Shown here: one piece after another, positions 1-64,000 of the stretch
Numbering within the stretch: position 1 is the first letter of the stretch
How the letters are laid out: each line of letters begins with the position of its first letter
Source: a virus
Direction: 5' to 3' (one strand)
DNA length: 64,000 bases
Virus record (IMG/VR): IMGVR_UViG_3300048578_000375
The notes under the pieces: model-generated
What the model was told of the DNA's origin: nothing
The model's database searches: none
Seen by the model: the letters and a program-made list of their open reading frames with translations, nothing else
Position numbers and translations under genes: made by a program

Positions 1-1371
1 GTCGATGATGAGCGGGTGCATGCGACCGATCTCGGCGATGCTCCGCTGCTGCCGGTTGGGCAATTCCCGGCCAACGACAAGGTGCCGCTGATCGTCGGGC
101 TCAACGCATTGTTTGATCAGGGCATCGCCGAGCCGGTGCTCGCGGCGAGTTGGTTCCCGGCCGCCGGCGCGATCTATTACATCGCCGAGGTCTCCTATGA
201 TAGCGGCGCGACTTGGCAGCAGGTCCATGAAGGGCAGGGCAATCAGTTCTCGGCCGTGGTGACGCCCGCCGCCCTGACGCTGCGGGTGCAGGCGGTTACC
301 GCAGCGGTCCGGGGTCCCTATGCCACGGTGAGCGTGAGCGCGCCGACCATCGAGATCGCCTCTGGCACGGTCGTGCTGAAATCCCTGATCGAGGGCATCC
401 GCTACCAAGTCACGACGCTCGAGGATCAGCTCAACGACAAGATCGACGAGGCCAAGGCGCTGTTCGCGTCTGCCATCGCCGAGCAGGACGCGCTCAACTG
501 GCTCAACAAGGCAAAGGTGCGCCACGACCTGTTCGCGGTCGCCGGCGATGCGCAGGCGCGCATCTCCACGCTGGAGACGACGCTCGTCGGCGACGAAATT
601 GCGTTCGCCGAATTCCAGACGGAGGTCAGCGCGACGTTCGGTCCGGCGTTCTCGAGCGTCAGCACCGTGTCCGATGCAGTCGCCACGCTGGAGGGCTACG
701 CCGCGGCCTCCTATGCGGTGACGCTCAACGTCAACGGCTACGCGACCGGCTTCGAGCTGGTCAATGGCGGCAGCGGCGTCTCCAGCTTCACGGTGGTCGC
801 CGACAAATTCCAGATTCAGTTGCCGGGCTACAATGGCGGTGCGCCGGTGCCGGTGTTCACCACGGGCATGATCGACGGTGTGCCGGCGGTCGGCATCAGC
901 GGCAACGTCTTCCTGGACGGCGAATTCCAAGCATCGAAGATCGCTGCGGGGTCGATCACCACGACGCAGCTCGCGGTCGGCGGCGTCGGTCTGGACAATC
1001 TGCTCGACGGTGCCGCCGCCAACGTCGCGGGATCGACCGGCAGCGGTTCGGCGGCCGTCGTGGTCGACGTCAAGAACGGTCGCGCGATCGTTTGGGGATT
1101 TGCCAGCACGGGCGGCTCCGGTGGCACCATGTCTGCCGGTCTCACCGTCGACGGCTCACCGATTTCGGGCGCGGCAGGTGGATCGGCCGCGCCGGTTACC
1201 GGAGTCGGCGGTCCCGTCGACGCGCCATTCTATACCTATGGCACGCCTCCACCGATTGCAGTGATGGGATTCGTGACGGGGTTGAGCAATGGCAACCATA
1301 CGTTTGCGATCTCGGCAACAGCCCCGGCCGCTCCGTCAGTCTCTATCGTCGTACTGAATCCGCGCAGGTGA
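1..1371 (+). CDS. 3' part of the host-specificity/central tail protein (wrap-around copy of the end of 55910-59704)
   Basis: Translation identical to the C-terminal part of the 1264-aa ORF. Confidence 0.9.
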   Translation, partial: VDDERVHATDLGDAPLLPVGQFPANDKVPLIVGLNALFDQGIAEPVLAASWFPAAGAIYYIAEVSYDSGATWQQVHEGQGNQFSAVVTPAALTLRVQAVTAAVRGPYATVSVSAPTIEIASGTVVLKSLIEGIRYQVTTLEDQLNDKIDEAKALFASAIAEQDALNWLNKAKVRHDLFAVAGDAQARISTLETTLVGDEIAFAEFQTEVSATFGPAFSSVSTVSDAVATLEGYAAASYAVTLNVNGYATGFELVNGGSGVSSFTVVADKFQIQLPGYNGGAPVPVFTTGMIDGVPAVGISGNVFLDGEFQASKIAAGSITTTQLAVGGVGLDNLLDGAAANVAGSTGSGSAAVVVDVKNGRAIVWGFASTGGSGGTMSAGLTVDGSPISGAAGGSAAPVTGVGGPVDAPFYTYGTPPPIAVMGFVTGLSNGNHTFAISATAPAAPSVSIVVLNPRR

Positions 1372-1375
1372 CAAC

Positions 1376-3601
1376 ATGACCGCACTCGTCAGCTATTCCA
1401 CCGGCACCGTCAGTGTTGCGGCCGGCGGCACGACCGTCACCGGCACCGGCACGATCTGGTCGCGCGCCAGCGTGCTCCCTGGCGACGTGCTGCAGATCGG
1501 CAATGTCCAGTCGATCATCTGCGATGTCGTGGACGTCGACGAACTGACGATCCCGCCGTGGGGCGGCGGTGAGCAAACGAGCGTCGCCTACAAGATCTGG
1601 CAGGTCTCGCCGCAACGCTTTGCCGGCGAGCAGGCGATGAAGAACGTCAATCTCGTGATGGCTGCGCTCGACACGACCGGATTCTTCTTCTTTGTCGGTG
1701 CTGACGAAGCCGAGCCGAATCCGTCCTATGGTGATGAGGGGCAGTATGGGTTCCAGCCGACCACCGGCAAGATGTGGGCGAAGGTCTCGGGCGCGTGGTC
1801 CTATCTCGGCATCTACAAGGCGTTTCAGTTGAGGGGCGCATACAGCGGTGCCACCACGTATTCCGTCGGCGATGTCGTCACAGAGTCCGGCTCGTCCTAT
1901 GTCTGGATCAATGACACGTCCGGATCGGATCACGCGCCGCCGAACGCGACCTATTGGCAACTGCTCGCGTCGAAAGGCGATACGGGATCCGCTGGACTTG
2001 GTCCGGTTGCGGCATGGACAACCGGACATGACTACGTCGCAGGTCCGCCGGCTGATTATGTCAGCGACGGCGGATCCTCGTATATGTGCCTTGTCGATCA
2101 TACGTCGGGAACATTTGCCGCTGATCTTGCTGCGGGCAAATGGGGACTGGTCGCGCAAAAAGGTGCGGATGGGACGGCCCCGCCGGCATATGGCGGGACG
2201 AGTGCGACGTCCTTTGCGATCGGCACCGGCTCGAAAGCGTTCACCACGCAAGCCGGGCTGGCCTACTCGGACGGCGCGCGCGTCCGCGCCAGCTCGGCCG
2301 GGAGTCCCGGCAACTGGATGGAGGGCGTTGCGACCTACGCCGGCACGACGCTCACCATCGCTGTCGACAGGACGGCGGGCAGCGGCACCTTTGCCGACTG
2401 GAATTTCAACATCGGCGGCGAGCCGGGAGACGATGGCACTTCGTCGCTCTCGGACGTCGATCGCCGGAATAGCCTGCTCGAACGAATCTATCAGGCCAAG
2501 CTGTTCGGAGGCTTCCGCCGGTTCATCAATGCCTTCGCTGATGGCTTCAAGACAAGCACCGGCATCGCGGCCGGCTCTTCGAGCAATTATGCCGTCGACA
2601 CGACCAACGGATTCGTGCAGCCGACATCCGCCTATGCGGCGAACATGACGTCGCTGTTGCACTTCGACGGCAGCAACGGTTCGACGACGATCACTGAATC
2701 CGGTATCGCGCGCACCTGGACAAATCACACCGGCGCGATCAGCACCGCGCAAAGCAAGTTCGGCGGATCGTCCTATAATTGCGGCGCCGGCGCCGGATGG
2801 GTGGACACACCAGACAGTGCCGATTTTACGCTCGGAGGCAGCGACTTCACGGTCGATTTCTGGTTTTACGTTTCCGGCGGATCCGGAGCGCGGCGCTTCG
2901 CTGCAGGCCAGATGTCCAGCAGTGGCACGACCGGCGCATGGTTCACGGAATTGAACGCCTCGAACGTCCTGAGCGCGACGGTCTACAAGGCCAGCGCACA
3001 AACGACGGTGACGGGAACGACCGCGATCACGACGACCGGCTGGCATCATGCCGCCTTTGTCCGAACCGGCAATAATCTGATGCTGTTTCTGGACGGCGTG
3101 CAGGAGGGCAGCACAACGGCGTTCACCGGATCCGTGGATGATTCCGCCGATGTGCTTTCGGTCGGCCGCGGTGGTACATTGGCGTCGCTACAATGGAATG
3201 GCTACATCGACGAGTTCCGGCTGAGCAAGGGCGTTGCCAGGTGGACCGCGGGCTTCACGCCGCCGGCGTCTGCCTATGCGCCGATCGTCGACGCCATGAC
3301 ATTGGTCACGGCCGCGCAGACGGCGGATTCGGCGGTCGGCAATGGCCGGGTCCTGATCGAGTTCGACAATGCGGATGCGCCGACGCTCGACACCGATCTG
3401 ACGGTCGAGGTGACGTGCAACGGCGGCGCCAATTGGGCGGCCGCCGCGCTGTCGTCAGTCTCGACCAATGGCCAGGGTGGCCGGAAGATCGTCGAGACTG
3501 TCGACCAGGTGTGCACGGGCGGCACGTCATTCGCCGCGCGGATCAAGACCTTCAACGGCAAGAATGTCCCGATCCACGGGGTGAGCCTGACGGTTCACTG
3601 A
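1376..3601 (+). CDS. Tail fibre/receptor-binding protein with carbohydrate-binding repeats and a LamG/concanavalin-A-like domain
   Basis: 741 aa, G/T/S-rich; two 'W...TY..GD.V...GSSY.C..DH' modules; LamG-like 'DFTVDFW...WHHAAFVR.GNNLMLFLDG...GYIDEFRLSKG'; last gene of the tail module. Confidence 0.8.
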   Translation: MTALVSYSTGTVSVAAGGTTVTGTGTIWSRASVLPGDVLQIGNVQSIICDVVDVDELTIPPWGGGEQTSVAYKIWQVSPQRFAGEQAMKNVNLVMAALDTTGFFFFVGADEAEPNPSYGDEGQYGFQPTTGKMWAKVSGAWSYLGIYKAFQLRGAYSGATTYSVGDVVTESGSSYVWINDTSGSDHAPPNATYWQLLASKGDTGSAGLGPVAAWTTGHDYVAGPPADYVSDGGSSYMCLVDHTSGTFAADLAAGKWGLVAQKGADGTAPPAYGGTSATSFAIGTGSKAFTTQAGLAYSDGARVRASSAGSPGNWMEGVATYAGTTLTIAVDRTAGSGTFADWNFNIGGEPGDDGTSSLSDVDRRNSLLERIYQAKLFGGFRRFINAFADGFKTSTGIAAGSSSNYAVDTTNGFVQPTSAYAANMTSLLHFDGSNGSTTITESGIARTWTNHTGAISTAQSKFGGSSYNCGAGAGWVDTPDSADFTLGGSDFTVDFWFYVSGGSGARRFAAGQMSSSGTTGAWFTELNASNVLSATVYKASAQTTVTGTTAITTTGWHHAAFVRTGNNLMLFLDGVQEGSTTAFTGSVDDSADVLSVGRGGTLASLQWNGYIDEFRLSKGVARWTAGFTPPASAYAPIVDAMTLVTAAQTADSAVGNGRVLIEFDNADAPTLDTDLTVEVTCNGGANWAAAALSSVSTNGQGGRKIVETVDQVCTGGTSFAARIKTFNGKNVPIHGVSLTVH

Positions 3602-3940
3602 GGGAGCGGGTCGCGGGAGCTCTCGCTCCTGCCTTCCAAATTGTGAGGGAGTGATGGCGGTTACAATTCCGTTCTCGTCGAAGACGAGTCCGACATGTCG
3701 TTCGTCCATTTGGCGTCATCCTATGCATGGCTGGTGCCGGGTGGTTCATAATCAGCAGCATAGGTGCTGACCCCCAGTATTCCCGCCACGCCGGGAATGA
3801 CCCTGCGCTGCTGCTAACGGTTATTCGTGGGGCCACCCGGCCTAAGGACTAGCCGGAAAACCTATGCTGCCTTTGTCGCGCTGCCGGTTATGACGCCACC
3901 AGCGCGGGCGCGACCTTAGCAGCTCAATTCTCGCCGAAAC

Positions 3941-3961
3941 AGCCCCCGGCGGGGCTCTTTT
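3941..3961 (+). terminator. Rho-independent terminator-like hairpin before the lysis cassette
   Basis: AGCCCC-cggc-GGGGCT followed by CTTTT. Confidence 0.55.
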
Positions 3962-3986
3962 CCACCAAGCCAGAACGGAGATCACC

Positions 3987-4634
3987 ATGTCATGGCGCCT
4001 CGCGCGCGGGCTCGAGCAGCTACGCGCCCAAGTCAACGCAAAGTGGCCCAAGCGCAGCAAGGACAGCGATGGGTCGATCGGAGACACCAGCCATTCGGCG
4101 CGTGCATCCGACCACAATCCGGATGGCGCCGGCGTGGTGCATGCGATCGATATCACCCACGATCCGAAGGGCGGTTTCGACAGCTATGCCTTCGCCGACC
4201 TGTTGCTCGAGCGGCAGGATCCTCGGCTCAAATACGTGATCTCGAACCGACGGATCGGATCGGGCCCGGCCGGGCCGTCGCCTGGCGCCTGGCGCAAATA
4301 TACCGGCGTCAACCCGCACGATCATCACGTTCATGTTTCGATCGTCTCGGGCGCGCTCGCCGATGACGCGCGGGACTGGGATATCGGCGAGGTGACTGCC
4401 GCAGCCCCGGTCGCCGCAACGGCCTATGTGGCGCCGCCGGCGACCCTGCGCAGGGGCGATCGCGGTCTGCAGGTCCAGACCCTGCAGGGCCGGCTGAACG
4501 CTCACGGGGCCGTCCTGAAGGTCGATGGCGACTTCGGCCCCGCGACGCTGGCCGCATTGCGGGCCTTCCAGGCGAGCGCCGGGCTCGTGCCTGACGGCAT
4601 CTGCGGCCCGATGTCCTGGCGCGCGCTCGCCTGA
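3987..4634 (+). CDS. Endolysin: N-terminal His-rich Zn-peptidase-like domain plus C-terminal peptidoglycan-binding domain
   Basis: 'SDH...AIDIT' and 'NPHDHHVHVS' motifs; PG_binding_1-like 'LRRGDRG..V..LQ..L...G..L.VDG.FGP.T..A...FQ...GL..DGI.GP'. Confidence 0.85.
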   Translation: MSWRLARGLEQLRAQVNAKWPKRSKDSDGSIGDTSHSARASDHNPDGAGVVHAIDITHDPKGGFDSYAFADLLLERQDPRLKYVISNRRIGSGPAGPSPGAWRKYTGVNPHDHHVHVSIVSGALADDARDWDIGEVTAAAPVAATAYVAPPATLRRGDRGLQVQTLQGRLNAHGAVLKVDGDFGPATLAALRAFQASAGLVPDGICGPMSWRALA

Positions 4635-4684
4635 CGCTATTGCCGCCGCGCGACGGTCCTCGCGCTTTTCAAAGGAGAAAACCA

Positions 4685-5182
4685 ATGAAGTTCATCGCGA
4701 CCGCGCTCGGGACCGTGCTGGGTCTCGGGCTCACCATCCTTGCGATCCCGGCGATCGCGCTCGCGGCGGAAGCTGGCACGACCGTCTCGATTCCTGTCGG
4801 CACGTGGGTGTCCGACTGGATGCCGATCGTGTCGGGCGGACTCGCCGCGCTGGTGGCCTGGGCGCTGCGGCAGCTTCCGTCCAACCTGATCGCGATCCTC
4901 GGCAACGGCCGGGTCGAGCTGCTGATCAACAACGCGATCGGCTACGGGCTCAATGCGGTGGCCGGTGCGGCGAAGGGCAAGACCCTGAGTGCCGATGTCG
5001 GCAACAAGGTGCTCGCCGAGGCGCTGCAATATGCGATCGACAACGCGCCGGGCTGGCTGACGACCTGGGCCGGCGGACCGGAGGGTCTTGCCAAGAAGAT
5101 CTGGGGCCGGCTCAACCTCGCGGAGGACGCTGACGGCAGCATCGTCCAGCTCGTCACGGCGACGGCGCAGGTGAAGTCCTGA
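4685..5182 (+). CDS. Membrane protein of the lysis cassette (holin candidate)
   Basis: Hydrophobic N-terminal and internal segments; lies directly after the endolysin; RBS AAGGAG. Confidence 0.5.
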   Translation: MKFIATALGTVLGLGLTILAIPAIALAAEAGTTVSIPVGTWVSDWMPIVSGGLAALVAWALRQLPSNLIAILGNGRVELLINNAIGYGLNAVAGAAKGKTLSADVGNKVLAEALQYAIDNAPGWLTTWAGGPEGLAKKIWGRLNLAEDADGSIVQLVTATAQVKS

Positions 5183-5442
5183 TGCTGACCAGCGGGGCGG
5201 CCGCAGCGGCATGGCTCGCCGTGCTGCGGCCGATCCTCGAGATGCTGTTCAGCGCCATGGGCCGATCGCTGAACGACTGGCTGGCGGACAAGCGCGCCGA
5301 GCAGACGCAGCGCGACCTCGGGGCAGCACAGGCGGCCAACAAGGCAAACGACCAGATGATGGAGACCATTGATGCGATGGATGGCGTTGCTCGTCCTTCC
5401 GATGATGCTGTTTCTGACAGCCTGCGACGCGGAGACTTCTAG
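5182..5442 (+). CDS. i-spanin (Rz-like) candidate
   Basis: N-terminal hydrophobic anchor plus helical periplasmic part; overlaps the downstream lipoprotein gene. Confidence 0.6.
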   Translation: MLTSGAAAAAWLAVLRPILEMLFSAMGRSLNDWLADKRAEQTQRDLGAAQAANKANDQMMETIDAMDGVARPSDDAVSDSLRRGDF

Positions 5443-5614
5443 CGTCGTCGTCAAGATCGTCTGTCCGACGATCAATCAGTACGATGCCAAGACGCAGGAG
5501 CGGGCGTTGTCCGAATACAACGCTCTTCCGGCCGGCTCGGCCTTGCGGCTCCTCATCGGTGACTACAAGCGACTTCGCGACCAGATCACGGTCTGCCGCG
5601 CGCGCTCCAAATAG
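5369..5614 (+). CDS. o-spanin (Rz1-like) lipoprotein candidate
   Basis: Lipobox LTAC; start is embedded in the upstream gene, the typical overlapped spanin arrangement. Confidence 0.65.
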   Translation: MMRWMALLVLPMMLFLTACDAETSSVVVKIVCPTINQYDAKTQERALSEYNALPAGSALRLLIGDYKRLRDQITVCRARSK

Positions 5615-5641
5615 AGACCTTCGGCGGAAGGATGACGGGGA

Positions 5642-5953
5642 ATGGATGCTGGTAATTGGGCAATTCTAATCGCTGCAGGCGCGCTCATGCTCAACTTCGT
5701 CGACAAGATCTTTGGTGGCGGATGGAAGCTCTCCAACCGCATCACGAAGCTGGAGACCGGCGTCGATGGAATACAGCTCGAGATCAGGAAGCTGGTCGAG
5801 GCCATAGGCAAGATCGCCGACATGCGAGGCGATATCCGTGTTCTCGACACGCGCATGCTTGCGACCGAGCAGGATGTTCGGGAACTGCGGCACGGTGAAG
5901 GGTTCGTCCGAAATCGCAACCTGACCGATCCCGGCGTCAATCGGGAATACTGA
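5642..5953 (+). CDS. Small membrane-anchored coiled-coil protein (possible holin/antiholin)
   Basis: N-terminal hydrophobic helix followed by heptad-like repeats. Confidence 0.45.
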   Translation: MDAGNWAILIAAGALMLNFVDKIFGGGWKLSNRITKLETGVDGIQLEIRKLVEAIGKIADMRGDIRVLDTRMLATEQDVRELRHGEGFVRNRNLTDPGVNREY

Positions 5954-5962
5954 AGGCATCAC

Positions 5963-6307
5963 ATGATCCGCGCAATTCTGCTGACGCTGGCGTTCGCCGG
6001 CGCGGTCTCCTCTGCCCATGCCGAAACCTGCATCGCCTCGCAATACGGCGTCGGCGACGGCTACCACGGCCGTCGGGCTGCGAACGGCTCGATCTTCAAC
6101 ACCTATGCGACCAATCCCTACACAGTGGCGCACGGGACCCATCCGTTCGGGACGGTCGTTACGATCACAAATCTCGCCAACGGGCGCTCCATTCGTGCCG
6201 TGGTGACCGATCGGGGCCCTTTCATCAAAGGCCGTTGCGTGGACCTGGGGCGGGCCGGCGCGGACGCGCTCGGCATGGGCGGCACGGCGCGAGTGAGTGT
6301 CGAATGA
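5963..6307 (+). CDS. RlpA-like double-psi beta-barrel protein with signal peptide
   Basis: 'ASQYG..YHGRRAANG..F...TVAH...PFGT.V..TNL.NG.S....VTDRGPF..GR.VDL...A..LG' is the RlpA/DPBB signature. Confidence 0.85.
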   Translation: MIRAILLTLAFAGAVSSAHAETCIASQYGVGDGYHGRRAANGSIFNTYATNPYTVAHGTHPFGTVVTITNLANGRSIRAVVTDRGPFIKGRCVDLGRAGADALGMGGTARVSVE

Positions 6308-6528
6308 GCGGCGTCATGCAGGCGCTCGCCTCGGCCGCCGCGCTGCGCGGAGAGCTCGGCAGGATGCTGCTCGCGCTCGGCATCACGCTCGCGATCCTGG
6401 TTGCCATCTGGGCGGTCGAGGAATGGCGCATGCGCCAGCTCGGCGCGGCGCTCGGCTGGTTCGGTCTCTGCTGCCTCGGCGCGCTCTCGCTCGCCGCGGC
6501 CGCGCTCATCACCGTGGGGCTGTTATGA
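6304..6528 (+). CDS. Small two-TM membrane protein
   Basis: Two hydrophobic segments; ATGA coupling on both sides. Confidence 0.55.
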   Translation: MSGVMQALASAAALRGELGRMLLALGITLAILVAIWAVEEWRMRQLGAALGWFGLCCLGALSLAAAALITVGLL

Positions 6529-6938
6529 CCAAGATATTGATCACGGGTCTCATGCTCGGCCTGTGCGCCGCGTTGTTCGTCGGGAACGTCCGGGCGCGCG
6601 ACCTCGACGGCCGTCATGCGGCCTCGCCGCTGAAGCCGTGGTTCGATCAGCTCCGTTCCGGGCGCGGGCCGTGCTGCTCGGATGCCGACGGCTATGCGCT
6701 GTCCGATGTCGACTGGGAAACCAGCGGCGGCCGCTACCGCGTGCGGATCCCGCGCTGGCGGTTCGAGCCGAGCGCAGCCGTCTCGGTGCCGCCGGCCGGC
6801 ACGGAGATGATCTGGGTCGATGTCGACGACGAAGCCGTGATCACCGAGCCGAACCGCGCCGGCCGCACCATGGTCTGGCCGATCTGGGGCTGGCAGGGCC
6901 CATCCGTCCGCTGCTTCATGCCGGGGAGCATGACGTGA
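6525..6938 (+). CDS. Secreted Cys-containing hypothetical protein
   Basis: Signal peptide; 'PWFDQLRSG.GPCCSDADG...CFMPG'; translationally coupled. Confidence 0.65.
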   Translation: MTKILITGLMLGLCAALFVGNVRARDLDGRHAASPLKPWFDQLRSGRGPCCSDADGYALSDVDWETSGGRYRVRIPRWRFEPSAAVSVPPAGTEMIWVDVDDEAVITEPNRAGRTMVWPIWGWQGPSVRCFMPGSMT

Positions 6939-7078
6939 TGTTCGAGGTGGTGGGCAGGATCGTGGTTTATGGCCTTGGCATCGTCATCATCGTGCTCGGC
7001 GCGGCTGCGATCTGGACGGCCGTCGGCCTGGTGCTGACCGGCTCGATCTGCGCCCCGATCGGGGGGAGGGGCTGCTGA
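6938..7078 (+). CDS. Small hydrophobic protein
   Basis: TGATG coupling; 46 aa, largely hydrophobic. Confidence 0.45.
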   Translation: MFEVVGRIVVYGLGIVIIVLGAAAIWTAVGLVLTGSICAPIGGRGC

Positions 7079-7489
7079 GTGTATCGGCCCTATCGCACCA
7101 TCACGGTCGGCGCCCGCACGCAATACGTCGTCAAGGTCGCGCCGGAGGACTACGATTTCCTGATGCAATGGACCTGGACCTATGCCGTGTCCCACAAAGG
7201 CGGCGGACTGGTCTACGCGCGGCGGAGCGTGCGGGACGGGGACCGCAATGTCACGATCCTGATGCATCGCGTGATCATCGTGGAGCGGATGGGCGAGGAG
7301 CGGCCGTCCGCCCGTCACTTCGTCGACCACGAGAACGGCGACAGCCTCGATAACCAGCGCGTCAATGGCCGTGGCCGCCAGCAGCTCCGCTGGCTGACGG
7401 CGCAAGAGAACATGGCCAACCAGCGCGGCGTGATCTGCCGGCCGGTCCAGCAGGAGTTCCGATCGGCGCTGTCGGATATTCCGTTCTAA
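7079..7489 (+). CDS. HNH homing-type endonuclease (HNH_3-like)
   Basis: 'V..EDY..L....W...YARR...MHRVI...VDHENGDSLDN...L...T..EN..N'. Confidence 0.85.
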   Translation: MYRPYRTITVGARTQYVVKVAPEDYDFLMQWTWTYAVSHKGGGLVYARRSVRDGDRNVTILMHRVIIVERMGEERPSARHFVDHENGDSLDNQRVNGRGRQQLRWLTAQENMANQRGVICRPVQQEFRSALSDIPF

Positions 7490-7533
7490 GTAGAGGGGCC
7501 TCGACGCTCCTCTGCCGCCTCCCAAGTCAACTG

Positions 7534-7570
7534 CCCGGCTGCGGATGACCCCCGCGGCCGGGCTTTTTCG
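7534..7570 (+). terminator. Rho-independent terminator ending the late/lysis transcript
   Basis: CCCGGCTGCGG-atgaccc-CCGCGGCCGGG (one G:U pair) followed by CTTTTT; convergent with the leftward operon. Confidence 0.7.
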
Positions 7571-7571
7571 T

Positions 7572-7784
7572 TCAGGTCGTCTCAATGCCAAAATGTCGGC
7601 GCACTGCTCGACTTTCCATCAGGGCTCGAATGAGCACCGCACCGGGACCAGTCACGCCGTTGCGCTCCCATCTGCGCCAGGCGGCGCCGTCGTTGAGACC
7701 GACGAGCACAGCGGCTTCGCTCGCCGACAAGCCTAGATCCGCGCGCGCAGTGCGGACCTCACTAGGGGAGAGATGGTGCGCCAT
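7572..7784 (-). CDS. Small XRE-type HTH regulator
   Basis: 'EVRTARADLGLSASEAAVLVG....AWRRWERNG'. Confidence 0.8.
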   Translation of the reverse strand: MAHHLSPSEVRTARADLGLSASEAAVLVGLNDGAAWRRWERNGVTGPGAVLIRALMESRAVRRHFGIETT

Positions 7785-8457
7785 TCCTCAGCCTCTCGAG
7801 ATCGCCTGGACCGGTCGAATAGCGGCCATCTGAAATTGAAAGCGCCCCCCTGCGAAGGCGTTCGCTGAGCTGCGTCTGCAGCGATTTCTGCGTGAACGGC
7901 ACCGCACGGGCCGTGAGTTCGGCCTCGATCTCGCGGCGCGTCGCGGCGCCTCGCTCCGCGATGATCCGCTCGGCTTCATCGATCGCCGGCGGCGGCAGCG
8001 GCGGCGCATGATCGCGGAGCATCCAGCGGGCGTTGCGAGCGACGATGGGGCCCATCTTACCGTTACGATGACTCATGTATGAGAGGTGGACGGCGAATGA
8101 CTTGCGAGCCATCAGCGGCAGGCCTGCCGCTTCGAGACGATCGTAGAGGTCATCCTTCGCGATTCCCTCACGGCCCGCCTTGGTGATCTCGGCTATGATG
8201 GCGTCATCGACCGCGGCGTTTCGTTTTGCGCGCGGACCCCGCGTTCTTGGCTGCCGTGTTCCCATGTGGGTTTCGTAAGCCGAAAGCGCTGCAATGGCAG
8301 CATCCAGTTTTTCGAGCTCGGAGCGGTCGGCGTCGATGGCGCTGGAAAGATTGTCGGCCATACGGATATACTTCGCACGCCGCCGCTCGATTTCGTCATG
8401 ATGCCGTTTGACCTTGAGGCGGCGCGCCCGCAGGCCCGTGATTGTGAGTTGAGCCAT
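7762..8457 (-). CDS. Hypothetical protein (coiled coil plus probable winged-helix domains)
   Basis: 231-aa ORF with protein-like composition in the leftward operon. Confidence 0.6.
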   Translation of the reverse strand: MAQLTITGLRARRLKVKRHHDEIERRRAKYIRMADNLSSAIDADRSELEKLDAAIAALSAYETHMGTRQPRTRGPRAKRNAAVDDAIIAEITKAGREGIAKDDLYDRLEAAGLPLMARKSFAVHLSYMSHRNGKMGPIVARNARWMLRDHAPPLPPPAIDEAERIIAERGAATRREIEAELTARAVPFTQKSLQTQLSERLRRGALSISDGRYSTGPGDLERLRNGAPSLP

Positions 8458-8479
8458 TCAAGCCACTCGTTTCGTTGCA

Positions 8480-8725
8480 TCAGACCTCAACCAACCACCA
8501 CCCGTCATGCCAGATGGCGCCTGGCTCAGTGGGGCCAGTTATCTTCATCACCTTGGCGCCGGCCAGCGCTCCGCGCCCGCTGAAGCGCTCCAGCGTCTTG
8601 CGCGCGCTTTCGGCGCTCGAAAAGACCGCTTCGGCTGCGGCTTGATGGTGCTTCCAGAGCCGCTTCACGGTCGGGAGCATGATGACGAAGGAGAGACCGG
8701 ATATCTTGGAGCGGTTGGTGGCCAT
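8480..8725 (-). CDS. Hypothetical protein
   Basis: 81 aa, coupled to the upstream ORF. Confidence 0.55.
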   Translation of the reverse strand: MATNRSKISGLSFVIMLPTVKRLWKHHQAAAEAVFSSAESARKTLERFSGRGALAGAKVMKITGPTEPGAIWHDGWWLVEV

Positions 8726-8940
8726 CAGACGATCCCCCGGTTCATGACCTTGATGTCGTCGATGTAGTTGGAGGCGCCGCGCTTGGTCAGCATGGTCTGG
8801 CTGTCGAACAGCTTCGCGGAGAGATTCCGGCGGTCCATCAGGGCGATGATGTAGTCGATCTGCTTCTCGGTGGGCGCCGAAAGGCCCTGGCGGGAAGCTT
8901 CGGCGGCGAGCTCGGCAAGGCGGGACTTGATCTCGGACAT
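8725..8940 (-). CDS. Hypothetical protein
   Basis: ATG at 8940 with RBS GGAG; 'APTEKQIDYI..L' motif. Confidence 0.55.
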   Translation of the reverse strand: MSEIKSRLAELAAEASRQGLSAPTEKQIDYIIALMDRRNLSAKLFDSQTMLTKRGASNYIDDIKVMNRGIV

Positions 8941-9000
8941 CTTCTGTCTCCAGCCCCTGATCCGACCCGAGGCGCGGTCATCAACTCGCTGTTGATGAGC

Positions 9001-9031
9001 CAACATAGGTCTAATGGACCTATGTTGTCAA
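9001..9031 (-). promoter_or_regulatory. Sigma70-type promoter of the leftward operon overlapped by an 11-bp inverted repeat
   Basis: Minus strand TTGACA-N17-CTATGT; CAACATAGGTC-taatg-GACCTATGTTG at 9001-9027. Confidence 0.7.
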
Positions 9032-9221
9032 CTGCGAATTTTGAAATCGGATATTCCGTTCCAACTGCATGAAACGGCCCCGACCGCTTGGAGGTATAGG
9101 GGTTTGATCGGGGCCGCCTTCCAAGTGCCGGCCAGATGGGGAGGTGGCCGGCAGGAAACCAAAGCCCATAGGAACCTTTTGTTCCTCGCTTCGTTAGAGC
9201 GTGCCATCGAAGGAGGTGCCC

Positions 9222-9410
9222 ATGGCAAAGGCGAAGAAACAGACCAGCCGCGGCCGCAAGCAAGATCGAGCGCGCGTCGCCGGCAGCCAGGACTACGAAG
9301 TCGGGTATGTGGCAAAGAAGACCGGGCGCTCGCGTGCGGCGGTGAAAAAAGCCGCGAAAAAGGTCGGGCCCAGCCGCAGGAAGGTCGAGCGGCGCGTTCG
9401 CGCTGATTAG
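9222..9410 (+). CDS. DUF3606-like small basic protein
   Basis: RBS AGGAGG; 'QDRARVAG.QDYEV.Y.AKKTG.S..AVKKA.KKVG.SR'. Confidence 0.75.
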   Translation: MAKAKKQTSRGRKQDRARVAGSQDYEVGYVAKKTGRSRAAVKKAAKKVGPSRRKVERRVRAD

Positions 9411-9446
9411 GACAACAACGAAGGGGGGCGATCCGGGACGATCGTC

Positions 9447-9539
9447 ATGGACCGTACAGAGCGCTTCTTCATCGGAATGGCGGCGACGGGCTTCGTTTTT
9501 CTGTGCATCGGATTCGCCATGTGGATGCTTGGCGGGTGA
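9447..9539 (+). CDS. 30-aa single-TM peptide
   Basis: MDRTERFFIGMAATGFVFLCIGFAMWMLGG. Confidence 0.4.
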   Translation: MDRTERFFIGMAATGFVFLCIGFAMWMLGG

Positions 9540-9623
9540 GGCGAAATCCTATCTCAGAGGAGCGCCGAGCTACTTGATGGGCGCGATTTCCCCTGCCGTT
9601 ATGTCGATTTCGGATATTCCGTT

Positions 9624-9909
9624 CTAGCTGATGATTCGATAGGCCTTCGCGCGCTTGCGGCGAGGCGTGACGGCGGGATCATCCGGTTTGCCGGCATTGA
9701 TCGCGCGCATCATGCCGATGCGGGCGAACATGGTGGGCCCATTGTGGTCGGCGACCAGGATCAGTGCCTCAATCGCTGCCTGCCATTCGGGGCGATCGTA
9801 GACGGGCCTTGGGCAGTTTCGTGATGTAATCGCCGGCGTCACTCAGAAAGACGAGTTGCTCGCCGTTCGGAAGATTGATCGGATCCTCGAAGCGGGCCGA
9901 CCAACCCAT
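9624..9909 (-). pseudogene. Hypothetical gene with a +1 frameshift (or assembly indel)
   Basis: MGWSARFEDPI..ITKLPKA in one frame continues as VYDRPEWQAAIEALILVA in another; one extra C near 9806; length 286 = 3n+1. Confidence 0.65.
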
Positions 9910-10168
9910 CAGTCGAGCAGATCGTTGCCGGCCGGCAGCAACCGATAATATGCCTCGGATTCGTGCCGCCACAGCCAGCCCCGCTTGATCGCAAGCTCGG
10001 CGCCGGCGCCGTACTCGGGACCACTGGCGCCTAGCGACAGGAAGGCTTGGTTCAACAGCTCGGTGTGGATGCGGTCGTCCTGCAGCGGCTCGATGCCGGC
10101 GGCGAGTTCAACCAGCTTGCGGGCGCGGCTTCCGGATCGGCATAGGGGCGATCGGTGACGTACTTCAT
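9909..10168 (-). pseudogene. Hypothetical gene with a -1 frameshift (or assembly indel)
   Basis: MKYVTDRPYADPEAA then RKLVELAAGIEP in another frame; one G missing near 10123; length 260 = 3n+2; ATGA/TGATG coupling is restored on correction. Confidence 0.65.
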
Positions 10169-10606
10169 GCGCCGATGCCCTGGTGAACCGCGAGGACGTG
10201 CTTATCCATGGCGGCGATGGTGGGTTGCGCCGCAGAAGCAGACCGACCGGCCATCCTGGCGCTGGGTCGGCAACGGCAATCTGGCCTCCCACATGCGGTA
10301 CTTCCAGGCGTGCCAGTCGCGGTTCTGGCGCCATGTCTCGAGGGCGGCTTCGGTGATGGTCGGCGCGATCTCCGACCAGGCGAGTTCGAAGCCGGCGCGC
10401 GCCTCCTCGAACGTCTCGCCGGTACCAGTCTGCTGCGCGCCCGGCTCGGTGCCGGGATAGAAGCCGCAGGTCCAGCCCCATTGCGGCGCATGGGCCGGCA
10501 CGCCGGCGCGGCGCGCGATCGAGCCGATGCGGACGTCGCCGAAATAGACCGCCCAGATCTCGCGGTGGGGGTCGCGTGTGTCGCGGCGTCGGGTGAGCGT
10601 GGTCAT
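10165..10606 (-). pseudogene. Hypothetical gene (CFCG Zn-binding motif) with a +1 frameshift near the 3' end (or assembly indel)
   Basis: ...RSVCFCGAT continues as TIAAMDKHVLAVHQGIGA* in the adjacent frame; the corrected stop overlaps the next ATG. Confidence 0.6.
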
Positions 10607-10614
10607 TGGCCCTG

Positions 10615-10643
10615 ATTATAATGGCGGAACGGCCCGTGAACAA
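10615..10643 (-). promoter_or_regulatory. Promoter with an alphaproteobacterial LexA box
   Basis: Minus strand TTGTTC-N17-TATAAT; GAAC-ggcccgt-GAAC at 10627-10641 equals GTTC-N7-GTTC on the minus strand. Confidence 0.75.
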
Positions 10644-10645
10644 AT

Positions 10646-10860
10646 GGTTGCCAATCGAAATGGAAAACATAATGATTTCAGTCCCGGCAAAATCCATCAG
10701 TTGCCGAGAAAATGCTGCAAAAACAACGACTGGCCCGCGCCTGGGAGACTAGGGGTCGAAGGTTCAAATCCTTTCGCTCCGACCAAATTTCTAAGTGATT
10801 TCAATGTCTATTCATTCTTTCCGGTCATTGTCCTTCCGCCAGTTGCCACGGCAGTTGCCA
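10646..10860. promoter_or_regulatory. Candidate integrase arm-type sites flanking the att core
   Basis: GTTGCC-containing repeats: CAGTTGCCA at 10840-10848 and 10852-10860, CAGTTGCCG at 10698-10706, GGTTGCCA at 10646-10653. Confidence 0.5.
10741..10785 (+). other. attP core: 3' half of tRNA-Pro(GGG), anticodon loop to CCA
   Basis: CTGGGAG-ACTAG-GGGTC-GAAGG-TTCAAAT-CCTTT-CGCTCCG-ACCA gives anticodon loop, T-arm and acceptor 3' strand; no 5' half upstream; adjacent to the integrase 3' end. Confidence 0.9.
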
Positions 10861-10959
10861 TTTTTGTTCGCTTTTCAGCCTCTTCGGCCGTGAGCTTCTC
10901 GCGGGTTTTTTGGTCGTAAAGATGAATCCGTACTGAGCCATCTGCCAGTTTACGGCGGA

Positions 10960-12336
10960 CTATTTTGATGTTCGCCGCAGGCTCCAATCGGCCCCCCCAT
11001 TTATCATATTTTCCGAGTGAGTGACGTGGCGCAGGTTATGGCGCTGATTGTTGAGGCCGTTCCGGTCCTTATGGTCAATCTCCATTCCGTCAGGCGCTGG
11101 CATGATCACGCACTGCATGTCGACCGTCTTGCCATTGATGCGGGCGCGAGCGTACATGGTTCGCGATCTCCTGGGCTGTCTGGCGTACCAGCGAAATGCG
11201 TTGATACGCTCAAAGTCCTCCTCGTCGACCAGCGCGATAAGGCCGCCGTGCTTACGACCGACCAGAATGATTTCTCTCGGCGCTTTTCTCGTCGTCCGGT
11301 CTCTGTGCTCCTCCAATTTTGCGATGGCGTTCGCCGCCAGCACGCCGCGGCGCGCGAGATAGGTGTCGATGATGCGCTGCGCCTTGTCGACGGTCCAAGT
11401 CAGCGCCTCGGCGATCTCCGGCGCGGTGGCGCCAGCTTCCGCCAGCAAGGTCGCCGCGGTGCCGCGGTTGTCGTGGAAGTTGAGATCGCCGGCGCCGATG
11501 CGGTCGGCATCCTCGCGCCAATGTTCGTTGAAATAGCGCCTGGTGTAGGCCTTGCCGGTCGGCGTCAGCATCACCAGCGCGCCCTTCTTGCTCTCCGCAA
11601 GCTTGTCGAGATGCGCCTTGAGCTCGCGGGTGGCGGGGATCCAGACGAGCTTCTTGGTCTTGCTCGCGCGGATCTGCACCTTCTCGCCATTGTAGCGGGT
11701 CCAGGTGAACTTGCGGATGTCGCCGGCGCGCATCGCGGTGTTGCGCACCAGGATCATCGCCGTCACCATGGCCGGCCGGGCCGTCCTGATGAATTTCTGC
11801 TGCAGCTCCTCGTCCCACACCTTCTCGGTGCGATTGCTCCTGTAGAGCCGCTCAAACGACGGGACCGGGTGATGCTTGATGCGACGCTTCTCCCTGGCGA
11901 AAGACAGCACCCGGCACAGCGCCGACATCAGGTTGTCGGCCGAGCGGTGCGAGGTCTTGCCGAGCTCCTGGTGCCAGGCGAGCGCGTCGGCGGCGAACGC
12001 GTCGGCATCGTCGGCGCTGTTGAAGGTCTCTTCGGGGACGGTGCCCCATTTCTTTTCGACGCGCTTGAGCTTCCAGACGTACTCGCGGCGGGAGTCATCG
12101 CTCAGTGAGGCGAAGGTCTCGGAGCCGTCGAAAAACCGGATGAGGTCGGTCAGCGTGCGCTCGCCGGCGCGCCGCTTCTTCTTCTCGGCATCGGCATAGC
12201 TCGCCGCGAGCTGGTCGGCATCGAGCGGCAGGCCGGTGGCGCGGTGATAGAGATAGGTTCTGATGGAGCCGTCGGCGAGGACCTTCGACGTGCGCTTGAT
12301 GCCGGTGAGTTTAAGCGGCTTCCGTCTTGGACGCAT
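10960..12336 (-). CDS. int: Tyrosine integrase with a fused C-terminal HNH endonuclease domain
   Basis: Catalytic R (TAMRAGDI), H-x-x-R (FHDNRGT) and Y (IIDTYLA); the last ~105 aa read 'ALVDEEDFERI..FRWY...YARA...IDHKDRNGLNNQRHNL..VTHSEN'. Confidence 0.9.
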   Translation of the reverse strand: MRPRRKPLKLTGIKRTSKVLADGSIRTYLYHRATGLPLDADQLAASYADAEKKKRRAGERTLTDLIRFFDGSETFASLSDDSRREYVWKLKRVEKKWGTVPEETFNSADDADAFAADALAWHQELGKTSHRSADNLMSALCRVLSFAREKRRIKHHPVPSFERLYRSNRTEKVWDEELQQKFIRTARPAMVTAMILVRNTAMRAGDIRKFTWTRYNGEKVQIRASKTKKLVWIPATRELKAHLDKLAESKKGALVMLTPTGKAYTRRYFNEHWREDADRIGAGDLNFHDNRGTAATLLAEAGATAPEIAEALTWTVDKAQRIIDTYLARRGVLAANAIAKLEEHRDRTTRKAPREIILVGRKHGGLIALVDEEDFERINAFRWYARQPRRSRTMYARARINGKTVDMQCVIMPAPDGMEIDHKDRNGLNNQRHNLRHVTHSENMINGGADWSLRRTSK

Positions 12337-12559
12337 TGGCGGCCTTCCAGCGCTGATAGGGCGACAGCTCGGCCGAGTCTGTCACAATCCCGGAGGCGCG
12401 GTCCAGAGCCCGATCGAGCGCCTTGCGGTCCCAGCGGTTGGTGCCGGGGATCGGATCCGGGACGATGCCCTTGGCCCGCCAGCGGTCAAAGGCGGCGAGC
12501 GTCTTGCAGCCGCAATAGTCGGCGGCTTCCTGCTTGGTCAGGCCGCGCTTCTCGCTCAT
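12311..12559 (-). CDS. Excisionase-like HTH protein
   Basis: 'LTKQEAADYCG...FDRWRAKGIVP.PIPGT.RWDRKALDRALD'; immediately upstream of int. Confidence 0.75.
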   Translation of the reverse strand: MSEKRGLTKQEAADYCGCKTLAAFDRWRAKGIVPDPIPGTNRWDRKALDRALDRASGIVTDSAELSPYQRWKAANASKTEAA

Positions 12560-12744
12560 TCCGCGGGCTCCCAGCGCTTCAGGACAAGCCGCTCACCCGA
12601 GACTTCCGCGCGGCCGCTGGCGATCAGGCGGGAGACGACCGTCTCCCCGATCCGCCGCGTGCCGAACCACCAGCGGCCGCGCCGCTGCTCGAAGGGGCTG
12701 AATTCGAGCAGCTTGAGGAAGATCTGATCGCCCTGGATCAGCAT
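12556..12744 (-). CDS. Hypothetical protein
   Basis: Coupled ORF in the leftward early operon. Confidence 0.55.
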   Translation of the reverse strand: MLIQGDQIFLKLLEFSPFEQRRGRWWFGTRRIGETVVSRLIASGRAEVSGERLVLKRWEPAE

Positions 12745-12971
12745 CGGGCGATCTCGGAGGCCACCGCGGCCTGACGCGCGGCGAACAGCGCATCCTCGGC
12801 CAGCGCCAGCACGTCGCCGTAGCGGTAGCCGGCAACGCAGAGCGCGCGGATCGTCTCGCGCTCGTCGGTGGGCAGGCCGGCGCGGGCGAGGTCGGCCGCC
12901 ATGGCCGCGACGAGGTCCTTGGCATTGGCGGGGCCGCGCCCCGCAAAGCCCGACGGGCGAAGCGGGGTCAT
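12738..12971 (-). CDS. Hypothetical protein (paralogue of 13306-13551)
   Basis: Coupled ORF; alignable by eye with 13306-13551. Confidence 0.55.
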   Translation of the reverse strand: MTPLRPSGFAGRGPANAKDLVAAMAADLARAGLPTDERETIRALCVAGYRYGDVLALAEDALFAARQAAVASEIARC

Positions 12972-13309
12972 GCGTCGTCTCCCCATTTGGACGTGTCGTA
13001 AATGCAGCCGATGTGCAGCCAGAGCTGGTCGCCGTGGCGCGTCAGAGTGGAATAGAGAGGGGCTTGCGGATCCTGGCCATATCCCATGAGGAAATCCTTC
13101 GCGCTCTTGCGCGGCACGGCGACGGCGGTCGATTGCAAGTCGCTTCTCCCCGGCGCGGATGGATAGCCATGTGCTATCTTGAGTGAGACGTATTTTGCCC
13201 GCGGCAACAGCCGCAGGGCATCGGCAAACGTCTTGCCGCGTTCGATCGTTTCGAAGAGCCGCTCGGACGGCGTGGGGGAAGTTGCGGTTTCCGTCATGAT
13301 GATGCTCAT
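12968..13309 (-). CDS. Hypothetical protein
   Basis: ATG at 13309; ATGA-type coupling. Confidence 0.55.
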   Translation of the reverse strand: MSIIMTETATSPTPSERLFETIERGKTFADALRLLPRAKYVSLKIAHGYPSAPGRSDLQSTAVAVPRKSAKDFLMGYGQDPQAPLYSTLTRHGDQLWLHIGCIYDTSKWGDDA

Positions 13310-13551
13310 GGCTCTCTCATCTCTCTCGCCACGATCTGCTGCAGGACGGAGTGCCGGGCATCGTCGACCAGCATCATGATGTCGATCGCGTTGAAGCCCC
13401 TGGCGTGCAGGCAACGAACGGCGTCGCCGCGCTCGACATAGGCCGGCTCCTCCAGAAGGATAGTCGCCATCTCGATAATCCGCGCGGCGCGGCGCTCGGG
13501 GATGGTCATCTCCGGGCCGTCGAGCAGGTAGGTCTTGGGGGAGGCGATCAT
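13306..13551 (-). CDS. Hypothetical protein (paralogue of 12738-12971)
   Basis: ATG at 13551; coupled. Confidence 0.55.
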   Translation of the reverse strand: MIASPKTYLLDGPEMTIPERRAARIIEMATILLEEPAYVERGDAVRCLHARGFNAIDIMMLVDDARHSVLQQIVAREMREP

Positions 13552-14186
13552 GATCGCGCGGTCTCCGTCGATGCTAACGCCGCAAGTACCTTCGCCGCGC
13601 GCTCCGCCGCCGGAACGGACGCATCGAAGCTGTTGCGCCAGGCGCGGACAACTTCGCGCGCTCGGTCGTAGTCGCAATAGGTGACGCTGCGATCGTTGAC
13701 CGCGTGCTGGCGCAGCATGGCGCGGGCCTTGAAGTCGTCCAGCGTGGCCGGCGTGCCCGCAGCATCGAGGAAGGCGAAGAAGCGCGCGAGATCGCCGACC
13801 TGGCGGCCATATTCGTGGAGCGTGTCGCGGGTATGCTCCTCCAGCGAAACGTACCGGTGCGGCGTATCGAGAGCATTGGCGACGTGCCGTGCGATGTAGC
13901 CGGCGATCTGGTCGCGCGTGCCGTGCCGGCCATCCACGTTGCAAACGAGGCGATAGTCGCGGCCAAGGTCGCGCGCCTGGTTCATCAGCGCAGCCAGCCG
14001 CTCGGCGCCTTCAAATGTCGCGCATCGCGTGATATGTTCGCTGTCGAGTGAAAAGAAGCCGCCGCCTAGCGCGCCTATCTTGAGGCGCACGCTGAAGTCG
14101 CCACAGGCCACGCTGGCGAAATAGTCTCCGATCTGGGGGCGTGGGGTTTCAGTGGGCTTTGAGCGAGACCGGCGGGCGGATGGCAT
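13548..14186 (-). CDS. Hypothetical protein, first gene of the PL operon
   Basis: RBS GGGAG; 212 aa; downstream of the PL promoter. Confidence 0.6.
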   Translation of the reverse strand: MPSARRSRSKPTETPRPQIGDYFASVACGDFSVRLKIGALGGGFFSLDSEHITRCATFEGAERLAALMNQARDLGRDYRLVCNVDGRHGTRDQIAGYIARHVANALDTPHRYVSLEEHTRDTLHEYGRQVGDLARFFAFLDAAGTPATLDDFKARAMLRQHAVNDRSVTYCDYDRAREVVRAWRNSFDASVPAAERAAKVLAALASTETARS

Positions 14187-14220
14187 GGAAGGCTCCCGTG
14201 AAGTGATTCACGGGAAGCAG

Positions 14221-14272
14221 TCTAGTTCGCGATTTGCGAACAAGTCAAGAAGTTTGTTCGCGTGGTGCGAAC
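14221..14272 (-). promoter_or_regulatory. PL promoter with two 17-bp operators
   Basis: GTTCGCgatttGCGAAC (14225-14241) and GTTCGCgtggtGCGAAC (14256-14272); CTTGACTT -35 on the minus strand. Confidence 0.85.
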
Positions 14273-14279
14273 CAATGAT

Positions 14280-14678
14280 CTATCGAACCGCCGCCCGGGC
14301 CGGTCCGGGCGCGGGCTTGGTTGCGGGCAACGCCGTTGGCGCCGGAGGAGCGTCGGGACCGCATTTGATTTGGATGAAGTATTCGCGCACGGGCCGGCCG
14401 GTCGCGTAAGTGCCTTTCTCGATCACCTGTTCGCCGGCAATCCTTGCGTCGGGGCACTGCACGGCGATCGCGTGCATAACTGTGGTCTTGCGGGTCTCGG
14501 GATTATCGGGGTCGTAGCCGAAGTCGATCACGTTTTTCATCCTAACGACGTAATCGAAATCTTTGGTCTGCGCCGGCTCGATCTGGAGGGCATTGGAGTT
14601 TTCCAGTATCCGCATGTGGGTGTCCGAGCCGGCGCAGCCGCCCAGGACGCAAAACGTCGCAACAGCGATCTTGCGCAT
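14280..14678 (-). CDS. Lipoprotein downstream of the repressor (superinfection-exclusion candidate)
   Basis: Lipobox LGGC after a short signal peptide; co-oriented with cI. Confidence 0.65.
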   Translation of the reverse strand: MRKIAVATFCVLGGCAGSDTHMRILENSNALQIEPAQTKDFDYVVRMKNVIDFGYDPDNPETRKTTVMHAIAVQCPDARIAGEQVIEKGTYATGRPVREYFIQIKCGPDAPPAPTALPATKPAPGPARAAVR

Positions 14679-14704
14679 TCCAGTGCTTTCCGAGAAGCAA
14701 GATT

Positions 14705-14977
14705 TCAGGCGGCCTGGCGTCGTGCTTCGAGCTTGACTTTGACGTGGTAGGGAAGCTCGTCGTCCTCGCCCCAAAACAGCCAATCGATCGGGATTCTGAA
14801 TTTGGCCCGGATCAGGCAGGCGGTCTCGAACGTGAGTTCGCGAGTACCTTTCTCAAATGGATTATATGTGCTGCGTTCTATCCCCAGCTCGGTCGCAAAT
14901 GCGACCTGAGTGGAAAAGCCGAGCGCTTCTCTCAAGTGTTTCAAGCGCTTAGCGACAATTTTGGGATCATCAATCAT
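14705..14977 (-). CDS. CI-like XRE repressor (short, no S24 peptidase domain)
   Basis: 'RLKHLREALGFSTQVAFATELGIERSTYNPFEKG.R...IPIDWLFWG'; divergent from cro. Confidence 0.85.
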   Translation of the reverse strand: MIDDPKIVAKRLKHLREALGFSTQVAFATELGIERSTYNPFEKGTRELTFETACLIRAKFRIPIDWLFWGEDDELPYHVKVKLEARRQAA

Positions 14978-15012
14978 GGCGCTGATTGCACCACGAAGCG
15001 GTGCCGGTGTCG

Positions 15013-15060
15013 TCTCGCAGGTTGCGAACGCTTGACTTGTTCGCACAGTGCGAACTAATT
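15013..15060 (+). promoter_or_regulatory. PR promoter with two 17-bp operators
   Basis: GTTCGCacagtGCGAAC (15039-15055, perfect palindrome) and TCTCGCaggttGCGAAC (15013-15029); CTTGACTT at 15031. Confidence 0.85.
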
Positions 15061-15068
15061 CTTGGGTC

Positions 15069-15320
15069 ATGACGACTGATTCGCAGACATGGGGCTCGGT
15101 AATTGACGCCAGTGGCGGCACGACACGTGTCGCGGAGGGCCTTGGCGAATCCAGGTCGACGGTGAGCGGTTGGCGGACGCGCCCAGGCGGAATTCCGGGC
15201 AAGCACTGGTCCGAAATCGTGAAGCTCGCGGCCGTCGCGGGCAGGTCGGAAATCACCTTAGAGGTTCTCGCTGAACTCGCCGCGCGGCGGCAATCGGCAA
15301 ATGAAGAGGCCTGCGCATGA
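15069..15320 (+). CDS. Cro-like regulator
   Basis: 'VIDASGGTTRVAEGLGESRSTVSGWRTR..IP..HW'. Confidence 0.8.
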   Translation: MTTDSQTWGSVIDASGGTTRVAEGLGESRSTVSGWRTRPGGIPGKHWSEIVKLAAVAGRSEITLEVLAELAARRQSANEEACA

Positions 15321-15669
15321 CGCCGCGCAGGGAAGCGTATGACATTTCCCATGTTGATGTGCCCGCTGGTTGTTTGTTGGCGCGCTGGTCATCGCATCGA
15401 ACCACAACGGGAAATCTGTGCAACTTGAATGAATGTCGCTCCGTTGTACTACGCACTCAGGTTGTCTCGTTATCGGACACCCATCAGAACGATAGTGCTG
15501 AGCGAGGCCCGCGCGCGCAGTGCGGCATCGAGAATTCAGCGCAGGCCGAACAACCAGGTCGCGAAGGTGATGATTGCGATCGCGGCCATGCAGATGAGCA
15601 TGCGCCGGCCGGCGCGATCGATGCGGGTCATTGGTCATCAGTTTCTGTTGCGTTGCGGGGTGTTGCGTC

Positions 15670-15906
15670 ATGGCGGGCGAATCAAGCCAGCGGAAACGCC
15701 GGCGGTCAAAGCCTGTTAGGGAACAATTGTTCTCTATCTCTCTGTTCGGGCAATGCGTCGTTCTCGCCGCGCGCGGCATCAAGCCGGCGCAGTGGCTGTC
15801 GGAGCGCGCTGCCTGCACGGAGCGGCACGCCAACCTCATCATCGCCGGCGAGCGCAAGCCGAACGCACGCGCCATTCACGCGCTCAACGGCGCATTCTTC
15901 GATTGA
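15670..15906 (+). CDS. Small HTH-like protein in the cII position
   Basis: 'KPAQWLSERAACTERHANLIIAGERKP'; position only. Confidence 0.45.
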   Translation: MAGESSQRKRRRSKPVREQLFSISLFGQCVVLAARGIKPAQWLSERAACTERHANLIIAGERKPNARAIHALNGAFFD

Positions 15907-15990
15907 GCGGAGGATCTTGCGATGACGCGCCTTCCCGTCACATTTCGTTTTGACGACGTCCCGCTGGCAGCAGCGTTCGACGAGCTCGAT

Positions 15991-16224
15991 CTACGTTTTG
16001 CCGAGGCGGGAGAGCTTGGCCGTGAAGTTGGCGTGGCTCTTCTTCGCGCGATCGAGGCCGGCGAGCAGCTTGTCGCGTTCCAGAATGATCTCCCTCCCGC
16101 AACCGAAGCCGCCGCAGATGAAACGATCGTGCGCGCGTATCCAAGCGATGGTCTTGCGCGTCTTGTATCTGCACTCAGGGCAGGAAATTTCGATGCTCTG
16201 ATCGTCGAACAGGCTTTTGGACAT
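15991..16224 (-). CDS. Small Zn-ribbon protein, antisense to the early operon
   Basis: CPEC...C-x4-C; 'LFDDQSIEISCPEC.YKTRKTIAWIR'. Confidence 0.55.
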   Translation of the reverse strand: MSKSLFDDQSIEISCPECRYKTRKTIAWIRAHDRFICGGFGCGREIILERDKLLAGLDRAKKSHANFTAKLSRLGKT

Positions 16225-16538
16225 GATTCTGGCTCCGATGGTGGTTTGGACCCTGCCATCGAAGACGCCGCGCCGGACGAGTCGCAAGGCTCGTCCGGCG
16301 CGAACGATCCATCATCCACAACCCTTATGAGACCGCCTCCGTCTGCTGGCGTTGGTTGAACTTCGCGAGGCCTGACCGTCTCGCATCTGCGTTCCCCGCG
16401 TACCGCGTTGAGTAGCCCACTCACGTTCTGGCCTGTCCGCCGTCGGAAGCATTTCCGACGCGCGAGACCTGCTGTCTCGTTTTTCGAAGTCCGGCCAAGG
16501 GAAATCCCGAACCGCCGGCAACCATGGGAGCATGATAC

Positions 16539-17432
16539 ATGAACGACCTCGCCAAGACGGAAGGTGTGAGCCGCCTTCTGACCAAGCTCGACCCGGCCTC
16601 GCCGGCCTTGCGGCTCGACGGCCCCAAAGACGTCCTCATCAAGGCCGGCACGGTGTTTGCGGGTGTACCGTTCGAGGCGGACACGCCCGTCCGCATGGCG
16701 GAGCTCGTGCCCGGCACCGACTATGTGGTGAAGCTCGAGGATCGCGTGCCGGTTGCGATGAAGGCCGCCGATCTCGGCGACCTCGTTCTCGGCGGCTTTC
16801 ATTTCGCGCCGGGCGGCAACGCGACGGCGCGGACCGGCGGCGACACGGTCGCCGCGATCAACCCCTTCTCGTTGTGGGATCAGGGCTTCCGGCCGGCCTG
16901 CGCCGATCCGTGCGGCATGGTGCTGGTGACGGCGCCGGGTCGGCAGTTCTGGTGCGACATCTACCTCACCGGCGTCGAGCATATGACGATGGGCACCAGC
17001 GCCTTCGATGCCGTGATCGCCGACGGCTATGACCGTCCGATCGATCCTGCGACCGGCAAGCCGTTCAGGCGCTTCGATTATGCCGCGGCCTGCGCCGTGA
17101 TGAAGCGCTACGGCAAGGGGCTCCTCTCGTTCGAGGAGTTCGCGGTCGCCGCCTATGGCGTGACCGAGAAGACGGCCGCGGAGCGCGATCCGCGCACGAC
17201 CGGGCTCGACGCGGCGCGCACCTCGCGCTTCGGCCTGATGCAGGCGACCGGCAACATGTGGGTCTGGGGTCACGATGGCGATCCGGATGAGCCGCGCGCC
17301 TCGCTCCTCGGCGGGTCCTGGCTGAGCGGGGGCCTCGCGGGCTCGCGCTACGCGGACCTCGACGGCTGGGCGGTCAACTCGTACGAGGGCGTCGGCGCCC
17401 GCGGCCGCAGTGATCACCTGCAGCTTGCTTAG
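16539..17432 (+). CDS. mtd: DGR target protein 1, Mtd-like C-type-lectin fold
   Basis: Motifs as recalled for BPP-1 Mtd: GGFH(F/Y)APG.NA, IN..SLWD..FRP, FW.DIYL.GV.H, GARG..DHL; carries VR1 at its 3' end. Confidence 0.9.
   Translation: MNDLAKTEGVSRLLTKLDPASPALRLDGPKDVLIKAGTVFAGVPFEADTPVRMAELVPGTDYVVKLEDRVPVAMKAADLGDLVLGGFHFAPGGNATARTGGDTVAAINPFSLWDQGFRPACADPCGMVLVTAPGRQFWCDIYLTGVEHMTMGTSAFDAVIADGYDRPIDPATGKPFRRFDYAAACAVMKRYGKGLLSFEEFAVAAYGVTEKTAAERDPRTTGLDAARTSRFGLMQATGNMWVWGHDGDPDEPRASLLGGSWLSGGLAGSRYADLDGWAVNSYEGVGARGRSDHLQLA
17291..17415 (+). repeat. DGR variable repeat VR1
   Basis: 125-bp alignment to TR with 14 mismatches, all at TR adenines. Confidence 0.97.
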
Positions 17433-17451
17433 GCGCTGCGACAGCAGCGCC
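17432..17451 (+). promoter_or_regulatory. DGR target-recognition hairpin downstream of VR1
   Basis: GGCGCTGC-GACA-GCAGCGCC (8-bp stem, GRNA loop). Confidence 0.9.
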
Positions 17452-17469
17452 GTTCGGTAGCCGCATCCG

Positions 17470-17970
17470 ATGATCGTGAGGGACGACAATTCAGCGACCG
17501 AAGCTCTGGCGATCGTCGAGAAATACGAGGCCTTCGTGACCTATCTCTATCCGATCCTGCAGACCGCGCCGCGCAAGCATGGCGTCCTCCGCGACACCGT
17601 GCTGGCGGCGCTGTTCTCGCCGATCGGCGGGCTCTACCACGCCGCCAAATCGCGCCAGGTCTCGCGGCTTCACGCCGTCGATGCCGAGTTCGCGACGCTT
17701 CGCTCGTACCTGCGCTTCCTCGCAAGGGGCGACGTCCGGATCCTGACCCCGAAACAGCATGTCGCCGCGCTCGCGCTGCTCGCCGAGCCCGGCCGCATGC
17801 TGGGGGCGTGGCAGCGCAAGCTCGGCACGAGGGGCGATCAACAACGGAATCCGCATGCCGCTGGCATGCGGATGTCGCCCGAGCAGCCCGAGCGAAGCGA
17901 GGGCGCCGCGAACGGCGCAAGCAGGGTTTCGCAAGGCAGCGCCTTGCGAAAGGGAGAGGTGGGGCAATGA
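17470..17970 (+). CDS. avd: DGR accessory variability determinant
   Basis: Basic four-helix-bundle-like protein ending '...EPGRMLGAW'; lies between the target gene and TR. Confidence 0.85.
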   Translation: MIVRDDNSATEALAIVEKYEAFVTYLYPILQTAPRKHGVLRDTVLAALFSPIGGLYHAAKSRQVSRLHAVDAEFATLRSYLRFLARGDVRILTPKQHVAALALLAEPGRMLGAWQRKLGTRGDQQRNPHAAGMRMSPEQPERSEGAANGASRVSQGSALRKGEVGQ

Positions 17971-17974
17971 TGTC

Positions 17975-18099
17975 GCCGCGCGCATCGATCCTCGGCGGGT
18001 CCTGGCTGAACGAGGGCAACGCGGGCTCGCGCTACGCGAACCTCGACAACTGGGCGGACAACTCGAACGAGAACATCGGCGCCCGCGGCCGCAGTGATC
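17975..18099 (+). ncRNA. DGR template repeat (TR)
   Basis: 24 adenines including 7 in-frame AAC codons; matches VR1 and VR2 except at A; followed by a 10-bp hairpin at 18107-18130 and a ~330-nt spacer. Confidence 0.97.
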
Positions 18100-18431
18100 T
18101 CCAGCGCGATCGGCGCGCACGCGCCGATCGTCGCGGGTGCGCTCAGCGCGAAGCGAAGCTTCGTCGCAAAGCGCAAGGCCGCACGTTCGACTGGGGTTAC
18201 GGCTCCGTCGACCGGTCCAGCGCGCTTCGGTCTTCGACCGAAGTCGCGTTGGATATTTTGGGCCAGGGCGATGCCCTGTCCCAAAAATCCGGGGATCAGC
18301 CCATCTATCCTGCCTCGGCAAACACATTGCGCGGTCCGGCAGAGCGGGGCGTAGCGGCCCGGTTTTTGTCCGAAGGACAAAATACCGGCACCGTCGAGAC
18401 CCGCGGCCGGCATTCCTCGGAGGGCCTCGCC

Positions 18432-19433
18432 ATGGCGCGACGCTACCGCAACCTGATCGGCCGGATCACATCGCCCCGCAACATGGACGCCGCGCTCAGG
18501 CTCACGGCGCGCGGCAAGCGGCTGACACCGGGCTACCTCGCCTTCAAGGAGTTCTCCGCGCTGAACCTCGCCGATCTCGCGGCCGACATGGCGAGCGGGC
18601 ATTATGAGTGCGGCGCGCCGCACGAATTCTACATCCTCGATCCAAAGCGGCGGCTGATCTCGGCGCTGCCGTTCCGCGATCGCATCGCGCAGCAGGCGCT
18701 GTGCCTGGTGATCGCGCCGATCTTCGATGCGGCGATGCTGCCGCGCGCCTTTGCCTGCCGGCCCGGCAAGGGGACGCATGCCGGCGTCATCCTGCTGCAG
18801 AGCGACCTGCGCCGCGAAGCTCGCGGAGGCGAGCTGTATTTCCTCAAGACCGATTTCTCGCGCTACTTCGCCTCGATCGAGCGGCCCGTGCTGTGGCGGC
18901 TGATCGAGGCCAAAATCTCCTGCCGCGCCACGCTCGGTCTGATCGAGGCGATGGTGCCGCGCACCGGCATCGGCCTGCCGATCGGCAGCCTGACGTCGCA
19001 GATCTTCGCCAATCTCTATACCGGCGCGACGCTCGACCGGCTGCTGCAGCAGGATCTGGGCGAGCGGCTCTGGTACCGCTACATGGACCACCTCGTCGTG
19101 CTCGGCCGGTCGTCGGCGCATCTCGCGCGCGTCAAGACCGAGATCGAGGCCTATGCCGCGCGCGAGCTCGGCCTGCGCTTCTCGAAATGGCAGATCGCCA
19201 GCACGCGTCGCGGCATCAACTTCCTCGGCTATCGCATCTGGGCCAGCCACAAGCTGCTGCGCCGCGACAGCGTGATCCGCGCCCGGCGCAAGATCGCAGC
19301 GCTGCGCGAGCGTGGCGACGAGCATCGGCTGCAGCAGTTCCTCGCCGCCTGGCTGGGACATGCCGGCTGGGCCGACAGCGCGAACCTCATCAAGAGCCTT
19401 GACCTGCCGCTGCAAAGGGAGAAGCGCGGATGA
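18432..19433 (+). CDS. brt: DGR reverse transcriptase (YMDH variant)
   Basis: 'PKRRLISALPFRDRIAQ', 'KTDFSRYFASI', 'GLPIGSLTSQIFANLY', 'RYMDHLVV', 'GINFLGYRI'; the start at 18432 follows an RBS (GGAGGG). Confidence 0.93.
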   Translation: MARRYRNLIGRITSPRNMDAALRLTARGKRLTPGYLAFKEFSALNLADLAADMASGHYECGAPHEFYILDPKRRLISALPFRDRIAQQALCLVIAPIFDAAMLPRAFACRPGKGTHAGVILLQSDLRREARGGELYFLKTDFSRYFASIERPVLWRLIEAKISCRATLGLIEAMVPRTGIGLPIGSLTSQIFANLYTGATLDRLLQQDLGERLWYRYMDHLVVLGRSSAHLARVKTEIEAYAARELGLRFSKWQIASTRRGINFLGYRIWASHKLLRRDSVIRARRKIAALRERGDEHRLQQFLAAWLGHAGWADSANLIKSLDLPLQREKRG

Positions 19434-19660
19434 ATGATCCGGTCGCATGGATTGATGCCGTCACCGCCGGCCTGGTCTGGCTTCTGATCGGGTCCATCAT
19501 CTGGATGTTGATGTTCTCCGCCGGGATCGTCACGCAATCCCGCCGCGAGGCGTCAAACTTCGCGATCGTGCTGGTCTCGGCAGGCGTGATCATCGCCTGG
19601 CCGCTGGTCGTCCTGGTGTTCATAGGCGGCGTCCTGAGCGCCGCGCGGAGGGTGCGCTGA
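19430..19660 (+). CDS. Two-TM membrane protein
   Basis: Coupled to brt; hydrophobic. Confidence 0.6.
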   Translation: MNDPVAWIDAVTAGLVWLLIGSIIWMLMFSAGIVTQSRREASNFAIVLVSAGVIIAWPLVVLVFIGGVLSAARRVR

Positions 19661-21273
19661 TGGTCGGGCGCATCGAACCGGGTCCGACCCTGATGCCGGG
19701 CGAGCCGCGCTACGAGCGGCTGCGCGAGGCGTTTGCCACCATGAAGCTCGATCCCCTGCAGGACGGCGCACCGATCCATTCGCTCGCGAACCTCCTGCCG
19801 ATGTTGCCGGAGATCCAGCGTCCGGCGTTCCGCCAGTCGCTAGCCGAGCAGGGGCAGAACCATGCCGTCATCTTCCATCGCGGGGTTCTGCTCGACGGCC
19901 GCAACCGCGCCCGCGAGCTGATCGAGCTCGGCCGGCCGATTTCGACCGGGCTGTTTACCGGCACCGATAGTGACGCGCTCGATCTCGTCACCGCGGAGAA
20001 TATCGACCGTCGCCACCTCAACGAGAGCCAGCGCGCCGACTTCGCTGCGCGGGTCGCGGAGTTGAGGATCGGTGCCAACCAGCACACGCGCAAGGCTGCG
20101 CAAAATTGCGCACCCTCGCTGTTTGCCGGAAACCCTCCTGTCGTTGCCGCAGGGGGAACGGACGGAGAGGCGGCCGGGCCGGATGTACGCCCGGATGCCT
20201 CTCCGCCCCAGCCGGAGGCGCCGCCACAGCCGCTGCTGTCTCAGAGCGAGGCGGCGGAAAAGTTCAATGTCAGCCGGCGCCTGGTGCAGATGGCGACCGT
20301 CTATCAGCAGAAAGGCATCCCGGAGCTGTCGGAGAAGGTGCAGGCCGGCGAGCTCGCAGCCTCCGTCGCCGCCGAGATCGCCGCGTTGCCGATCGAGCAG
20401 CAGCGCGAGATCATCGCGCAGGCCGATCCGAAGGCCGTGAAGGAGGTCGCCAAGAAGAACCGCGCCGAGAGGGCAAAGGCCGGCCACCAGCGTCGGATCG
20501 ACAACATGCGCAAGGCCGATGCGACGCCGCTGCTCGACGGCGGCGAAAAGGCCGGTGTGTTCTATGTCGACATCCCCCGCGAGTTCGTCTCCTGGTCGGA
20601 GGAGACCGGCGAGGAAAAGTCGCCGAAGAACCACTATCGGATCGAGAAATTCCAGTTCCTGGCCGACATGCGCGACCAGATCCTGGCGCGCGCCAAGCCG
20701 AATGCCGTGATGTTCATGTGGGCCTGGGCCAATTCGCTGCAGGATCAGCTCGACCTCATGACCGAATGGGGCTTCGCCAGCATCCGCAGGCGCGACGAGG
20801 CTGGGCGGCTCCTGCGCGACGAGCGCGGGGAGGTTCTTCCGCCGGTTGGCGATGGCCGCTACCGCTCGCACCAGGTCTGGGTGAAACGCGCATCCACCGG
20901 CAACCTGCACCGTGGCACCGGCTACTGGTTCATCGACAGCCATGAGCTGCTGCTGGTCGGCGCCCGCGGTGACGTGCCGGCGCCGCTGATGGGCACGCAG
21001 GCGATGAGCGTGATCGAGGCCGTGATCGGCGCGCATTCCGAGAAGCCGAATGAGATCTTCCGCGATCAGCTCGACCATTATTTCCCGGGCGTGCGGAAGC
21101 TCGAGCTGTTCGGCCGGACCGACGACCTCGCCGCCTTCCACAAGCGCTGGCCCGATTGGGAGATCATCGGGAATGACGTCGTCGCGGCGCAGCAAGGCGC
21201 CATCGACAACGCGACTGGTGCGGCGCCTGCGCCGTCGCCAGCGCGCGACACCGACGAGGAGCAGGCGGCATGA
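19660..21273 (+). CDS. ParB-like/HTH N-terminus fused to an MT-A70-family methyltransferase domain
   Basis: 'LLDGRNRARE...EN..RRHLNESQRA'; MT-A70-like 'MFMWA', 'HQVWVK', 'GTGYWF..SHELLLVG.RG', 'HSEKP', 'LELFGR'; DPPW position reads DIPR. Confidence 0.85.
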   Translation: MVGRIEPGPTLMPGEPRYERLREAFATMKLDPLQDGAPIHSLANLLPMLPEIQRPAFRQSLAEQGQNHAVIFHRGVLLDGRNRARELIELGRPISTGLFTGTDSDALDLVTAENIDRRHLNESQRADFAARVAELRIGANQHTRKAAQNCAPSLFAGNPPVVAAGGTDGEAAGPDVRPDASPPQPEAPPQPLLSQSEAAEKFNVSRRLVQMATVYQQKGIPELSEKVQAGELAASVAAEIAALPIEQQREIIAQADPKAVKEVAKKNRAERAKAGHQRRIDNMRKADATPLLDGGEKAGVFYVDIPREFVSWSEETGEEKSPKNHYRIEKFQFLADMRDQILARAKPNAVMFMWAWANSLQDQLDLMTEWGFASIRRRDEAGRLLRDERGEVLPPVGDGRYRSHQVWVKRASTGNLHRGTGYWFIDSHELLLVGARGDVPAPLMGTQAMSVIEAVIGAHSEKPNEIFRDQLDHYFPGVRKLELFGRTDDLAAFHKRWPDWEIIGNDVVAAQQGAIDNATGAAPAPSPARDTDEEQAA

Positions 21274-21845
21274 GCTATCTCACCATGGATCACGCGGCCT
21301 GGGTACAGTGCAATCTTGAAGCTTCCAAGAAGATATTGACGAAAACGGACTTGCGGCGAGCCAAGGAAAAGAGTGAGGGCTGGGCAGCCGCGCCTGGTCA
21401 ACTCAATGAATTTCATAAGCGTGCCTTCACGATCCTCGGCATCGTCGGTGGCGGCATTTACAACGCGCCGATCTCCTGGAAGACCGTGTTCTGGCATCCT
21501 CGGATGATTTCCTGCGCATGGCGTAACGAACTCGGCACGTTTGATTTCAACGCGCTGACTGACTTCGTCTTTCTCTGCCACGCAGCCCGCATCCGAGGTT
21601 CGATCGGGCCTCGCGCCAAGTGCCACATTGAGATCCACCTCAGTGAACGCCGATCCGAAGGCCGGATGTGTGAGAAGCATCCAAGCCTTGAAGAGGCGCT
21701 GACGGCCTGGCATGCGCGATTCCCATCGGACCACACCGTCATCTATCGCAGCGAAACCGATCGGATCGCGGCGAAAGAACTTCCTGCTGCAAACAATCAG
21801 AAAACTGAATCCACCGGCTGCGAGCCGGTCAACATGGGAGCATGA
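21270..21845 (+). CDS. Hypothetical protein
   Basis: 191 aa, coupled, lower GC. Confidence 0.65.
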   Translation: MSYLTMDHAAWVQCNLEASKKILTKTDLRRAKEKSEGWAAAPGQLNEFHKRAFTILGIVGGGIYNAPISWKTVFWHPRMISCAWRNELGTFDFNALTDFVFLCHAARIRGSIGPRAKCHIEIHLSERRSEGRMCEKHPSLEEALTAWHARFPSDHTVIYRSETDRIAAKELPAANNQKTESTGCEPVNMGA

Positions 21846-21848
21846 TAC

Positions 21849-22712
21849 ATGAATCAACTGATCAAGCCGGATCCGACGCTGCCGGCATTGAAAGTCGAGG
21901 GCCTGGCCGATCTTCGGATCAGGGCGGGCATGAGCTTTGCCGGCGTCCGCTTCGATGTCGAGACGGAGGTCGAAATCTCCGGCCTCGAGCCCGGCATGGA
22001 CTACGTCGTCCTGATCCGCGACGGCGCGCCGGTGGCGGTCGAGGCCACGGGCGATGTGGCGGAGGCTCTTGGCGGCTTTCATTTCGCGCCGGGCGGCAAC
22101 GCGGAATCGATCTCCGGCGGTGACGAGGTCCCGGCGATCAACCGGTTTTCGCTATGGGATCAGAACTTCCGCCCCGCCTGCGCCGATCCGCGCGGCATGG
22201 TGCTGGTCACCGGGGCGAAGCATCCATTCTGGTGCGATATCTATCTGACCGGCGTCGATCATCTGATGGTCGGCACCAGCGCCTTCGGTGCCGTGATCGC
22301 CGATGGCGCCAACCCGCCGCTCGATCACGCCACGGGCCAGCCATTCGACGGTTTCAACTACGCGACGGCCTGCGCCGTGATGAAGCACCACGGCAAGGGA
22401 CTGCTGTCCTTCGAGGAGTTCGCGGTTGCCGCCTACGGCGTCACCGAACGATCAGCCGCAAGGAAAGACCCGCGGAAAACGAAGCTCGATGCGCCGCGCA
22501 CCTCGCGCTTCGGCCTGATGCAGGCAACCGGCAACATGTGGACCTGGGGTCACGACGGGCATCCCGATGCGCCGCGCGCCTCGGTCCTCGGCGGGTCCTG
22601 GCTGAGCGAGGGCAACGCGGGCTCGCGCTACGCGAACCTCGGCTACTGGGCGGGCTACTCGCTCGGGGTCATCGGCGCCCGCGGCCGCAGTGACCACCTG
22701 CAACTTGGATAG
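21849..22712 (+). CDS. mtd: DGR target protein 2 (remote), Mtd-like paralogue
   Basis: Full-length paralogue of 16539-17432; carries VR2. Confidence 0.9.
   Translation: MNQLIKPDPTLPALKVEGLADLRIRAGMSFAGVRFDVETEVEISGLEPGMDYVVLIRDGAPVAVEATGDVAEALGGFHFAPGGNAESISGGDEVPAINRFSLWDQNFRPACADPRGMVLVTGAKHPFWCDIYLTGVDHLMVGTSAFGAVIADGANPPLDHATGQPFDGFNYATACAVMKHHGKGLLSFEEFAVAAYGVTERSAARKDPRKTKLDAPRTSRFGLMQATGNMWTWGHDGHPDAPRASVLGGSWLSEGNAGSRYANLGYWAGYSLGVIGARGRSDHLQLG
22571..22693 (+). repeat. DGR variable repeat VR2
   Basis: 12 mismatches to TR, all at TR adenines; pattern differs from VR1. Confidence 0.97.
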
Positions 22713-22731
22713 GCGCTGCGACAGCAGCGCC
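22712..22731 (+). promoter_or_regulatory. DGR target-recognition hairpin downstream of VR2
   Basis: Identical GGCGCTGC-GACA-GCAGCGCC. Confidence 0.9.
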
Positions 22732-22760
22732 CGACAGGATCGGCAAAGGACGGGGCAACC

Positions 22761-23303
22761 ATGAAACAGTCAAAGCTGATGTCGCTGGTCGAGGCTATCG
22801 TCTCCATCCTGGTCGGCTTCGGCATCTCGCTCGCGGCGCAGGCGGTCTTCCTGCCGCTGCTCGGGGTCGAGATCGCCTTTCACCAGAACCTGATCTTCGC
22901 GCTCATCATGACCGCGATCTCGATCGCGCGGCAGTTCGTGATGCGGCGCATCTTCGAGGCGCTGCATATTCGCAGACCGTTGTCGCCGTTCATGCAGGCG
23001 GTCGTCGCAGAGCGCTTCCGACAGGTGGAAATGGAAGGCTTTTCGACAGAGCATGACGACAAGCACGCGCGTGGCGTGCTGGCGTCCGCCGGCGCCGTCT
23101 ACGCACTGAATGGACGGGTGGCCCATGTCGATGATCCGGGCGGCCGTGGCGCAACATCAGTCGGACCGATGGCGTTCTGGCCCTGGGATTCCGAATGGTG
23201 GAAGCCGCAGGACCATCGCCGCAACCTCGTGAAGGCCGCAGCTCTGATTCTGGCCGAAGGCGAGAGATTCGATCGCCAACGGCTGCAGCGGAGGCCCGCA
23301 TGA
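22761..23303 (+). CDS. Two-domain hypothetical protein (membrane N-terminus plus common phage 'ER.RQ...HDD...WPW..LVKAAALI' domain)
   Basis: Hydrophobic first ~70 aa; recognisable second domain. Confidence 0.65.
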   Translation: MKQSKLMSLVEAIVSILVGFGISLAAQAVFLPLLGVEIAFHQNLIFALIMTAISIARQFVMRRIFEALHIRRPLSPFMQAVVAERFRQVEMEGFSTEHDDKHARGVLASAGAVYALNGRVAHVDDPGGRGATSVGPMAFWPWDSEWWKPQDHRRNLVKAAALILAEGERFDRQRLQRRPA

Positions 23304-24124
23304 GCTTCGTCAAGCTGCAGCAGCGCATCCAGTCGGGACCGCCGGTTGCCGATGCGGCGATCGCGTTCAGGATGCGGGCCAAGAGGCGGACCGGCAACGA
23401 GCGTCCGACCTGCTGGATCAGCCTGCGCCACAGCGTGCTCGAGGCCGCCGGCATCGCGGACGAGGCGCCGCGCTTCGACATCGCGATCGGCCAGGGTGAG
23501 CATGACGGCTCGCTCCGGTTGACACCGCGGCCCGAGGGCGTGTTCGCATCGCGGGGGCTGAAGCTCTGGATCGTGATCGATTGCGGCTACATCCCGCAGT
23601 TCGGCGCGGGCGCCCGCGATCGGCAGCCGGTCGAGGTCTCGTTTGCCGACGGCGCATTCACGCTCGTTCTGCCGCGCTGGGAGGCTGCTGGCGATGCGCG
23701 GCCGAAAGCGGCCGACCTCATCGAGAGCCTGGTTGCCGAGGAGGCTCCCGTCGAGCAGGAGACTCCTTCGCGCGCCGTGACGCCGCCGCCAAAACGTATC
23801 GCGATCGGCGCTGCACGATCGGTGAGCTATCACGGCATCATCATCAATCTCACGGAGGGAGCCGAGGCCGTGACCGTCCGCGGTCGCACGGTCGAGGTCT
23901 CGCCGCGCGGCGCGCGCCTGGTCGAGTGCCTGGCGCGCGTGACGCCGAGCTGCGTCGCAGACGCCTTCCTGATCGAAAAGCTTTGGGAGAAGCGGCCGGT
24001 CGGCGCGGAGACCCATCTCGAGATGCTCTGCCGCGACCTCGGAAGCCTGAAGAAACTCGGCCTCGAATTGCGCAACCAGCGCGGGATCGGGCGGCAGATC
24101 GTGATGACGGAGGCGAAGAAGTGA
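23300..24124 (+). CDS. Hypothetical protein with a probable C-terminal winged helix
   Basis: 'VEVSPRGARLVECL....FLIEKLW...LRNQRGIG' resembles an OmpR-type wHTH. Confidence 0.55.
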   Translation: MSFVKLQQRIQSGPPVADAAIAFRMRAKRRTGNERPTCWISLRHSVLEAAGIADEAPRFDIAIGQGEHDGSLRLTPRPEGVFASRGLKLWIVIDCGYIPQFGAGARDRQPVEVSFADGAFTLVLPRWEAAGDARPKAADLIESLVAEEAPVEQETPSRAVTPPPKRIAIGAARSVSYHGIIINLTEGAEAVTVRGRTVEVSPRGARLVECLARVTPSCVADAFLIEKLWEKRPVGAETHLEMLCRDLGSLKKLGLELRNQRGIGRQIVMTEAKK

Positions 24125-24390
24125 GCCAGCAGATCGGTCGCCTCGCGATGCGCCACGAAGGCGCGATGTGGAATGCCTATTATGCCAGGACCGGCACGAT
24201 GGATGGTGCGATCCTGCTCGGATCGATCGCGATGCGTTTCGTCGTGAAGGATCCGGCGCGCAAGTCCGCATTCATGGACATGATGCGGGAAGCCGTCGCC
24301 GACCTGATCGAGGACGAGACGGGACAGCGGCCAACCTGGCCGGAAGATCCGCGCAGGGCACCGGAATCTGAAAGGTCCGGGCATGCGTGA
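24121..24390 (+). CDS. Hypothetical protein
   Basis: GTG start, coupled on both sides. Confidence 0.55.
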   Translation: MSQQIGRLAMRHEGAMWNAYYARTGTMDGAILLGSIAMRFVVKDPARKSAFMDMMREAVADLIEDETGQRPTWPEDPRRAPESERSGHA

Positions 24391-42768: not shown

Positions 42769-43995
42769 ATGAGCCTCCTGTCATGGGCGCGCCAAAAACT
42801 CAGCCTCAAGGATCCGCGGGGCTGGCTCGGGTTCCTGGGTGATACCTGGGCCGGCAAGCCTGTCACGCCGGCGAACGCACTGCAGATTTCGGCTTGGTGG
42901 CGGTCAGTCATGCTCTACGCGGAGGTGACCGGCACGTTGCCGTTGAAGTTCTACGAGAGGCTCGATAATGACGAGCGTCGGCAGGTCAAGGATCACGCCG
43001 TCGCCGATCTCATTTCGTTCGATCCGAACGTCGATCAGACAACCCAGGAATTCTGGGGCTGTCAGGCCGCGGGGCTCTGCGTCATTGGCAATAGCTATGC
43101 CGAAAAGCGGTTCATTAGACAACGCATGGTCGCGCTGCAGCCGCTGCCGCTCGATACGCAGCCTTATCGAGATTCCAACGGCGATCTGCGTTACCGCTTC
43201 TCGGATCGCGGCAAGAGCGACGATCTTTCGGCCGACAAGGTGTTCCACACCCGCGGCTTCGGGTTTGGTGGCGACGTCGGTCTTTCGCCCCTGACGTTCG
43301 CGCGGCAATCTCTGAGCCTTTCGCTGGCGACGGAAGAGGCGGCCGGTCGCACCTTTGCGCAAGGCATGCGCGCGTCAGGCTTTTTCGTCGGGCCGAAGCT
43401 GGATAAGGTGCAGCGCGACGATTTCAAGAAGGTGTTCATCGATCCGATCATCGGCAACGATGCGTCGGCGCACTACGGCATCCTCGAGAACGGCTTCGAC
43501 TTCAAGACCATCAACATCCCGCCCAAGGATGCGGAGATGCTGCTGTCCCGGCGCTTCAACGTCGAGGAAATCTGCCGGTTCATGGGTGTGCCGCCGATCC
43601 TGGTCGGTCATGCCGGCGAAGGGCAGACGATGTGGGGGACGGGCGTCGAAAGCATCCTGCTCGCATGGCTCACGCTGCGGCTCGATGCGTTCCTGTCCAA
43701 CATCGAAAAGTCGATCAACAAGCGCCTGCTCAAGCCCGGCGAGCGCAAGAAGTTCTTCGCTGAGTTCGACCGCAATGCCTTGCTCCGCGCCGACAGCGGC
43801 GCGCGTGCGGATTTCATCTCGAAGATGATCCAGAACGCGCAGATGACGCCGAACGAAGGCAGGCGGAAGGACAACAGGCTGCCGCTGCCGGGCGGCGACG
43901 TTCTGCTCGTCAATTCCACGCTCGTCCCGCTCACGATGGCGGGGCAGAAAGCCTCAAAGATCCAGCCGGCTCCCGGCGAGCCGATACCGGAGTGA
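42769..43995 (+). CDS. Portal protein (HK97 family)
   Basis: 'PN..QT..EFW', 'GNSYA', 'GLSPL', 'EICR..GVPP...G', 'T.NE.R...N..P..GGD'. Confidence 0.95.
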   Translation: MSLLSWARQKLSLKDPRGWLGFLGDTWAGKPVTPANALQISAWWRSVMLYAEVTGTLPLKFYERLDNDERRQVKDHAVADLISFDPNVDQTTQEFWGCQAAGLCVIGNSYAEKRFIRQRMVALQPLPLDTQPYRDSNGDLRYRFSDRGKSDDLSADKVFHTRGFGFGGDVGLSPLTFARQSLSLSLATEEAAGRTFAQGMRASGFFVGPKLDKVQRDDFKKVFIDPIIGNDASAHYGILENGFDFKTINIPPKDAEMLLSRRFNVEEICRFMGVPPILVGHAGEGQTMWGTGVESILLAWLTLRLDAFLSNIEKSINKRLLKPGERKKFFAEFDRNALLRADSGARADFISKMIQNAQMTPNEGRRKDNRLPLPGGDVLLVNSTLVPLTMAGQKASKIQPAPGEPIPE

Positions 43996-44000
43996 GATGC

Positions 44001-45119
44001 ATGAAATATCTGCACATCCTGCTCGCCTGCGCCAACGAGCCGTGGCTTCTGCAGCGGGAGAAGCTCGCCGCCGTGACACAATTCCTGCTTTTCAAAGCCA
44101 AAGGCGGAAGCTTTTCGGCGCAGGAACTGGCCGCGCGCCTCGATGGACGCCGCGAACGGGCGGTGGCGCGCCGGGCCGGTGCGGTCGCAGTGATTCCGGT
44201 CCATGGCGTGATCTCGCAGCGCATGAATCTGATGGATGAAATCAGCGGCGGCACCTCTGTCGAGCAGCTCACGTCGCAGTTCCGCGAGCTCGTGGCCGAT
44301 AATGATGTCAAGGCCATCGTGATGGAGTTCGATACCCCGGGCGGCGCCGCATCCGGCGTGCCCGAACTCGCTTCCGAGATCCTGGCTTCGCGGGGCGGGA
44401 AGCCGATCATTGCGCAAATCAACAGCCTTGCCTGTTCCGCGGGATATTGGCTGGCATCGGCGGCCGATGAAATTGTGGTGTCGCCGAGCGCATCGGCCGG
44501 GGCGATCGGGGTCTACACGATCCACGAAGATATCTCCGAGACCCTGAAGAACGAGGGTATCAAGGAGACGCTGATCTATTCCGGAAAATACAAGGTCGAG
44601 GGCAACGAGTTCGAGCCGCTCTCGGACGAAGGCCGCCAGTTTTTCCAGACGCGCGTCGATGAAATCCACAGCGAGTTCATTGACGCGGTCGCTGCCGGCC
44701 GCGGTGTTTCGGCTGACGTAGTCAGCGAGGAATACGGGCAGGGCCGCTATTTCCGGGCCAGGGAGCTGATGCGCCGCGGCATGGTCGATCGCATCGGCAC
44801 GCTCGATGATACGCTGGAGCGCTTCGGCGTTCAGATGCGGCCTCAGGTTCAGCGCGAAAATGCGCGCGCGGACCGGCTCAAGATGAAGCTTTTGGCTGGG
44901 GTCCAGCCGACCACCCGTGAACTGGAGGATGGCCTGAAGGGATTTCTTGGCCTCTCCAATTCGGAAGCGGAGCGTGCCGTCAAGCTCCTCGCCAAGGGTG
45001 AACCTCACGGGGACCGTGAGCCTGGGAAGGTCCCGGAACAGACGGACCACGCCGCGGTCCAGCGGGAACTCGCCGAGATCCGGCGGACGCTCGATCGCTT
45101 CACCATCCCCAAACTCTGA
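44001..45119 (+). CDS. Prohead protease (S49/SppA family)
   Basis: 'DTPGG', 'ACSAGYWLASAAD', 'GAIGV', 'GKYK'. Confidence 0.9.
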   Translation: MKYLHILLACANEPWLLQREKLAAVTQFLLFKAKGGSFSAQELAARLDGRRERAVARRAGAVAVIPVHGVISQRMNLMDEISGGTSVEQLTSQFRELVADNDVKAIVMEFDTPGGAASGVPELASEILASRGGKPIIAQINSLACSAGYWLASAADEIVVSPSASAGAIGVYTIHEDISETLKNEGIKETLIYSGKYKVEGNEFEPLSDEGRQFFQTRVDEIHSEFIDAVAAGRGVSADVVSEEYGQGRYFRARELMRRGMVDRIGTLDDTLERFGVQMRPQVQRENARADRLKMKLLAGVQPTTRELEDGLKGFLGLSNSEAERAVKLLAKGEPHGDREPGKVPEQTDHAAVQRELAEIRRTLDRFTIPKL

Positions 45120-45131
45120 AGGAATTCTTCA

Positions 45132-46451
45132 ATGAAAAAGCTCTACATCGCGCTCGGCGCGGTGGCGGTCGTCGGCGCCATCGCGCTGCTGATCGCATTC
45201 GACGGCGGCTCGCTGCTCCATGCGACCGCCGGCCATTCCGGCTTGTTCACGGCATCGGCGGCGGCTGCCGCCGTGACGGTCGATGATCTGGCCAAGCTGA
45301 ACACCGAGCTCGGCAAGATCAGCGATCAGGTCAAGAACTTCGCCGAGGACATCAAGGCGAAGTACGACGCCGGTCAGACCGTCACGACCGAGCTGAAGGA
45401 AAAGGCCGACAAGGCGCTCTCCGAGCAGGCCGAAATGCGAGGCCGCCTCCAGGAGATCGAACAGATCGTCGCGCGCCGCGCCTCGCCTGACAAACCGGCA
45501 TCCGCCAAGACGCCGGGCGAGTTGTTCATCGAGAACGAAAAGGTCAAGGCCTTCTGCGCCGAGAAGTCGAGCCGCGGACGGGTCCGCGTCGACATGGCGA
45601 CCATCACTTCTGCCAGCAACTCCGCTGGCGCGCTGGTCGAGCCGATGCGTATTCCCGGCATCGTCTCGCTGCCCGAGCGGCGTCTGACCGTGCGCGATCT
45701 GCTCACGCCCGGCCGCACCGGTCAGAACGCTGTGCAGTTCGTCCAGGAGACGGGCTTCACCAATAATGCGCGGGTGCAGTCAGAGGGCACGCTCAAGGGC
45801 GAATCCAATATCGCCTTCGAGCTGGTGACCAAGTCGGTTTCGACCGTGGCCCATTTCCTGGTCGCATCCAAGCAGATTCTCGATGATGCGCCGATGCTGC
45901 AGTCGCACATCGATGGCCGTCTGCGCTACGGGCTGGCCTACAAGGAGGAGGATCAACTCCTCAACGGAGACGGCACTGGCGTCAATCTGCACGGCATCCT
46001 GCCGCAGGCGACGGCCTACTCGCCGGCTTTCTCGCCCGTCGGTGGCACGATGATCGATACCATGCGGCTCGCGATCCTGCAGTCGGAGCTCGCGGAGTTT
46101 CCGGCGACGGGCATCGTGCTCAATCCGATCGATTGGACCCGGATCGAGCTGACCAAGGACGAGGAGGGGCGGTACATCTTCGCCAACCCGCAGAACGTCG
46201 CCGGTCCGATGCTGTGGAGCCGGCCCGTTGTCGCCACCCAGGCGATGGATCCGGACGACTTCCTGACCGGCGCGTTCCGGCTCGGCGCCCAGGTGTTCGA
46301 TCGCGAAGATGCCAACGTCGAGATTTCGACCGAGGACAGCGACAATTTCCGCAAGAATCTCGTGACGATCCGTGCCGAGGAGCGGCTGGTGCTCGCTGTC
46401 TATCGGCCGGAAGCCTTCGTTTACGGCGATTTCGGCAATATCTCGGGCTGA
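45132..46451 (+). CDS. Major capsid protein (HK97 fold)
   Basis: N-terminal coiled-coil delta domain; 'EG.LK.ES', 'ILDDAP.L', 'GDG', 'F..N....RAEERL'. Confidence 0.95.
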   Translation: MKKLYIALGAVAVVGAIALLIAFDGGSLLHATAGHSGLFTASAAAAAVTVDDLAKLNTELGKISDQVKNFAEDIKAKYDAGQTVTTELKEKADKALSEQAEMRGRLQEIEQIVARRASPDKPASAKTPGELFIENEKVKAFCAEKSSRGRVRVDMATITSASNSAGALVEPMRIPGIVSLPERRLTVRDLLTPGRTGQNAVQFVQETGFTNNARVQSEGTLKGESNIAFELVTKSVSTVAHFLVASKQILDDAPMLQSHIDGRLRYGLAYKEEDQLLNGDGTGVNLHGILPQATAYSPAFSPVGGTMIDTMRLAILQSELAEFPATGIVLNPIDWTRIELTKDEEGRYIFANPQNVAGPMLWSRPVVATQAMDPDDFLTGAFRLGAQVFDREDANVEISTEDSDNFRKNLVTIRAEERLVLAVYRPEAFVYGDFGNISG

Positions 46452-46458
46452 CGATAAC

Positions 46459-46486
46459 GGAGGCTGGGCAAATCTGCCCAGCCTCC
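46459..46486 (+). terminator. Strong hairpin after the capsid gene
   Basis: GGAGGCTGGGCA-aatc-TGCCCAGCCTCC (12-bp stem), weak U tract. Confidence 0.5.
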
Positions 46487-46635
46487 TCCCTTTGGTCCCG
46501 GCAACGACCTCTATGAAAAGCGCAGCAACTGGCTCGATCAGCAGCTATGGCTACAAGGTCTCGAAGCGCGCACCGCCCTCAAATCAGGTCGAAAAAATTA
46601 TCACGCTGTCGGACGGCAGCCTTTGGGAGTGAACG

Positions 46636-47049
46636 ATGATTCCGATGAAGGCGCTTCGTACGTTTCGTGGCGAACATGAAGGTAAGGTGCGGCTCGGCCG
46701 CGAGTTCAGGGCGGCGACGGAGCGTCGTGCTGACGCGCTCGAGCGTGTCGGGCTTGCGATTCGACTGACGCCGCCAGTTCCCATTGCGGAGGTCGATCTG
46801 CCGGAGAACAGGGCGGCCCAACTCGGCCCTTTCGTTTCAGTTGGTGGCCTGATTGGCGGGGACAGTGCTGCGTCATCGTCGCGTCCGGCCCCAGTGCCAG
46901 CGGCACGGACGTCGGCGCCGCAAGAGGCTGGGCGCGGGTCCTCGCCATCAACGAATCCTGGCGCCTCGCGCCCTGGGCGGACGCGCTCTACGGATGCGAC
47001 GGCGCCTGGTGGCGCAAATCCGGCGCCGCGGGACAGTTCAAGGGCTTGA
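46636..47049 (+). CDS. Small post-capsid protein; -1 slippery site C-CCT-TTC at codons 64-66
   Basis: 'MKALRTFRG.EG.V..G.EF......A..LE..GLA'; low-complexity tail after the slippery site. Confidence 0.6.
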   Translation: MIPMKALRTFRGEHEGKVRLGREFRAATERRADALERVGLAIRLTPPVPIAEVDLPENRAAQLGPFVSVGGLIGGDSAASSSRPAPVPAARTSAPQEAGRGSSPSTNPGASRPGRTRSTDATAPGGANPAPRDSSRA

Positions 47050-47447
47050 AGCTCTGCCAGGATGCTGCCGTCTGTGCGGCCATCCAGCCGCTGCACAAAA
47101 TCGAGGTGAAGAGTGGCGCCGACGAATGGCTTCTCGATGAGCCGGGACGGATCGGCGATGGCGGCAACAGCGGGTTTCAGGCGATCAATCTCGCGCTGCA
47201 GTTCGGCGCCAGCAAGATCATCCTGGTCGGTTACGACATGCGGCTCGATCGCGGCGTCCACTGGCATGGCCGCCATGGTTCAGGTCTCAACAACCCGCGC
47301 GACGTGAATGTCATGAGATGGCGCCGCGCGATCGACGCGGCGGCTCCGACCGCGGCTCGCCTCGGCGTCCGCATCATCAATGCGAGCATGGAATCCGCCC
47401 TGTGCGCCTATCCCAAGATGAGCATCGAACAGGCGTTGGCGTGCTGA
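46827..47447 (+). CDS. MptE/DUF115-like (glycosyltransferase-related) domain with no in-frame start of its own
   Basis: 'CVIVASGPS...VLAIN...D.LY.CD..WW...GGNSGFQAINLA...GA.KI.L.GYD'; the frame is open back past 46827 with no start codon seen before the domain. Confidence 0.7.
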   Translation, partial: PFRFSWWPDWRGQCCVIVASGPSASGTDVGAARGWARVLAINESWRLAPWADALYGCDGAWWRKSGAAGQFKGLKLCQDAAVCAAIQPLHKIEVKSGADEWLLDEPGRIGDGGNSGFQAINLALQFGASKIILVGYDMRLDRGVHWHGRHGSGLNNPRDVNVMRWRRAIDAAAPTAARLGVRIINASMESALCAYPKMSIEQALAC

Positions 47448-48004
47448 CGGTGACGCAGGTGCCGGACACCATCCCGGTCGCACTCGATCTCGCCAAAAAG
47501 CATCTTCGCCTCGATAGCGATGACGAGAACGATCAGCTCGAGATCTATCTTCGGGCTGCGATCGATTATGTGCAGAGCGCGACCACGCGCATCCTGGCTC
47601 CAACGGAGTTTGATTATCGCGTCCATCTGCATGGACGAAGGATCGATCTGCCGCGCTCCCCGGTGCGCGAGGTGATCGAGGTTTCGGCGATCGAGGACGG
47701 CGTGGCAACCCCGATGGCCCTGAGCGACTGGCGCCATGTCCCGGCGTCTTCCGGCGGGCGCGTAGAACTATCGTCATTTCATGATGGCACGATCGGTGTG
47801 GTATTCACGGCCGGCTATGACCTGCCCGGGCAAACCGGATCCGGTGATGATCCGGCGTTCCGCCGGCCCGATCTGGCGGTCGCTGTCGTGCTCCTGTTGA
47901 CCGGCCATTGGTTCGAGCATCGCGAAGCGGTATCGGACGTCCAGACCTATCCGCTGCCCTTCGCTGTCGACGCGATTCTCCAGCAATTGCGGATCTATCG
48001 TTGA
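47441..48004 (+). CDS. Head-tail connector (gp6-like)
   Basis: 'V.LDLAKKHLRLD.DDE......I.AA', 'LLL.GHWFEHRE', 'P..V..IL...R'. Confidence 0.88.
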   Translation: MLTVTQVPDTIPVALDLAKKHLRLDSDDENDQLEIYLRAAIDYVQSATTRILAPTEFDYRVHLHGRRIDLPRSPVREVIEVSAIEDGVATPMALSDWRHVPASSGGRVELSSFHDGTIGVVFTAGYDLPGQTGSGDDPAFRRPDLAVAVVLLLTGHWFEHREAVSDVQTYPLPFAVDAILQQLRIYR

Positions 48005-48023
48005 GCATCGCATAGGAGATCGA

Positions 48024-48320
48024 ATGGCTGAGGAACTGGATGCCGCGATCTGGCTGGAGGTGCGGCCCGATCGGGTGCTCGTCATCGATCAGGGGACTGA
48101 CGTGATCCTTTGCGATCGCAATATCGGAAATGATCTGTTGCTGCGTCTCTCGCCGGAAGCTGTGAAGGAATTGCGGGCGCAGCTTGATACCAAGCCTCGG
48201 GGGGGGGCCGACAAGGCGTTGTCACAGAATGTTCGCTCTTGGTTCGAAGCGGAAGGGTGTTTCCAAAATGAGACAAAACCTTTCGCGAACAGCAATAATC
48301 TAGCCTCGAAAATCTACTGA
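48024..48320 (+). CDS. Hypothetical insert in the head-tail module
   Basis: 98 aa, RBS GGAG, lower GC. Confidence 0.55.
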   Translation: MAEELDAAIWLEVRPDRVLVIDQGTDVILCDRNIGNDLLLRLSPEAVKELRAQLDTKPRGGADKALSQNVRSWFEAEGCFQNETKPFANSNNLASKIY

Positions 48321-48397
48321 GAACAAATCGCGGCCCTTCTGGCTGCACCGCTTCAAAAGATTGCCTGCGCAAATTTGCGCAGGCGCGGGATCGACTG

Positions 48398-49354
48398 ATG
48401 CCCCCTCTTCTCATCCGTGGCATGCACGGCCTCGGCGACAATATCAGGCAGCGGGCGATCGTCCGCCAGCTCATGCGCGAGCGTGACGTCTGGATCGAGA
48501 GCTCCTGGGTATCCGTCTATCACGACCTGATCGTGGATGGACTGAAGGTTCTGCACAAGCAGACCCGGCTGCGGACGCAGGCGAAGAATGCGGCGCGCGA
48601 GCGGGCATTGTTCTGCGGCTCGCGCCCGCCGGCCGGCGCCAGGCTGCTCAGGATCGACTATCCGCCGGCGGAGGTGCGTCGTCATGGATCCGTGATGGCG
48701 GCCATGTGCGCGGCGGCCGGAACCGATGCGGCGACGGCTGACTTCCGGCTTCCGGTGCCGCCGCATTGGCGAGCGAAAGCCTCGGCGTGGCTCGATCGCT
48801 GGAATCCGGACCGGCCTTTGATGCTGTACCGTCCGCTGGTGGATCGTCCGGCTGATTGGGGCGGCTGCAATGCGCGCAACCCGGATCATGCCGCCTATGC
48901 TGCGCTGTTCAGGTCGATCCGTGACCGCTTCTTCGTCGTCTCGATCGCCGATCTTATCCCCGGCAAGGAATGGATCGTCGGCGAGCGCATTGAGGCGGAC
49001 GCGAAATGCCACGCCGGCGAGCTCGAATTCGAAACACTCGCCGCGCTCACGGCGATGTCGGCGCTGGTTTATTGCTCGCCGGGTTTCGCCGGCGTGCTGG
49101 CCCAGGCGGTCGGGACGCCGGTCGCAATGATCTTCGGCGGCTATGAGCGGTCGGCGTTCTTCTTCGCGGGCGCGAAAGATGCGCCCGTCCTCGGCATCGA
49201 TCCCGTCAACCCCTGTGAATGTTTCAGCCATCATCATGCTTGCAGAAAAGCGATCGACGTTGCCAGTGCCAGCGTCCGCCTCGATCTATTCGCCGCCGCG
49301 GCGGCCGAGCGTCACGATCACTCCGCCCAACGCGGACTTGTCGGGGCTGCATAG
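48398..49354 (+). CDS. GT-B glycosyltransferase (GT9/heptosyltransferase-like)
   Basis: 'GLGDNI', 'L..L.A...L......G...LAQAVGTP...IFG'. Confidence 0.75.
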   Translation: MPPLLIRGMHGLGDNIRQRAIVRQLMRERDVWIESSWVSVYHDLIVDGLKVLHKQTRLRTQAKNAARERALFCGSRPPAGARLLRIDYPPAEVRRHGSVMAAMCAAAGTDAATADFRLPVPPHWRAKASAWLDRWNPDRPLMLYRPLVDRPADWGGCNARNPDHAAYAALFRSIRDRFFVVSIADLIPGKEWIVGERIEADAKCHAGELEFETLAALTAMSALVYCSPGFAGVLAQAVGTPVAMIFGGYERSAFFFAGAKDAPVLGIDPVNPCECFSHHHACRKAIDVASASVRLDLFAAAAAERHDHSAQRGLVGAA

Positions 49355-49874
49355 CCGCTACGTCAATCCCGGCGAGCTCGACGTCCTGATTCACCTGATC
49401 GCGGGCGTCGGTGCGCGAACGGTGCTCGAGATCGGCGCCAATACCGGCCGCACGGCCAAGGCGATCCTGCGGAACATCCCCGGTATCGAGCGCTATTTCG
49501 CGGTCGACGTGCCCGCGGACTACCGCACGCCAATGACCGTACAGCGCAAGGAAGTGCAGTCAAATCCTGGTGCGCTCGCCATGGATGATCCGCGCTTTCG
49601 CCTCATCATCTGCGGACGCGGCTCGTTCGACCTGATGCCGGGCGACCTGCCCAAGATGGATGCCGTCTTCATCGACGGTGGTCACGAGGCGGCCGCTGTG
49701 CGCCATGACTACGCGCTGGCCCGGGCGCTGCTCAACCCGGGCGGAATCGTGATCTTCCACGACGATCATGGCCGTGACGTGGTCGACGTCAGTGTCGTGC
49801 TGGATGACCTGCATGACGAGGGATCGCAGATCGTGCATGTCACCGGCACCTGGCTGGCTTTCGAGAGGACATGA
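49236..49874 (+). CDS. Class I SAM methyltransferase (Methyltransf_24-like)
   Basis: 'VLEIG...G.T', 'D.VFIDG.H....V..D......L.PGG.V.FHD'; start uncertain. Confidence 0.8.
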   Translation: MLAEKRSTLPVPASASIYSPPRRPSVTITPPNADLSGLHSRYVNPGELDVLIHLIAGVGARTVLEIGANTGRTAKAILRNIPGIERYFAVDVPADYRTPMTVQRKEVQSNPGALAMDDPRFRLIICGRGSFDLMPGDLPKMDAVFIDGGHEAAAVRHDYALARALLNPGGIVIFHDDHGRDVVDVSVVLDDLHDEGSQIVHVTGTWLAFERT

Positions 49875-50053
49875 TGGCGACGGTCGACATCAAGGCACTG
49901 CAGTTGGTCACCGTGAAGGTGACGCTGCCGAGACTATGGAAGCCGCGCCTCTGGCTCTGCGCGAGACTGATGATTTTTGCTGCATGGATTGCGGGCATGG
50001 CCTGCACGGTCGACGTGGTCGGAAAAGACGATGCGAGTGGGCAGTCTCAATAA
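49871..50053 (+). CDS. Small hypothetical protein
   Basis: Coupled, 60 aa. Confidence 0.4.
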   Translation: MMATVDIKALQLVTVKVTLPRLWKPRLWLCARLMIFAAWIAGMACTVDVVGKDDASGQSQ

Positions 50054-50366
50054 GCGTGTCACATTCCAGCGCTTCACGACGACGTCGGATGGGGCTGGAG
50101 GGTCGATACGGACATGGGCCGACTTTGCGACGGTCTGGGGCCAGTTCTCGCCTGAGCGGGCGCGGGAGCGCATCCAGCAGGGCCGCATCGCGTCGGCGCA
50201 GGCCGGCGTGTTGCGGATCAGATCCTCGAACGTCACGCGGCAGATCGATGACACGTTCCGTGTCCTGGTTGACGGCGTGACGATGAATATCCGCTCCGTC
50301 ATCAACCCGGACCAGCGGAACGACATGATCGAGATCGCGATCGAGACCGATGGCGCTGCGGGCTAA
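50031..50366 (+). CDS. Head-closure protein (SPP1 gp16-like)
   Basis: 'MR.G.L..RVTFQ....DG.GG....W......W'. Confidence 0.88.
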   Translation: MRVGSLNKRVTFQRFTTTSDGAGGSIRTWADFATVWGQFSPERARERIQQGRIASAQAGVLRIRSSNVTRQIDDTFRVLVDGVTMNIRSVINPDQRNDMIEIAIETDGAAG

Positions 50367-50862
50367 GGTTACGCGCCAGAGCCGCGACGCCGTGATGAAA
50401 CGGCTGCGCGAGTTGGTCCCGGAGGCGGAAGAAGCGGCGGCTGCGGCTCAGGAGGTCTCAGCGAAGGAGCTCGCCGAGGCGATCAAGGCCCGCGCGCCGC
50501 GAGACAGCAATGAGTACGTCAACTCGATCGAGGCCGTGCGCCTGGCCGGACGCAACGACGATCGCAAGCCGGTCGGCATCGAGCAGACCAAGGATCCGAA
50601 TGCCTGGGGCATTGTTGCGCTCTACATCTGGCGCTTCATCGAGTTCGGCACCAGGCCGCATGCGATCAAGGCGCGGAAGAAGCCTCGGCTTGTCTTCAGG
50701 ATCGGCAACAAGGTGGTCCGGACGGCGCAGGTGGCCCATCCCGGCATGAAGGCGCGGCCGCACATCTTCCCGACCTATCGGGCGATGCGAAAGCGGATAA
50801 GGCGGCGCGTCGCGGCCGCGATCAACAAGGCGATCAAGGCGAGGCGGGCAGGCGATGTCTGA
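50350..50862 (+). CDS. HK97 gp10-like tail completion protein
   Basis: 'RFIEFGT..H', 'HPG..ARP...P'. Confidence 0.8.
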   Translation: MALRAKVTRQSRDAVMKRLRELVPEAEEAAAAAQEVSAKELAEAIKARAPRDSNEYVNSIEAVRLAGRNDDRKPVGIEQTKDPNAWGIVALYIWRFIEFGTRPHAIKARKKPRLVFRIGNKVVRTAQVAHPGMKARPHIFPTYRAMRKRIRRRVAAAINKAIKARRAGDV

Positions 50863-51262
50863 CGGATCGTTCGAACTGCAGGCGGCCATCGTCTCGATCC
50901 TGAATGGGTTGGTGCCCGCGCTCGCCGCCGGTGGGGTGCATGCGCCGGCGCCTCAGGACAATCCATTGCCGTATGTCGAGATCGGCGAAAGCGATGCGGT
51001 CGCCGCCGATGTTCAGACCCGCGCGGGTCAGGCCGAGACTGTTACCATCCATGTCTGGACCGATCCCGGCAGCTTTGCGCCGGCCAAGCAGATCATGTCC
51101 CGGATCCGCGACGCCCTGCATGGAAAGAAGTTGACCGTCTCTGGTCGGTCGGCGGCTCTCGCCAATGTATCGAGTACCAGAGTGTTCGCCGATGACGACG
51201 GCGAGAGCGTTCACGGCGTCGTCACCCTGTCCGTCAACCACTTTGGCCCGAAGGAGGGCTGA
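50855..51262 (+). CDS. Tail terminator (DUF3168-like)
   Basis: 'LQ.AI...L', 'PYV.IG', 'IHVW', 'I.DALH', 'HGV'. Confidence 0.8.
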   Translation: MSDGSFELQAAIVSILNGLVPALAAGGVHAPAPQDNPLPYVEIGESDAVAADVQTRAGQAETVTIHVWTDPGSFAPAKQIMSRIRDALHGKKLTVSGRSAALANVSSTRVFADDDGESVHGVVTLSVNHFGPKEG

Positions 51263-51265
51263 TCC

Positions 51266-51700
51266 ATGAGCCAACAGAATGCCCGCGAGCTCGTCATCAA
51301 GCGCGGCAACGGGATGAGCCCGGAAACCTTCACCTTCGTGTGCGGCATCCGCACACGCACGTTCCAGATGTCGAACGCGCAGATCGACACGACCGTGCCG
51401 AGCTGCGAAAATCCGGCCAATCCCATCGTCGCGACGGCGCGGCCCGGCCGGCAGACCATCACGTTCTCCGGCGACGGCCTGTTCGACAGCGATGTTGTCG
51501 GCAAGGCCGTCGCTGACGACGCCCGGACGCAGGCGATCGATGTCAACTATCAGGTCATCGTGCCCGGCTACGGAACATTCGAAGGTCCATTCTTCGTGTC
51601 TGATTTCCAGTTGAATGGTGACATGGAAGATCCGCTGGCCTTCTCGGCAACCTGGGTGCCGCTGTCCGGTGACGCGCTCGAATTCACGCCGGCCGCCTGA
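51266..51700 (+). CDS. Major tail (tube) protein
   Basis: 'G.R.R......ID.T', 'TFSGDG.F', 'GTFEG.F.V'. Confidence 0.85.
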   Translation: MSQQNARELVIKRGNGMSPETFTFVCGIRTRTFQMSNAQIDTTVPSCENPANPIVATARPGRQTITFSGDGLFDSDVVGKAVADDARTQAIDVNYQVIVPGYGTFEGPFFVSDFQLNGDMEDPLAFSATWVPLSGDALEFTPAA

Positions 51701-52038
51701 TGCCGGTCGCATGCAATGCGGAGCGGGGCGAGGTCCCGCTCACGGTCGGCGGCATCGAGCTCGTGATCGCCGCCGAGATGAGTAGGCTGGCCGCCCTGTC
51801 GAGCCGGCTCGGCTGCCAGTCGTTCATGGAGCTCTACCTGAAGCTCGCCGGCGTCGAGCTGGCCGCAAGCCTGGCGGCGGTCGAACTGCTCGCGGTGAAG
51901 GGCGACGGCGCCAAGGCGGTGGCCGCCATGACGATCGCCGATCTGCCGGCCTGCAAGGACGCCTTCATGGCGGCGCTGCTGCATCATGCGGGCAAGCAGC
52001 GGGGAAACGGGGAAACCGCCAGGGAAGTGACGACATAG
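51700..52038 (+). CDS. Tail assembly chaperone (G); -1 frameshift site G-GGA-AAC at 52002-52008
   Basis: 'N..RGEV.L.VGG'; XXXYYYZ heptamer near the 3' end. Confidence 0.8.
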   Translation: MPVACNAERGEVPLTVGGIELVIAAEMSRLAALSSRLGCQSFMELYLKLAGVELAASLAAVELLAVKGDGAKAVAAMTIADLPACKDAFMAALLHHAGKQRGNGETAREVTT

Positions 52039-52229
52039 TCATTCCCTGGCGGGATTGGCTCGGTGCCGCGGTGGTGCGCCTCGGCTGGAAGCCGGGAGAT
52101 TTCTGGTCGGCCACACTGACAGAGTTCTTCGTCGCGCTCGACTTCTGGGCGGAGGTCAATGGCTTGAAGAGGCGCATCGACGCTCCGACGCGCGAGCGGC
52201 TTGAGGAGTTGAAACGGAAATATGGCTGA
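52002..52229 (+). CDS. Tail assembly chaperone frameshift extension (GT)
   Basis: The -1 frame reads 'LGWKPGDFWSATLTEF...RLEELKRKYG*' and ends overlapping the TMP start. Confidence 0.8.
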   Translation, partial: GKRGNRQGSDDIVIPWRDWLGAAVVRLGWKPGDFWSATLTEFFVALDFWAEVNGLKRRIDAPTRERLEELKRKYG

Positions 52230-54429
52230 TCTTGAACAGTTGGTGCTCTCGATCTCGGCGGACACGCGCCAGATGCAGCGCGCGCTGCAGCGCCTGGTCG
52301 GGGATACCCAGCAGGCTGCCGACAGCGTCGACAAGGCCTTCAGTGCTGCCCCGCCGAAGATCGATAATGTCGCGAAATCGCTTGGCAAAACGCAGGCAGC
52401 GACAGCAAACCTTGCCGCACAGTTTCAGGATATCGCCGTGCAGCTCCAGGGCGGCTCCTCGCCGCTGACGGTTGCGCTACAGCAGGGAACCCAGATCAGT
52501 CAGGTTATCGGTCAGCAGGGGGCGACGGGTGCAGTCAGCCTGCTGGGCTCGGCATTTGCATCGCTCCTCAGCCCGGTATCATTGGCCACCGTCGGCGTCA
52601 TCGCCCTGGGCGGTGCGGCCGTACAGTACGGCCTCAAGGCGCTCGGTGCCGTCAACAATCTCGACGAGGAGATCAAGAAGCATGAAGAACTGCTGAAGTC
52701 GTTGAAGGACGCTTGGGGTGATGTCGGCAAAGGCGTCCAAATCTCCGCCAAGGAGAGTTCCGATGTCTTGAAGGCGTTGCTCAATATCTCGACGGACAAG
52801 CTGCAGAAGGACTTCGATCGGCTAGCCAAATCCGCCGCATCGCCAGGCCAGCAGATGGCTCAGTTCGTCGATGAATTCGGGCGCGTTATCGATACCGGAG
52901 CCGACAAGTTCGCGCCGTTTCGCAAGGCAATCGACGATTTCAACGGATCGGTGCGGGCAGGCAAACCCGACGTCGCCGCATTTCGGCAGGCGATATCCGA
53001 GATCATCAACAATAGCGCAGACCAGAGTGTTCGTGCGCTTGGCGGTGAGCTGCTCGAGGCCAGCAAGAATGCCGGTGAGCTGGCCAACAATCTGCGCGCC
53101 ACGGCTGATGCGGGCAAGCAATTGTCCGTCGCCGCGCTCGCCGCGGCCGCGATCAACAAGAGCTTTGGCGATGCCATCGACAAGCTGAAGAGCACGGTGA
53201 CGCCAAATCTTGATGATCGCGAAAAGATCATGAAGAACTATACCGACGCGATGAAATCGGCGAACAGCGATGACAAGCAGCTCGCCGCGATGGCCGAGCG
53301 CGATAACCAGCTCGCCATTCTGTCCGCCAACGAACGGAAGAAGGCGGCGGAGGAAGCTGCCGGCGCTGCGGAAGCCGCACAAAAGCGTTTCGATGCCGCG
53401 CTAAATTCCACGTCGCGGCGGACGGCGAGTGTTCAGGGCGAGATCGAAGCGATCGGAAAGGGCGCCGGAGAACTCGCAAGGCTTGAGACTCAATATCGTC
53501 TGACCGAACAGGCGCAACAGTCGTTCGGGAAGGTGACACCGGAGGTTGCAGCAGGTATCGGCAAGGTCGCGTCTGCCGCCGGCATTGCCGCCGATGCGCT
53601 GTCGAAAGCCAAGGTGGCTTCACAAATCGACTTCGGAAACAAGACGGCGTTCCTGTCCGATCAGGATGTCAAGATCGCGCAGCAGCTCGCCTCGATCTAC
53701 GGCAACGATGTCGCGTCCGCGCTGAACTCGAGCTACGCCGCCGCGATCACGCTGAACGATGCCTTGCGCGGCACGTCGGCGGCGCTGTCGAACGACCTCA
53801 CCAGTGGCCTGACGGACATCGTGTCCGGCTCCAAGTCCGCCAAGGACGGGGTCAAGGACATGGCAGCCTCGATCATCCGCGACATGGAGCAGATCATCAT
53901 CAAGCTGACCGTGGTCGGACCGCTGATGCGGGCTTTGCAGACCGGCTTCAATTCGCTGGGCATTGGAAATCTGCTCGGCGGCGGGACGTCCTCGGCCGTC
54001 GGCAATCCGACGGTCATTGGCAGCCTCTTTGCCGAAGGCGGCTATACAGGCCGGGGCGGCAAGTATCAGGCGGCGGGGCTTGTCCACAAGGGAGAGGTGG
54101 TGTGGTCGCAGCGCGACGTGGCCCGCGCCGGCGGCGTCGGCGCCGTCGAGGGCATGCGGCTGCGCGGCTATGCCGACGGTGGCGTGGTGGCGCCCTCGTT
54201 TCCATCGGTGCCGCGCGGGCCGGGAGCACCGACCAACAACATCTACATCCAGGGCGCGCCATCGCAGCCGTCCGTTTCCACCAAGCCGAATGCGACCGGC
54301 GGGCAGGACATCTCGGTCGTCTTCCGCGATGCGGTGCGCACTGTGGTCAACGGCGATCTGTCCAGCGGAACCGGGCTGGCGCAGAGCCTGAAGCAGTTTT
54401 CGAGCGCCGGCGCGTTCCGGGGAGCGTAG
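52222..54429 (+). CDS. Tape measure protein
   Basis: Lambda-family N-terminus 'QFQDIAVQL.GG.SP....QQG.QI'; 735 aa, Ala-rich helical; C-terminal 'FAEGGYTG...AG.VHKGE.V'. Confidence 0.92.
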   Translation: MADLEQLVLSISADTRQMQRALQRLVGDTQQAADSVDKAFSAAPPKIDNVAKSLGKTQAATANLAAQFQDIAVQLQGGSSPLTVALQQGTQISQVIGQQGATGAVSLLGSAFASLLSPVSLATVGVIALGGAAVQYGLKALGAVNNLDEEIKKHEELLKSLKDAWGDVGKGVQISAKESSDVLKALLNISTDKLQKDFDRLAKSAASPGQQMAQFVDEFGRVIDTGADKFAPFRKAIDDFNGSVRAGKPDVAAFRQAISEIINNSADQSVRALGGELLEASKNAGELANNLRATADAGKQLSVAALAAAAINKSFGDAIDKLKSTVTPNLDDREKIMKNYTDAMKSANSDDKQLAAMAERDNQLAILSANERKKAAEEAAGAAEAAQKRFDAALNSTSRRTASVQGEIEAIGKGAGELARLETQYRLTEQAQQSFGKVTPEVAAGIGKVASAAGIAADALSKAKVASQIDFGNKTAFLSDQDVKIAQQLASIYGNDVASALNSSYAAAITLNDALRGTSAALSNDLTSGLTDIVSGSKSAKDGVKDMAASIIRDMEQIIIKLTVVGPLMRALQTGFNSLGIGNLLGGGTSSAVGNPTVIGSLFAEGGYTGRGGKYQAAGLVHKGEVVWSQRDVARAGGVGAVEGMRLRGYADGGVVAPSFPSVPRGPGAPTNNIYIQGAPSQPSVSTKPNATGGQDISVVFRDAVRTVVNGDLSSGTGLAQSLKQFSSAGAFRGA

Positions 54430-54431
54430 AT

Positions 54432-54806
54432 ATGCCATTGCCAAGCTGGCCGGCGGGCGTGCCGATCATCCCGAGACTGGAAGAATTTCAGCCCGTACAG
54501 CGGCTCCTGCCGCCGATCGCAACCGAAATGGAAGGGGGGAACGTACGTCTTCGGTCGCGGCCGGGCGACAATGTCGGGACGCTTCCGCTGCGCATGCGGA
54601 TGACGTTGGCCCAATTCTCGACATTCACGGCTTGGTGGAAGGTGACGCTCAATAACGCCACGGCGCGGTTTACCGCGAACGTCTTCCTTGGCGATGCCTG
54701 CTACAGCAAGGTCTGCCAATTCACCCGGGACGGCATTCCGCAGGATCAGTTCGTCGACAGCGATACGGTCGATGTCTCGATGACCTTGCGGGTTTATGAC
54801 ATCTGA
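54432..54806 (+). CDS. Distal tail (Dit/gpM-like) protein
   Basis: Position after TMP; 'WP..P', 'ME.G..R.R', 'F..WW...L..A...F'. Confidence 0.6.
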   Translation: MPLPSWPAGVPIIPRLEEFQPVQRLLPPIATEMEGGNVRLRSRPGDNVGTLPLRMRMTLAQFSTFTAWWKVTLNNATARFTANVFLGDACYSKVCQFTRDGIPQDQFVDSDTVDVSMTLRVYDI

Positions 54807-55333
54807 TGCCGACACACAGTGAAGCCCTGCTCGAGGCCTATGCCTCCTGTCCGCCGAGCGCGCGCATCTACTATACGCTGGAAATCTGGCAGGCGTCGTT
54901 CGATCAGCCGGCACGCGTGGTCGCCAATGTCGCTGATGATACGAGCTTCGGCATCGAGGCGGCCGCGCCGCGCAATGCGGGCGAGACCGTGACGTTCATT
55001 GCCTGTCCGTTTCAGGCGAGCTATCCGGAGCAGCGGGAGGGGCAGGCGCCGCAGACCGCGATCAAGATCGACAACGTCAACCGTTTCCTGGTGCCGAAGC
55101 TTCGGGCCGCGATGTCGGTTCGCCAGTACATTCAGGTGCTGTATCGCGAGTATCTCGGCAACGACCTGACCGAGCCGGCCTATGGGCCAGTGGAATTCGA
55201 GCTGCGCAACGTGCGGATGGTCGGCGCGTCGCTCACCGGGACCGTCATGGTGAAGAACCTGCAGAACAAGCGCTTCCCGCGGCTCACCAAGAACTACGAT
55301 TACATCCAGTTTCCGAGCCTGCTGCCGACGTGA
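54806..55333 (+). CDS. DUF1833-like minor tail protein
   Basis: 'EAYAS.P....TLEI', 'F.A.PF....P', 'IDNV', 'N..FP...Y....FP.L'. Confidence 0.75.
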   Translation: MPTHSEALLEAYASCPPSARIYYTLEIWQASFDQPARVVANVADDTSFGIEAAAPRNAGETVTFIACPFQASYPEQREGQAPQTAIKIDNVNRFLVPKLRAAMSVRQYIQVLYREYLGNDLTEPAYGPVEFELRNVRMVGASLTGTVMVKNLQNKRFPRLTKNYDYIQFPSLLPT

Positions 55334-55743
55334 CCCGCTCCGAATTCCTCGTGCCCCTGATCGGCGAGCCCTGGGCGTGGCAGTCCCGCAACTGCTGGGA
55401 TTTCGCGTGCCATGTCCAACGCGAACTGTTTGGCCGGAATCTGCCGGCAATCGCGGTACCGGAGGCCTTCAGCAGGCGCTGGGTATTGGATGAGTTCGCC
55501 GCGCATCCGGAGCGGGCGCTGTGGCGCGAGATCCCGGAAGGGCCCGGCGGCCTGGTCATGGCCGCTGACGGAGCGCTGGTCTTGATGGCGCATCTGCGTT
55601 TCCCCGCGCATATCGGCGTCTGGTTGCGGCCGGAGGCGCGGGTCATCCATTGTGACGGCAAGACCGGCGTCGCCTGTGAGACGCCCTTGGCCTTGCGCCA
55701 GATGGGCTGGAAAAAGTTGACGTTCTTCGAACCGAAGGAATGA
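55330..55743 (+). CDS. NlpC/P60-like tail-tip assembly protein
   Basis: 'G.PW....NCW', 'H.GVW', 'IHC'. Confidence 0.75.
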   Translation: MTRSEFLVPLIGEPWAWQSRNCWDFACHVQRELFGRNLPAIAVPEAFSRRWVLDEFAAHPERALWREIPEGPGGLVMAADGALVLMAHLRFPAHIGVWLRPEARVIHCDGKTGVACETPLALRQMGWKKLTFFEPKE

Positions 55744-55747
55744 TCCG

Positions 55748-55903
55748 ATGGATCTGATTGTCGATCTGATCGACCAACTCATTGAGGAACGGATCAGGGT
55801 TGCCCTCGCCGATTCCAATTGGAACGGCAAAGACGAAAACAAAATCGTCGTTCTCAAAGAAAAGATTAGGCGCGTCCTAGTCGAGAACATTCCGAACAAG
55901 TAG
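55748..55903 (+). CDS. Small low-GC hypothetical insert
   Basis: 51-aa open frame MDLIVDLIDQLIEERIRV...NIPNK*. Confidence 0.45.
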   Translation: MDLIVDLIDQLIEERIRVALADSNWNGKDENKIVVLKEKIRRVLVENIPNK

Positions 55904-55909
55904 CCATCT

Positions 55910-58900
55910 ATGCACGCTCCACTTCCCAAGATCACGGCCAAGCCGCTGCCGCAGCGCTCCCACGCGCGTCGTGAGCGGCGCAGCGATGCTGCTCGGCGTC
56001 CAGTGCTGCATGTCGTGATGCCCGGCATCGAGGTCGCCAGCGAGTTGCCGCGCAAAGGAGAGACGGTGACAGCCTTCCTGCGCCGCTCGGGCTGGGCGAC
56101 GCGCGATCGATGCTATGGCTGGCAGTTCCGCAAGGGCCTGCCGACCGTCCTTGAGATCAATGGCGAAGCAGTGCTGCGCAGGGAGTGGCGCCGGCGGCGC
56201 ATCGGCACGGCCGATGCCGTGCGTTTCGTCTCCTATCCGCTGGGAGGTGGCGGCAACGGCAGCACCGGCAAGCAGGTGATCGGCCTGGTCGCCCTGATTG
56301 CCGTCTCCGCCTTTGCGCTGTGGGTGCCGGGCGCGATCGGCCTCGCTGCGGGGTCGTTTGGGGCACTTGCGACGACGGCCGCGATCGGCATCGGCGGCTC
56401 GCTGCTGATCAATGCCTTGACCGCGCCGAAGGCCGGCGCCACGAACGCGCCGGATTCAACGCAGGACCAGATCTATACGGCCGCGGCGCAGGGCAATGCT
56501 GCGCGGCTCGGCCAGCCGCTGCCGGTCTGGTATGGCCGGCTGAAGCGCTATCCGGACTTCGCCGCGGCGCCCTGGAGCGAGTTCGTCGGCAACGAGCAGT
56601 ATCTCAACGTGCTCCTGTCGGTGACGATGGGCAGTCTGGAGTATGAAAACCTGTTCATCGACGATACGGTCCTGTGGGATGCAGACGACGGTATCTCCGC
56701 TTCGTATCCCGAGGCGCAGGTCGCCTTCTACGAGCCGGGCGAGGAGGTCACGCTCTTCCCGGCCAATGTGGCGACCTCGGAGGAGGTCTCCGGGCAGCAG
56801 CTTCCGGATGGCACAGGGACCACCGGCGGATTCTTCGTCGCACCATCGTCCAGGACCTCCGGCGAATGGATCGGACCGTTCGCGGCCAACCCGCCCGGCA
56901 CGCTCGCGCAGTCGCTGGCTGTCGATTTCGTGATGCCGGCAGGCGTTGCGACCTTCAACCCGGGCAACAATGGCGGCCGCGTCGGTTATGGCACGGTGCC
57001 GCTGACGGCGGAGTATTGCCCGATCAATGACGCGGGCGCGCAGATCGGCCCGTTCGCGACGCTGTTCTCCGGCACGTTCAGCTACGGCTCGACCAGCCCG
57101 ATCCGCGACAGCCGCAAGATCGACGTCGGGCCCGGCCGCTATGCGGTGCGCTTCCGCCGCGACGATGCGGCGTTCTCGAGCGAACTCGGCTCCAACCAGG
57201 TGATCTGGGCGGGCCTGCGCGCGTTCCTGAAGGGCAGCAATTCGTTTCCGGACGTCTCGACGGTGGCGATCCGCCTCAAGGCCTCGCAATCGACGCAGGG
57301 CTCCTTCAAGTTCGGGGTGCTGGGCACGCGCAAGCTGCCTGTGTGGGATGGGTCGACCTTCGTCACGCAGGCGACCCGCAATGGCGGCTGGGCATTCTAT
57401 GATGCTGCCGCCAATGCGCAATATGGCGCGGGAATCTCGCTCTCGAAGATCGATTTCAACGGCGTCGTCGCGTTCGCGGCCGGCTGCGACGGCCGGGGCG
57501 ATACGTTCGATTATTGCTTCACGTCCGCCGCGGCGGTCCCGGAAGCGCTCGAAAAGATCCTGACGCCGGCGAGGGCCCGGCACTTCTGGCTGGGCGATAC
57601 CATCTCGGTCGTACGTGACGAGTGGCGCGACGTGCCGACCATGCTGCTCACGGATCGGGAGATCGTGCGCGATTCCACGCAGGTCGGCTTTACCATGCTC
57701 GGGGAGGAGGATCCCGATGCGGTGATCATCGAATACGTCGACCAAGAGACCTGGCGGGCGGCTCAGGTGCAGTATCCGCCGAACTCGCCGACATTCACCG
57801 CGCAGAATGCCGAGGTGAAGCGCATCGACGGCATGATCATCCGGGCCAACTGCTATAAGGAAGCCGCCTTCTACTACCTGCAGTCCATCTATCGCCGCGA
57901 GACGGTCGAGATCGGAACGGAATATGAGGGGCGCGCCATCACCTTCGGCTCGGTGCTGCGGGTGCAGTCCGAGCTCCCGGAAACCTACGGCTATGGGGGC
58001 GCTGTCACCGCCGTCGACGGCAACGAGCTGACCCTATCGCCGGCACCGATCTGGGATACTGGGCCGTTCTATATCCGCCTGCGGCGGCCGAACGGGACCT
58101 CCTTCGGCCCGGTCCTGGTGACGCAAGGTGAGAGTGCCGCAATCGCGGTGCTCGATGCCGGCAGTCTTGCCGATGCCGAGGACGAGCAAGGGATTACGCT
58201 CTCCGCCGTGCTGGCGCGGGAGGATGGTGGTGAGGATCCGAGCTTCGAGCTGGGGACCGGCGTATCGTCCTCCAGGCTATGCATGGTGCTGGGCGGCCAG
58301 CCGAACGGCGACCGCTGCACGCTCAGCCTGGTTGTCGATGATGAGCGGGTGCATGCGACCGATCTCGGCGATGCTCCGCTGCTGCCGGTTGGGCAATTCC
58401 CGGCCAACGACAAGGTGCCGCTGATCGTCGGGCTCAACGCATTGTTTGATCAGGGCATCGCCGAGCCGGTGCTCGCGGCGAGTTGGTTCCCGGCCGCCGG
58501 CGCGATCTATTACATCGCCGAGGTCTCCTATGATAGCGGCGCGACTTGGCAGCAGGTCCATGAAGGGCAGGGCAATCAGTTCTCGGCCGTGGTGACGCCC
58601 GCCGCCCTGACGCTGCGGGTGCAGGCGGTTACCGCAGCGGTCCGGGGTCCCTATGCCACGGTGAGCGTGAGCGCGCCGACCATCGAGATCGCCTCTGGCA
58701 CGGTCGTGCTGAAATCCCTGATCGAGGGCATCCGCTACCAAGTCACGACGCTCGAGGATCAGCTCAACGACAAGATCGACGAGGCCAAGGCGCTGTTCGC
58801 GTCTGCCATCGCCGAGCAGGACGCGCTCAACTGGCTCAACAAGGCAAAGGTGCGCCACGACCTGTTCGCGGTCGCCGGCGATGCGCAGGCGCGCATCTCC

Positions 58901-59704
58901 ACGCTGGAGACGACGCTCGTCGGCGACGAAATTGCGTTCGCCGAATTCCAGACGGAGGTCAGCGCGACGTTCGGTCCGGCGTTCTCGAGCGTCAGCACCG
59001 TGTCCGATGCAGTCGCCACGCTGGAGGGCTACGCCGCGGCCTCCTATGCGGTGACGCTCAACGTCAACGGCTACGCGACCGGCTTCGAGCTGGTCAATGG
59101 CGGCAGCGGCGTCTCCAGCTTCACGGTGGTCGCCGACAAATTCCAGATTCAGTTGCCGGGCTACAATGGCGGTGCGCCGGTGCCGGTGTTCACCACGGGC
59201 ATGATCGACGGTGTGCCGGCGGTCGGCATCAGCGGCAACGTCTTCCTGGACGGCGAATTCCAAGCATCGAAGATCGCTGCGGGGTCGATCACCACGACGC
59301 AGCTCGCGGTCGGCGGCGTCGGTCTGGACAATCTGCTCGACGGTGCCGCCGCCAACGTCGCGGGATCGACCGGCAGCGGTTCGGCGGCCGTCGTGGTCGA
59401 CGTCAAGAACGGTCGCGCGATCGTTTGGGGATTTGCCAGCACGGGCGGCTCCGGTGGCACCATGTCTGCCGGTCTCACCGTCGACGGCTCACCGATTTCG
59501 GGCGCGGCAGGTGGATCGGCCGCGCCGGTTACCGGAGTCGGCGGTCCCGTCGACGCGCCATTCTATACCTATGGCACGCCTCCACCGATTGCAGTGATGG
59601 GATTCGTGACGGGGTTGAGCAATGGCAACCATACGTTTGCGATCTCGGCAACAGCCCCGGCCGCTCCGTCAGTCTCTATCGTCGTACTGAATCCGCGCAG
59701 GTGA
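55910..59704 (+). CDS. Host-specificity / central tail protein (lambda J-like, with gpI-like N-terminus)
   Basis: 1264 aa; N-terminal 'VSYPLGGGG..KQV..LVAL', 'G.P.PV.YG', FN3-like region, DUF1983-like 'G..Y..GF.L..G.....F.V.AD.F'. Confidence 0.85.
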   Translation: MHAPLPKITAKPLPQRSHARRERRSDAARRPVLHVVMPGIEVASELPRKGETVTAFLRRSGWATRDRCYGWQFRKGLPTVLEINGEAVLRREWRRRRIGTADAVRFVSYPLGGGGNGSTGKQVIGLVALIAVSAFALWVPGAIGLAAGSFGALATTAAIGIGGSLLINALTAPKAGATNAPDSTQDQIYTAAAQGNAARLGQPLPVWYGRLKRYPDFAAAPWSEFVGNEQYLNVLLSVTMGSLEYENLFIDDTVLWDADDGISASYPEAQVAFYEPGEEVTLFPANVATSEEVSGQQLPDGTGTTGGFFVAPSSRTSGEWIGPFAANPPGTLAQSLAVDFVMPAGVATFNPGNNGGRVGYGTVPLTAEYCPINDAGAQIGPFATLFSGTFSYGSTSPIRDSRKIDVGPGRYAVRFRRDDAAFSSELGSNQVIWAGLRAFLKGSNSFPDVSTVAIRLKASQSTQGSFKFGVLGTRKLPVWDGSTFVTQATRNGGWAFYDAAANAQYGAGISLSKIDFNGVVAFAAGCDGRGDTFDYCFTSAAAVPEALEKILTPARARHFWLGDTISVVRDEWRDVPTMLLTDREIVRDSTQVGFTMLGEEDPDAVIIEYVDQETWRAAQVQYPPNSPTFTAQNAEVKRIDGMIIRANCYKEAAFYYLQSIYRRETVEIGTEYEGRAITFGSVLRVQSELPETYGYGGAVTAVDGNELTLSPAPIWDTGPFYIRLRRPNGTSFGPVLVTQGESAAIAVLDAGSLADAEDEQGITLSAVLAREDGGEDPSFELGTGVSSSRLCMVLGGQPNGDRCTLSLVVDDERVHATDLGDAPLLPVGQFPANDKVPLIVGLNALFDQGIAEPVLAASWFPAAGAIYYIAEVSYDSGATWQQVHEGQGNQFSAVVTPAALTLRVQAVTAAVRGPYATVSVSAPTIEIASGTVVLKSLIEGIRYQVTTLEDQLNDKIDEAKALFASAIAEQDALNWLNKAKVRHDLFAVAGDAQARISTLETTLVGDEIAFAEFQTEVSATFGPAFSSVSTVSDAVATLEGYAAASYAVTLNVNGYATGFELVNGGSGVSSFTVVADKFQIQLPGYNGGAPVPVFTTGMIDGVPAVGISGNVFLDGEFQASKIAAGSITTTQLAVGGVGLDNLLDGAAANVAGSTGSGSAAVVVDVKNGRAIVWGFASTGGSGGTMSAGLTVDGSPISGAAGGSAAPVTGVGGPVDAPFYTYGTPPPIAVMGFVTGLSNGNHTFAISATAPAAPSVSIVVLNPRR

Positions 59705-59708
59705 CAAC

Positions 59709-61934
59709 ATGACCGCACTCGTCAGCTATTCCACCGGCACCGTCAGTGTTGCGGCCGGCGGCACGACCGTCACCGGCACCGGCACGATCTGGTCGCGCGC
59801 CAGCGTGCTCCCTGGCGACGTGCTGCAGATCGGCAATGTCCAGTCGATCATCTGCGATGTCGTGGACGTCGACGAACTGACGATCCCGCCGTGGGGCGGC
59901 GGTGAGCAAACGAGCGTCGCCTACAAGATCTGGCAGGTCTCGCCGCAACGCTTTGCCGGCGAGCAGGCGATGAAGAACGTCAATCTCGTGATGGCTGCGC
60001 TCGACACGACCGGATTCTTCTTCTTTGTCGGTGCTGACGAAGCCGAGCCGAATCCGTCCTATGGTGATGAGGGGCAGTATGGGTTCCAGCCGACCACCGG
60101 CAAGATGTGGGCGAAGGTCTCGGGCGCGTGGTCCTATCTCGGCATCTACAAGGCGTTTCAGTTGAGGGGCGCATACAGCGGTGCCACCACGTATTCCGTC
60201 GGCGATGTCGTCACAGAGTCCGGCTCGTCCTATGTCTGGATCAATGACACGTCCGGATCGGATCACGCGCCGCCGAACGCGACCTATTGGCAACTGCTCG
60301 CGTCGAAAGGCGATACGGGATCCGCTGGACTTGGTCCGGTTGCGGCATGGACAACCGGACATGACTACGTCGCAGGTCCGCCGGCTGATTATGTCAGCGA
60401 CGGCGGATCCTCGTATATGTGCCTTGTCGATCATACGTCGGGAACATTTGCCGCTGATCTTGCTGCGGGCAAATGGGGACTGGTCGCGCAAAAAGGTGCG
60501 GATGGGACGGCCCCGCCGGCATATGGCGGGACGAGTGCGACGTCCTTTGCGATCGGCACCGGCTCGAAAGCGTTCACCACGCAAGCCGGGCTGGCCTACT
60601 CGGACGGCGCGCGCGTCCGCGCCAGCTCGGCCGGGAGTCCCGGCAACTGGATGGAGGGCGTTGCGACCTACGCCGGCACGACGCTCACCATCGCTGTCGA
60701 CAGGACGGCGGGCAGCGGCACCTTTGCCGACTGGAATTTCAACATCGGCGGCGAGCCGGGAGACGATGGCACTTCGTCGCTCTCGGACGTCGATCGCCGG
60801 AATAGCCTGCTCGAACGAATCTATCAGGCCAAGCTGTTCGGAGGCTTCCGCCGGTTCATCAATGCCTTCGCTGATGGCTTCAAGACAAGCACCGGCATCG
60901 CGGCCGGCTCTTCGAGCAATTATGCCGTCGACACGACCAACGGATTCGTGCAGCCGACATCCGCCTATGCGGCGAACATGACGTCGCTGTTGCACTTCGA
61001 CGGCAGCAACGGTTCGACGACGATCACTGAATCCGGTATCGCGCGCACCTGGACAAATCACACCGGCGCGATCAGCACCGCGCAAAGCAAGTTCGGCGGA
61101 TCGTCCTATAATTGCGGCGCCGGCGCCGGATGGGTGGACACACCAGACAGTGCCGATTTTACGCTCGGAGGCAGCGACTTCACGGTCGATTTCTGGTTTT
61201 ACGTTTCCGGCGGATCCGGAGCGCGGCGCTTCGCTGCAGGCCAGATGTCCAGCAGTGGCACGACCGGCGCATGGTTCACGGAATTGAACGCCTCGAACGT
61301 CCTGAGCGCGACGGTCTACAAGGCCAGCGCACAAACGACGGTGACGGGAACGACCGCGATCACGACGACCGGCTGGCATCATGCCGCCTTTGTCCGAACC
61401 GGCAATAATCTGATGCTGTTTCTGGACGGCGTGCAGGAGGGCAGCACAACGGCGTTCACCGGATCCGTGGATGATTCCGCCGATGTGCTTTCGGTCGGCC
61501 GCGGTGGTACATTGGCGTCGCTACAATGGAATGGCTACATCGACGAGTTCCGGCTGAGCAAGGGCGTTGCCAGGTGGACCGCGGGCTTCACGCCGCCGGC
61601 GTCTGCCTATGCGCCGATCGTCGACGCCATGACATTGGTCACGGCCGCGCAGACGGCGGATTCGGCGGTCGGCAATGGCCGGGTCCTGATCGAGTTCGAC
61701 AATGCGGATGCGCCGACGCTCGACACCGATCTGACGGTCGAGGTGACGTGCAACGGCGGCGCCAATTGGGCGGCCGCCGCGCTGTCGTCAGTCTCGACCA
61801 ATGGCCAGGGTGGCCGGAAGATCGTCGAGACTGTCGACCAGGTGTGCACGGGCGGCACGTCATTCGCCGCGCGGATCAAGACCTTCAACGGCAAGAATGT
61901 CCCGATCCACGGGGTGAGCCTGACGGTTCACTGA
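59709..61934 (+). CDS. Tail fibre/RBP (same gene as 1376-3601)
   Basis: Identical translation. Confidence 0.8.
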   Translation: MTALVSYSTGTVSVAAGGTTVTGTGTIWSRASVLPGDVLQIGNVQSIICDVVDVDELTIPPWGGGEQTSVAYKIWQVSPQRFAGEQAMKNVNLVMAALDTTGFFFFVGADEAEPNPSYGDEGQYGFQPTTGKMWAKVSGAWSYLGIYKAFQLRGAYSGATTYSVGDVVTESGSSYVWINDTSGSDHAPPNATYWQLLASKGDTGSAGLGPVAAWTTGHDYVAGPPADYVSDGGSSYMCLVDHTSGTFAADLAAGKWGLVAQKGADGTAPPAYGGTSATSFAIGTGSKAFTTQAGLAYSDGARVRASSAGSPGNWMEGVATYAGTTLTIAVDRTAGSGTFADWNFNIGGEPGDDGTSSLSDVDRRNSLLERIYQAKLFGGFRRFINAFADGFKTSTGIAAGSSSNYAVDTTNGFVQPTSAYAANMTSLLHFDGSNGSTTITESGIARTWTNHTGAISTAQSKFGGSSYNCGAGAGWVDTPDSADFTLGGSDFTVDFWFYVSGGSGARRFAAGQMSSSGTTGAWFTELNASNVLSATVYKASAQTTVTGTTAITTTGWHHAAFVRTGNNLMLFLDGVQEGSTTAFTGSVDDSADVLSVGRGGTLASLQWNGYIDEFRLSKGVARWTAGFTPPASAYAPIVDAMTLVTAAQTADSAVGNGRVLIEFDNADAPTLDTDLTVEVTCNGGANWAAAALSSVSTNGQGGRKIVETVDQVCTGGTSFAARIKTFNGKNVPIHGVSLTVH

Positions 61935-62319
61935 GGGAGCGGGTCGCGGGAGCTCTCGCTCCTGCCTTCCAAATTGTGAGGGAGTGATGGCGGTTACAAT
62001 TCCGTTCTCGTCGAAGACGAGTCCGACATGTCGTTCGTCCATTTGGCGTCATCCTATGCATGGCTGGTGCCGGGTGGTTCATAATCAGCAGCATAGGTGC
62101 TGACCCCCAGTATTCCCGCCACGCCGGGAATGACCCTGCGCTGCTGCTAACGGTTATTCGTGGGGCCACCCGGCCTAAGGACTAGCCGGAAAACCTATGC
62201 TGCCTTTGTCGCGCTGCCGGTTATGACGCCACCAGCGCGGGCGCGACCTTAGCAGCTCAATTCTCGCCGAAACAGCCCCCGGCGGGGCTCTTTTCCACCA
62301 AGCCAGAACGGAGATCACC

Positions 62320-62967
62320 ATGTCATGGCGCCTCGCGCGCGGGCTCGAGCAGCTACGCGCCCAAGTCAACGCAAAGTGGCCCAAGCGCAGCAAGGACAGC
62401 GATGGGTCGATCGGAGACACCAGCCATTCGGCGCGTGCATCCGACCACAATCCGGATGGCGCCGGCGTGGTGCATGCGATCGATATCACCCACGATCCGA
62501 AGGGCGGTTTCGACAGCTATGCCTTCGCCGACCTGTTGCTCGAGCGGCAGGATCCTCGGCTCAAATACGTGATCTCGAACCGACGGATCGGATCGGGCCC
62601 GGCCGGGCCGTCGCCTGGCGCCTGGCGCAAATATACCGGCGTCAACCCGCACGATCATCACGTTCATGTTTCGATCGTCTCGGGCGCGCTCGCCGATGAC
62701 GCGCGGGACTGGGATATCGGCGAGGTGACTGCCGCAGCCCCGGTCGCCGCAACGGCCTATGTGGCGCCGCCGGCGACCCTGCGCAGGGGCGATCGCGGTC
62801 TGCAGGTCCAGACCCTGCAGGGCCGGCTGAACGCTCACGGGGCCGTCCTGAAGGTCGATGGCGACTTCGGCCCCGCGACGCTGGCCGCATTGCGGGCCTT
62901 CCAGGCGAGCGCCGGGCTCGTGCCTGACGGCATCTGCGGCCCGATGTCCTGGCGCGCGCTCGCCTGA
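62320..62967 (+). CDS. Endolysin (same gene as 3987-4634)
   Basis: Identical translation. Confidence 0.85.
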   Translation: MSWRLARGLEQLRAQVNAKWPKRSKDSDGSIGDTSHSARASDHNPDGAGVVHAIDITHDPKGGFDSYAFADLLLERQDPRLKYVISNRRIGSGPAGPSPGAWRKYTGVNPHDHHVHVSIVSGALADDARDWDIGEVTAAAPVAATAYVAPPATLRRGDRGLQVQTLQGRLNAHGAVLKVDGDFGPATLAALRAFQASAGLVPDGICGPMSWRALA

Positions 62968-63017
62968 CGCTATTGCCGCCGCGCGACGGTCCTCGCGCTT
63001 TTCAAAGGAGAAAACCA

Positions 63018-63515
63018 ATGAAGTTCATCGCGACCGCGCTCGGGACCGTGCTGGGTCTCGGGCTCACCATCCTTGCGATCCCGGCGATCGCGCTCGCGGC
63101 GGAAGCTGGCACGACCGTCTCGATTCCTGTCGGCACGTGGGTGTCCGACTGGATGCCGATCGTGTCGGGCGGACTCGCCGCGCTGGTGGCCTGGGCGCTG
63201 CGGCAGCTTCCGTCCAACCTGATCGCGATCCTCGGCAACGGCCGGGTCGAGCTGCTGATCAACAACGCGATCGGCTACGGGCTCAATGCGGTGGCCGGTG
63301 CGGCGAAGGGCAAGACCCTGAGTGCCGATGTCGGCAACAAGGTGCTCGCCGAGGCGCTGCAATATGCGATCGACAACGCGCCGGGCTGGCTGACGACCTG
63401 GGCCGGCGGACCGGAGGGTCTTGCCAAGAAGATCTGGGGCCGGCTCAACCTCGCGGAGGACGCTGACGGCAGCATCGTCCAGCTCGTCACGGCGACGGCG
63501 CAGGTGAAGTCCTGA
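63018..63515 (+). CDS. Lysis-cassette membrane protein (same gene as 4685-5182)
   Basis: Identical translation. Confidence 0.5.
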   Translation: MKFIATALGTVLGLGLTILAIPAIALAAEAGTTVSIPVGTWVSDWMPIVSGGLAALVAWALRQLPSNLIAILGNGRVELLINNAIGYGLNAVAGAAKGKTLSADVGNKVLAEALQYAIDNAPGWLTTWAGGPEGLAKKIWGRLNLAEDADGSIVQLVTATAQVKS

Positions 63516-63775
63516 TGCTGACCAGCGGGGCGGCCGCAGCGGCATGGCTCGCCGTGCTGCGGCCGATCCTCGAGATGCTGTTCAGCGCCATGGGCCGATC
63601 GCTGAACGACTGGCTGGCGGACAAGCGCGCCGAGCAGACGCAGCGCGACCTCGGGGCAGCACAGGCGGCCAACAAGGCAAACGACCAGATGATGGAGACC
63701 ATTGATGCGATGGATGGCGTTGCTCGTCCTTCCGATGATGCTGTTTCTGACAGCCTGCGACGCGGAGACTTCTAG
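63515..63775 (+). CDS. i-spanin candidate (same gene as 5182-5442)
   Basis: Identical translation. Confidence 0.6.
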   Translation: MLTSGAAAAAWLAVLRPILEMLFSAMGRSLNDWLADKRAEQTQRDLGAAQAANKANDQMMETIDAMDGVARPSDDAVSDSLRRGDF

Positions 63776-63947
63776 CGTCGTCGTCAAGATCGTCTGTCCG
63801 ACGATCAATCAGTACGATGCCAAGACGCAGGAGCGGGCGTTGTCCGAATACAACGCTCTTCCGGCCGGCTCGGCCTTGCGGCTCCTCATCGGTGACTACA
63901 AGCGACTTCGCGACCAGATCACGGTCTGCCGCGCGCGCTCCAAATAG
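63702..63947 (+). CDS. o-spanin candidate (same gene as 5369-5614)
   Basis: Identical translation. Confidence 0.65.
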   Translation: MMRWMALLVLPMMLFLTACDAETSSVVVKIVCPTINQYDAKTQERALSEYNALPAGSALRLLIGDYKRLRDQITVCRARSK

Positions 63948-64000
63948 AGACCTTCGGCGGAAGGATGACGGGGAATGGATGCTGGTAATTGGGCAATTCT

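Follow-up and report, generated by a model that had tools for sequence, protein, structure and literature searches.

A BPP-1-family DGR with one template and two paralogous targets, most likely recently frozen, in a temperate siphophage

The locus described here raises two linked questions: whether a single DGR template has rewritten two target genes, one of them lying well beyond the reverse transcriptase (RT) gene, and whether the element is still at work. The window, by which is meant the whole 64,000-nucleotide stretch of viral DNA analysed (IMG/VR record IMGVR_UViG_3300048578_000375), is a wrapped circular contig whose first 5667 nt are the same as its last 5667 nt, and the genome carrying the cassette is that of a 58,333-bp circular temperate siphophage. 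Judged by its nearest relatives in sequence, the phage probably infects a member of the Nitrobacteraceae, whether Bradyrhizobium or another genus.

Megablast against phage genomes gave no match, blastn against phage genomes gave BPP-1-group brt as the sole match (~65% identity), and a scan of viral_contigs with the RT as query found no relative. An independent database contig is identical to the window DNA across 13.5 kb. A sequencing-run search with a 6.6-kb stretch listed no run, and one with positions 17200-18500 gave shares of at most 0.06 (a maximum of 6% of the sampled words in any run); an exact 34-nt pattern from the target-1 flank was found in neither metagenome_contigs nor viral_contigs.

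Adenine-specific differences among three repeats

A direct repeat is present in three copies (17290-17421, 17974-18105 and 22570-22701), within which the template and the two rewritten regions are delimited as follows.

17975 to 18097, plus strand: template repeat (TR), with 24 A and, read in the frame of the VRs, seven AAC codons; its IMH* comes next, at about 18093-18111
17291 to 17413, plus strand: VR1, 14 substitutions, 14/14 at TR adenines; G/C-16 run at 17393-17408
22571 to 22693, plus strand: VR2, 12 substitutions, 12/12 at TR adenines; G/C-16 run at 22673-22688

Position-by-position comparison of TR 17975-18097 with both VRs places 26/26 differences on TR adenines, and it reproduces the counts of 14 (VR1) and 12 (VR2) given in the first-pass annotation. 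The accompanying statement that every difference falls at a TR adenine holds for 17975-18097 but not for the 17975-18099 interval originally drawn, because of an extra T>C at TR 18098 (VR2 22694), which lies in the IMH tail, 3' of the G/C run and outside the mutagenised part. With 24 A per 125 nt in TR 17975-18099, the probability that the 14 differences of VR1 would all fall on A at random is 1.6e-12. All 99 of the 99 non-adenine positions are identical across TR, VR1 and VR2, against 73% nucleotide identity in the target gene bodies upstream of the VRs. Within the template, 23 of the 24 adenines occupy codon positions 1 or 2. The G/C-16 run is common to all three repeats, and a count over the full 58-kb genome gives exactly three occurrences of the GC/IMH core.

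The two VRs also carry different substitution patterns, as had been noted, with different bases in VR1 and VR2 at five shared positions (17988, C/G; 18048, G/T; 18058, T/G; 18066, T/C; 18073, G/T). Since different substitutions stand at the same adenines, VR1 and VR2 have been overwritten separately, and the sequence comparison supports adenine-specific rewriting of both from the same TR; the events themselves would presumably have been retrohoming at each site. VR2, with its 12/12 differences at A, starts 4596 nt from the start of TR, and three non-DGR genes lie between brt and the second target.

Ordinary duplication or gene conversion, without retrohoming, might be thought to account for the likeness of TR, VR1 and VR2, for the targets are paralogues and resemble each other in the 25 nt upstream of their start codons as well. 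Gene conversion cannot, however, put 26/26 differences on template adenines, it leaves an untranslated third copy between avd and brt unexplained, and it does not fit a non-A identity of 99/99 beside 73% in the flanks. The A-only pattern effectively refutes this explanation, to which we give almost no credence.

Targets, trans-acting genes and cis signals

The order of the genes is as first described: target 1, avd, TR and brt, followed by a 76-aa ORF, a ParB/MT-A70 gene, a 191-aa ORF and target 2. Target 1 is directly upstream of avd, and target 2 lies 2.4 kb past brt and 4.6 kb from TR.

16539 to 17432, plus strand: target gene 1, Mtd-like, 297 aa; variable C-terminus of the C-type-lectin type
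17470 to 17970, plus strand: avd, accessory variability determinant, 166 aa (Pfam bAvd, 2.6e-26; phrog_3206, Avd)
18251 to 18395, plus strand: DGR RNA spacer motif between TR and brt (Rfam RF03022, Phage_DGR)
18432 to 19433, plus strand: brt, DGR reverse transcriptase, 333 aa (RVT_1), with a GGAGGG ribosome-binding site before the start
19430 to 19660, plus strand: 76-aa ORF without a family match, paired with the ParB/MT-A70 gene in the related locus L004
19660 to 21273, plus strand: ParB-like / MT-A70 methyltransferase fusion, 537 aa (Pfam MT-A70; phrog_359, phrog_4715), which is no DGR component
21270 to 21845, plus strand: 191-aa ORF (phrog_22261)
21849 to 22712, plus strand: target gene 2, Mtd-like, 287 aa, a paralogue of target 1 (67% identity)

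Both target proteins match phrog_11262, a tail protein family (E 5e-82 for target 1, 1.2e-80 for target 2). Target 1 also matches Pfam mtd_2nd and is 36% identical to residues 47-380 of BPP-1 Mtd; target 2 matches the Mtd structure 1yu4 in the PDB (E 8e-43, Mtd residues 57-380). The match of target 2 to Mtd crystal structures predicts a C-type-lectin fold for the variable domain, and both targets may well serve in receptor binding. In a tree built without the VR, targets 1 and 2 form one clade (support 100/99) with three single-target relatives. The tree does not resolve the two as sisters, and a recent origin of target 2 by copying of target 1 within this genome is unsupported. The 25 nt 5' of the start codon are similar in the two target genes.

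Avd adjoins TR and is 42% identical to BPP-1 Bbp7. Brt is 52% identical to BPP-1 Brt over 324 aa; its IGSLTSQ aligns with IGSLTSQ of the BPP-1 enzyme and conforms to RT motif 4, [I/L]GxxxSQ, and its N-terminus, MxxRYRNLI, is common to 332-aa relatives. The RNA motif matches the full length of the RF03022 model at 52.5 bits (gathering score 50; E 3.7e-08). Homology of Brt, Avd and Mtd, taken with the 99/99 non-A identity against 73% in the flanks, upholds the assignment to a BPP-1-type DGR that independently rewrote both targets.

The signals that follow the VRs and TR are these.

17409 to 17427, plus strand: IMH tail of VR1 (AGTGATCACCTGCAGCTTG), unlike the IMH* of TR, from alignment with TR and with the VR and TR of BPP-1
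22689 to 22707, plus strand: IMH tail of VR2 (AGTGACCACCTGCAACTTG), 2 positions unlike the VR1 tail
17432 to 17451, plus strand: hairpin 1, which overlaps the TAG stop; its GC-rich stem is 8 bp long and its GACA loop fits GRNA
22712 to 22731, plus strand: hairpin 2, with the same sequence as hairpin 1
18104 to 18134, plus strand: hairpin just 3' of TR, with a 10-13 bp stem and a GCAC loop, which does not fit GRNA

The IMH tails of VR1 and VR2 agree at 17/19 positions and diverge from TR past 18097. Guo et al. (2011, PMC3240598) define a pattern in which the VR is followed by a GC-rich hairpin, its stem 7-10 bp long and its 4-nt loop of the GRNA type, and both VRs here are followed by one with an 8-bp stem and a GACA loop (GGCGCTGC-GACA-GCAGCGCC); the identity of the two, already remarked upon, is exact (17432-17451 = 22712-22731). 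Each begins at the last G of the TAG stop of its target. Hairpin 1, folded as DNA, has a free energy of -13.2 kcal/mol (z -2.8) and is placed as the BPP-1 hairpin is, a feature kept across the family: a hairpin is found at 54/74 VRs, and 52 of these 54 loops fit GRNA, with stem sequences that vary. The hairpin after TR is absent from 52/55 related TRs.

Hardly any weight attaches to the suggestion that target 2 is an assembly artefact or that the hairpins are mere transcription terminators. A wrapped circular contig with 5667 nt repeated at its ends might invite the former, but 27% of nucleotides differ between the targets, which are also set apart by a 10-codon indel, so no collapsed or duplicated assembly is involved, and the independent contig is identical over 13.5 kb. 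A role for the hairpins as terminators was rejected; no T-run stands behind either, and a terminator scan calls neither.

Experiments with BPP-1 have established the hairpin and IMH as the cis requirements, with avd-TR-brt acting in trans (PMC3240598; PMC5758913). By this scheme, RNA spanning TR and the downstream Phage_DGR spacer motif would be reverse-transcribed by Brt with Avd, the adenines of the TR RNA would be copied unfaithfully, and the cDNA would replace the 3' end of any gene that is homologous to TR and bears both a G/C-rich IMH and a hairpin with a GRNA loop. Both paralogous Mtd-like genes present the required cis signals, and the distance of a target would be irrelevant where these are present, because the cDNA acts in trans.

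The catalytic box and the present state of the element

19080 to 19091, plus strand: catalytic box of brt, TAC ATG GAC CAC, which reads YMDH and not YMDD

An intact YxDD box is thus lacking. YMDD is found in 119/119 RT relatives, and YMDH is unique here to brt; it amounts to a single-nucleotide change, GAC>CAC. Membership of the DGR family by descent is beyond doubt despite YMDH, and the claim of an active DGR is lowered. As YMDH replaces the metal-binding YMDD in the RT, the element is most likely frozen and probably inactive now, through loss of RT activity. In a group II intron RT, change of YADD to YAHH reduced cDNA synthesis to 0.3% of wild type (PMC5037169), though those mutants alter both aspartates and YMDH in brt alters the second only. 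A literature search for 'YMDH' returned no relevant paper.

The target, Avd and RT proteins are identical on five contigs, which may share one study or population, so that this identity is weak evidence of stasis. Clustering of these proteins at 90% identity placed no variant with them, the protein clusters being single-member, and the targets have no VR variant on record. Both target ORFs are intact, as are avd, TR, the DGR RNA and the cis signals, which fits very recent inactivation or continued function alike.

It is unlikely, in our estimation, that the DGR is still active and both targets are still being diversified, either because YMDH is tolerated (His partly coordinating metal) or because it is a consensus or base-call artefact. 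The intact ORFs, TR, Phage_DGR RNA, IMHs and hairpins would agree with such activity, as would the origin of YMDH by one nucleotide change, but YMDD is kept in every one of the 119 relatives, no VR variants are on record, and Asp-to-His change in the catalytic box kills a related RT (PMC5037169); a one-off error is opposed by the calling of the same RT protein on five contigs. Less probable still is that the YMDH enzyme is a natural, still-functional variant, or that D>H is a selected lock-in fixing two receptor specificities at once. Were the variant functional, it would be a DGR RT able to polymerise although His occupies the second catalytic position, and it would serve an adjacent and a downstream target.

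A recently frozen DGR that keeps two fixed VR variants is the most likely reading, and the present tense of the first-pass annotation, in which one template is 'diversifying' two targets, is unsupported given a YMDH unique among 119 relatives and no VR variant on five contigs. Taken as a whole, the locus is very probably a BPP-1-family DGR in which one template rewrote two paralogous targets and which has most likely been frozen recently.

Relation to other DGRs

The cassette shares with the BPP-1 DGR (mtd-avd-TR-brt) its core gene order, a TR and VRs alignable with those of BPP-1, and a VR at the 3' end of the target; behind it come a G/C run, an IMH tail and, beginning at the stop codon, a hairpin of 8 bp with a 4-nt GRNA loop. 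In both, a Phage_DGR RNA motif lies between TR and brt. Unlike BPP-1, which has one target, it has two, in which roughly the first 50 Mtd residues are missing; YMDH stands in the catalytic box, and the spacer from TR to brt is 332 nt here versus about 144 nt in BPP-1. The cassette is located in the early region, after cro, whereas that of BPP-1 is beside the tail genes.

The rarity implied at first is not borne out. In the survey of Wu et al. (2018, PMC5758913) about 13% of DGRs are two-target and 45/372 have non-adjacent targets, those of phages lying 'within 50 kb of the RT gene' and including cases inside a single prophage, and at least 16 of the 64 related loci examined here have two or three VRs. 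In common with the DGRs with multiple or non-adjacent targets (PMC5758913) and the two-target gut phages (PMC10743442), this element has a pair of VRs under a single TR, and a few kb of the same phage genome separate its second target from the RT. The targets here are paralogues of one fold (67% identical), whereas tentaclin/tgt2 pairs differ in topology; unlike those systems, the second target here is downstream of brt, past three unrelated genes.

Closer comparison is afforded by DGRs in alphaproteobacterial prophages whose RTs fall in the same clade (loci L003-L039, L061, L062, L067 and L068) and are 65-87% identical to brt. These DGRs have short Mtd-like targets of about 290-300 aa and hairpins of the same type (GACA, GGAA or GAAA); many have 2-3 VRs per TR. 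Where extra targets occur, they stand in tandem immediately 5' of target 1, at -1.5 and -2.5 kb; L015 has one at -6.4 kb. No VR follows brt in any of these relatives, and all have YMDD. The three closest relatives (RT identity 85-87%) have a single target. In the layout, the one unusual feature is that target 2 lies downstream of brt.

Since multi-target and non-adjacent phage DGRs are already catalogued, nothing here is categorically new. The locus offers a clean case from nature in which a single TR wrote into two diverged paralogues, and a target 2 past brt and three further genes fits the rule, derived from experiment, that a target is defined by homology, IMH and the GRNA hairpin alone. 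Of modest interest is that the two-target state arose independently here, with an atypical downstream placement. The change in the RT active site may mark a DGR that has just been frozen, which would be useful for understanding how and when DGRs switch off.

Template and variable repeats

A repeat search of the window returned a repeat of about 130 nt in three copies, at 17290, 17974 and 22570, which correspond to the template repeat (TR) and the two variable repeats (VR1 and VR2) of a diversity-generating retroelement (DGR):

16539-17432, plus strand: target 1, Mtd-like
17291-17413: VR1, in target 1
17470-17970: avd
17975-18097: TR
18251-18395: Rfam Phage_DGR RNA motif, between TR and brt, the reverse transcriptase (RT) gene (52.5 bits; gathering score 50)
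21849-22712, plus strand: target 2, Mtd-like paralogue
22571-22693: VR2, in target 2

Compared base by base with TR 17975-18097, VR1 has 14 differences and VR2 has 12, and all of them (14/14 and 12/12) fall on TR adenines; adenine makes up 24 of the 125 TR nucleotides, and P is 1.6e-12 for 14 random differences all hitting them. The first-pass annotation had assigned every difference to a TR adenine, which stands for this interval (14 and 12) but not for the longer range it used, as there is an extra T>C at TR 18098. That base is 3' of the G/C run and inside the IMH tail, a segment in which TR-VR mismatches are expected. In the VR frame, 23/24 TR adenines occupy codon positions 1 or 2, and the TR contains seven AAC codons. 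The same annotation had described distinct substitution patterns in the two VRs, and at five shared positions the bases of VR1 and VR2 do differ, from which it follows that each was written on its own. The most compelling evidence is the homogenisation of the non-adenine positions, identical across TR, VR1 and VR2 at 99/99 sites; upstream of the VRs the target genes share 73% identity overall and 84% in the adjoining 100 nt.

A 19-nt IMH tail lies directly 3' of each VR, with two positions differing between the VR1 and VR2 tails, and the GC/IMH core has exactly three occurrences in the whole genome. The identical hairpin that had been noted behind both VRs is present after both tails as GGCGCTGC-GACA-GCAGCGCC, its first base being the G of the TAG stop codon. 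Across the family of related loci, 54/74 VRs have a 4-nt loop closed by a perfect stem of 7 bp or more; the loops fit GRNA in 52 of these 54, stem sequences differ from locus to locus, and 52/55 family TRs lack such a hairpin. These observations support the view that the hairpin functionally marks a target, and the family pattern matches the BPP-1 hairpin experiments of Guo et al. 2011 (PMC3240598).

Correspondence with the BPP-1 cassette

Judged from sequence, the cassette is homologous part for part to mtd-avd-TR-brt, the DGR of Bordetella phage BPP-1. BPP-1 Brt and the window RT (which has the IGSLTSQ motif) share 52% identity over 324 residues, Avd is 42% identical to its counterpart, Mtd is 36% identical to target 1, and target 2 matches solved Mtd structures at E 8e-43. 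The TR and VR DNA can also be aligned, and the BPP-1 hairpin, GCGGGGCC-GAAA-GGCCCCGC, has the same placement relative to the stop codon. For both targets, alignment with Mtd begins only at about residue 47-57, the Mtd N-terminal part being absent; the targets of relatives are equally short.

We place the putative brt start at 18432 because of a GGAGGG site upstream and an N-terminus common to 332-aa relatives; a 488-aa database gene call is over-extended and reads back through the TR. At 332 nt, the TR-to-brt spacer (18100-18431) is longer than that of BPP-1 (~144 nt) or of most relatives (~190 nt), with the ~150 extra nucleotides sitting between TR and the Phage_DGR motif. Right behind the TR's IMH* is a strong hairpin (18104-18134; 10-13 bp stem, loop GCAC, -19.2 kcal/mol as DNA), at a position where 52/55 related TRs have none; it may belong to the DGR RNA, or it may be a degenerate signal of the target type.

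Going by homology and by what is established for DGRs, Brt-Avd would copy the TR-spacer RNA with misincorporation opposite adenines, and the cDNA would replace a VR whose 3' end offers IMH and hairpin, the 5' junction being set by sequence homology. Because avd-TR-brt act in trans in BPP-1 (PMC5758913, PMC3240598), a target 4.6 kb away would require only its own cis signals, and VR2 possesses these (IMH, hairpin). None of the genes that separate brt from target 2 (three in all: a 76-aa ORF, a ParB/MT-A70 fusion and a 191-aa ORF) is a DGR component, as their earlier description as unrelated had implied.

The RT catalytic box

The brt catalytic box (19080-19091) reads TAC ATG GAC CAC, or YMDH, a single-base change (GAC>CAC) from the YMDD of all RT relatives retrieved (119/119). 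The null allele in BPP-1 experiments is YMDD>SMAA. A group II intron RT with both aspartates of the box replaced by histidine retains 0.3% of wild-type cDNA synthesis (PMC5037169). Five contigs encode exactly this set of RT, Avd and two target proteins, and no variants of RT, Avd or either target clustering at 90% identity were found. From the box, its conservation in relatives, the analogous histidine mutant and the lack of protein variants, the element is probably inactive now; as all other parts are intact, we infer that its freezing was recent. Exact flank searches of metagenome and viral contig collections gave no match, and in a sequencing-run search each run covered at most a small share of the stretch.

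Phage setting and the two-target state

The circular genome of 58,333 bp is wrapped in the window (1-5667 = 58334-64000, 0 mismatches) and, by its PHROG matches, is that of a temperate siphophage:

10960-12336, minus strand: integrase
40934-42700: large terminase
portal protein
45132-46451: major head protein
52222-54429: tape measure protein
55910-59704: J-like central tail fibre
1376-3601: additional tail protein

The closest RT relatives are in Bradyrhizobium genomes (85-87% identity). A JGI metagenome contig of 87,756 bp carries an identical 13.5-kb stretch; at ~1.5 genome lengths, it may be a concatemeric assembly. Both targets belong to a long early-region operon on the plus strand that follows the repressor/cro region and is distant from the tail module, and the 25 nt 5' of their start codons are alike (16514-16538, 21824-21848).

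VRs per TR in 64 loci encoding related RTs (scripted TR/VR search)
1 VR from one TR: 38 loci
2 VRs from one TR: 14 loci
3 VRs from one TR: 2 loci
no VR under strict criteria: 10 loci

Additional targets in relatives are copies arrayed in tandem immediately upstream of target 1, with the sole exception of one locus (L015, -6.4 kb), and a VR downstream of brt was found in none of the 64. Gene order (15300-23300) is permuted versus some relatives: related locus L004 (1-11000) has g76, ParB/MT-A70, DUF7220, several others, two tandem targets, avd, TR and brt, and the window has target1-avd-TR-brt followed by g76 and ParB/MT-A70, with target 2 between the 191-aa ORF and DUF7220. In a Hyphomicrobium MAG (L022), one TR serves three tandem targets, two of which (7179-8066 and 8146-9033) encode the same protein sequence outside the VR; this points to either a very recent duplication event or a repeat in the assembly.

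In each of the three closest relatives (L003, L067, L068) only one target is present. In a target-protein tree with the VR left out, these and both window targets form a 100/99-supported clade in which the window's two are not resolved as sisters; read from this tree, the second target marks an independent rise of the two-target state, dating to about the time these phages diverged. Two targets are reported for about 13% of DGRs and non-adjacent targets for 45/372, the phage-associated cases lying at most 50 kb from the RT in the same prophage (Wu et al. 2018; PMC5758913); gut phage DGRs with two targets are also described (PMC10743442). The window's DGR thus belongs to an already known kind.

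What the first reader, a model, noticed from the sequence alone, without database searches (positions are those of the whole stretch)
16539..17432. Mtd-like DGR targets uncoupled from the virion: early-region location and apparently no N-terminal beta-prism
Seen: both targets (297 and 287 aa) sit downstream of cro among methyltransferase genes, far from the tail module, which has its own J-like protein and LamG fibre. They carry motifs recalled from BPP-1 Mtd but begin at the region matching Mtd's second domain, lacking the ~50-aa N-terminal segment. Inference: a hypervariable C-type-lectin binder expressed early inside the cell, for example an adaptable anti-defence or host-protein binder, rather than a tropism switch. 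Two paralogues could form mixed trimers.
Basis: partly seen in the sequence, partly recalled or inferred. Interest (0 to 1): 0.78.

Follow-up and report, generated by a model that had tools for sequence, protein, structure and literature searches.

The report
Early-operon DGR with truncated Mtd targets
A temperate phage of a soil alphaproteobacterium carries a mutagenic retroelement whose two hypervariable proteins are shortened relatives of Mtd, the classic tail-tip receptor binder. They are encoded among early methyltransferase genes far from the tail genes, as in a whole clade of related phages, so they may work off the virion, but this is unproven.

Summary
The window is a wrapped 58,333-bp temperate siphophage genome. 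It carries a BPP-1-lineage DGR: bAvd, TR, an RT 52% identical to Brt, and two VRs with adenine-specific differences and identical GACA-loop hairpins.

Both targets (297 and 287 aa) are true Mtd homologues. Residues 5-296 align to Mtd 48-380, so the N-terminal beta-prism is missing, and an in-frame stop lies one codon before each ATG. The cassette starts 1.2 kb downstream of a cro-like gene in the rightward early operon. The tail module (J-like protein, LamG fibre) lies at the other end of the prophage.

In the 64 loci whose neighbours I compared:
- The anchor-less proteins form one well-supported clade, mostly in Hyphomicrobiales. 43 of its 44 loci have no tail fibre or sheath gene within 10 kb; recurrent neighbours are early, replication or lysogeny genes (ParB/MT-A70 in 40 of 44).
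- Among 20 homologues with N-terminal extensions, at least 13 sit in tail modules.
- Because this is a single evolutionary change, the link between truncation and location is not independent evidence.

A non-virion, conflict-related role is plausible but untested. A published precedent exists (Quimbyvirus, PMC8008677), and this scan noted early-operon DGR targets before on other DNA. This copy's RT reads YMDH, so its DGR is probably frozen.

The parts
14705..15070 (-). cI-like XRE-family HTH repressor, start of the leftward lysogeny module
   Evidence: Pfam HTH_19/HTH_3 and PHROG repressor families. JGI gene call of 121 aa.
15069..15320 (+). cro-like small HTH protein, divergent from the repressor
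   Evidence: Independent gene call and translation. The HTH-like stretch was judged by eye and was not HMM-tested.
15922..16359 (+). 145-aa acidic ORF of unknown function upstream of target 1
   Evidence: Gene call. No Pfam or PHROG match.
16441..16485 (+). Two tandem hairpins, the second followed by a run of five T; terminator-like, weak
   Evidence: RNA fold, z-score -1.4. Not reported by the consensus terminator scan.
16539..17432 (+). DGR target 1: Mtd homologue with beta-sandwich and C-type-lectin domains, no N-terminal prism
17290..17421 (+). VR1
   Evidence: 87% identical to TR; 15 of 17 differences at TR adenines.
17432..17451 (+). 8-bp GC stem with GACA loop after VR1 (DGR target-recognition hairpin)
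17470..17970 (+). bAvd accessory protein
   Evidence: Pfam PF22296 E 2.6e-26. 42% identical to BPP-1 Avd.
17974..18105 (+). Template repeat (TR)
18432..19433 (+). DGR reverse transcriptase. The open frame starts at 17967 and runs through TR. Motif C reads YMDH at 19080-19091.
   Evidence: RVT_1. 52% identical to Brt. YMDH here against YMDD in 27 related loci, including BPP-1 Brt.
19430..19660 (+). 76-aa ORF with two hydrophobic stretches that look like TM helices
   Evidence: Sequence inspection only.
19660..21273 (+). ParB-like / MT-A70 DNA methyltransferase
   Evidence: A homologue lies within 10 kb in 40 of 44 short-clade loci.
21270..21845 (+). 191-aa ORF, phrog_22261, unknown function
21849..22712 (+). 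DGR target 2: paralogous anchor-less Mtd homologue
22570..22701 (+). VR2
   Evidence: 89% identical to TR; 13 of 15 differences at TR adenines.
22712..22731 (+). Hairpin after VR2, identical to the one after VR1
22761..23303 (+). DUF7220 protein with two N-terminal hydrophobic stretches that look like TM helices
   Evidence: Pfam PF23858. Sequence. A recurrent neighbour in relatives.
24383..26479 (+). C5 cytosine DNA methyltransferase
26476..30768 (+). 1430-aa helicase / N6-N4 methyltransferase
55910..59704 (+). J-like central tail fibre (context: the tail module has its own receptor-binding parts)
   Evidence: phrog_31 and phrog_469. Three Pfam matches near or below their curated cut-offs: FNIII-A_GpJ, Phage-tail_3 and Phage_Tail_Tip.
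59709..61934 (+). 741-aa fibre-like protein with CBM5/12 and LamG domains (the same gene as 1376-3601, because the window wraps)

Best explanation
Shown:
- The locus is a BPP-1-lineage diversity-generating retroelement whose only two targets are N-terminally truncated Mtd homologues. They keep the beta-sandwich and the variable C-type-lectin domain, and lack the beta-prism that is presumed to anchor Mtd to the BPP-1 tail fibre.
- The proteins belong to a large clade found mostly in temperate phages of Hyphomicrobiales.
- In this clade the cassette lives in the repressor-controlled early or lysogeny region, beside ParB/MT-A70, C5 methyltransferase, DUF7220, GapR-like, clamp and cII-like genes. 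It stays there while the tail modules are exchanged.

Inferred:
- The targets are made from early transcripts as soluble, signal-less, probably trimeric binders.
- They act off the virion inside the infected cell, in phage-host or phage-phage conflict.
- Mutagenic retrohoming (TR RNA, then A-mutagenised cDNA made by RT and bAvd, then replacement of VR1 or VR2, guided by the IMH and the hairpin) would let progeny genomes try new binding surfaces at the next infection.
- In this particular genome the RT carries YMDH, so the two VRs are probably frozen.

The ligand is unknown.
For: What the element is:
- The DGR parts and the adenine-specific TR-VR pattern are present.
- Mtd homology begins exactly at Mtd residue 48.
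- A stop codon lies one codon upstream of each ATG.

Position in the prophage:
- The order is attL-int...cI | cro-DGR-methyltransferases...Q-like antiterminator-terminase-head-tail-J-fibre-lysis-attR.

Relatives:
- In 44 short-clade loci the recurrent neighbours are early, replication or lysogeny genes: ParB/MT-A70 in 40, DUF5131 in 22, plus AAA ATPase, cII-like, ParB, beta-clamp, C5 methyltransferase, DUF7220 and integrase. There are two layouts, the rightward early operon or between the immunity region and int.
- In 20 homologues with at least 40 aa of N-terminal extension, the neighbours in at least 13 are tail genes. These include bbp9/10/11 homologues, baseplate, sheath, tape measure and tail protein. 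Two are fused to the bbp9 fibre N-terminus.
- Of five near-complete relatives, four keep the cassette at 55-87% identity tens of kb from the mapped head, packaging or tape-measure genes. In the fifth (G003) no late gene could be mapped. None of the five shares the window's LamG fibre, and three lack a detectable J protein.
- 40 of 42 short-clade cassettes show adenine-specific TR-VR differences.
- Apparent N-terminal extensions in the clade are low-GC3 artefacts, or read-through from a ParB gene.

Precedent:
- Quimbyvirus has a second DGR target among four methyltransferases (PMC8008677).
Against: - There is no direct evidence on expression time, localisation or ligand. No runs were listed.
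- The only Mtd family member I know to be characterised experimentally, BPP-1 Mtd, is a virion receptor-binding protein.
- Single Mtd trimers bind with micromolar Kd and need the 12-trimer avidity of the virion to be effective (PMC2408619). A free cytoplasmic trimer would therefore be a weak binder unless its target is multimeric or the protein is abundant.
- Early transcripts can persist to the time of assembly.
- The short clade is one side of a single branch (SH-aLRT 99). Loss of the prism and relocation therefore count as one event, not as repeated co-evolution.
- In L066 the short-target cassette lies directly upstream of a gene seen in a tail module elsewhere (phrog_17470), 3 kb from a tail-fibre gene and 5.5 kb from a sheath gene. 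L072 and L075 have weak tail-like neighbours.
Confidence: 0.45

Rival explanations
1. The short Mtd proteins are still virion-borne accessory receptor-binding proteins. They would be made early (or continuously) and dock later on a tail component through the beta-sandwich apex or an unrecognised adaptor. The early position would only reflect where the mobile DGR cassette, whose RT benefits from early expression, settled.
For: - 35-38% identity to Mtd over both retained domains.
- Cultured-phage Mtd-domain proteins sit in structural modules.
- The avidity requirement of DGR variable proteins (PMC2408619).
- L066 has the short target next to tail-fibre and sheath genes.
- The literature treats Mtd-type targets as tail proteins (PMC5758913).
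Against: - There is no anchoring domain and no conserved N-terminal peptide.
- No Mtd_N domain in the window's tail proteins. The search for it in five relatives was inconclusive, because its controls did not ring either.
- No bbp9 homologue in the window.
- Tail modules differ among relatives while the targets stay 55-66% identical.
- 43 of 44 clade loci have no tail fibre or sheath gene within 10 kb.
Confidence: 0.35
2. The targets serve the lysogen or exclude other phages. They would be expressed from the prophage independently of the lytic promoter, for example as superinfection-exclusion or host-benefit factors.
For: - In many Rhizobiaceae and Mesorhizobium relatives the cassette lies between the immunity region and int.
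- Two ORFs with membrane-like hydrophobic stretches flank the cassette (19430-19660 and DUF7220).
- Terminator-like hairpins upstream of target 1 could insulate it from the cro transcript.
Against: - The targets have no signal peptide or membrane segment.
- In the window they lie on the cro side, co-oriented with early lytic genes.
- No promoter was detected.
- There are no expression data.
Confidence: 0.1
3. In this genome the cassette is a decaying relic with no current function.
For: The RT has YMDH where 27 related loci, including BPP-1 Brt, have YMDD. The same sequence occurs in other metagenome contigs.
Against: - Both targets, avd and the RT are intact ORFs with high GC3 (0.83-0.88).
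- The hairpins are intact.
- A frozen VR still encodes a functional binder.
- The clade as a whole is conserved and diversified.
Confidence: 0.1

Closest known systems
Bordetella phage BPP-1 DGR (mtd-avd-TR-brt) and Mtd (PDB 1YU0-1YU4)
   Same: - Same gene order: target, avd, TR, RT.
- RT 52%, Avd 42% and target 35-38% identical.
- Adenine-specific TR-VR differences, AAC-rich TR, GC hairpin with a 4-nt loop after the VR.
- Beta-sandwich plus C-type-lectin fold.
   Different: - No N-terminal beta-prism (Mtd 1-47).
- No bbp9-type fibre in the genome.
- The cassette is in the early operon next to cro and methyltransferases, not at the end of the tail genes.
- Two targets, one 4.4 kb away from the cassette.
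- Siphovirus with a J-type tail tip, not a podovirus.
- RT motif YMDH.
Quimbyvirus (Bacteroides phage) second DGR target among methyltransferases, Benler et al. 2021, PMC8008677
   Same: - A phage DGR target with a C-type-lectin domain, distal to the structural module.
- It is surrounded by DNA methyltransferases and other counter-defence-type genes.
- The authors proposed a role in phage-host conflict.
   Different: - Different host phylum and phage family.
- Quimbyvirus also keeps a target next to its tail-fibre genes. Here both targets are non-structural.
- Here the targets are clear Mtd homologues that retain the beta-sandwich.
- Homology between the two target families was not tested.
nd4_tgt2 / nd12_tgt2 small DGR targets, Baykov et al. 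2023, PMC10743442
   Same: Short C-type-lectin DGR targets (234-294 aa) lacking the Mtd beta-prism. The authors noted that the prism presumably attaches Mtd to the fibre.
   Different: - Those proteins also lack the beta-sandwich and show no detectable similarity to Mtd.
- They were still proposed to take part in host binding.
Mtd-domain tail proteins of cultured siphophages (Marinomonas phage P12026 gp20, Synechococcus phage S-CBS3 gp06)
   Same: 31-35% identical over the sandwich and lectin core.
   Different: - They carry roughly 50-200-aa N-terminal extensions.
- They lie inside structural modules: after the tail fibre (P12026) or after the major head protein (S-CBS3).
Cellular DGR variable proteins proposed as pre-emptive defence sensors, Belalov et al. 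2023, PMC10053308
   Same: The concept of a DGR-diversified lectin-fold binder working in phage-host conflict rather than in adsorption.
   Different: - Those are cell-encoded and fused or linked to defence-type domains.
- Here the binder is phage-encoded, stands alone and belongs to the Mtd family.

Membership tests
Diversity-generating retroelement (BPP-1 type) | DGR-clade reverse transcriptase with an intact catalytic motif | tested here: inconclusive
   RVT_1 domain and 52% identity to Brt. Motif C reads YMDH instead of YMDD, unlike the 27 related loci compared, which include BPP-1 Brt. Activity cannot be judged from sequence.
Diversity-generating retroelement (BPP-1 type) | TR/VR pair differing almost only at TR adenines, with the VR at the 3' end of the target | tested here: met
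   VR1 15 of 17 and VR2 13 of 15 differences at TR adenines. The VRs end 10 nt before the stop codons.
Diversity-generating retroelement (BPP-1 type) | Accessory protein (Avd) and a GC-rich hairpin downstream of the VR | tested here: met
   bAvd PF22296 E 2.6e-26. Identical 8-bp stems with GACA loops after both VRs.
Mtd (major tropism determinant) protein family | Beta-sandwich second domain followed by a C-type-lectin domain carrying the VR | tested here: met
   PF21916 match. phmmer to 1yu4 E 3e-43 over query 5-296. Foldseek hits only Mtd chains. The C-terminal 60 residues of the model have low confidence.
Mtd (major tropism determinant) protein family | N-terminal beta-prism (Mtd_N), the presumed fibre-attachment domain | tested here: not met
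   The alignment starts at Mtd residue 48. An in-frame stop lies one codon before each ATG. phrog_11262 is matched only from position 65.
Mtd (major tropism determinant) protein family | Gene placed in the tail module next to a fibre gene | tested here: not met
   The gene lies 1.2 kb downstream of the cro-like gene, more than 20 kb upstream of the terminase, with the tail at the far end of the prophage.
Mtd (major tropism determinant) protein family | Virion-associated receptor-binding function | not testable with these tools
   Needs virion proteomics and adsorption assays. No sequencing runs were listed.
Non-structural phage DGR targets in methyltransferase / counter-defence neighbourhoods (Quimbyvirus type) | Lectin-fold target distal to the structural module and flanked by DNA methyltransferases | tested here: met
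   MT-A70, C5 and N6/N4 methyltransferases lie within 9 kb. The description of the family comes from PMC8008677.
Non-structural phage DGR targets in methyltransferase / counter-defence neighbourhoods (Quimbyvirus type) | Sequence homology to the Quimbyvirus target | not tested
   No Quimbyvirus sequence was fetched.

The most novel reading that the evidence does not exclude
The anchor-less Mtd clade could be a phage-encoded, DGR-driven 'adaptive counter-defence' module. In this reading, early-expressed cytoplasmic lectin-fold trimers have retroelement-rewritten surfaces that are selected, infection by infection, to bind and neutralise variable host defence proteins or competing-phage proteins. 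They would be a viral mirror of the proposed DGR-based cellular immunity, and would have been derived from a tail-tip receptor binder by loss of its anchor.
Probability: 0.3. Interest if true: 0.85.

Novelty: new variant of a known kind. Interest (0 to 1): 0.55.

Why it matters
Mtd is the textbook example of a DGR target, and by homology its relatives are assumed to be tail proteins. This report shows that a large, deep clade of genuine Mtd homologues has lost the presumed anchor domain. The clade lives in the early or lysogeny region of temperate phages of rhizobia and their relatives.

If these proteins act off the virion, DGRs in phages are not only tropism switches. They would also be engines for diversifying intracellular binders.

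The clade occurs in prophages of cultured bacteria from genera with established genetic tools: Bradyrhizobium sp. YR681, Mesorhizobium sp. B2-3-4, Rhizobium sp. BK602, Agrobacterium sp. GD03872 and Shinella. The open question left by Quimbyvirus, namely what non-structural phage DGR targets do, could therefore be tested directly.

Tried and rejected
- **Hidden N-terminus:** rejected. An in-frame stop lies one codon before each ATG. Longer ORFs in relatives are low-GC3 upstream read-through or a fused ParB gene.
- **Prism domain split off elsewhere:** tblastn with Mtd 1-50 gave only noise. No Mtd_N in the window's tail proteins. The PF18454 search of five relatives found nothing, but its controls did not ring either, so that result is inconclusive.
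- **Third VR in a tail gene:** none found.
- **Expression or diversity from public reads:** no run was listed for the 9.5-kb region or for the gene alone.
- **Plasmid or non-phage carriers of the short target:** no match in PLSDB.
- **Cultured phages with the short form:** none in INPHARED. The 14 hits are BPP-1-like, Marinomonas, Synechococcus, engineered T7 and Chromohalobacter phages.
- **Promoter and terminator scan:** no sigma-70-like promoter, and terminators at chance level. Hairpins upstream of target 1 are not significant.
- **Statistical co-evolution of truncation and location:** not claimable, because the tree shows a single change.
- **Literature:** I found no description of this clade. 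The cryo-EM paper on BPP-1 could not be opened.
- **DUF5131 as a cassette partner:** it is absent from the window.

Full report
**What the window is**

The 64-kb window is a 58,333-bp genome wrapped on itself; the first 5,667 bases recur exactly at the end. No whole genome is held for it.

PHROG and Pfam scans give a lambdoid temperate siphophage:
- The integrase (10960-12336, -) and a cI-like HTH repressor (14705-15070, -) head a leftward module.
- A cro-like ORF (15069-15320, +; judged by eye) opens a long rightward operon. It contains the DGR, three DNA methyltransferases, helicases, a TIGR-Tas-like gene noted by others, and a Q-like antiterminator (38956-39636).
- The late operon follows: TerS (40256), TerL, portal, protease, capsid, connector proteins, major tail protein, tape measure (52222-54429), minor tail proteins and a J-like protein (55910-59704).
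- After J come a 741-aa CBM5/12 + LamG fibre (59709-61934, = 1376-3601) and the endolysin.

A metagenome contig carrying the identical target shows the integrase abutting host genes (MerR, HU, FabH, PlsX). The integrated order is therefore attL-int...cI | cro-DGR...tail-lysis-attR.

**The DGR**

- Target 1 is 16539-17432. Then come bAvd (17470-17970), TR (17974-18105) and the RT (homology to Brt from 18432, ending at 19433).
- Three unrelated genes follow, then target 2 (21849-22712).
- TR differs from VR1 at 17 positions and from VR2 at 15. Of these, 15 and 13 are TR adenines; the rest lie at the IMH border.
- 24 of 25 TR adenines sit in codon positions 1 or 2, and there are seven AAC codons.
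- Both VRs are followed by the same 8-bp GC stem with a GACA loop.
- The RT is 52%, Avd 42% and the targets 35% identical to their BPP-1 counterparts.
- No further VR exists in the window.
- A note from this scan (e1-5328220) said the RT motif reads YMDH. I confirmed it: all 27 related loci compared, including BPP-1 Brt, have YMDD. This copy is probably catalytically impaired and its VRs frozen, although they were clearly diversified earlier.

**The targets are truncated Mtd**

- phmmer against PDB sequences aligns residues 5-296 to Mtd 48-380 (E 3e-43).
- tblastn places query residue 4 at Mtd residue 47.
- phrog_11262 is matched from profile position 65.
- An AF2 model has a confident beta-sandwich (pLDDT about 90 for residues 11-95) and a poorly modelled variable C-terminus. 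Foldseek finds only Mtd chains.
- An in-frame TGA lies one codon before each start codon.
- The roughly 47-residue beta-prism, which the literature presumes attaches Mtd to the fibre (PMC10743442), is therefore truly absent.
- The window has no homologue of the BPP-1 fibre Bbp9. Its tail proteins have no Mtd_N domain.

**How general is this?**

The word-indexed search found more than 800 proteins, almost all about 300 aa. They come from Bradyrhizobium, Afipia, Rhizomicrobium and soil metagenomes. A profile search of 1.84 billion representatives found 902 relatives; below the short clade, most carry 100-700 residues N-terminal to the Mtd module.

I fetched 33 viral and 60 genomic loci. Apparent N-terminal extensions within the close family are low-GC3, arginine-rich upstream read-through with a start codon at the expected place, or fusion to an upstream ParB gene. 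More distant homologues, mostly from Beta- and Gammaproteobacteria with some Alphaproteobacteria, have real extensions of at least 40 aa.

I clustered all called neighbours and annotated representatives. The contrast is clean.

Short-clade loci (44):
- ParB/MT-A70 methyltransferase occurs in 40 loci, at a median 4 kb from the cassette.
- DUF5131 occurs in 22 loci.
- GapR-like protein, AAA ATPase, cII-like activator, ParB, beta-clamp, C5 methyltransferase, DUF7220 and integrase also recur.
- Large unclustered ORFs turned out to be primases, replication initiators, terminases and integrases.
- Two layouts occur. In one, the cassette is in the rightward early operon, as in the window. In the other, common in Rhizobiaceae and Mesorhizobium, it lies between the immunity region and int.

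Loci with N-terminal extensions (20):
- At least 13 sit in tail modules.
- Some are BPP-1-like (bbp9/10/11 homologues). In two Thiobacillus loci the Mtd module is fused to the Bbp9 N-terminus.
- Others are P2-like (baseplate, then the target, then the sheath), or lie beside tape-measure or tail proteins.

Cultured siphophages with Mtd-domain proteins also have them, with N-terminal extensions, inside structural modules.

Of five near-complete relatives, four keep the cassette at 55-87% identity tens of kb from the head, packaging or tape-measure genes I could map; in the fifth (G003) no late gene was mapped. None of the five has the window's LamG fibre, and three lack a detectable J protein. 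40 of 42 short-clade cassettes show adenine-specific TR-VR differences, and most have two or three VRs.

**Limits**

- A maximum-likelihood tree puts all 90 short rows on one side of a branch (SH-aLRT 99). Loss of the prism and relocation therefore amount to one evolutionary change, and the correlation is not independent evidence.
- What the tree does show is long persistence of both traits, down to about 47% identity, across several families of Hyphomicrobiales. It also shows old, retained tandem paralogues.
- One locus (L066) is an exception. The short-target cassette is followed by phrog_17470, a tail-fibre protein, a sheath and a tube gene. Two loci (L072, L075) have weak tail-like neighbours.
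- My annotation of neighbours was sampled, not exhaustive.

**Function**

Nothing here measures expression, localisation or binding; no sequencing run was listed.

For an off-virion role:
- the persistent early or lysogeny position;
- the lack of any anchor or conserved N-terminal peptide;
- retention across swapped tail modules;
- the absence of a signal peptide;
- a published precedent, the second DGR target of Quimbyvirus, which sits among four methyltransferases and was proposed to act in phage-host conflict (PMC8008677).

This scan has also repeatedly noted early-operon DGR targets in unrelated phages.

Against it:
- homology to a proven receptor binder;
- the micromolar affinity of single Mtd trimers, which need virion multivalency (PMC2408619);
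- the fact that early transcripts can supply late assembly;
- the L066 exception.

I commit to the off-virion reading as slightly more likely (0.45) than a virion-borne accessory receptor binder (0.35). The ligand is unknown.

**Novelty**

The DGR itself is an ordinary member of the BPP-1 lineage. Non-structural phage DGR targets next to methyltransferases are published.

New as far as I could find:
- genuine Mtd homologues form a large anchor-less clade confined to early or lysogeny regions;
- all targets of these elements are of that kind;
- the clade occurs in prophages of cultured bacteria from genera with established genetic tools.

I therefore rate it a new variant of a known kind, of moderate interest.

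Noticed in passing
window 19080-19091: The DGR RT motif C reads YMDH. All 27 related loci compared, including BPP-1 Brt, read YMDD. The same sequence occurs in two other metagenome contigs, so it is probably not a sequencing error.
   Followed up: yes
L066:9962-20571: An exception in the short clade (Bradyrhizobiaceae MAG): ParB, ParB/MT-A70, short target, Avd and RT are followed directly by phrog_17470, a tail-collar-fibre-like protein, a sheath and a tube gene. phrog_17470 also lies just upstream of the long target in the P2-like tail module of L112.
   Followed up: partly
L098:9047-10984 and L100:9041-10975: In two Thiobacillus loci the Mtd module is fused to about 146 residues homologous to the N-terminus of the BPP-1 tail fibre Bbp9, giving 645-aa proteins.
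   Followed up: partly
window 16514-16538 versus 21824-21848: The duplication that made the two targets includes about 25 nt upstream, which in the target-2 copy are the last codons and stop of the preceding gene (21270-21845). Target 1 therefore carries a remnant of that gene's 3' end, with the same stop, a single TAC codon and then the ATG.
   Followed up: partly
window 16441-16485: Two tandem hairpins lie about 55 nt upstream of target 1, the second followed by TTTTT. They look like a terminator but are not statistically significant.
   Followed up: partly
window 19430-19660 and 22761-23303: Two small proteins, each with two hydrophobic stretches that look like TM helices (a 76-aa ORF after the RT, and DUF7220 after target 2), flank the cassette. 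DUF7220 is a recurrent neighbour in relatives.
   Followed up: no
short-clade loci, e.g. L075:14215-15354, L003:12869-14035: A DUF5131 (phage Gp37/Gp68, phrog_2045) gene lies within 10 kb in 22 of 44 short-clade loci, and within 1.5 kb downstream of the cassette in 12. It is absent from the window.
   Followed up: partly
L035:1-4450: The same phage is integrated next to host MerR, HU/IHF-like, FabH and PlsX genes. This puts attP just downstream of int, at about window 10.6-10.96 kb.
   Followed up: partly
P0124 (391 aa, metagenome protein): A short-clade target whose VR region is truncated and fused in frame to an XRE-type HTH domain. This fits a position next to immunity genes.
   Followed up: no
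window 1-5667 = 58334-64000: The window wraps around a 58,333-bp genome, so genes at 16-5614 are repeated at the end.
   Followed up: yes

Follow-up and report, generated by a model that had tools for sequence, protein, structure and literature searches.

Programmed frameshifts in tailed phages are known mainly from the tail chaperone gene, together with a few extensions of capsid proteins. The G/GT -1 frameshift of the tail assembly chaperone is said to occur in lambda and most other long-tailed phages, as reportedly found by Xu, Hendrix and Duda in 2004. The G/GT case is reviewed in PMC5009743, which also covers frameshifted extensions of head proteins (gene 10A/10B of T7 and T3, the major head protein of Lactobacillus phage A2, Listeria phages PSA, A118 and A500, and the addition of Ig-like domains) and the Gag-Pol proteins that retroviruses and totiviruses make by -1 frameshifting. 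Here, we describe a probable further case, in which the slip would join a complete enzyme to the product of a small gene in the head module.

The window analysed here is a stretch of viral DNA of 64,000 nucleotides (IMG/VR record IMGVR_UViG_3300048578_000375), and the region of interest (46636-47447) belongs to the head module of a tailed phage that is temperate (Table 1). A 185-nt spacer with a 12-bp hairpin separates the end of the capsid gene from a 137-aa ORF, which is made up of an N-domain, a linker and a tail of low complexity, where its reading frame runs over the beginning of the enzyme gene. The GGxxG...SSS motif of this tail consists of the codons for WWPDWRG...VIVAS of the enzyme, read in the other frame. 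Several claims of a first-pass annotation, made from the sequence alone, hold for this arrangement: there is no start codon before the enzyme domain (the first ATG, GTG or TTG of its frame is a TTG at 47046, well within the conserved domain), the heptamer C CCT TTC stands in the correct register of the upstream ORF (CCT and TTC are 0-frame codons 65 and 66), and the 0-frame continuation past the heptamer is indeed of low complexity (VSVGGLIGGDSAASSSRPAPVPAAR...). The same annotation had the -1 frame becoming accessible exactly at the heptamer, which is wrong for this phage, since the frame is already open 93 nt upstream; in phage S20 ('Tetraselmis viridis virus' S20) the two do coincide exactly.

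Table 1. Features of the head-module locus and its surroundings, in window coordinates.
Feature	Position	Strand	Remarks
S49 prohead protease	43992-45119		
HK97-type major capsid gene	45132-46451		Pfam Phage_capsid, E 2e-56
Shine-Dalgarno-like GGGAG	46625-46629	+	6 nt 5' of the small-ORF ATG; read from the sequence
0-frame ORF, 137 aa	46636-47049	+	phrog_2616 family; ATG at 46636, stop at 47047-47049
N-domain, ~50 aa	46636-46785	+	Four strands, helix, strand; putative head-binding module
-1 frame, stop to stop, 237 codons	46734-47447	+	Opens after TGA 46731-46733; stop at 47445-47447
Second Shine-Dalgarno-like element, GGAGG	46788-46792	+	Possible stimulator, unproven
Shine-Dalgarno-like GGAG	46803-46806	+	21-24 nt 5' of the slip site; possible stimulator, unproven
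Slippery heptamer C CCT TTC (X XXY YYZ)	46827-46833	+	In 0-frame register; proposed slip site
Enzyme part translated after the slip, 204 codons and stop	46833-47447	+	CstII/Maf/MptE-fold domain, phrog_4603
gp6-like head-tail connector	47450-48004		3' of the enzyme frame
Canonical -1 site G GGA AAC	52002-52008		In the tail chaperone gene

We propose that ribosomes would initiate at the ATG of the small post-capsid ORF and translate it, and that a fraction of them would slip back one base at C CCU UUC, the peptidyl-tRNA-Pro moving from CCU to CCC and the aminoacyl-tRNA-Phe from UUC to UUU. The slipped ribosomes would read the -1 frame to its stop and make a 270-aa protein with a gpFI-like domain of ~50 aa, a flexible linker and an enzyme of the sialyltransferase/Maf/MptE fold. 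Those that do not slip would make the 137-aa N-domain protein with its disordered tail, and the efficiency of the slip is inferred to set the ratio between free N-domain protein and tethered enzyme. That the fusion is the minor product is likewise an inference. Conceptual translation of the tandem -1 slip gives ...AAQLGPF/RFSWWPDWRG... and a fusion of 270 aa, reproducing the length (~270 aa) and the junction (AAQLG-P/F-RFSWWPDWR) given in the first-pass annotation; the predicted tryptic peptides at the junction are AAQLGPFR for the trans-frame product and AAQLGPFVSVGGLIGGDSAASSSR for the 0-frame product. No peptide, reporter or ribosome-profiling data are available, but from the strong comparative evidence of the related loci set out below, which supports the interpretation offered in the first-pass annotation, we consider it likely that a programmed -1 ribosomal frameshift yields the fusion.

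The locus resembles G/GT in having a conserved predicted -1 slip on an X XXY YYZ heptamer within a module of virion genes, in the short 0-frame and longer trans-frame products with a shared N-terminus that would result, and in the conservation of position and register while the sequence diverges. The parallel had been drawn before and can be seen within the window itself, whose tail chaperone gene carries a canonical -1 site. However, the gene families are different, the site is in the head module, and what is added is a complete enzyme rather than an extension of a chaperone. Also unlike G/GT, some relatives with the enzyme locus replace the site by an in-frame fusion or have the enzyme alone. 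As in T7, A2 and the Listeria phages, recoding of a head gene would equip some copies of a head-associated protein with an additional domain. In those phages, however, it is the major capsid protein that is extended, with a structural or Ig-like domain, whereas here a small accessory protein would gain a catalytic domain. Gag-Pol is similar in that a capsid-associating N-terminal part is joined to an enzyme by a -1 slip, sending a set fraction to the particle, but it belongs to eukaryotic RNA viruses, depends on a strong pseudoknot or hairpin as stimulator and carries a polymerase or protease as its enzyme. Capsid targeting is also established for Gag-Pol and only inferred for the fusion in the window.

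The ~200-aa domain encoded in the -1 frame had been called MptE/DUF115-like. The firm family match is to phrog_4603 (E 4.9e-48, profile positions 1-174 of 178). The score against PF01973 (MptE-like, formerly DUF115) is only 19.4 bits, below the gathering cut-off of 34.6, and the rule for Pfam membership is therefore unmet; several homologues do have a precomputed PF01973 match. The invariant motifs of the enzyme family are SGPS, GGNSGF, GYD, HWHGxH and NP, and all 32 invariant columns are kept in the window's copy, indicating that the enzyme is intact. We examined the fold on an AlphaFold2 model of P0109, an in-frame homologue that is ~50% identical, and not on the window's own protein. In the model (pLDDT 94.2), the N-domain is structured and is followed by a linker of low confidence and then by the enzyme domain, which Foldseek related to CstII (1RO7, E 8e-4, TM 0.49), Maf (5MU5, E 1.2e-3, TM 0.56) and the MptE HPPK (8SD5, E 1.3e-2). 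On this model, the enzyme domain shares the fold of Cst-II (GT42), the Maf flagellin glycosyltransferases and MptE (PF01973). Identity to these solved enzymes is only 9-12%, with TM-scores of ~0.5, and a search of the PDB sequences with the enzyme profile gave nothing significant. Unlike Cst-II, Maf and MptE, the phage members have no known substrate or activity. Transferase activity is an inference from the modelled fold. In RefSeq, phrog_4603 corresponds to the label on P1 pmgO and on PMG1_0008, and D3 orf7 matches by tblastn.

The N-ORF occupies the slot of lambda FI (gene order E-FI-FII), immediately behind the gene for the major capsid protein and ahead of those for head-tail joining. The C-terminal domain of gpFI reportedly binds the major head protein gpE (Popovic et al. 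in 2012). gpFI has been described as bridging the capsid and the terminase-DNA complex (PMC13595911). An AlphaFold2 model of the N-domain alone (pLDDT 88.8) was aligned by VIA-align to the gpFI C-domain (2LSM) with Z 5.5 and an rmsd of 1.0 A over 42 of 50 residues at 24% identity, although a Z below 8 may reflect no more than a common arrangement. The two share the motif V-x-G-x-x-F...A...GLA, and hhalign places the N-domain against residues 105-130 of lambda FI in the expected register, but with a low probability (27%), so no significant sequence relation can be claimed. The profile of the N-domain likewise found nothing significant among the PDB sequences and did not retrieve 2LSM. The similarity also has limits of another kind: the domain is C-terminal in gpFI and N-terminal here, and gpFI involves neither recoding nor a joined enzyme.

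The N-domain belongs to a large family. It has diverged too far to be found with one sequence as query, and tblastn against a phage collection accordingly gave no match. With a profile, at least 1000 cluster representatives are found at E <= 0.001. Of 36 family members compared with phrog_2616, 28 match. Among the best 150 representatives, nearly all are 49-175 aa long, and at least 60 have a GGxTG...SSS tail, the 0-frame reading of the first motifs of the enzyme. P0248 is an in-frame fusion of the N-domain with a GT2 glycosyltransferase (Pfam). From the fold, the gene position and the fusion partners, it is a reasonable inference that the N-domain binds the head or prohead and thereby brings the enzyme to the capsid, but there are no binding data.

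It is also possible that the frameshift is real but has only a regulatory or stoichiometric role. In that case the 0-frame FI-like protein would be the functional product and the fusion a by-product, or the N-domain would be a cofactor or oligomerisation module of the enzyme rather than a head binder. Many N-domain proteins do stand alone without any enzyme (representatives of 49-75 aa), and the fold also matches proteins that are not part of capsids, namely bL9 N-domains and GINS B-domains, with scores as high as those for gpFI, as well as the B. subtilis prophage protein YqbF (2HJQ). A mere by-product is difficult to reconcile with purifying selection on the enzyme, which could not be expressed in any other way, while the in-frame fusions and the fusion to GT2 argue that the N-domain serves enzymes. 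Its strict post-capsid position in the FI slot argues for a role related to the head. We therefore think a purely regulatory role rather unlikely, and prefer the reading in which the frameshift makes a functional fusion with a putative head-binding part.

A search with the enzyme frame gave 774 homologues, most of them 200-230 aa long with an ATG a few codons before a WxPDW motif. We retrieved 150 related loci (70 from genomes and 80 from viral contigs) and, at all 151 loci including the window, searched the sequence 5' of the enzyme with the N-domain profile in each of the three forward frames. The enzyme was in the -1 frame of the N-domain at 52 loci, again including the window, corresponding to 52 of 54 profile matches. 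The other two are L028 and L058, of which L058 is a weak match with a +1 offset, the only such case among the 151. Matches with an offset of 0 came from L028 and from L048, where the match is weak and far upstream. L028 was rejected as an in-frame fusion, as it has a masked run of N and a tail of the -1 type. Adding it gives 53 loci with the N-domain, all at -1, and none in frame among the 151 loci searched. Weaker N-domain matches in loci without a start codon all have the -1 offset as well. The -1 loci come from isolates, MAGs and viral contigs, and their proteins are 30-60% identical.

For counts of start codons and motifs, we used the 45 distinct -1 sequences. We searched for ATG, GTG and TTG from the upstream stop to ten codons beyond WxPDW, and found none at all in 38 of the 45. 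Homologues with their own start have no N-domain, and a clear ATG stands 4-8 codons ahead of WxPDW. P1 PmgO, too, has its own ATG and lacks the N-domain. Their genomic position also differs. While the N-ORF directly follows a homologue of the capsid gene in 36/39 of the -1 loci, the enzyme does so in none of the loci where it has its own start (0/67).

A third form also exists. Six of the top 120 homologues are longer, as a domain homologous to the small ORF of the window is fused in frame to their N-terminus. The in-frame fusions comprise P0007, P0009, P0012, P0016, P0040, P0109 and L161; the last is a true fusion directly 3' of a capsid gene, and its linker does not contain CCCT, demonstrating that the fused protein is a product kept by selection. 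Loci in the -1 state are scattered over the enzyme tree, where well-supported branches force at least 7 changes. This indicates that the state is old, has been maintained over long divergence and has switched repeatedly with the other forms. The first-pass annotation had proposed to check whether the overlap and heptamer are conserved in relatives, as they are (52 loci at -1; heptamer counts below), and had held that relatives with an in-frame fusion or an independent start would refute a frameshift. Such relatives do occur. However, the in-frame fusions are few and without the motif, and those with their own start lack the N-domain and the post-capsid position, so the frameshift reading is not refuted by either.

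Two independent overlapping genes could also account for the layout, if translation of the enzyme began independently, either at the TTG inside it (47046) or at some non-canonical codon of the -1 frame. This is in fact how the sequence has been annotated: the public gene call for the window is a 133-aa product starting at that TTG (P0001), with identical calls in five contigs, and records of D3-like phages give the enzyme a separate GTG or a later start. A start codon is also present somewhere far upstream in the -1 frame in 7/45 loci. However, starting at 47046 would remove the invariant SGPS loop and ~70 conserved residues, and most of the distinct loci offer no standard start codon whatsoever. 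In S20, there are only 6 codons between the opening of the frame and the WW motif, and none of them is a start or near-cognate start. Homologues with their own start have a clear ATG and lack the N-domain. Independent genes would also leave unexplained why the relation is exclusively -1 and why a heptamer occurs in register. We consider this explanation improbable compared with frameshifting.

Still less credible is a broken gene or assembly error, in which a single base has been gained or lost in what is really one in-frame fusion gene. Such genes do occur (P0012/L161, P0109 and others), and neither reads nor a second assembly of the window's phage are available as a check on an indel; exact scans for the 26 nt around the site in viral and metagenome contigs found no second copy. 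Random indels should nevertheless occur with both signs and without a conserved slippery motif, whereas the offset is an identical -1 in 53 loci at 30-60% protein identity, with none in frame and one weak +1. The complete set of invariant residues in the enzyme also argues against a broken gene. The frame relation, the missing start codon, and the motif and its register are instead conserved across deep divergence, as judged by sequence comparison.

The proposed slip site itself can be compared in the permitted zone, from the opening of the -1 frame to WxPDW. Across the 45 distinct loci, this zone contains 36 X XXY YYZ heptamers in the correct register, compared with 0 and 3 in the other two, and 29/45 loci have at least one in register. 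The most common is CCCTTT[C/G/A/T] (16, in the same place in relatives), followed by AAACCCT (6) and GGGCCC[T/G] (6). Their common core, C CCT, occurs in register 40 times in the 45 loci and in the other registers 3 times and once, even though CCT makes up only 9.8% of the proline codons in the same genes and is preceded by C in a fifth of cases. No canonical heptamer is present in 16/45 loci; in 11 of these the C CCT tetramer alone is present, and the other 5 do not have it either. Psp6 has no C CCT, and although T TTT TTG and an A_AAG tetramer are found further upstream in its overlap, we did not assign a site. The two-ORF layout recurs in the Pseudomonas phages D3 and PMG1, there with the heptamer C CCA AAG, and the predicted junction in both comes after ...VESEIPK. 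The Pro-Phe that CCC TTT would encode is missing from the in-frame fusions and from the enzymes with their own start, indicating that the motif is conserved as nucleotides and not for the protein.

The position of the heptamer is particularly constrained in S20, where the -1 frame reads TGA TGA TGA TGA CCC TTT GGG. As this frame opens immediately before CCC TTT, the heptamer is the only place in S20 where the two frames can be joined. The -1 frame also opens close to the enzyme, 7 to 10 codons upstream of WxPDW, in four other loci (L148, L124, L092 and L023). In E. coli, C_CC.A_AA.G is the most efficient of the motifs (PMC4066793), C_CC.U_UU.C gives high-level frameshifting (PMC4066793) and the C_CC.U tetramer is weakly shift-prone (PMC4066793), while efficiency in alphaproteobacterial hosts is unknown. 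Slippage of the RNA polymerase on CCCTTT, giving mRNAs with one base too many or too few, can hardly be responsible, for although certain IS elements and dnaX genes do yield fusions by transcriptional realignment (reviewed in PMC5009743), known slippage requires long homopolymer runs, usually of 7 or more A or T, compared with 3+3 here, and what is conserved is the X XXY YYZ codon register, which matters to ribosomes and not to polymerase.

We also looked for elements that could stimulate a ribosomal slip, for which a structure would be expected 4-10 nt downstream of the motif. Downstream of the site, there was no signal of RNA folding in the window (z = +0.26), and over 40 loci the mean signal was weak (z -0.83), with no convincing structure; folding at the same place also did not differ between frameshift loci and those with their own start (p = 0.50). 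A recurring pairing between UGGUGG and GUCAUCGUC was considered and rejected as a stimulator, as the codons for W-W and V-I-V account for it. Upstream, motifs resembling Shine-Dalgarno sequences peak in a 6-nt bin ending 19-24 nt before C CCT, with 42 occurrences compared with 3-15 in the other upstream bins (40 anchored loci). Spacings of 6-17 nt have been tested in E. coli (PMC4066793). The peak falls outside the spacing that works there, and the GGAG and GGAGG of the window are further upstream as well. These elements are possible upstream stimulators but unproven as such.

The -1 frameshift thus appears to be real and conserved, with an unusual payload, and apparently has not been described; we found no description of the site in the literature searched, including the 2016 recoding review, or in the GenBank and RefSeq records examined. 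To our knowledge, no other phage is known to use a slip to add an entire enzyme to a module that probably binds the head. If correct, this would be a second, widespread class of frameshift in tailed phages, located in the head module. We further infer that a component of the virion is modified by the enzyme, acting with the transferase-like and methyltransferase genes next to it, although this has not been shown. There is precedent for phage glycosyltransferases modifying their own capsid proteins, as virion glycosylation was demonstrated in mycobacteriophage Che8 and other cluster F1 phages (Freeman et al. 2023, cited in PMC11256854). Those enzymes are of different families, belong to actinobacteriophages and are encoded outside the head module without recoding; in the phages studied here, glycosylation has not been shown.

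Taken furthest, a single recoded gene would give two head-associated products in a fixed ratio, an FI-like packaging or head-binding protein and the same head binder carrying a transferase for sugars of the nonulosonic acid type. With it and the adjacent transferase-like and methyltransferase genes, many temperate phages of Proteobacteria, including the D3 group, would glycosylate their own capsids during assembly. This remains speculative, and we regard it as possible rather than probable. If true, it would be a phage counterpart of the targeting by Gag-Pol, and a virion modification system undescribed in phages of Gram-negative bacteria. As D3-type Pseudomonas phages can be cultivated, both the frameshift and the suspected capsid modification are directly testable.

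Existing annotations split or truncate the gene (D3 orf6.5/orf7, PMG1_0007/0008, S20 TVGG_00050/00049), and the true form of the enzyme is consequently missing from databases. A homologue with its own start in phage PAJU2 is annotated as 'structural protein', a label whose basis is unchecked. In the window, the neighbours of the enzyme are a phrog_6804 protein and a Methyltransf_24 methyltransferase, and phrog_4603 enzymes elsewhere also travel with other transferase-like and methyltransferase genes.

The N-domain (the first ~50 aa of the 137-aa ORF, a putative head-binding module) is not restricted to the phrog_4603 enzyme with which it is paired in the recoded gene. In P0248, a protein from the N-domain profile search, it forms an in-frame fusion with a glycosyltransferase of the Pfam GT2 family (E 3e-16), and the module therefore bears a second sugar-transferase family, unrelated to the first. 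The same search also returned P0122, a protein of 1976 aa with ten partial N-domain profile matches and odd Pfam fragments.

Pseudomonas phage Psp6 has the same -1 two-ORF layout as the window. Its locus lacks C|CCT, the common core of the slip motif in -1 loci, and the candidates for the slip are the heptamer T TTT TTG and the tetramer A_AAG farther upstream in the overlap. A Hyphomonas MAG contig (L028) was rejected as an in-frame fusion, as the apparent in-frame relation is created by a masked N run inside the enzyme gene, a warning for automated frame counts in the sequence collection used.

Other relatives encode the enzyme with its own start codon and without the N-domain. PmgO of phage P1 is of this type; the small overlapping ORF, pmgN, lies in the +1 frame and no N-domain similarity was found in it, so the frameshift is not shared by P1. 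PAJU2 ORF010 is labelled 'structural protein', and particle association would be supported if this label derives from virion proteomics.

Downstream of the enzyme, Pseudomonas phages PMG1 and PAJU2 carry a two-gene pair in the same order as the phrog_6804 and Methyltransf_24 genes of the window, and 'Tetraselmis viridis virus' S20 has additional transferase-like genes at the corresponding place. The window's pair and the recoded enzyme probably form a single functional cassette.

Features of the window and of related phage loci
Feature	Position	Context
PAJU2 ORF010, own-start enzyme homologue	L155:1486-2055	3' of head-tail adaptor gene
P1 pmgN/pmgO	L153:2832-3591	phage P1
Psp6 two-ORF locus	L157:1208-2064	-1 layout
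phrog_6804 protein, 318 aa, no Pfam hit	within 48398-49874	among head-tail joining genes
Methyltransf_24 protein, 243 aa	within 48398-49874	overlaps phrog_6804 gene; among head-tail joining genes
G-like ORF, tail assembly chaperone	51700-52038	window
Slippery heptamer G GGA AAC	52002-52008	within G-like ORF
-1 frame of tail chaperone	ends ~52220	immediately 5' of tape measure gene
Tape measure gene, 735 aa	52222-54429	window

Directly 3' of the capsid gene stop is a perfect 12-bp hairpin (46460-46487; arms GGAGGCTGGGCA and TGCCCAGCCTCC, loop AATC). Its T tail is weak and the terminator scan made no call there. In the PMG1 record the same position carries an annotated terminator, a hint of attenuation that would act between the end of the capsid gene and the start of the recoded one. 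Further downstream, 51700-52222 is a canonical tail assembly chaperone frameshift.
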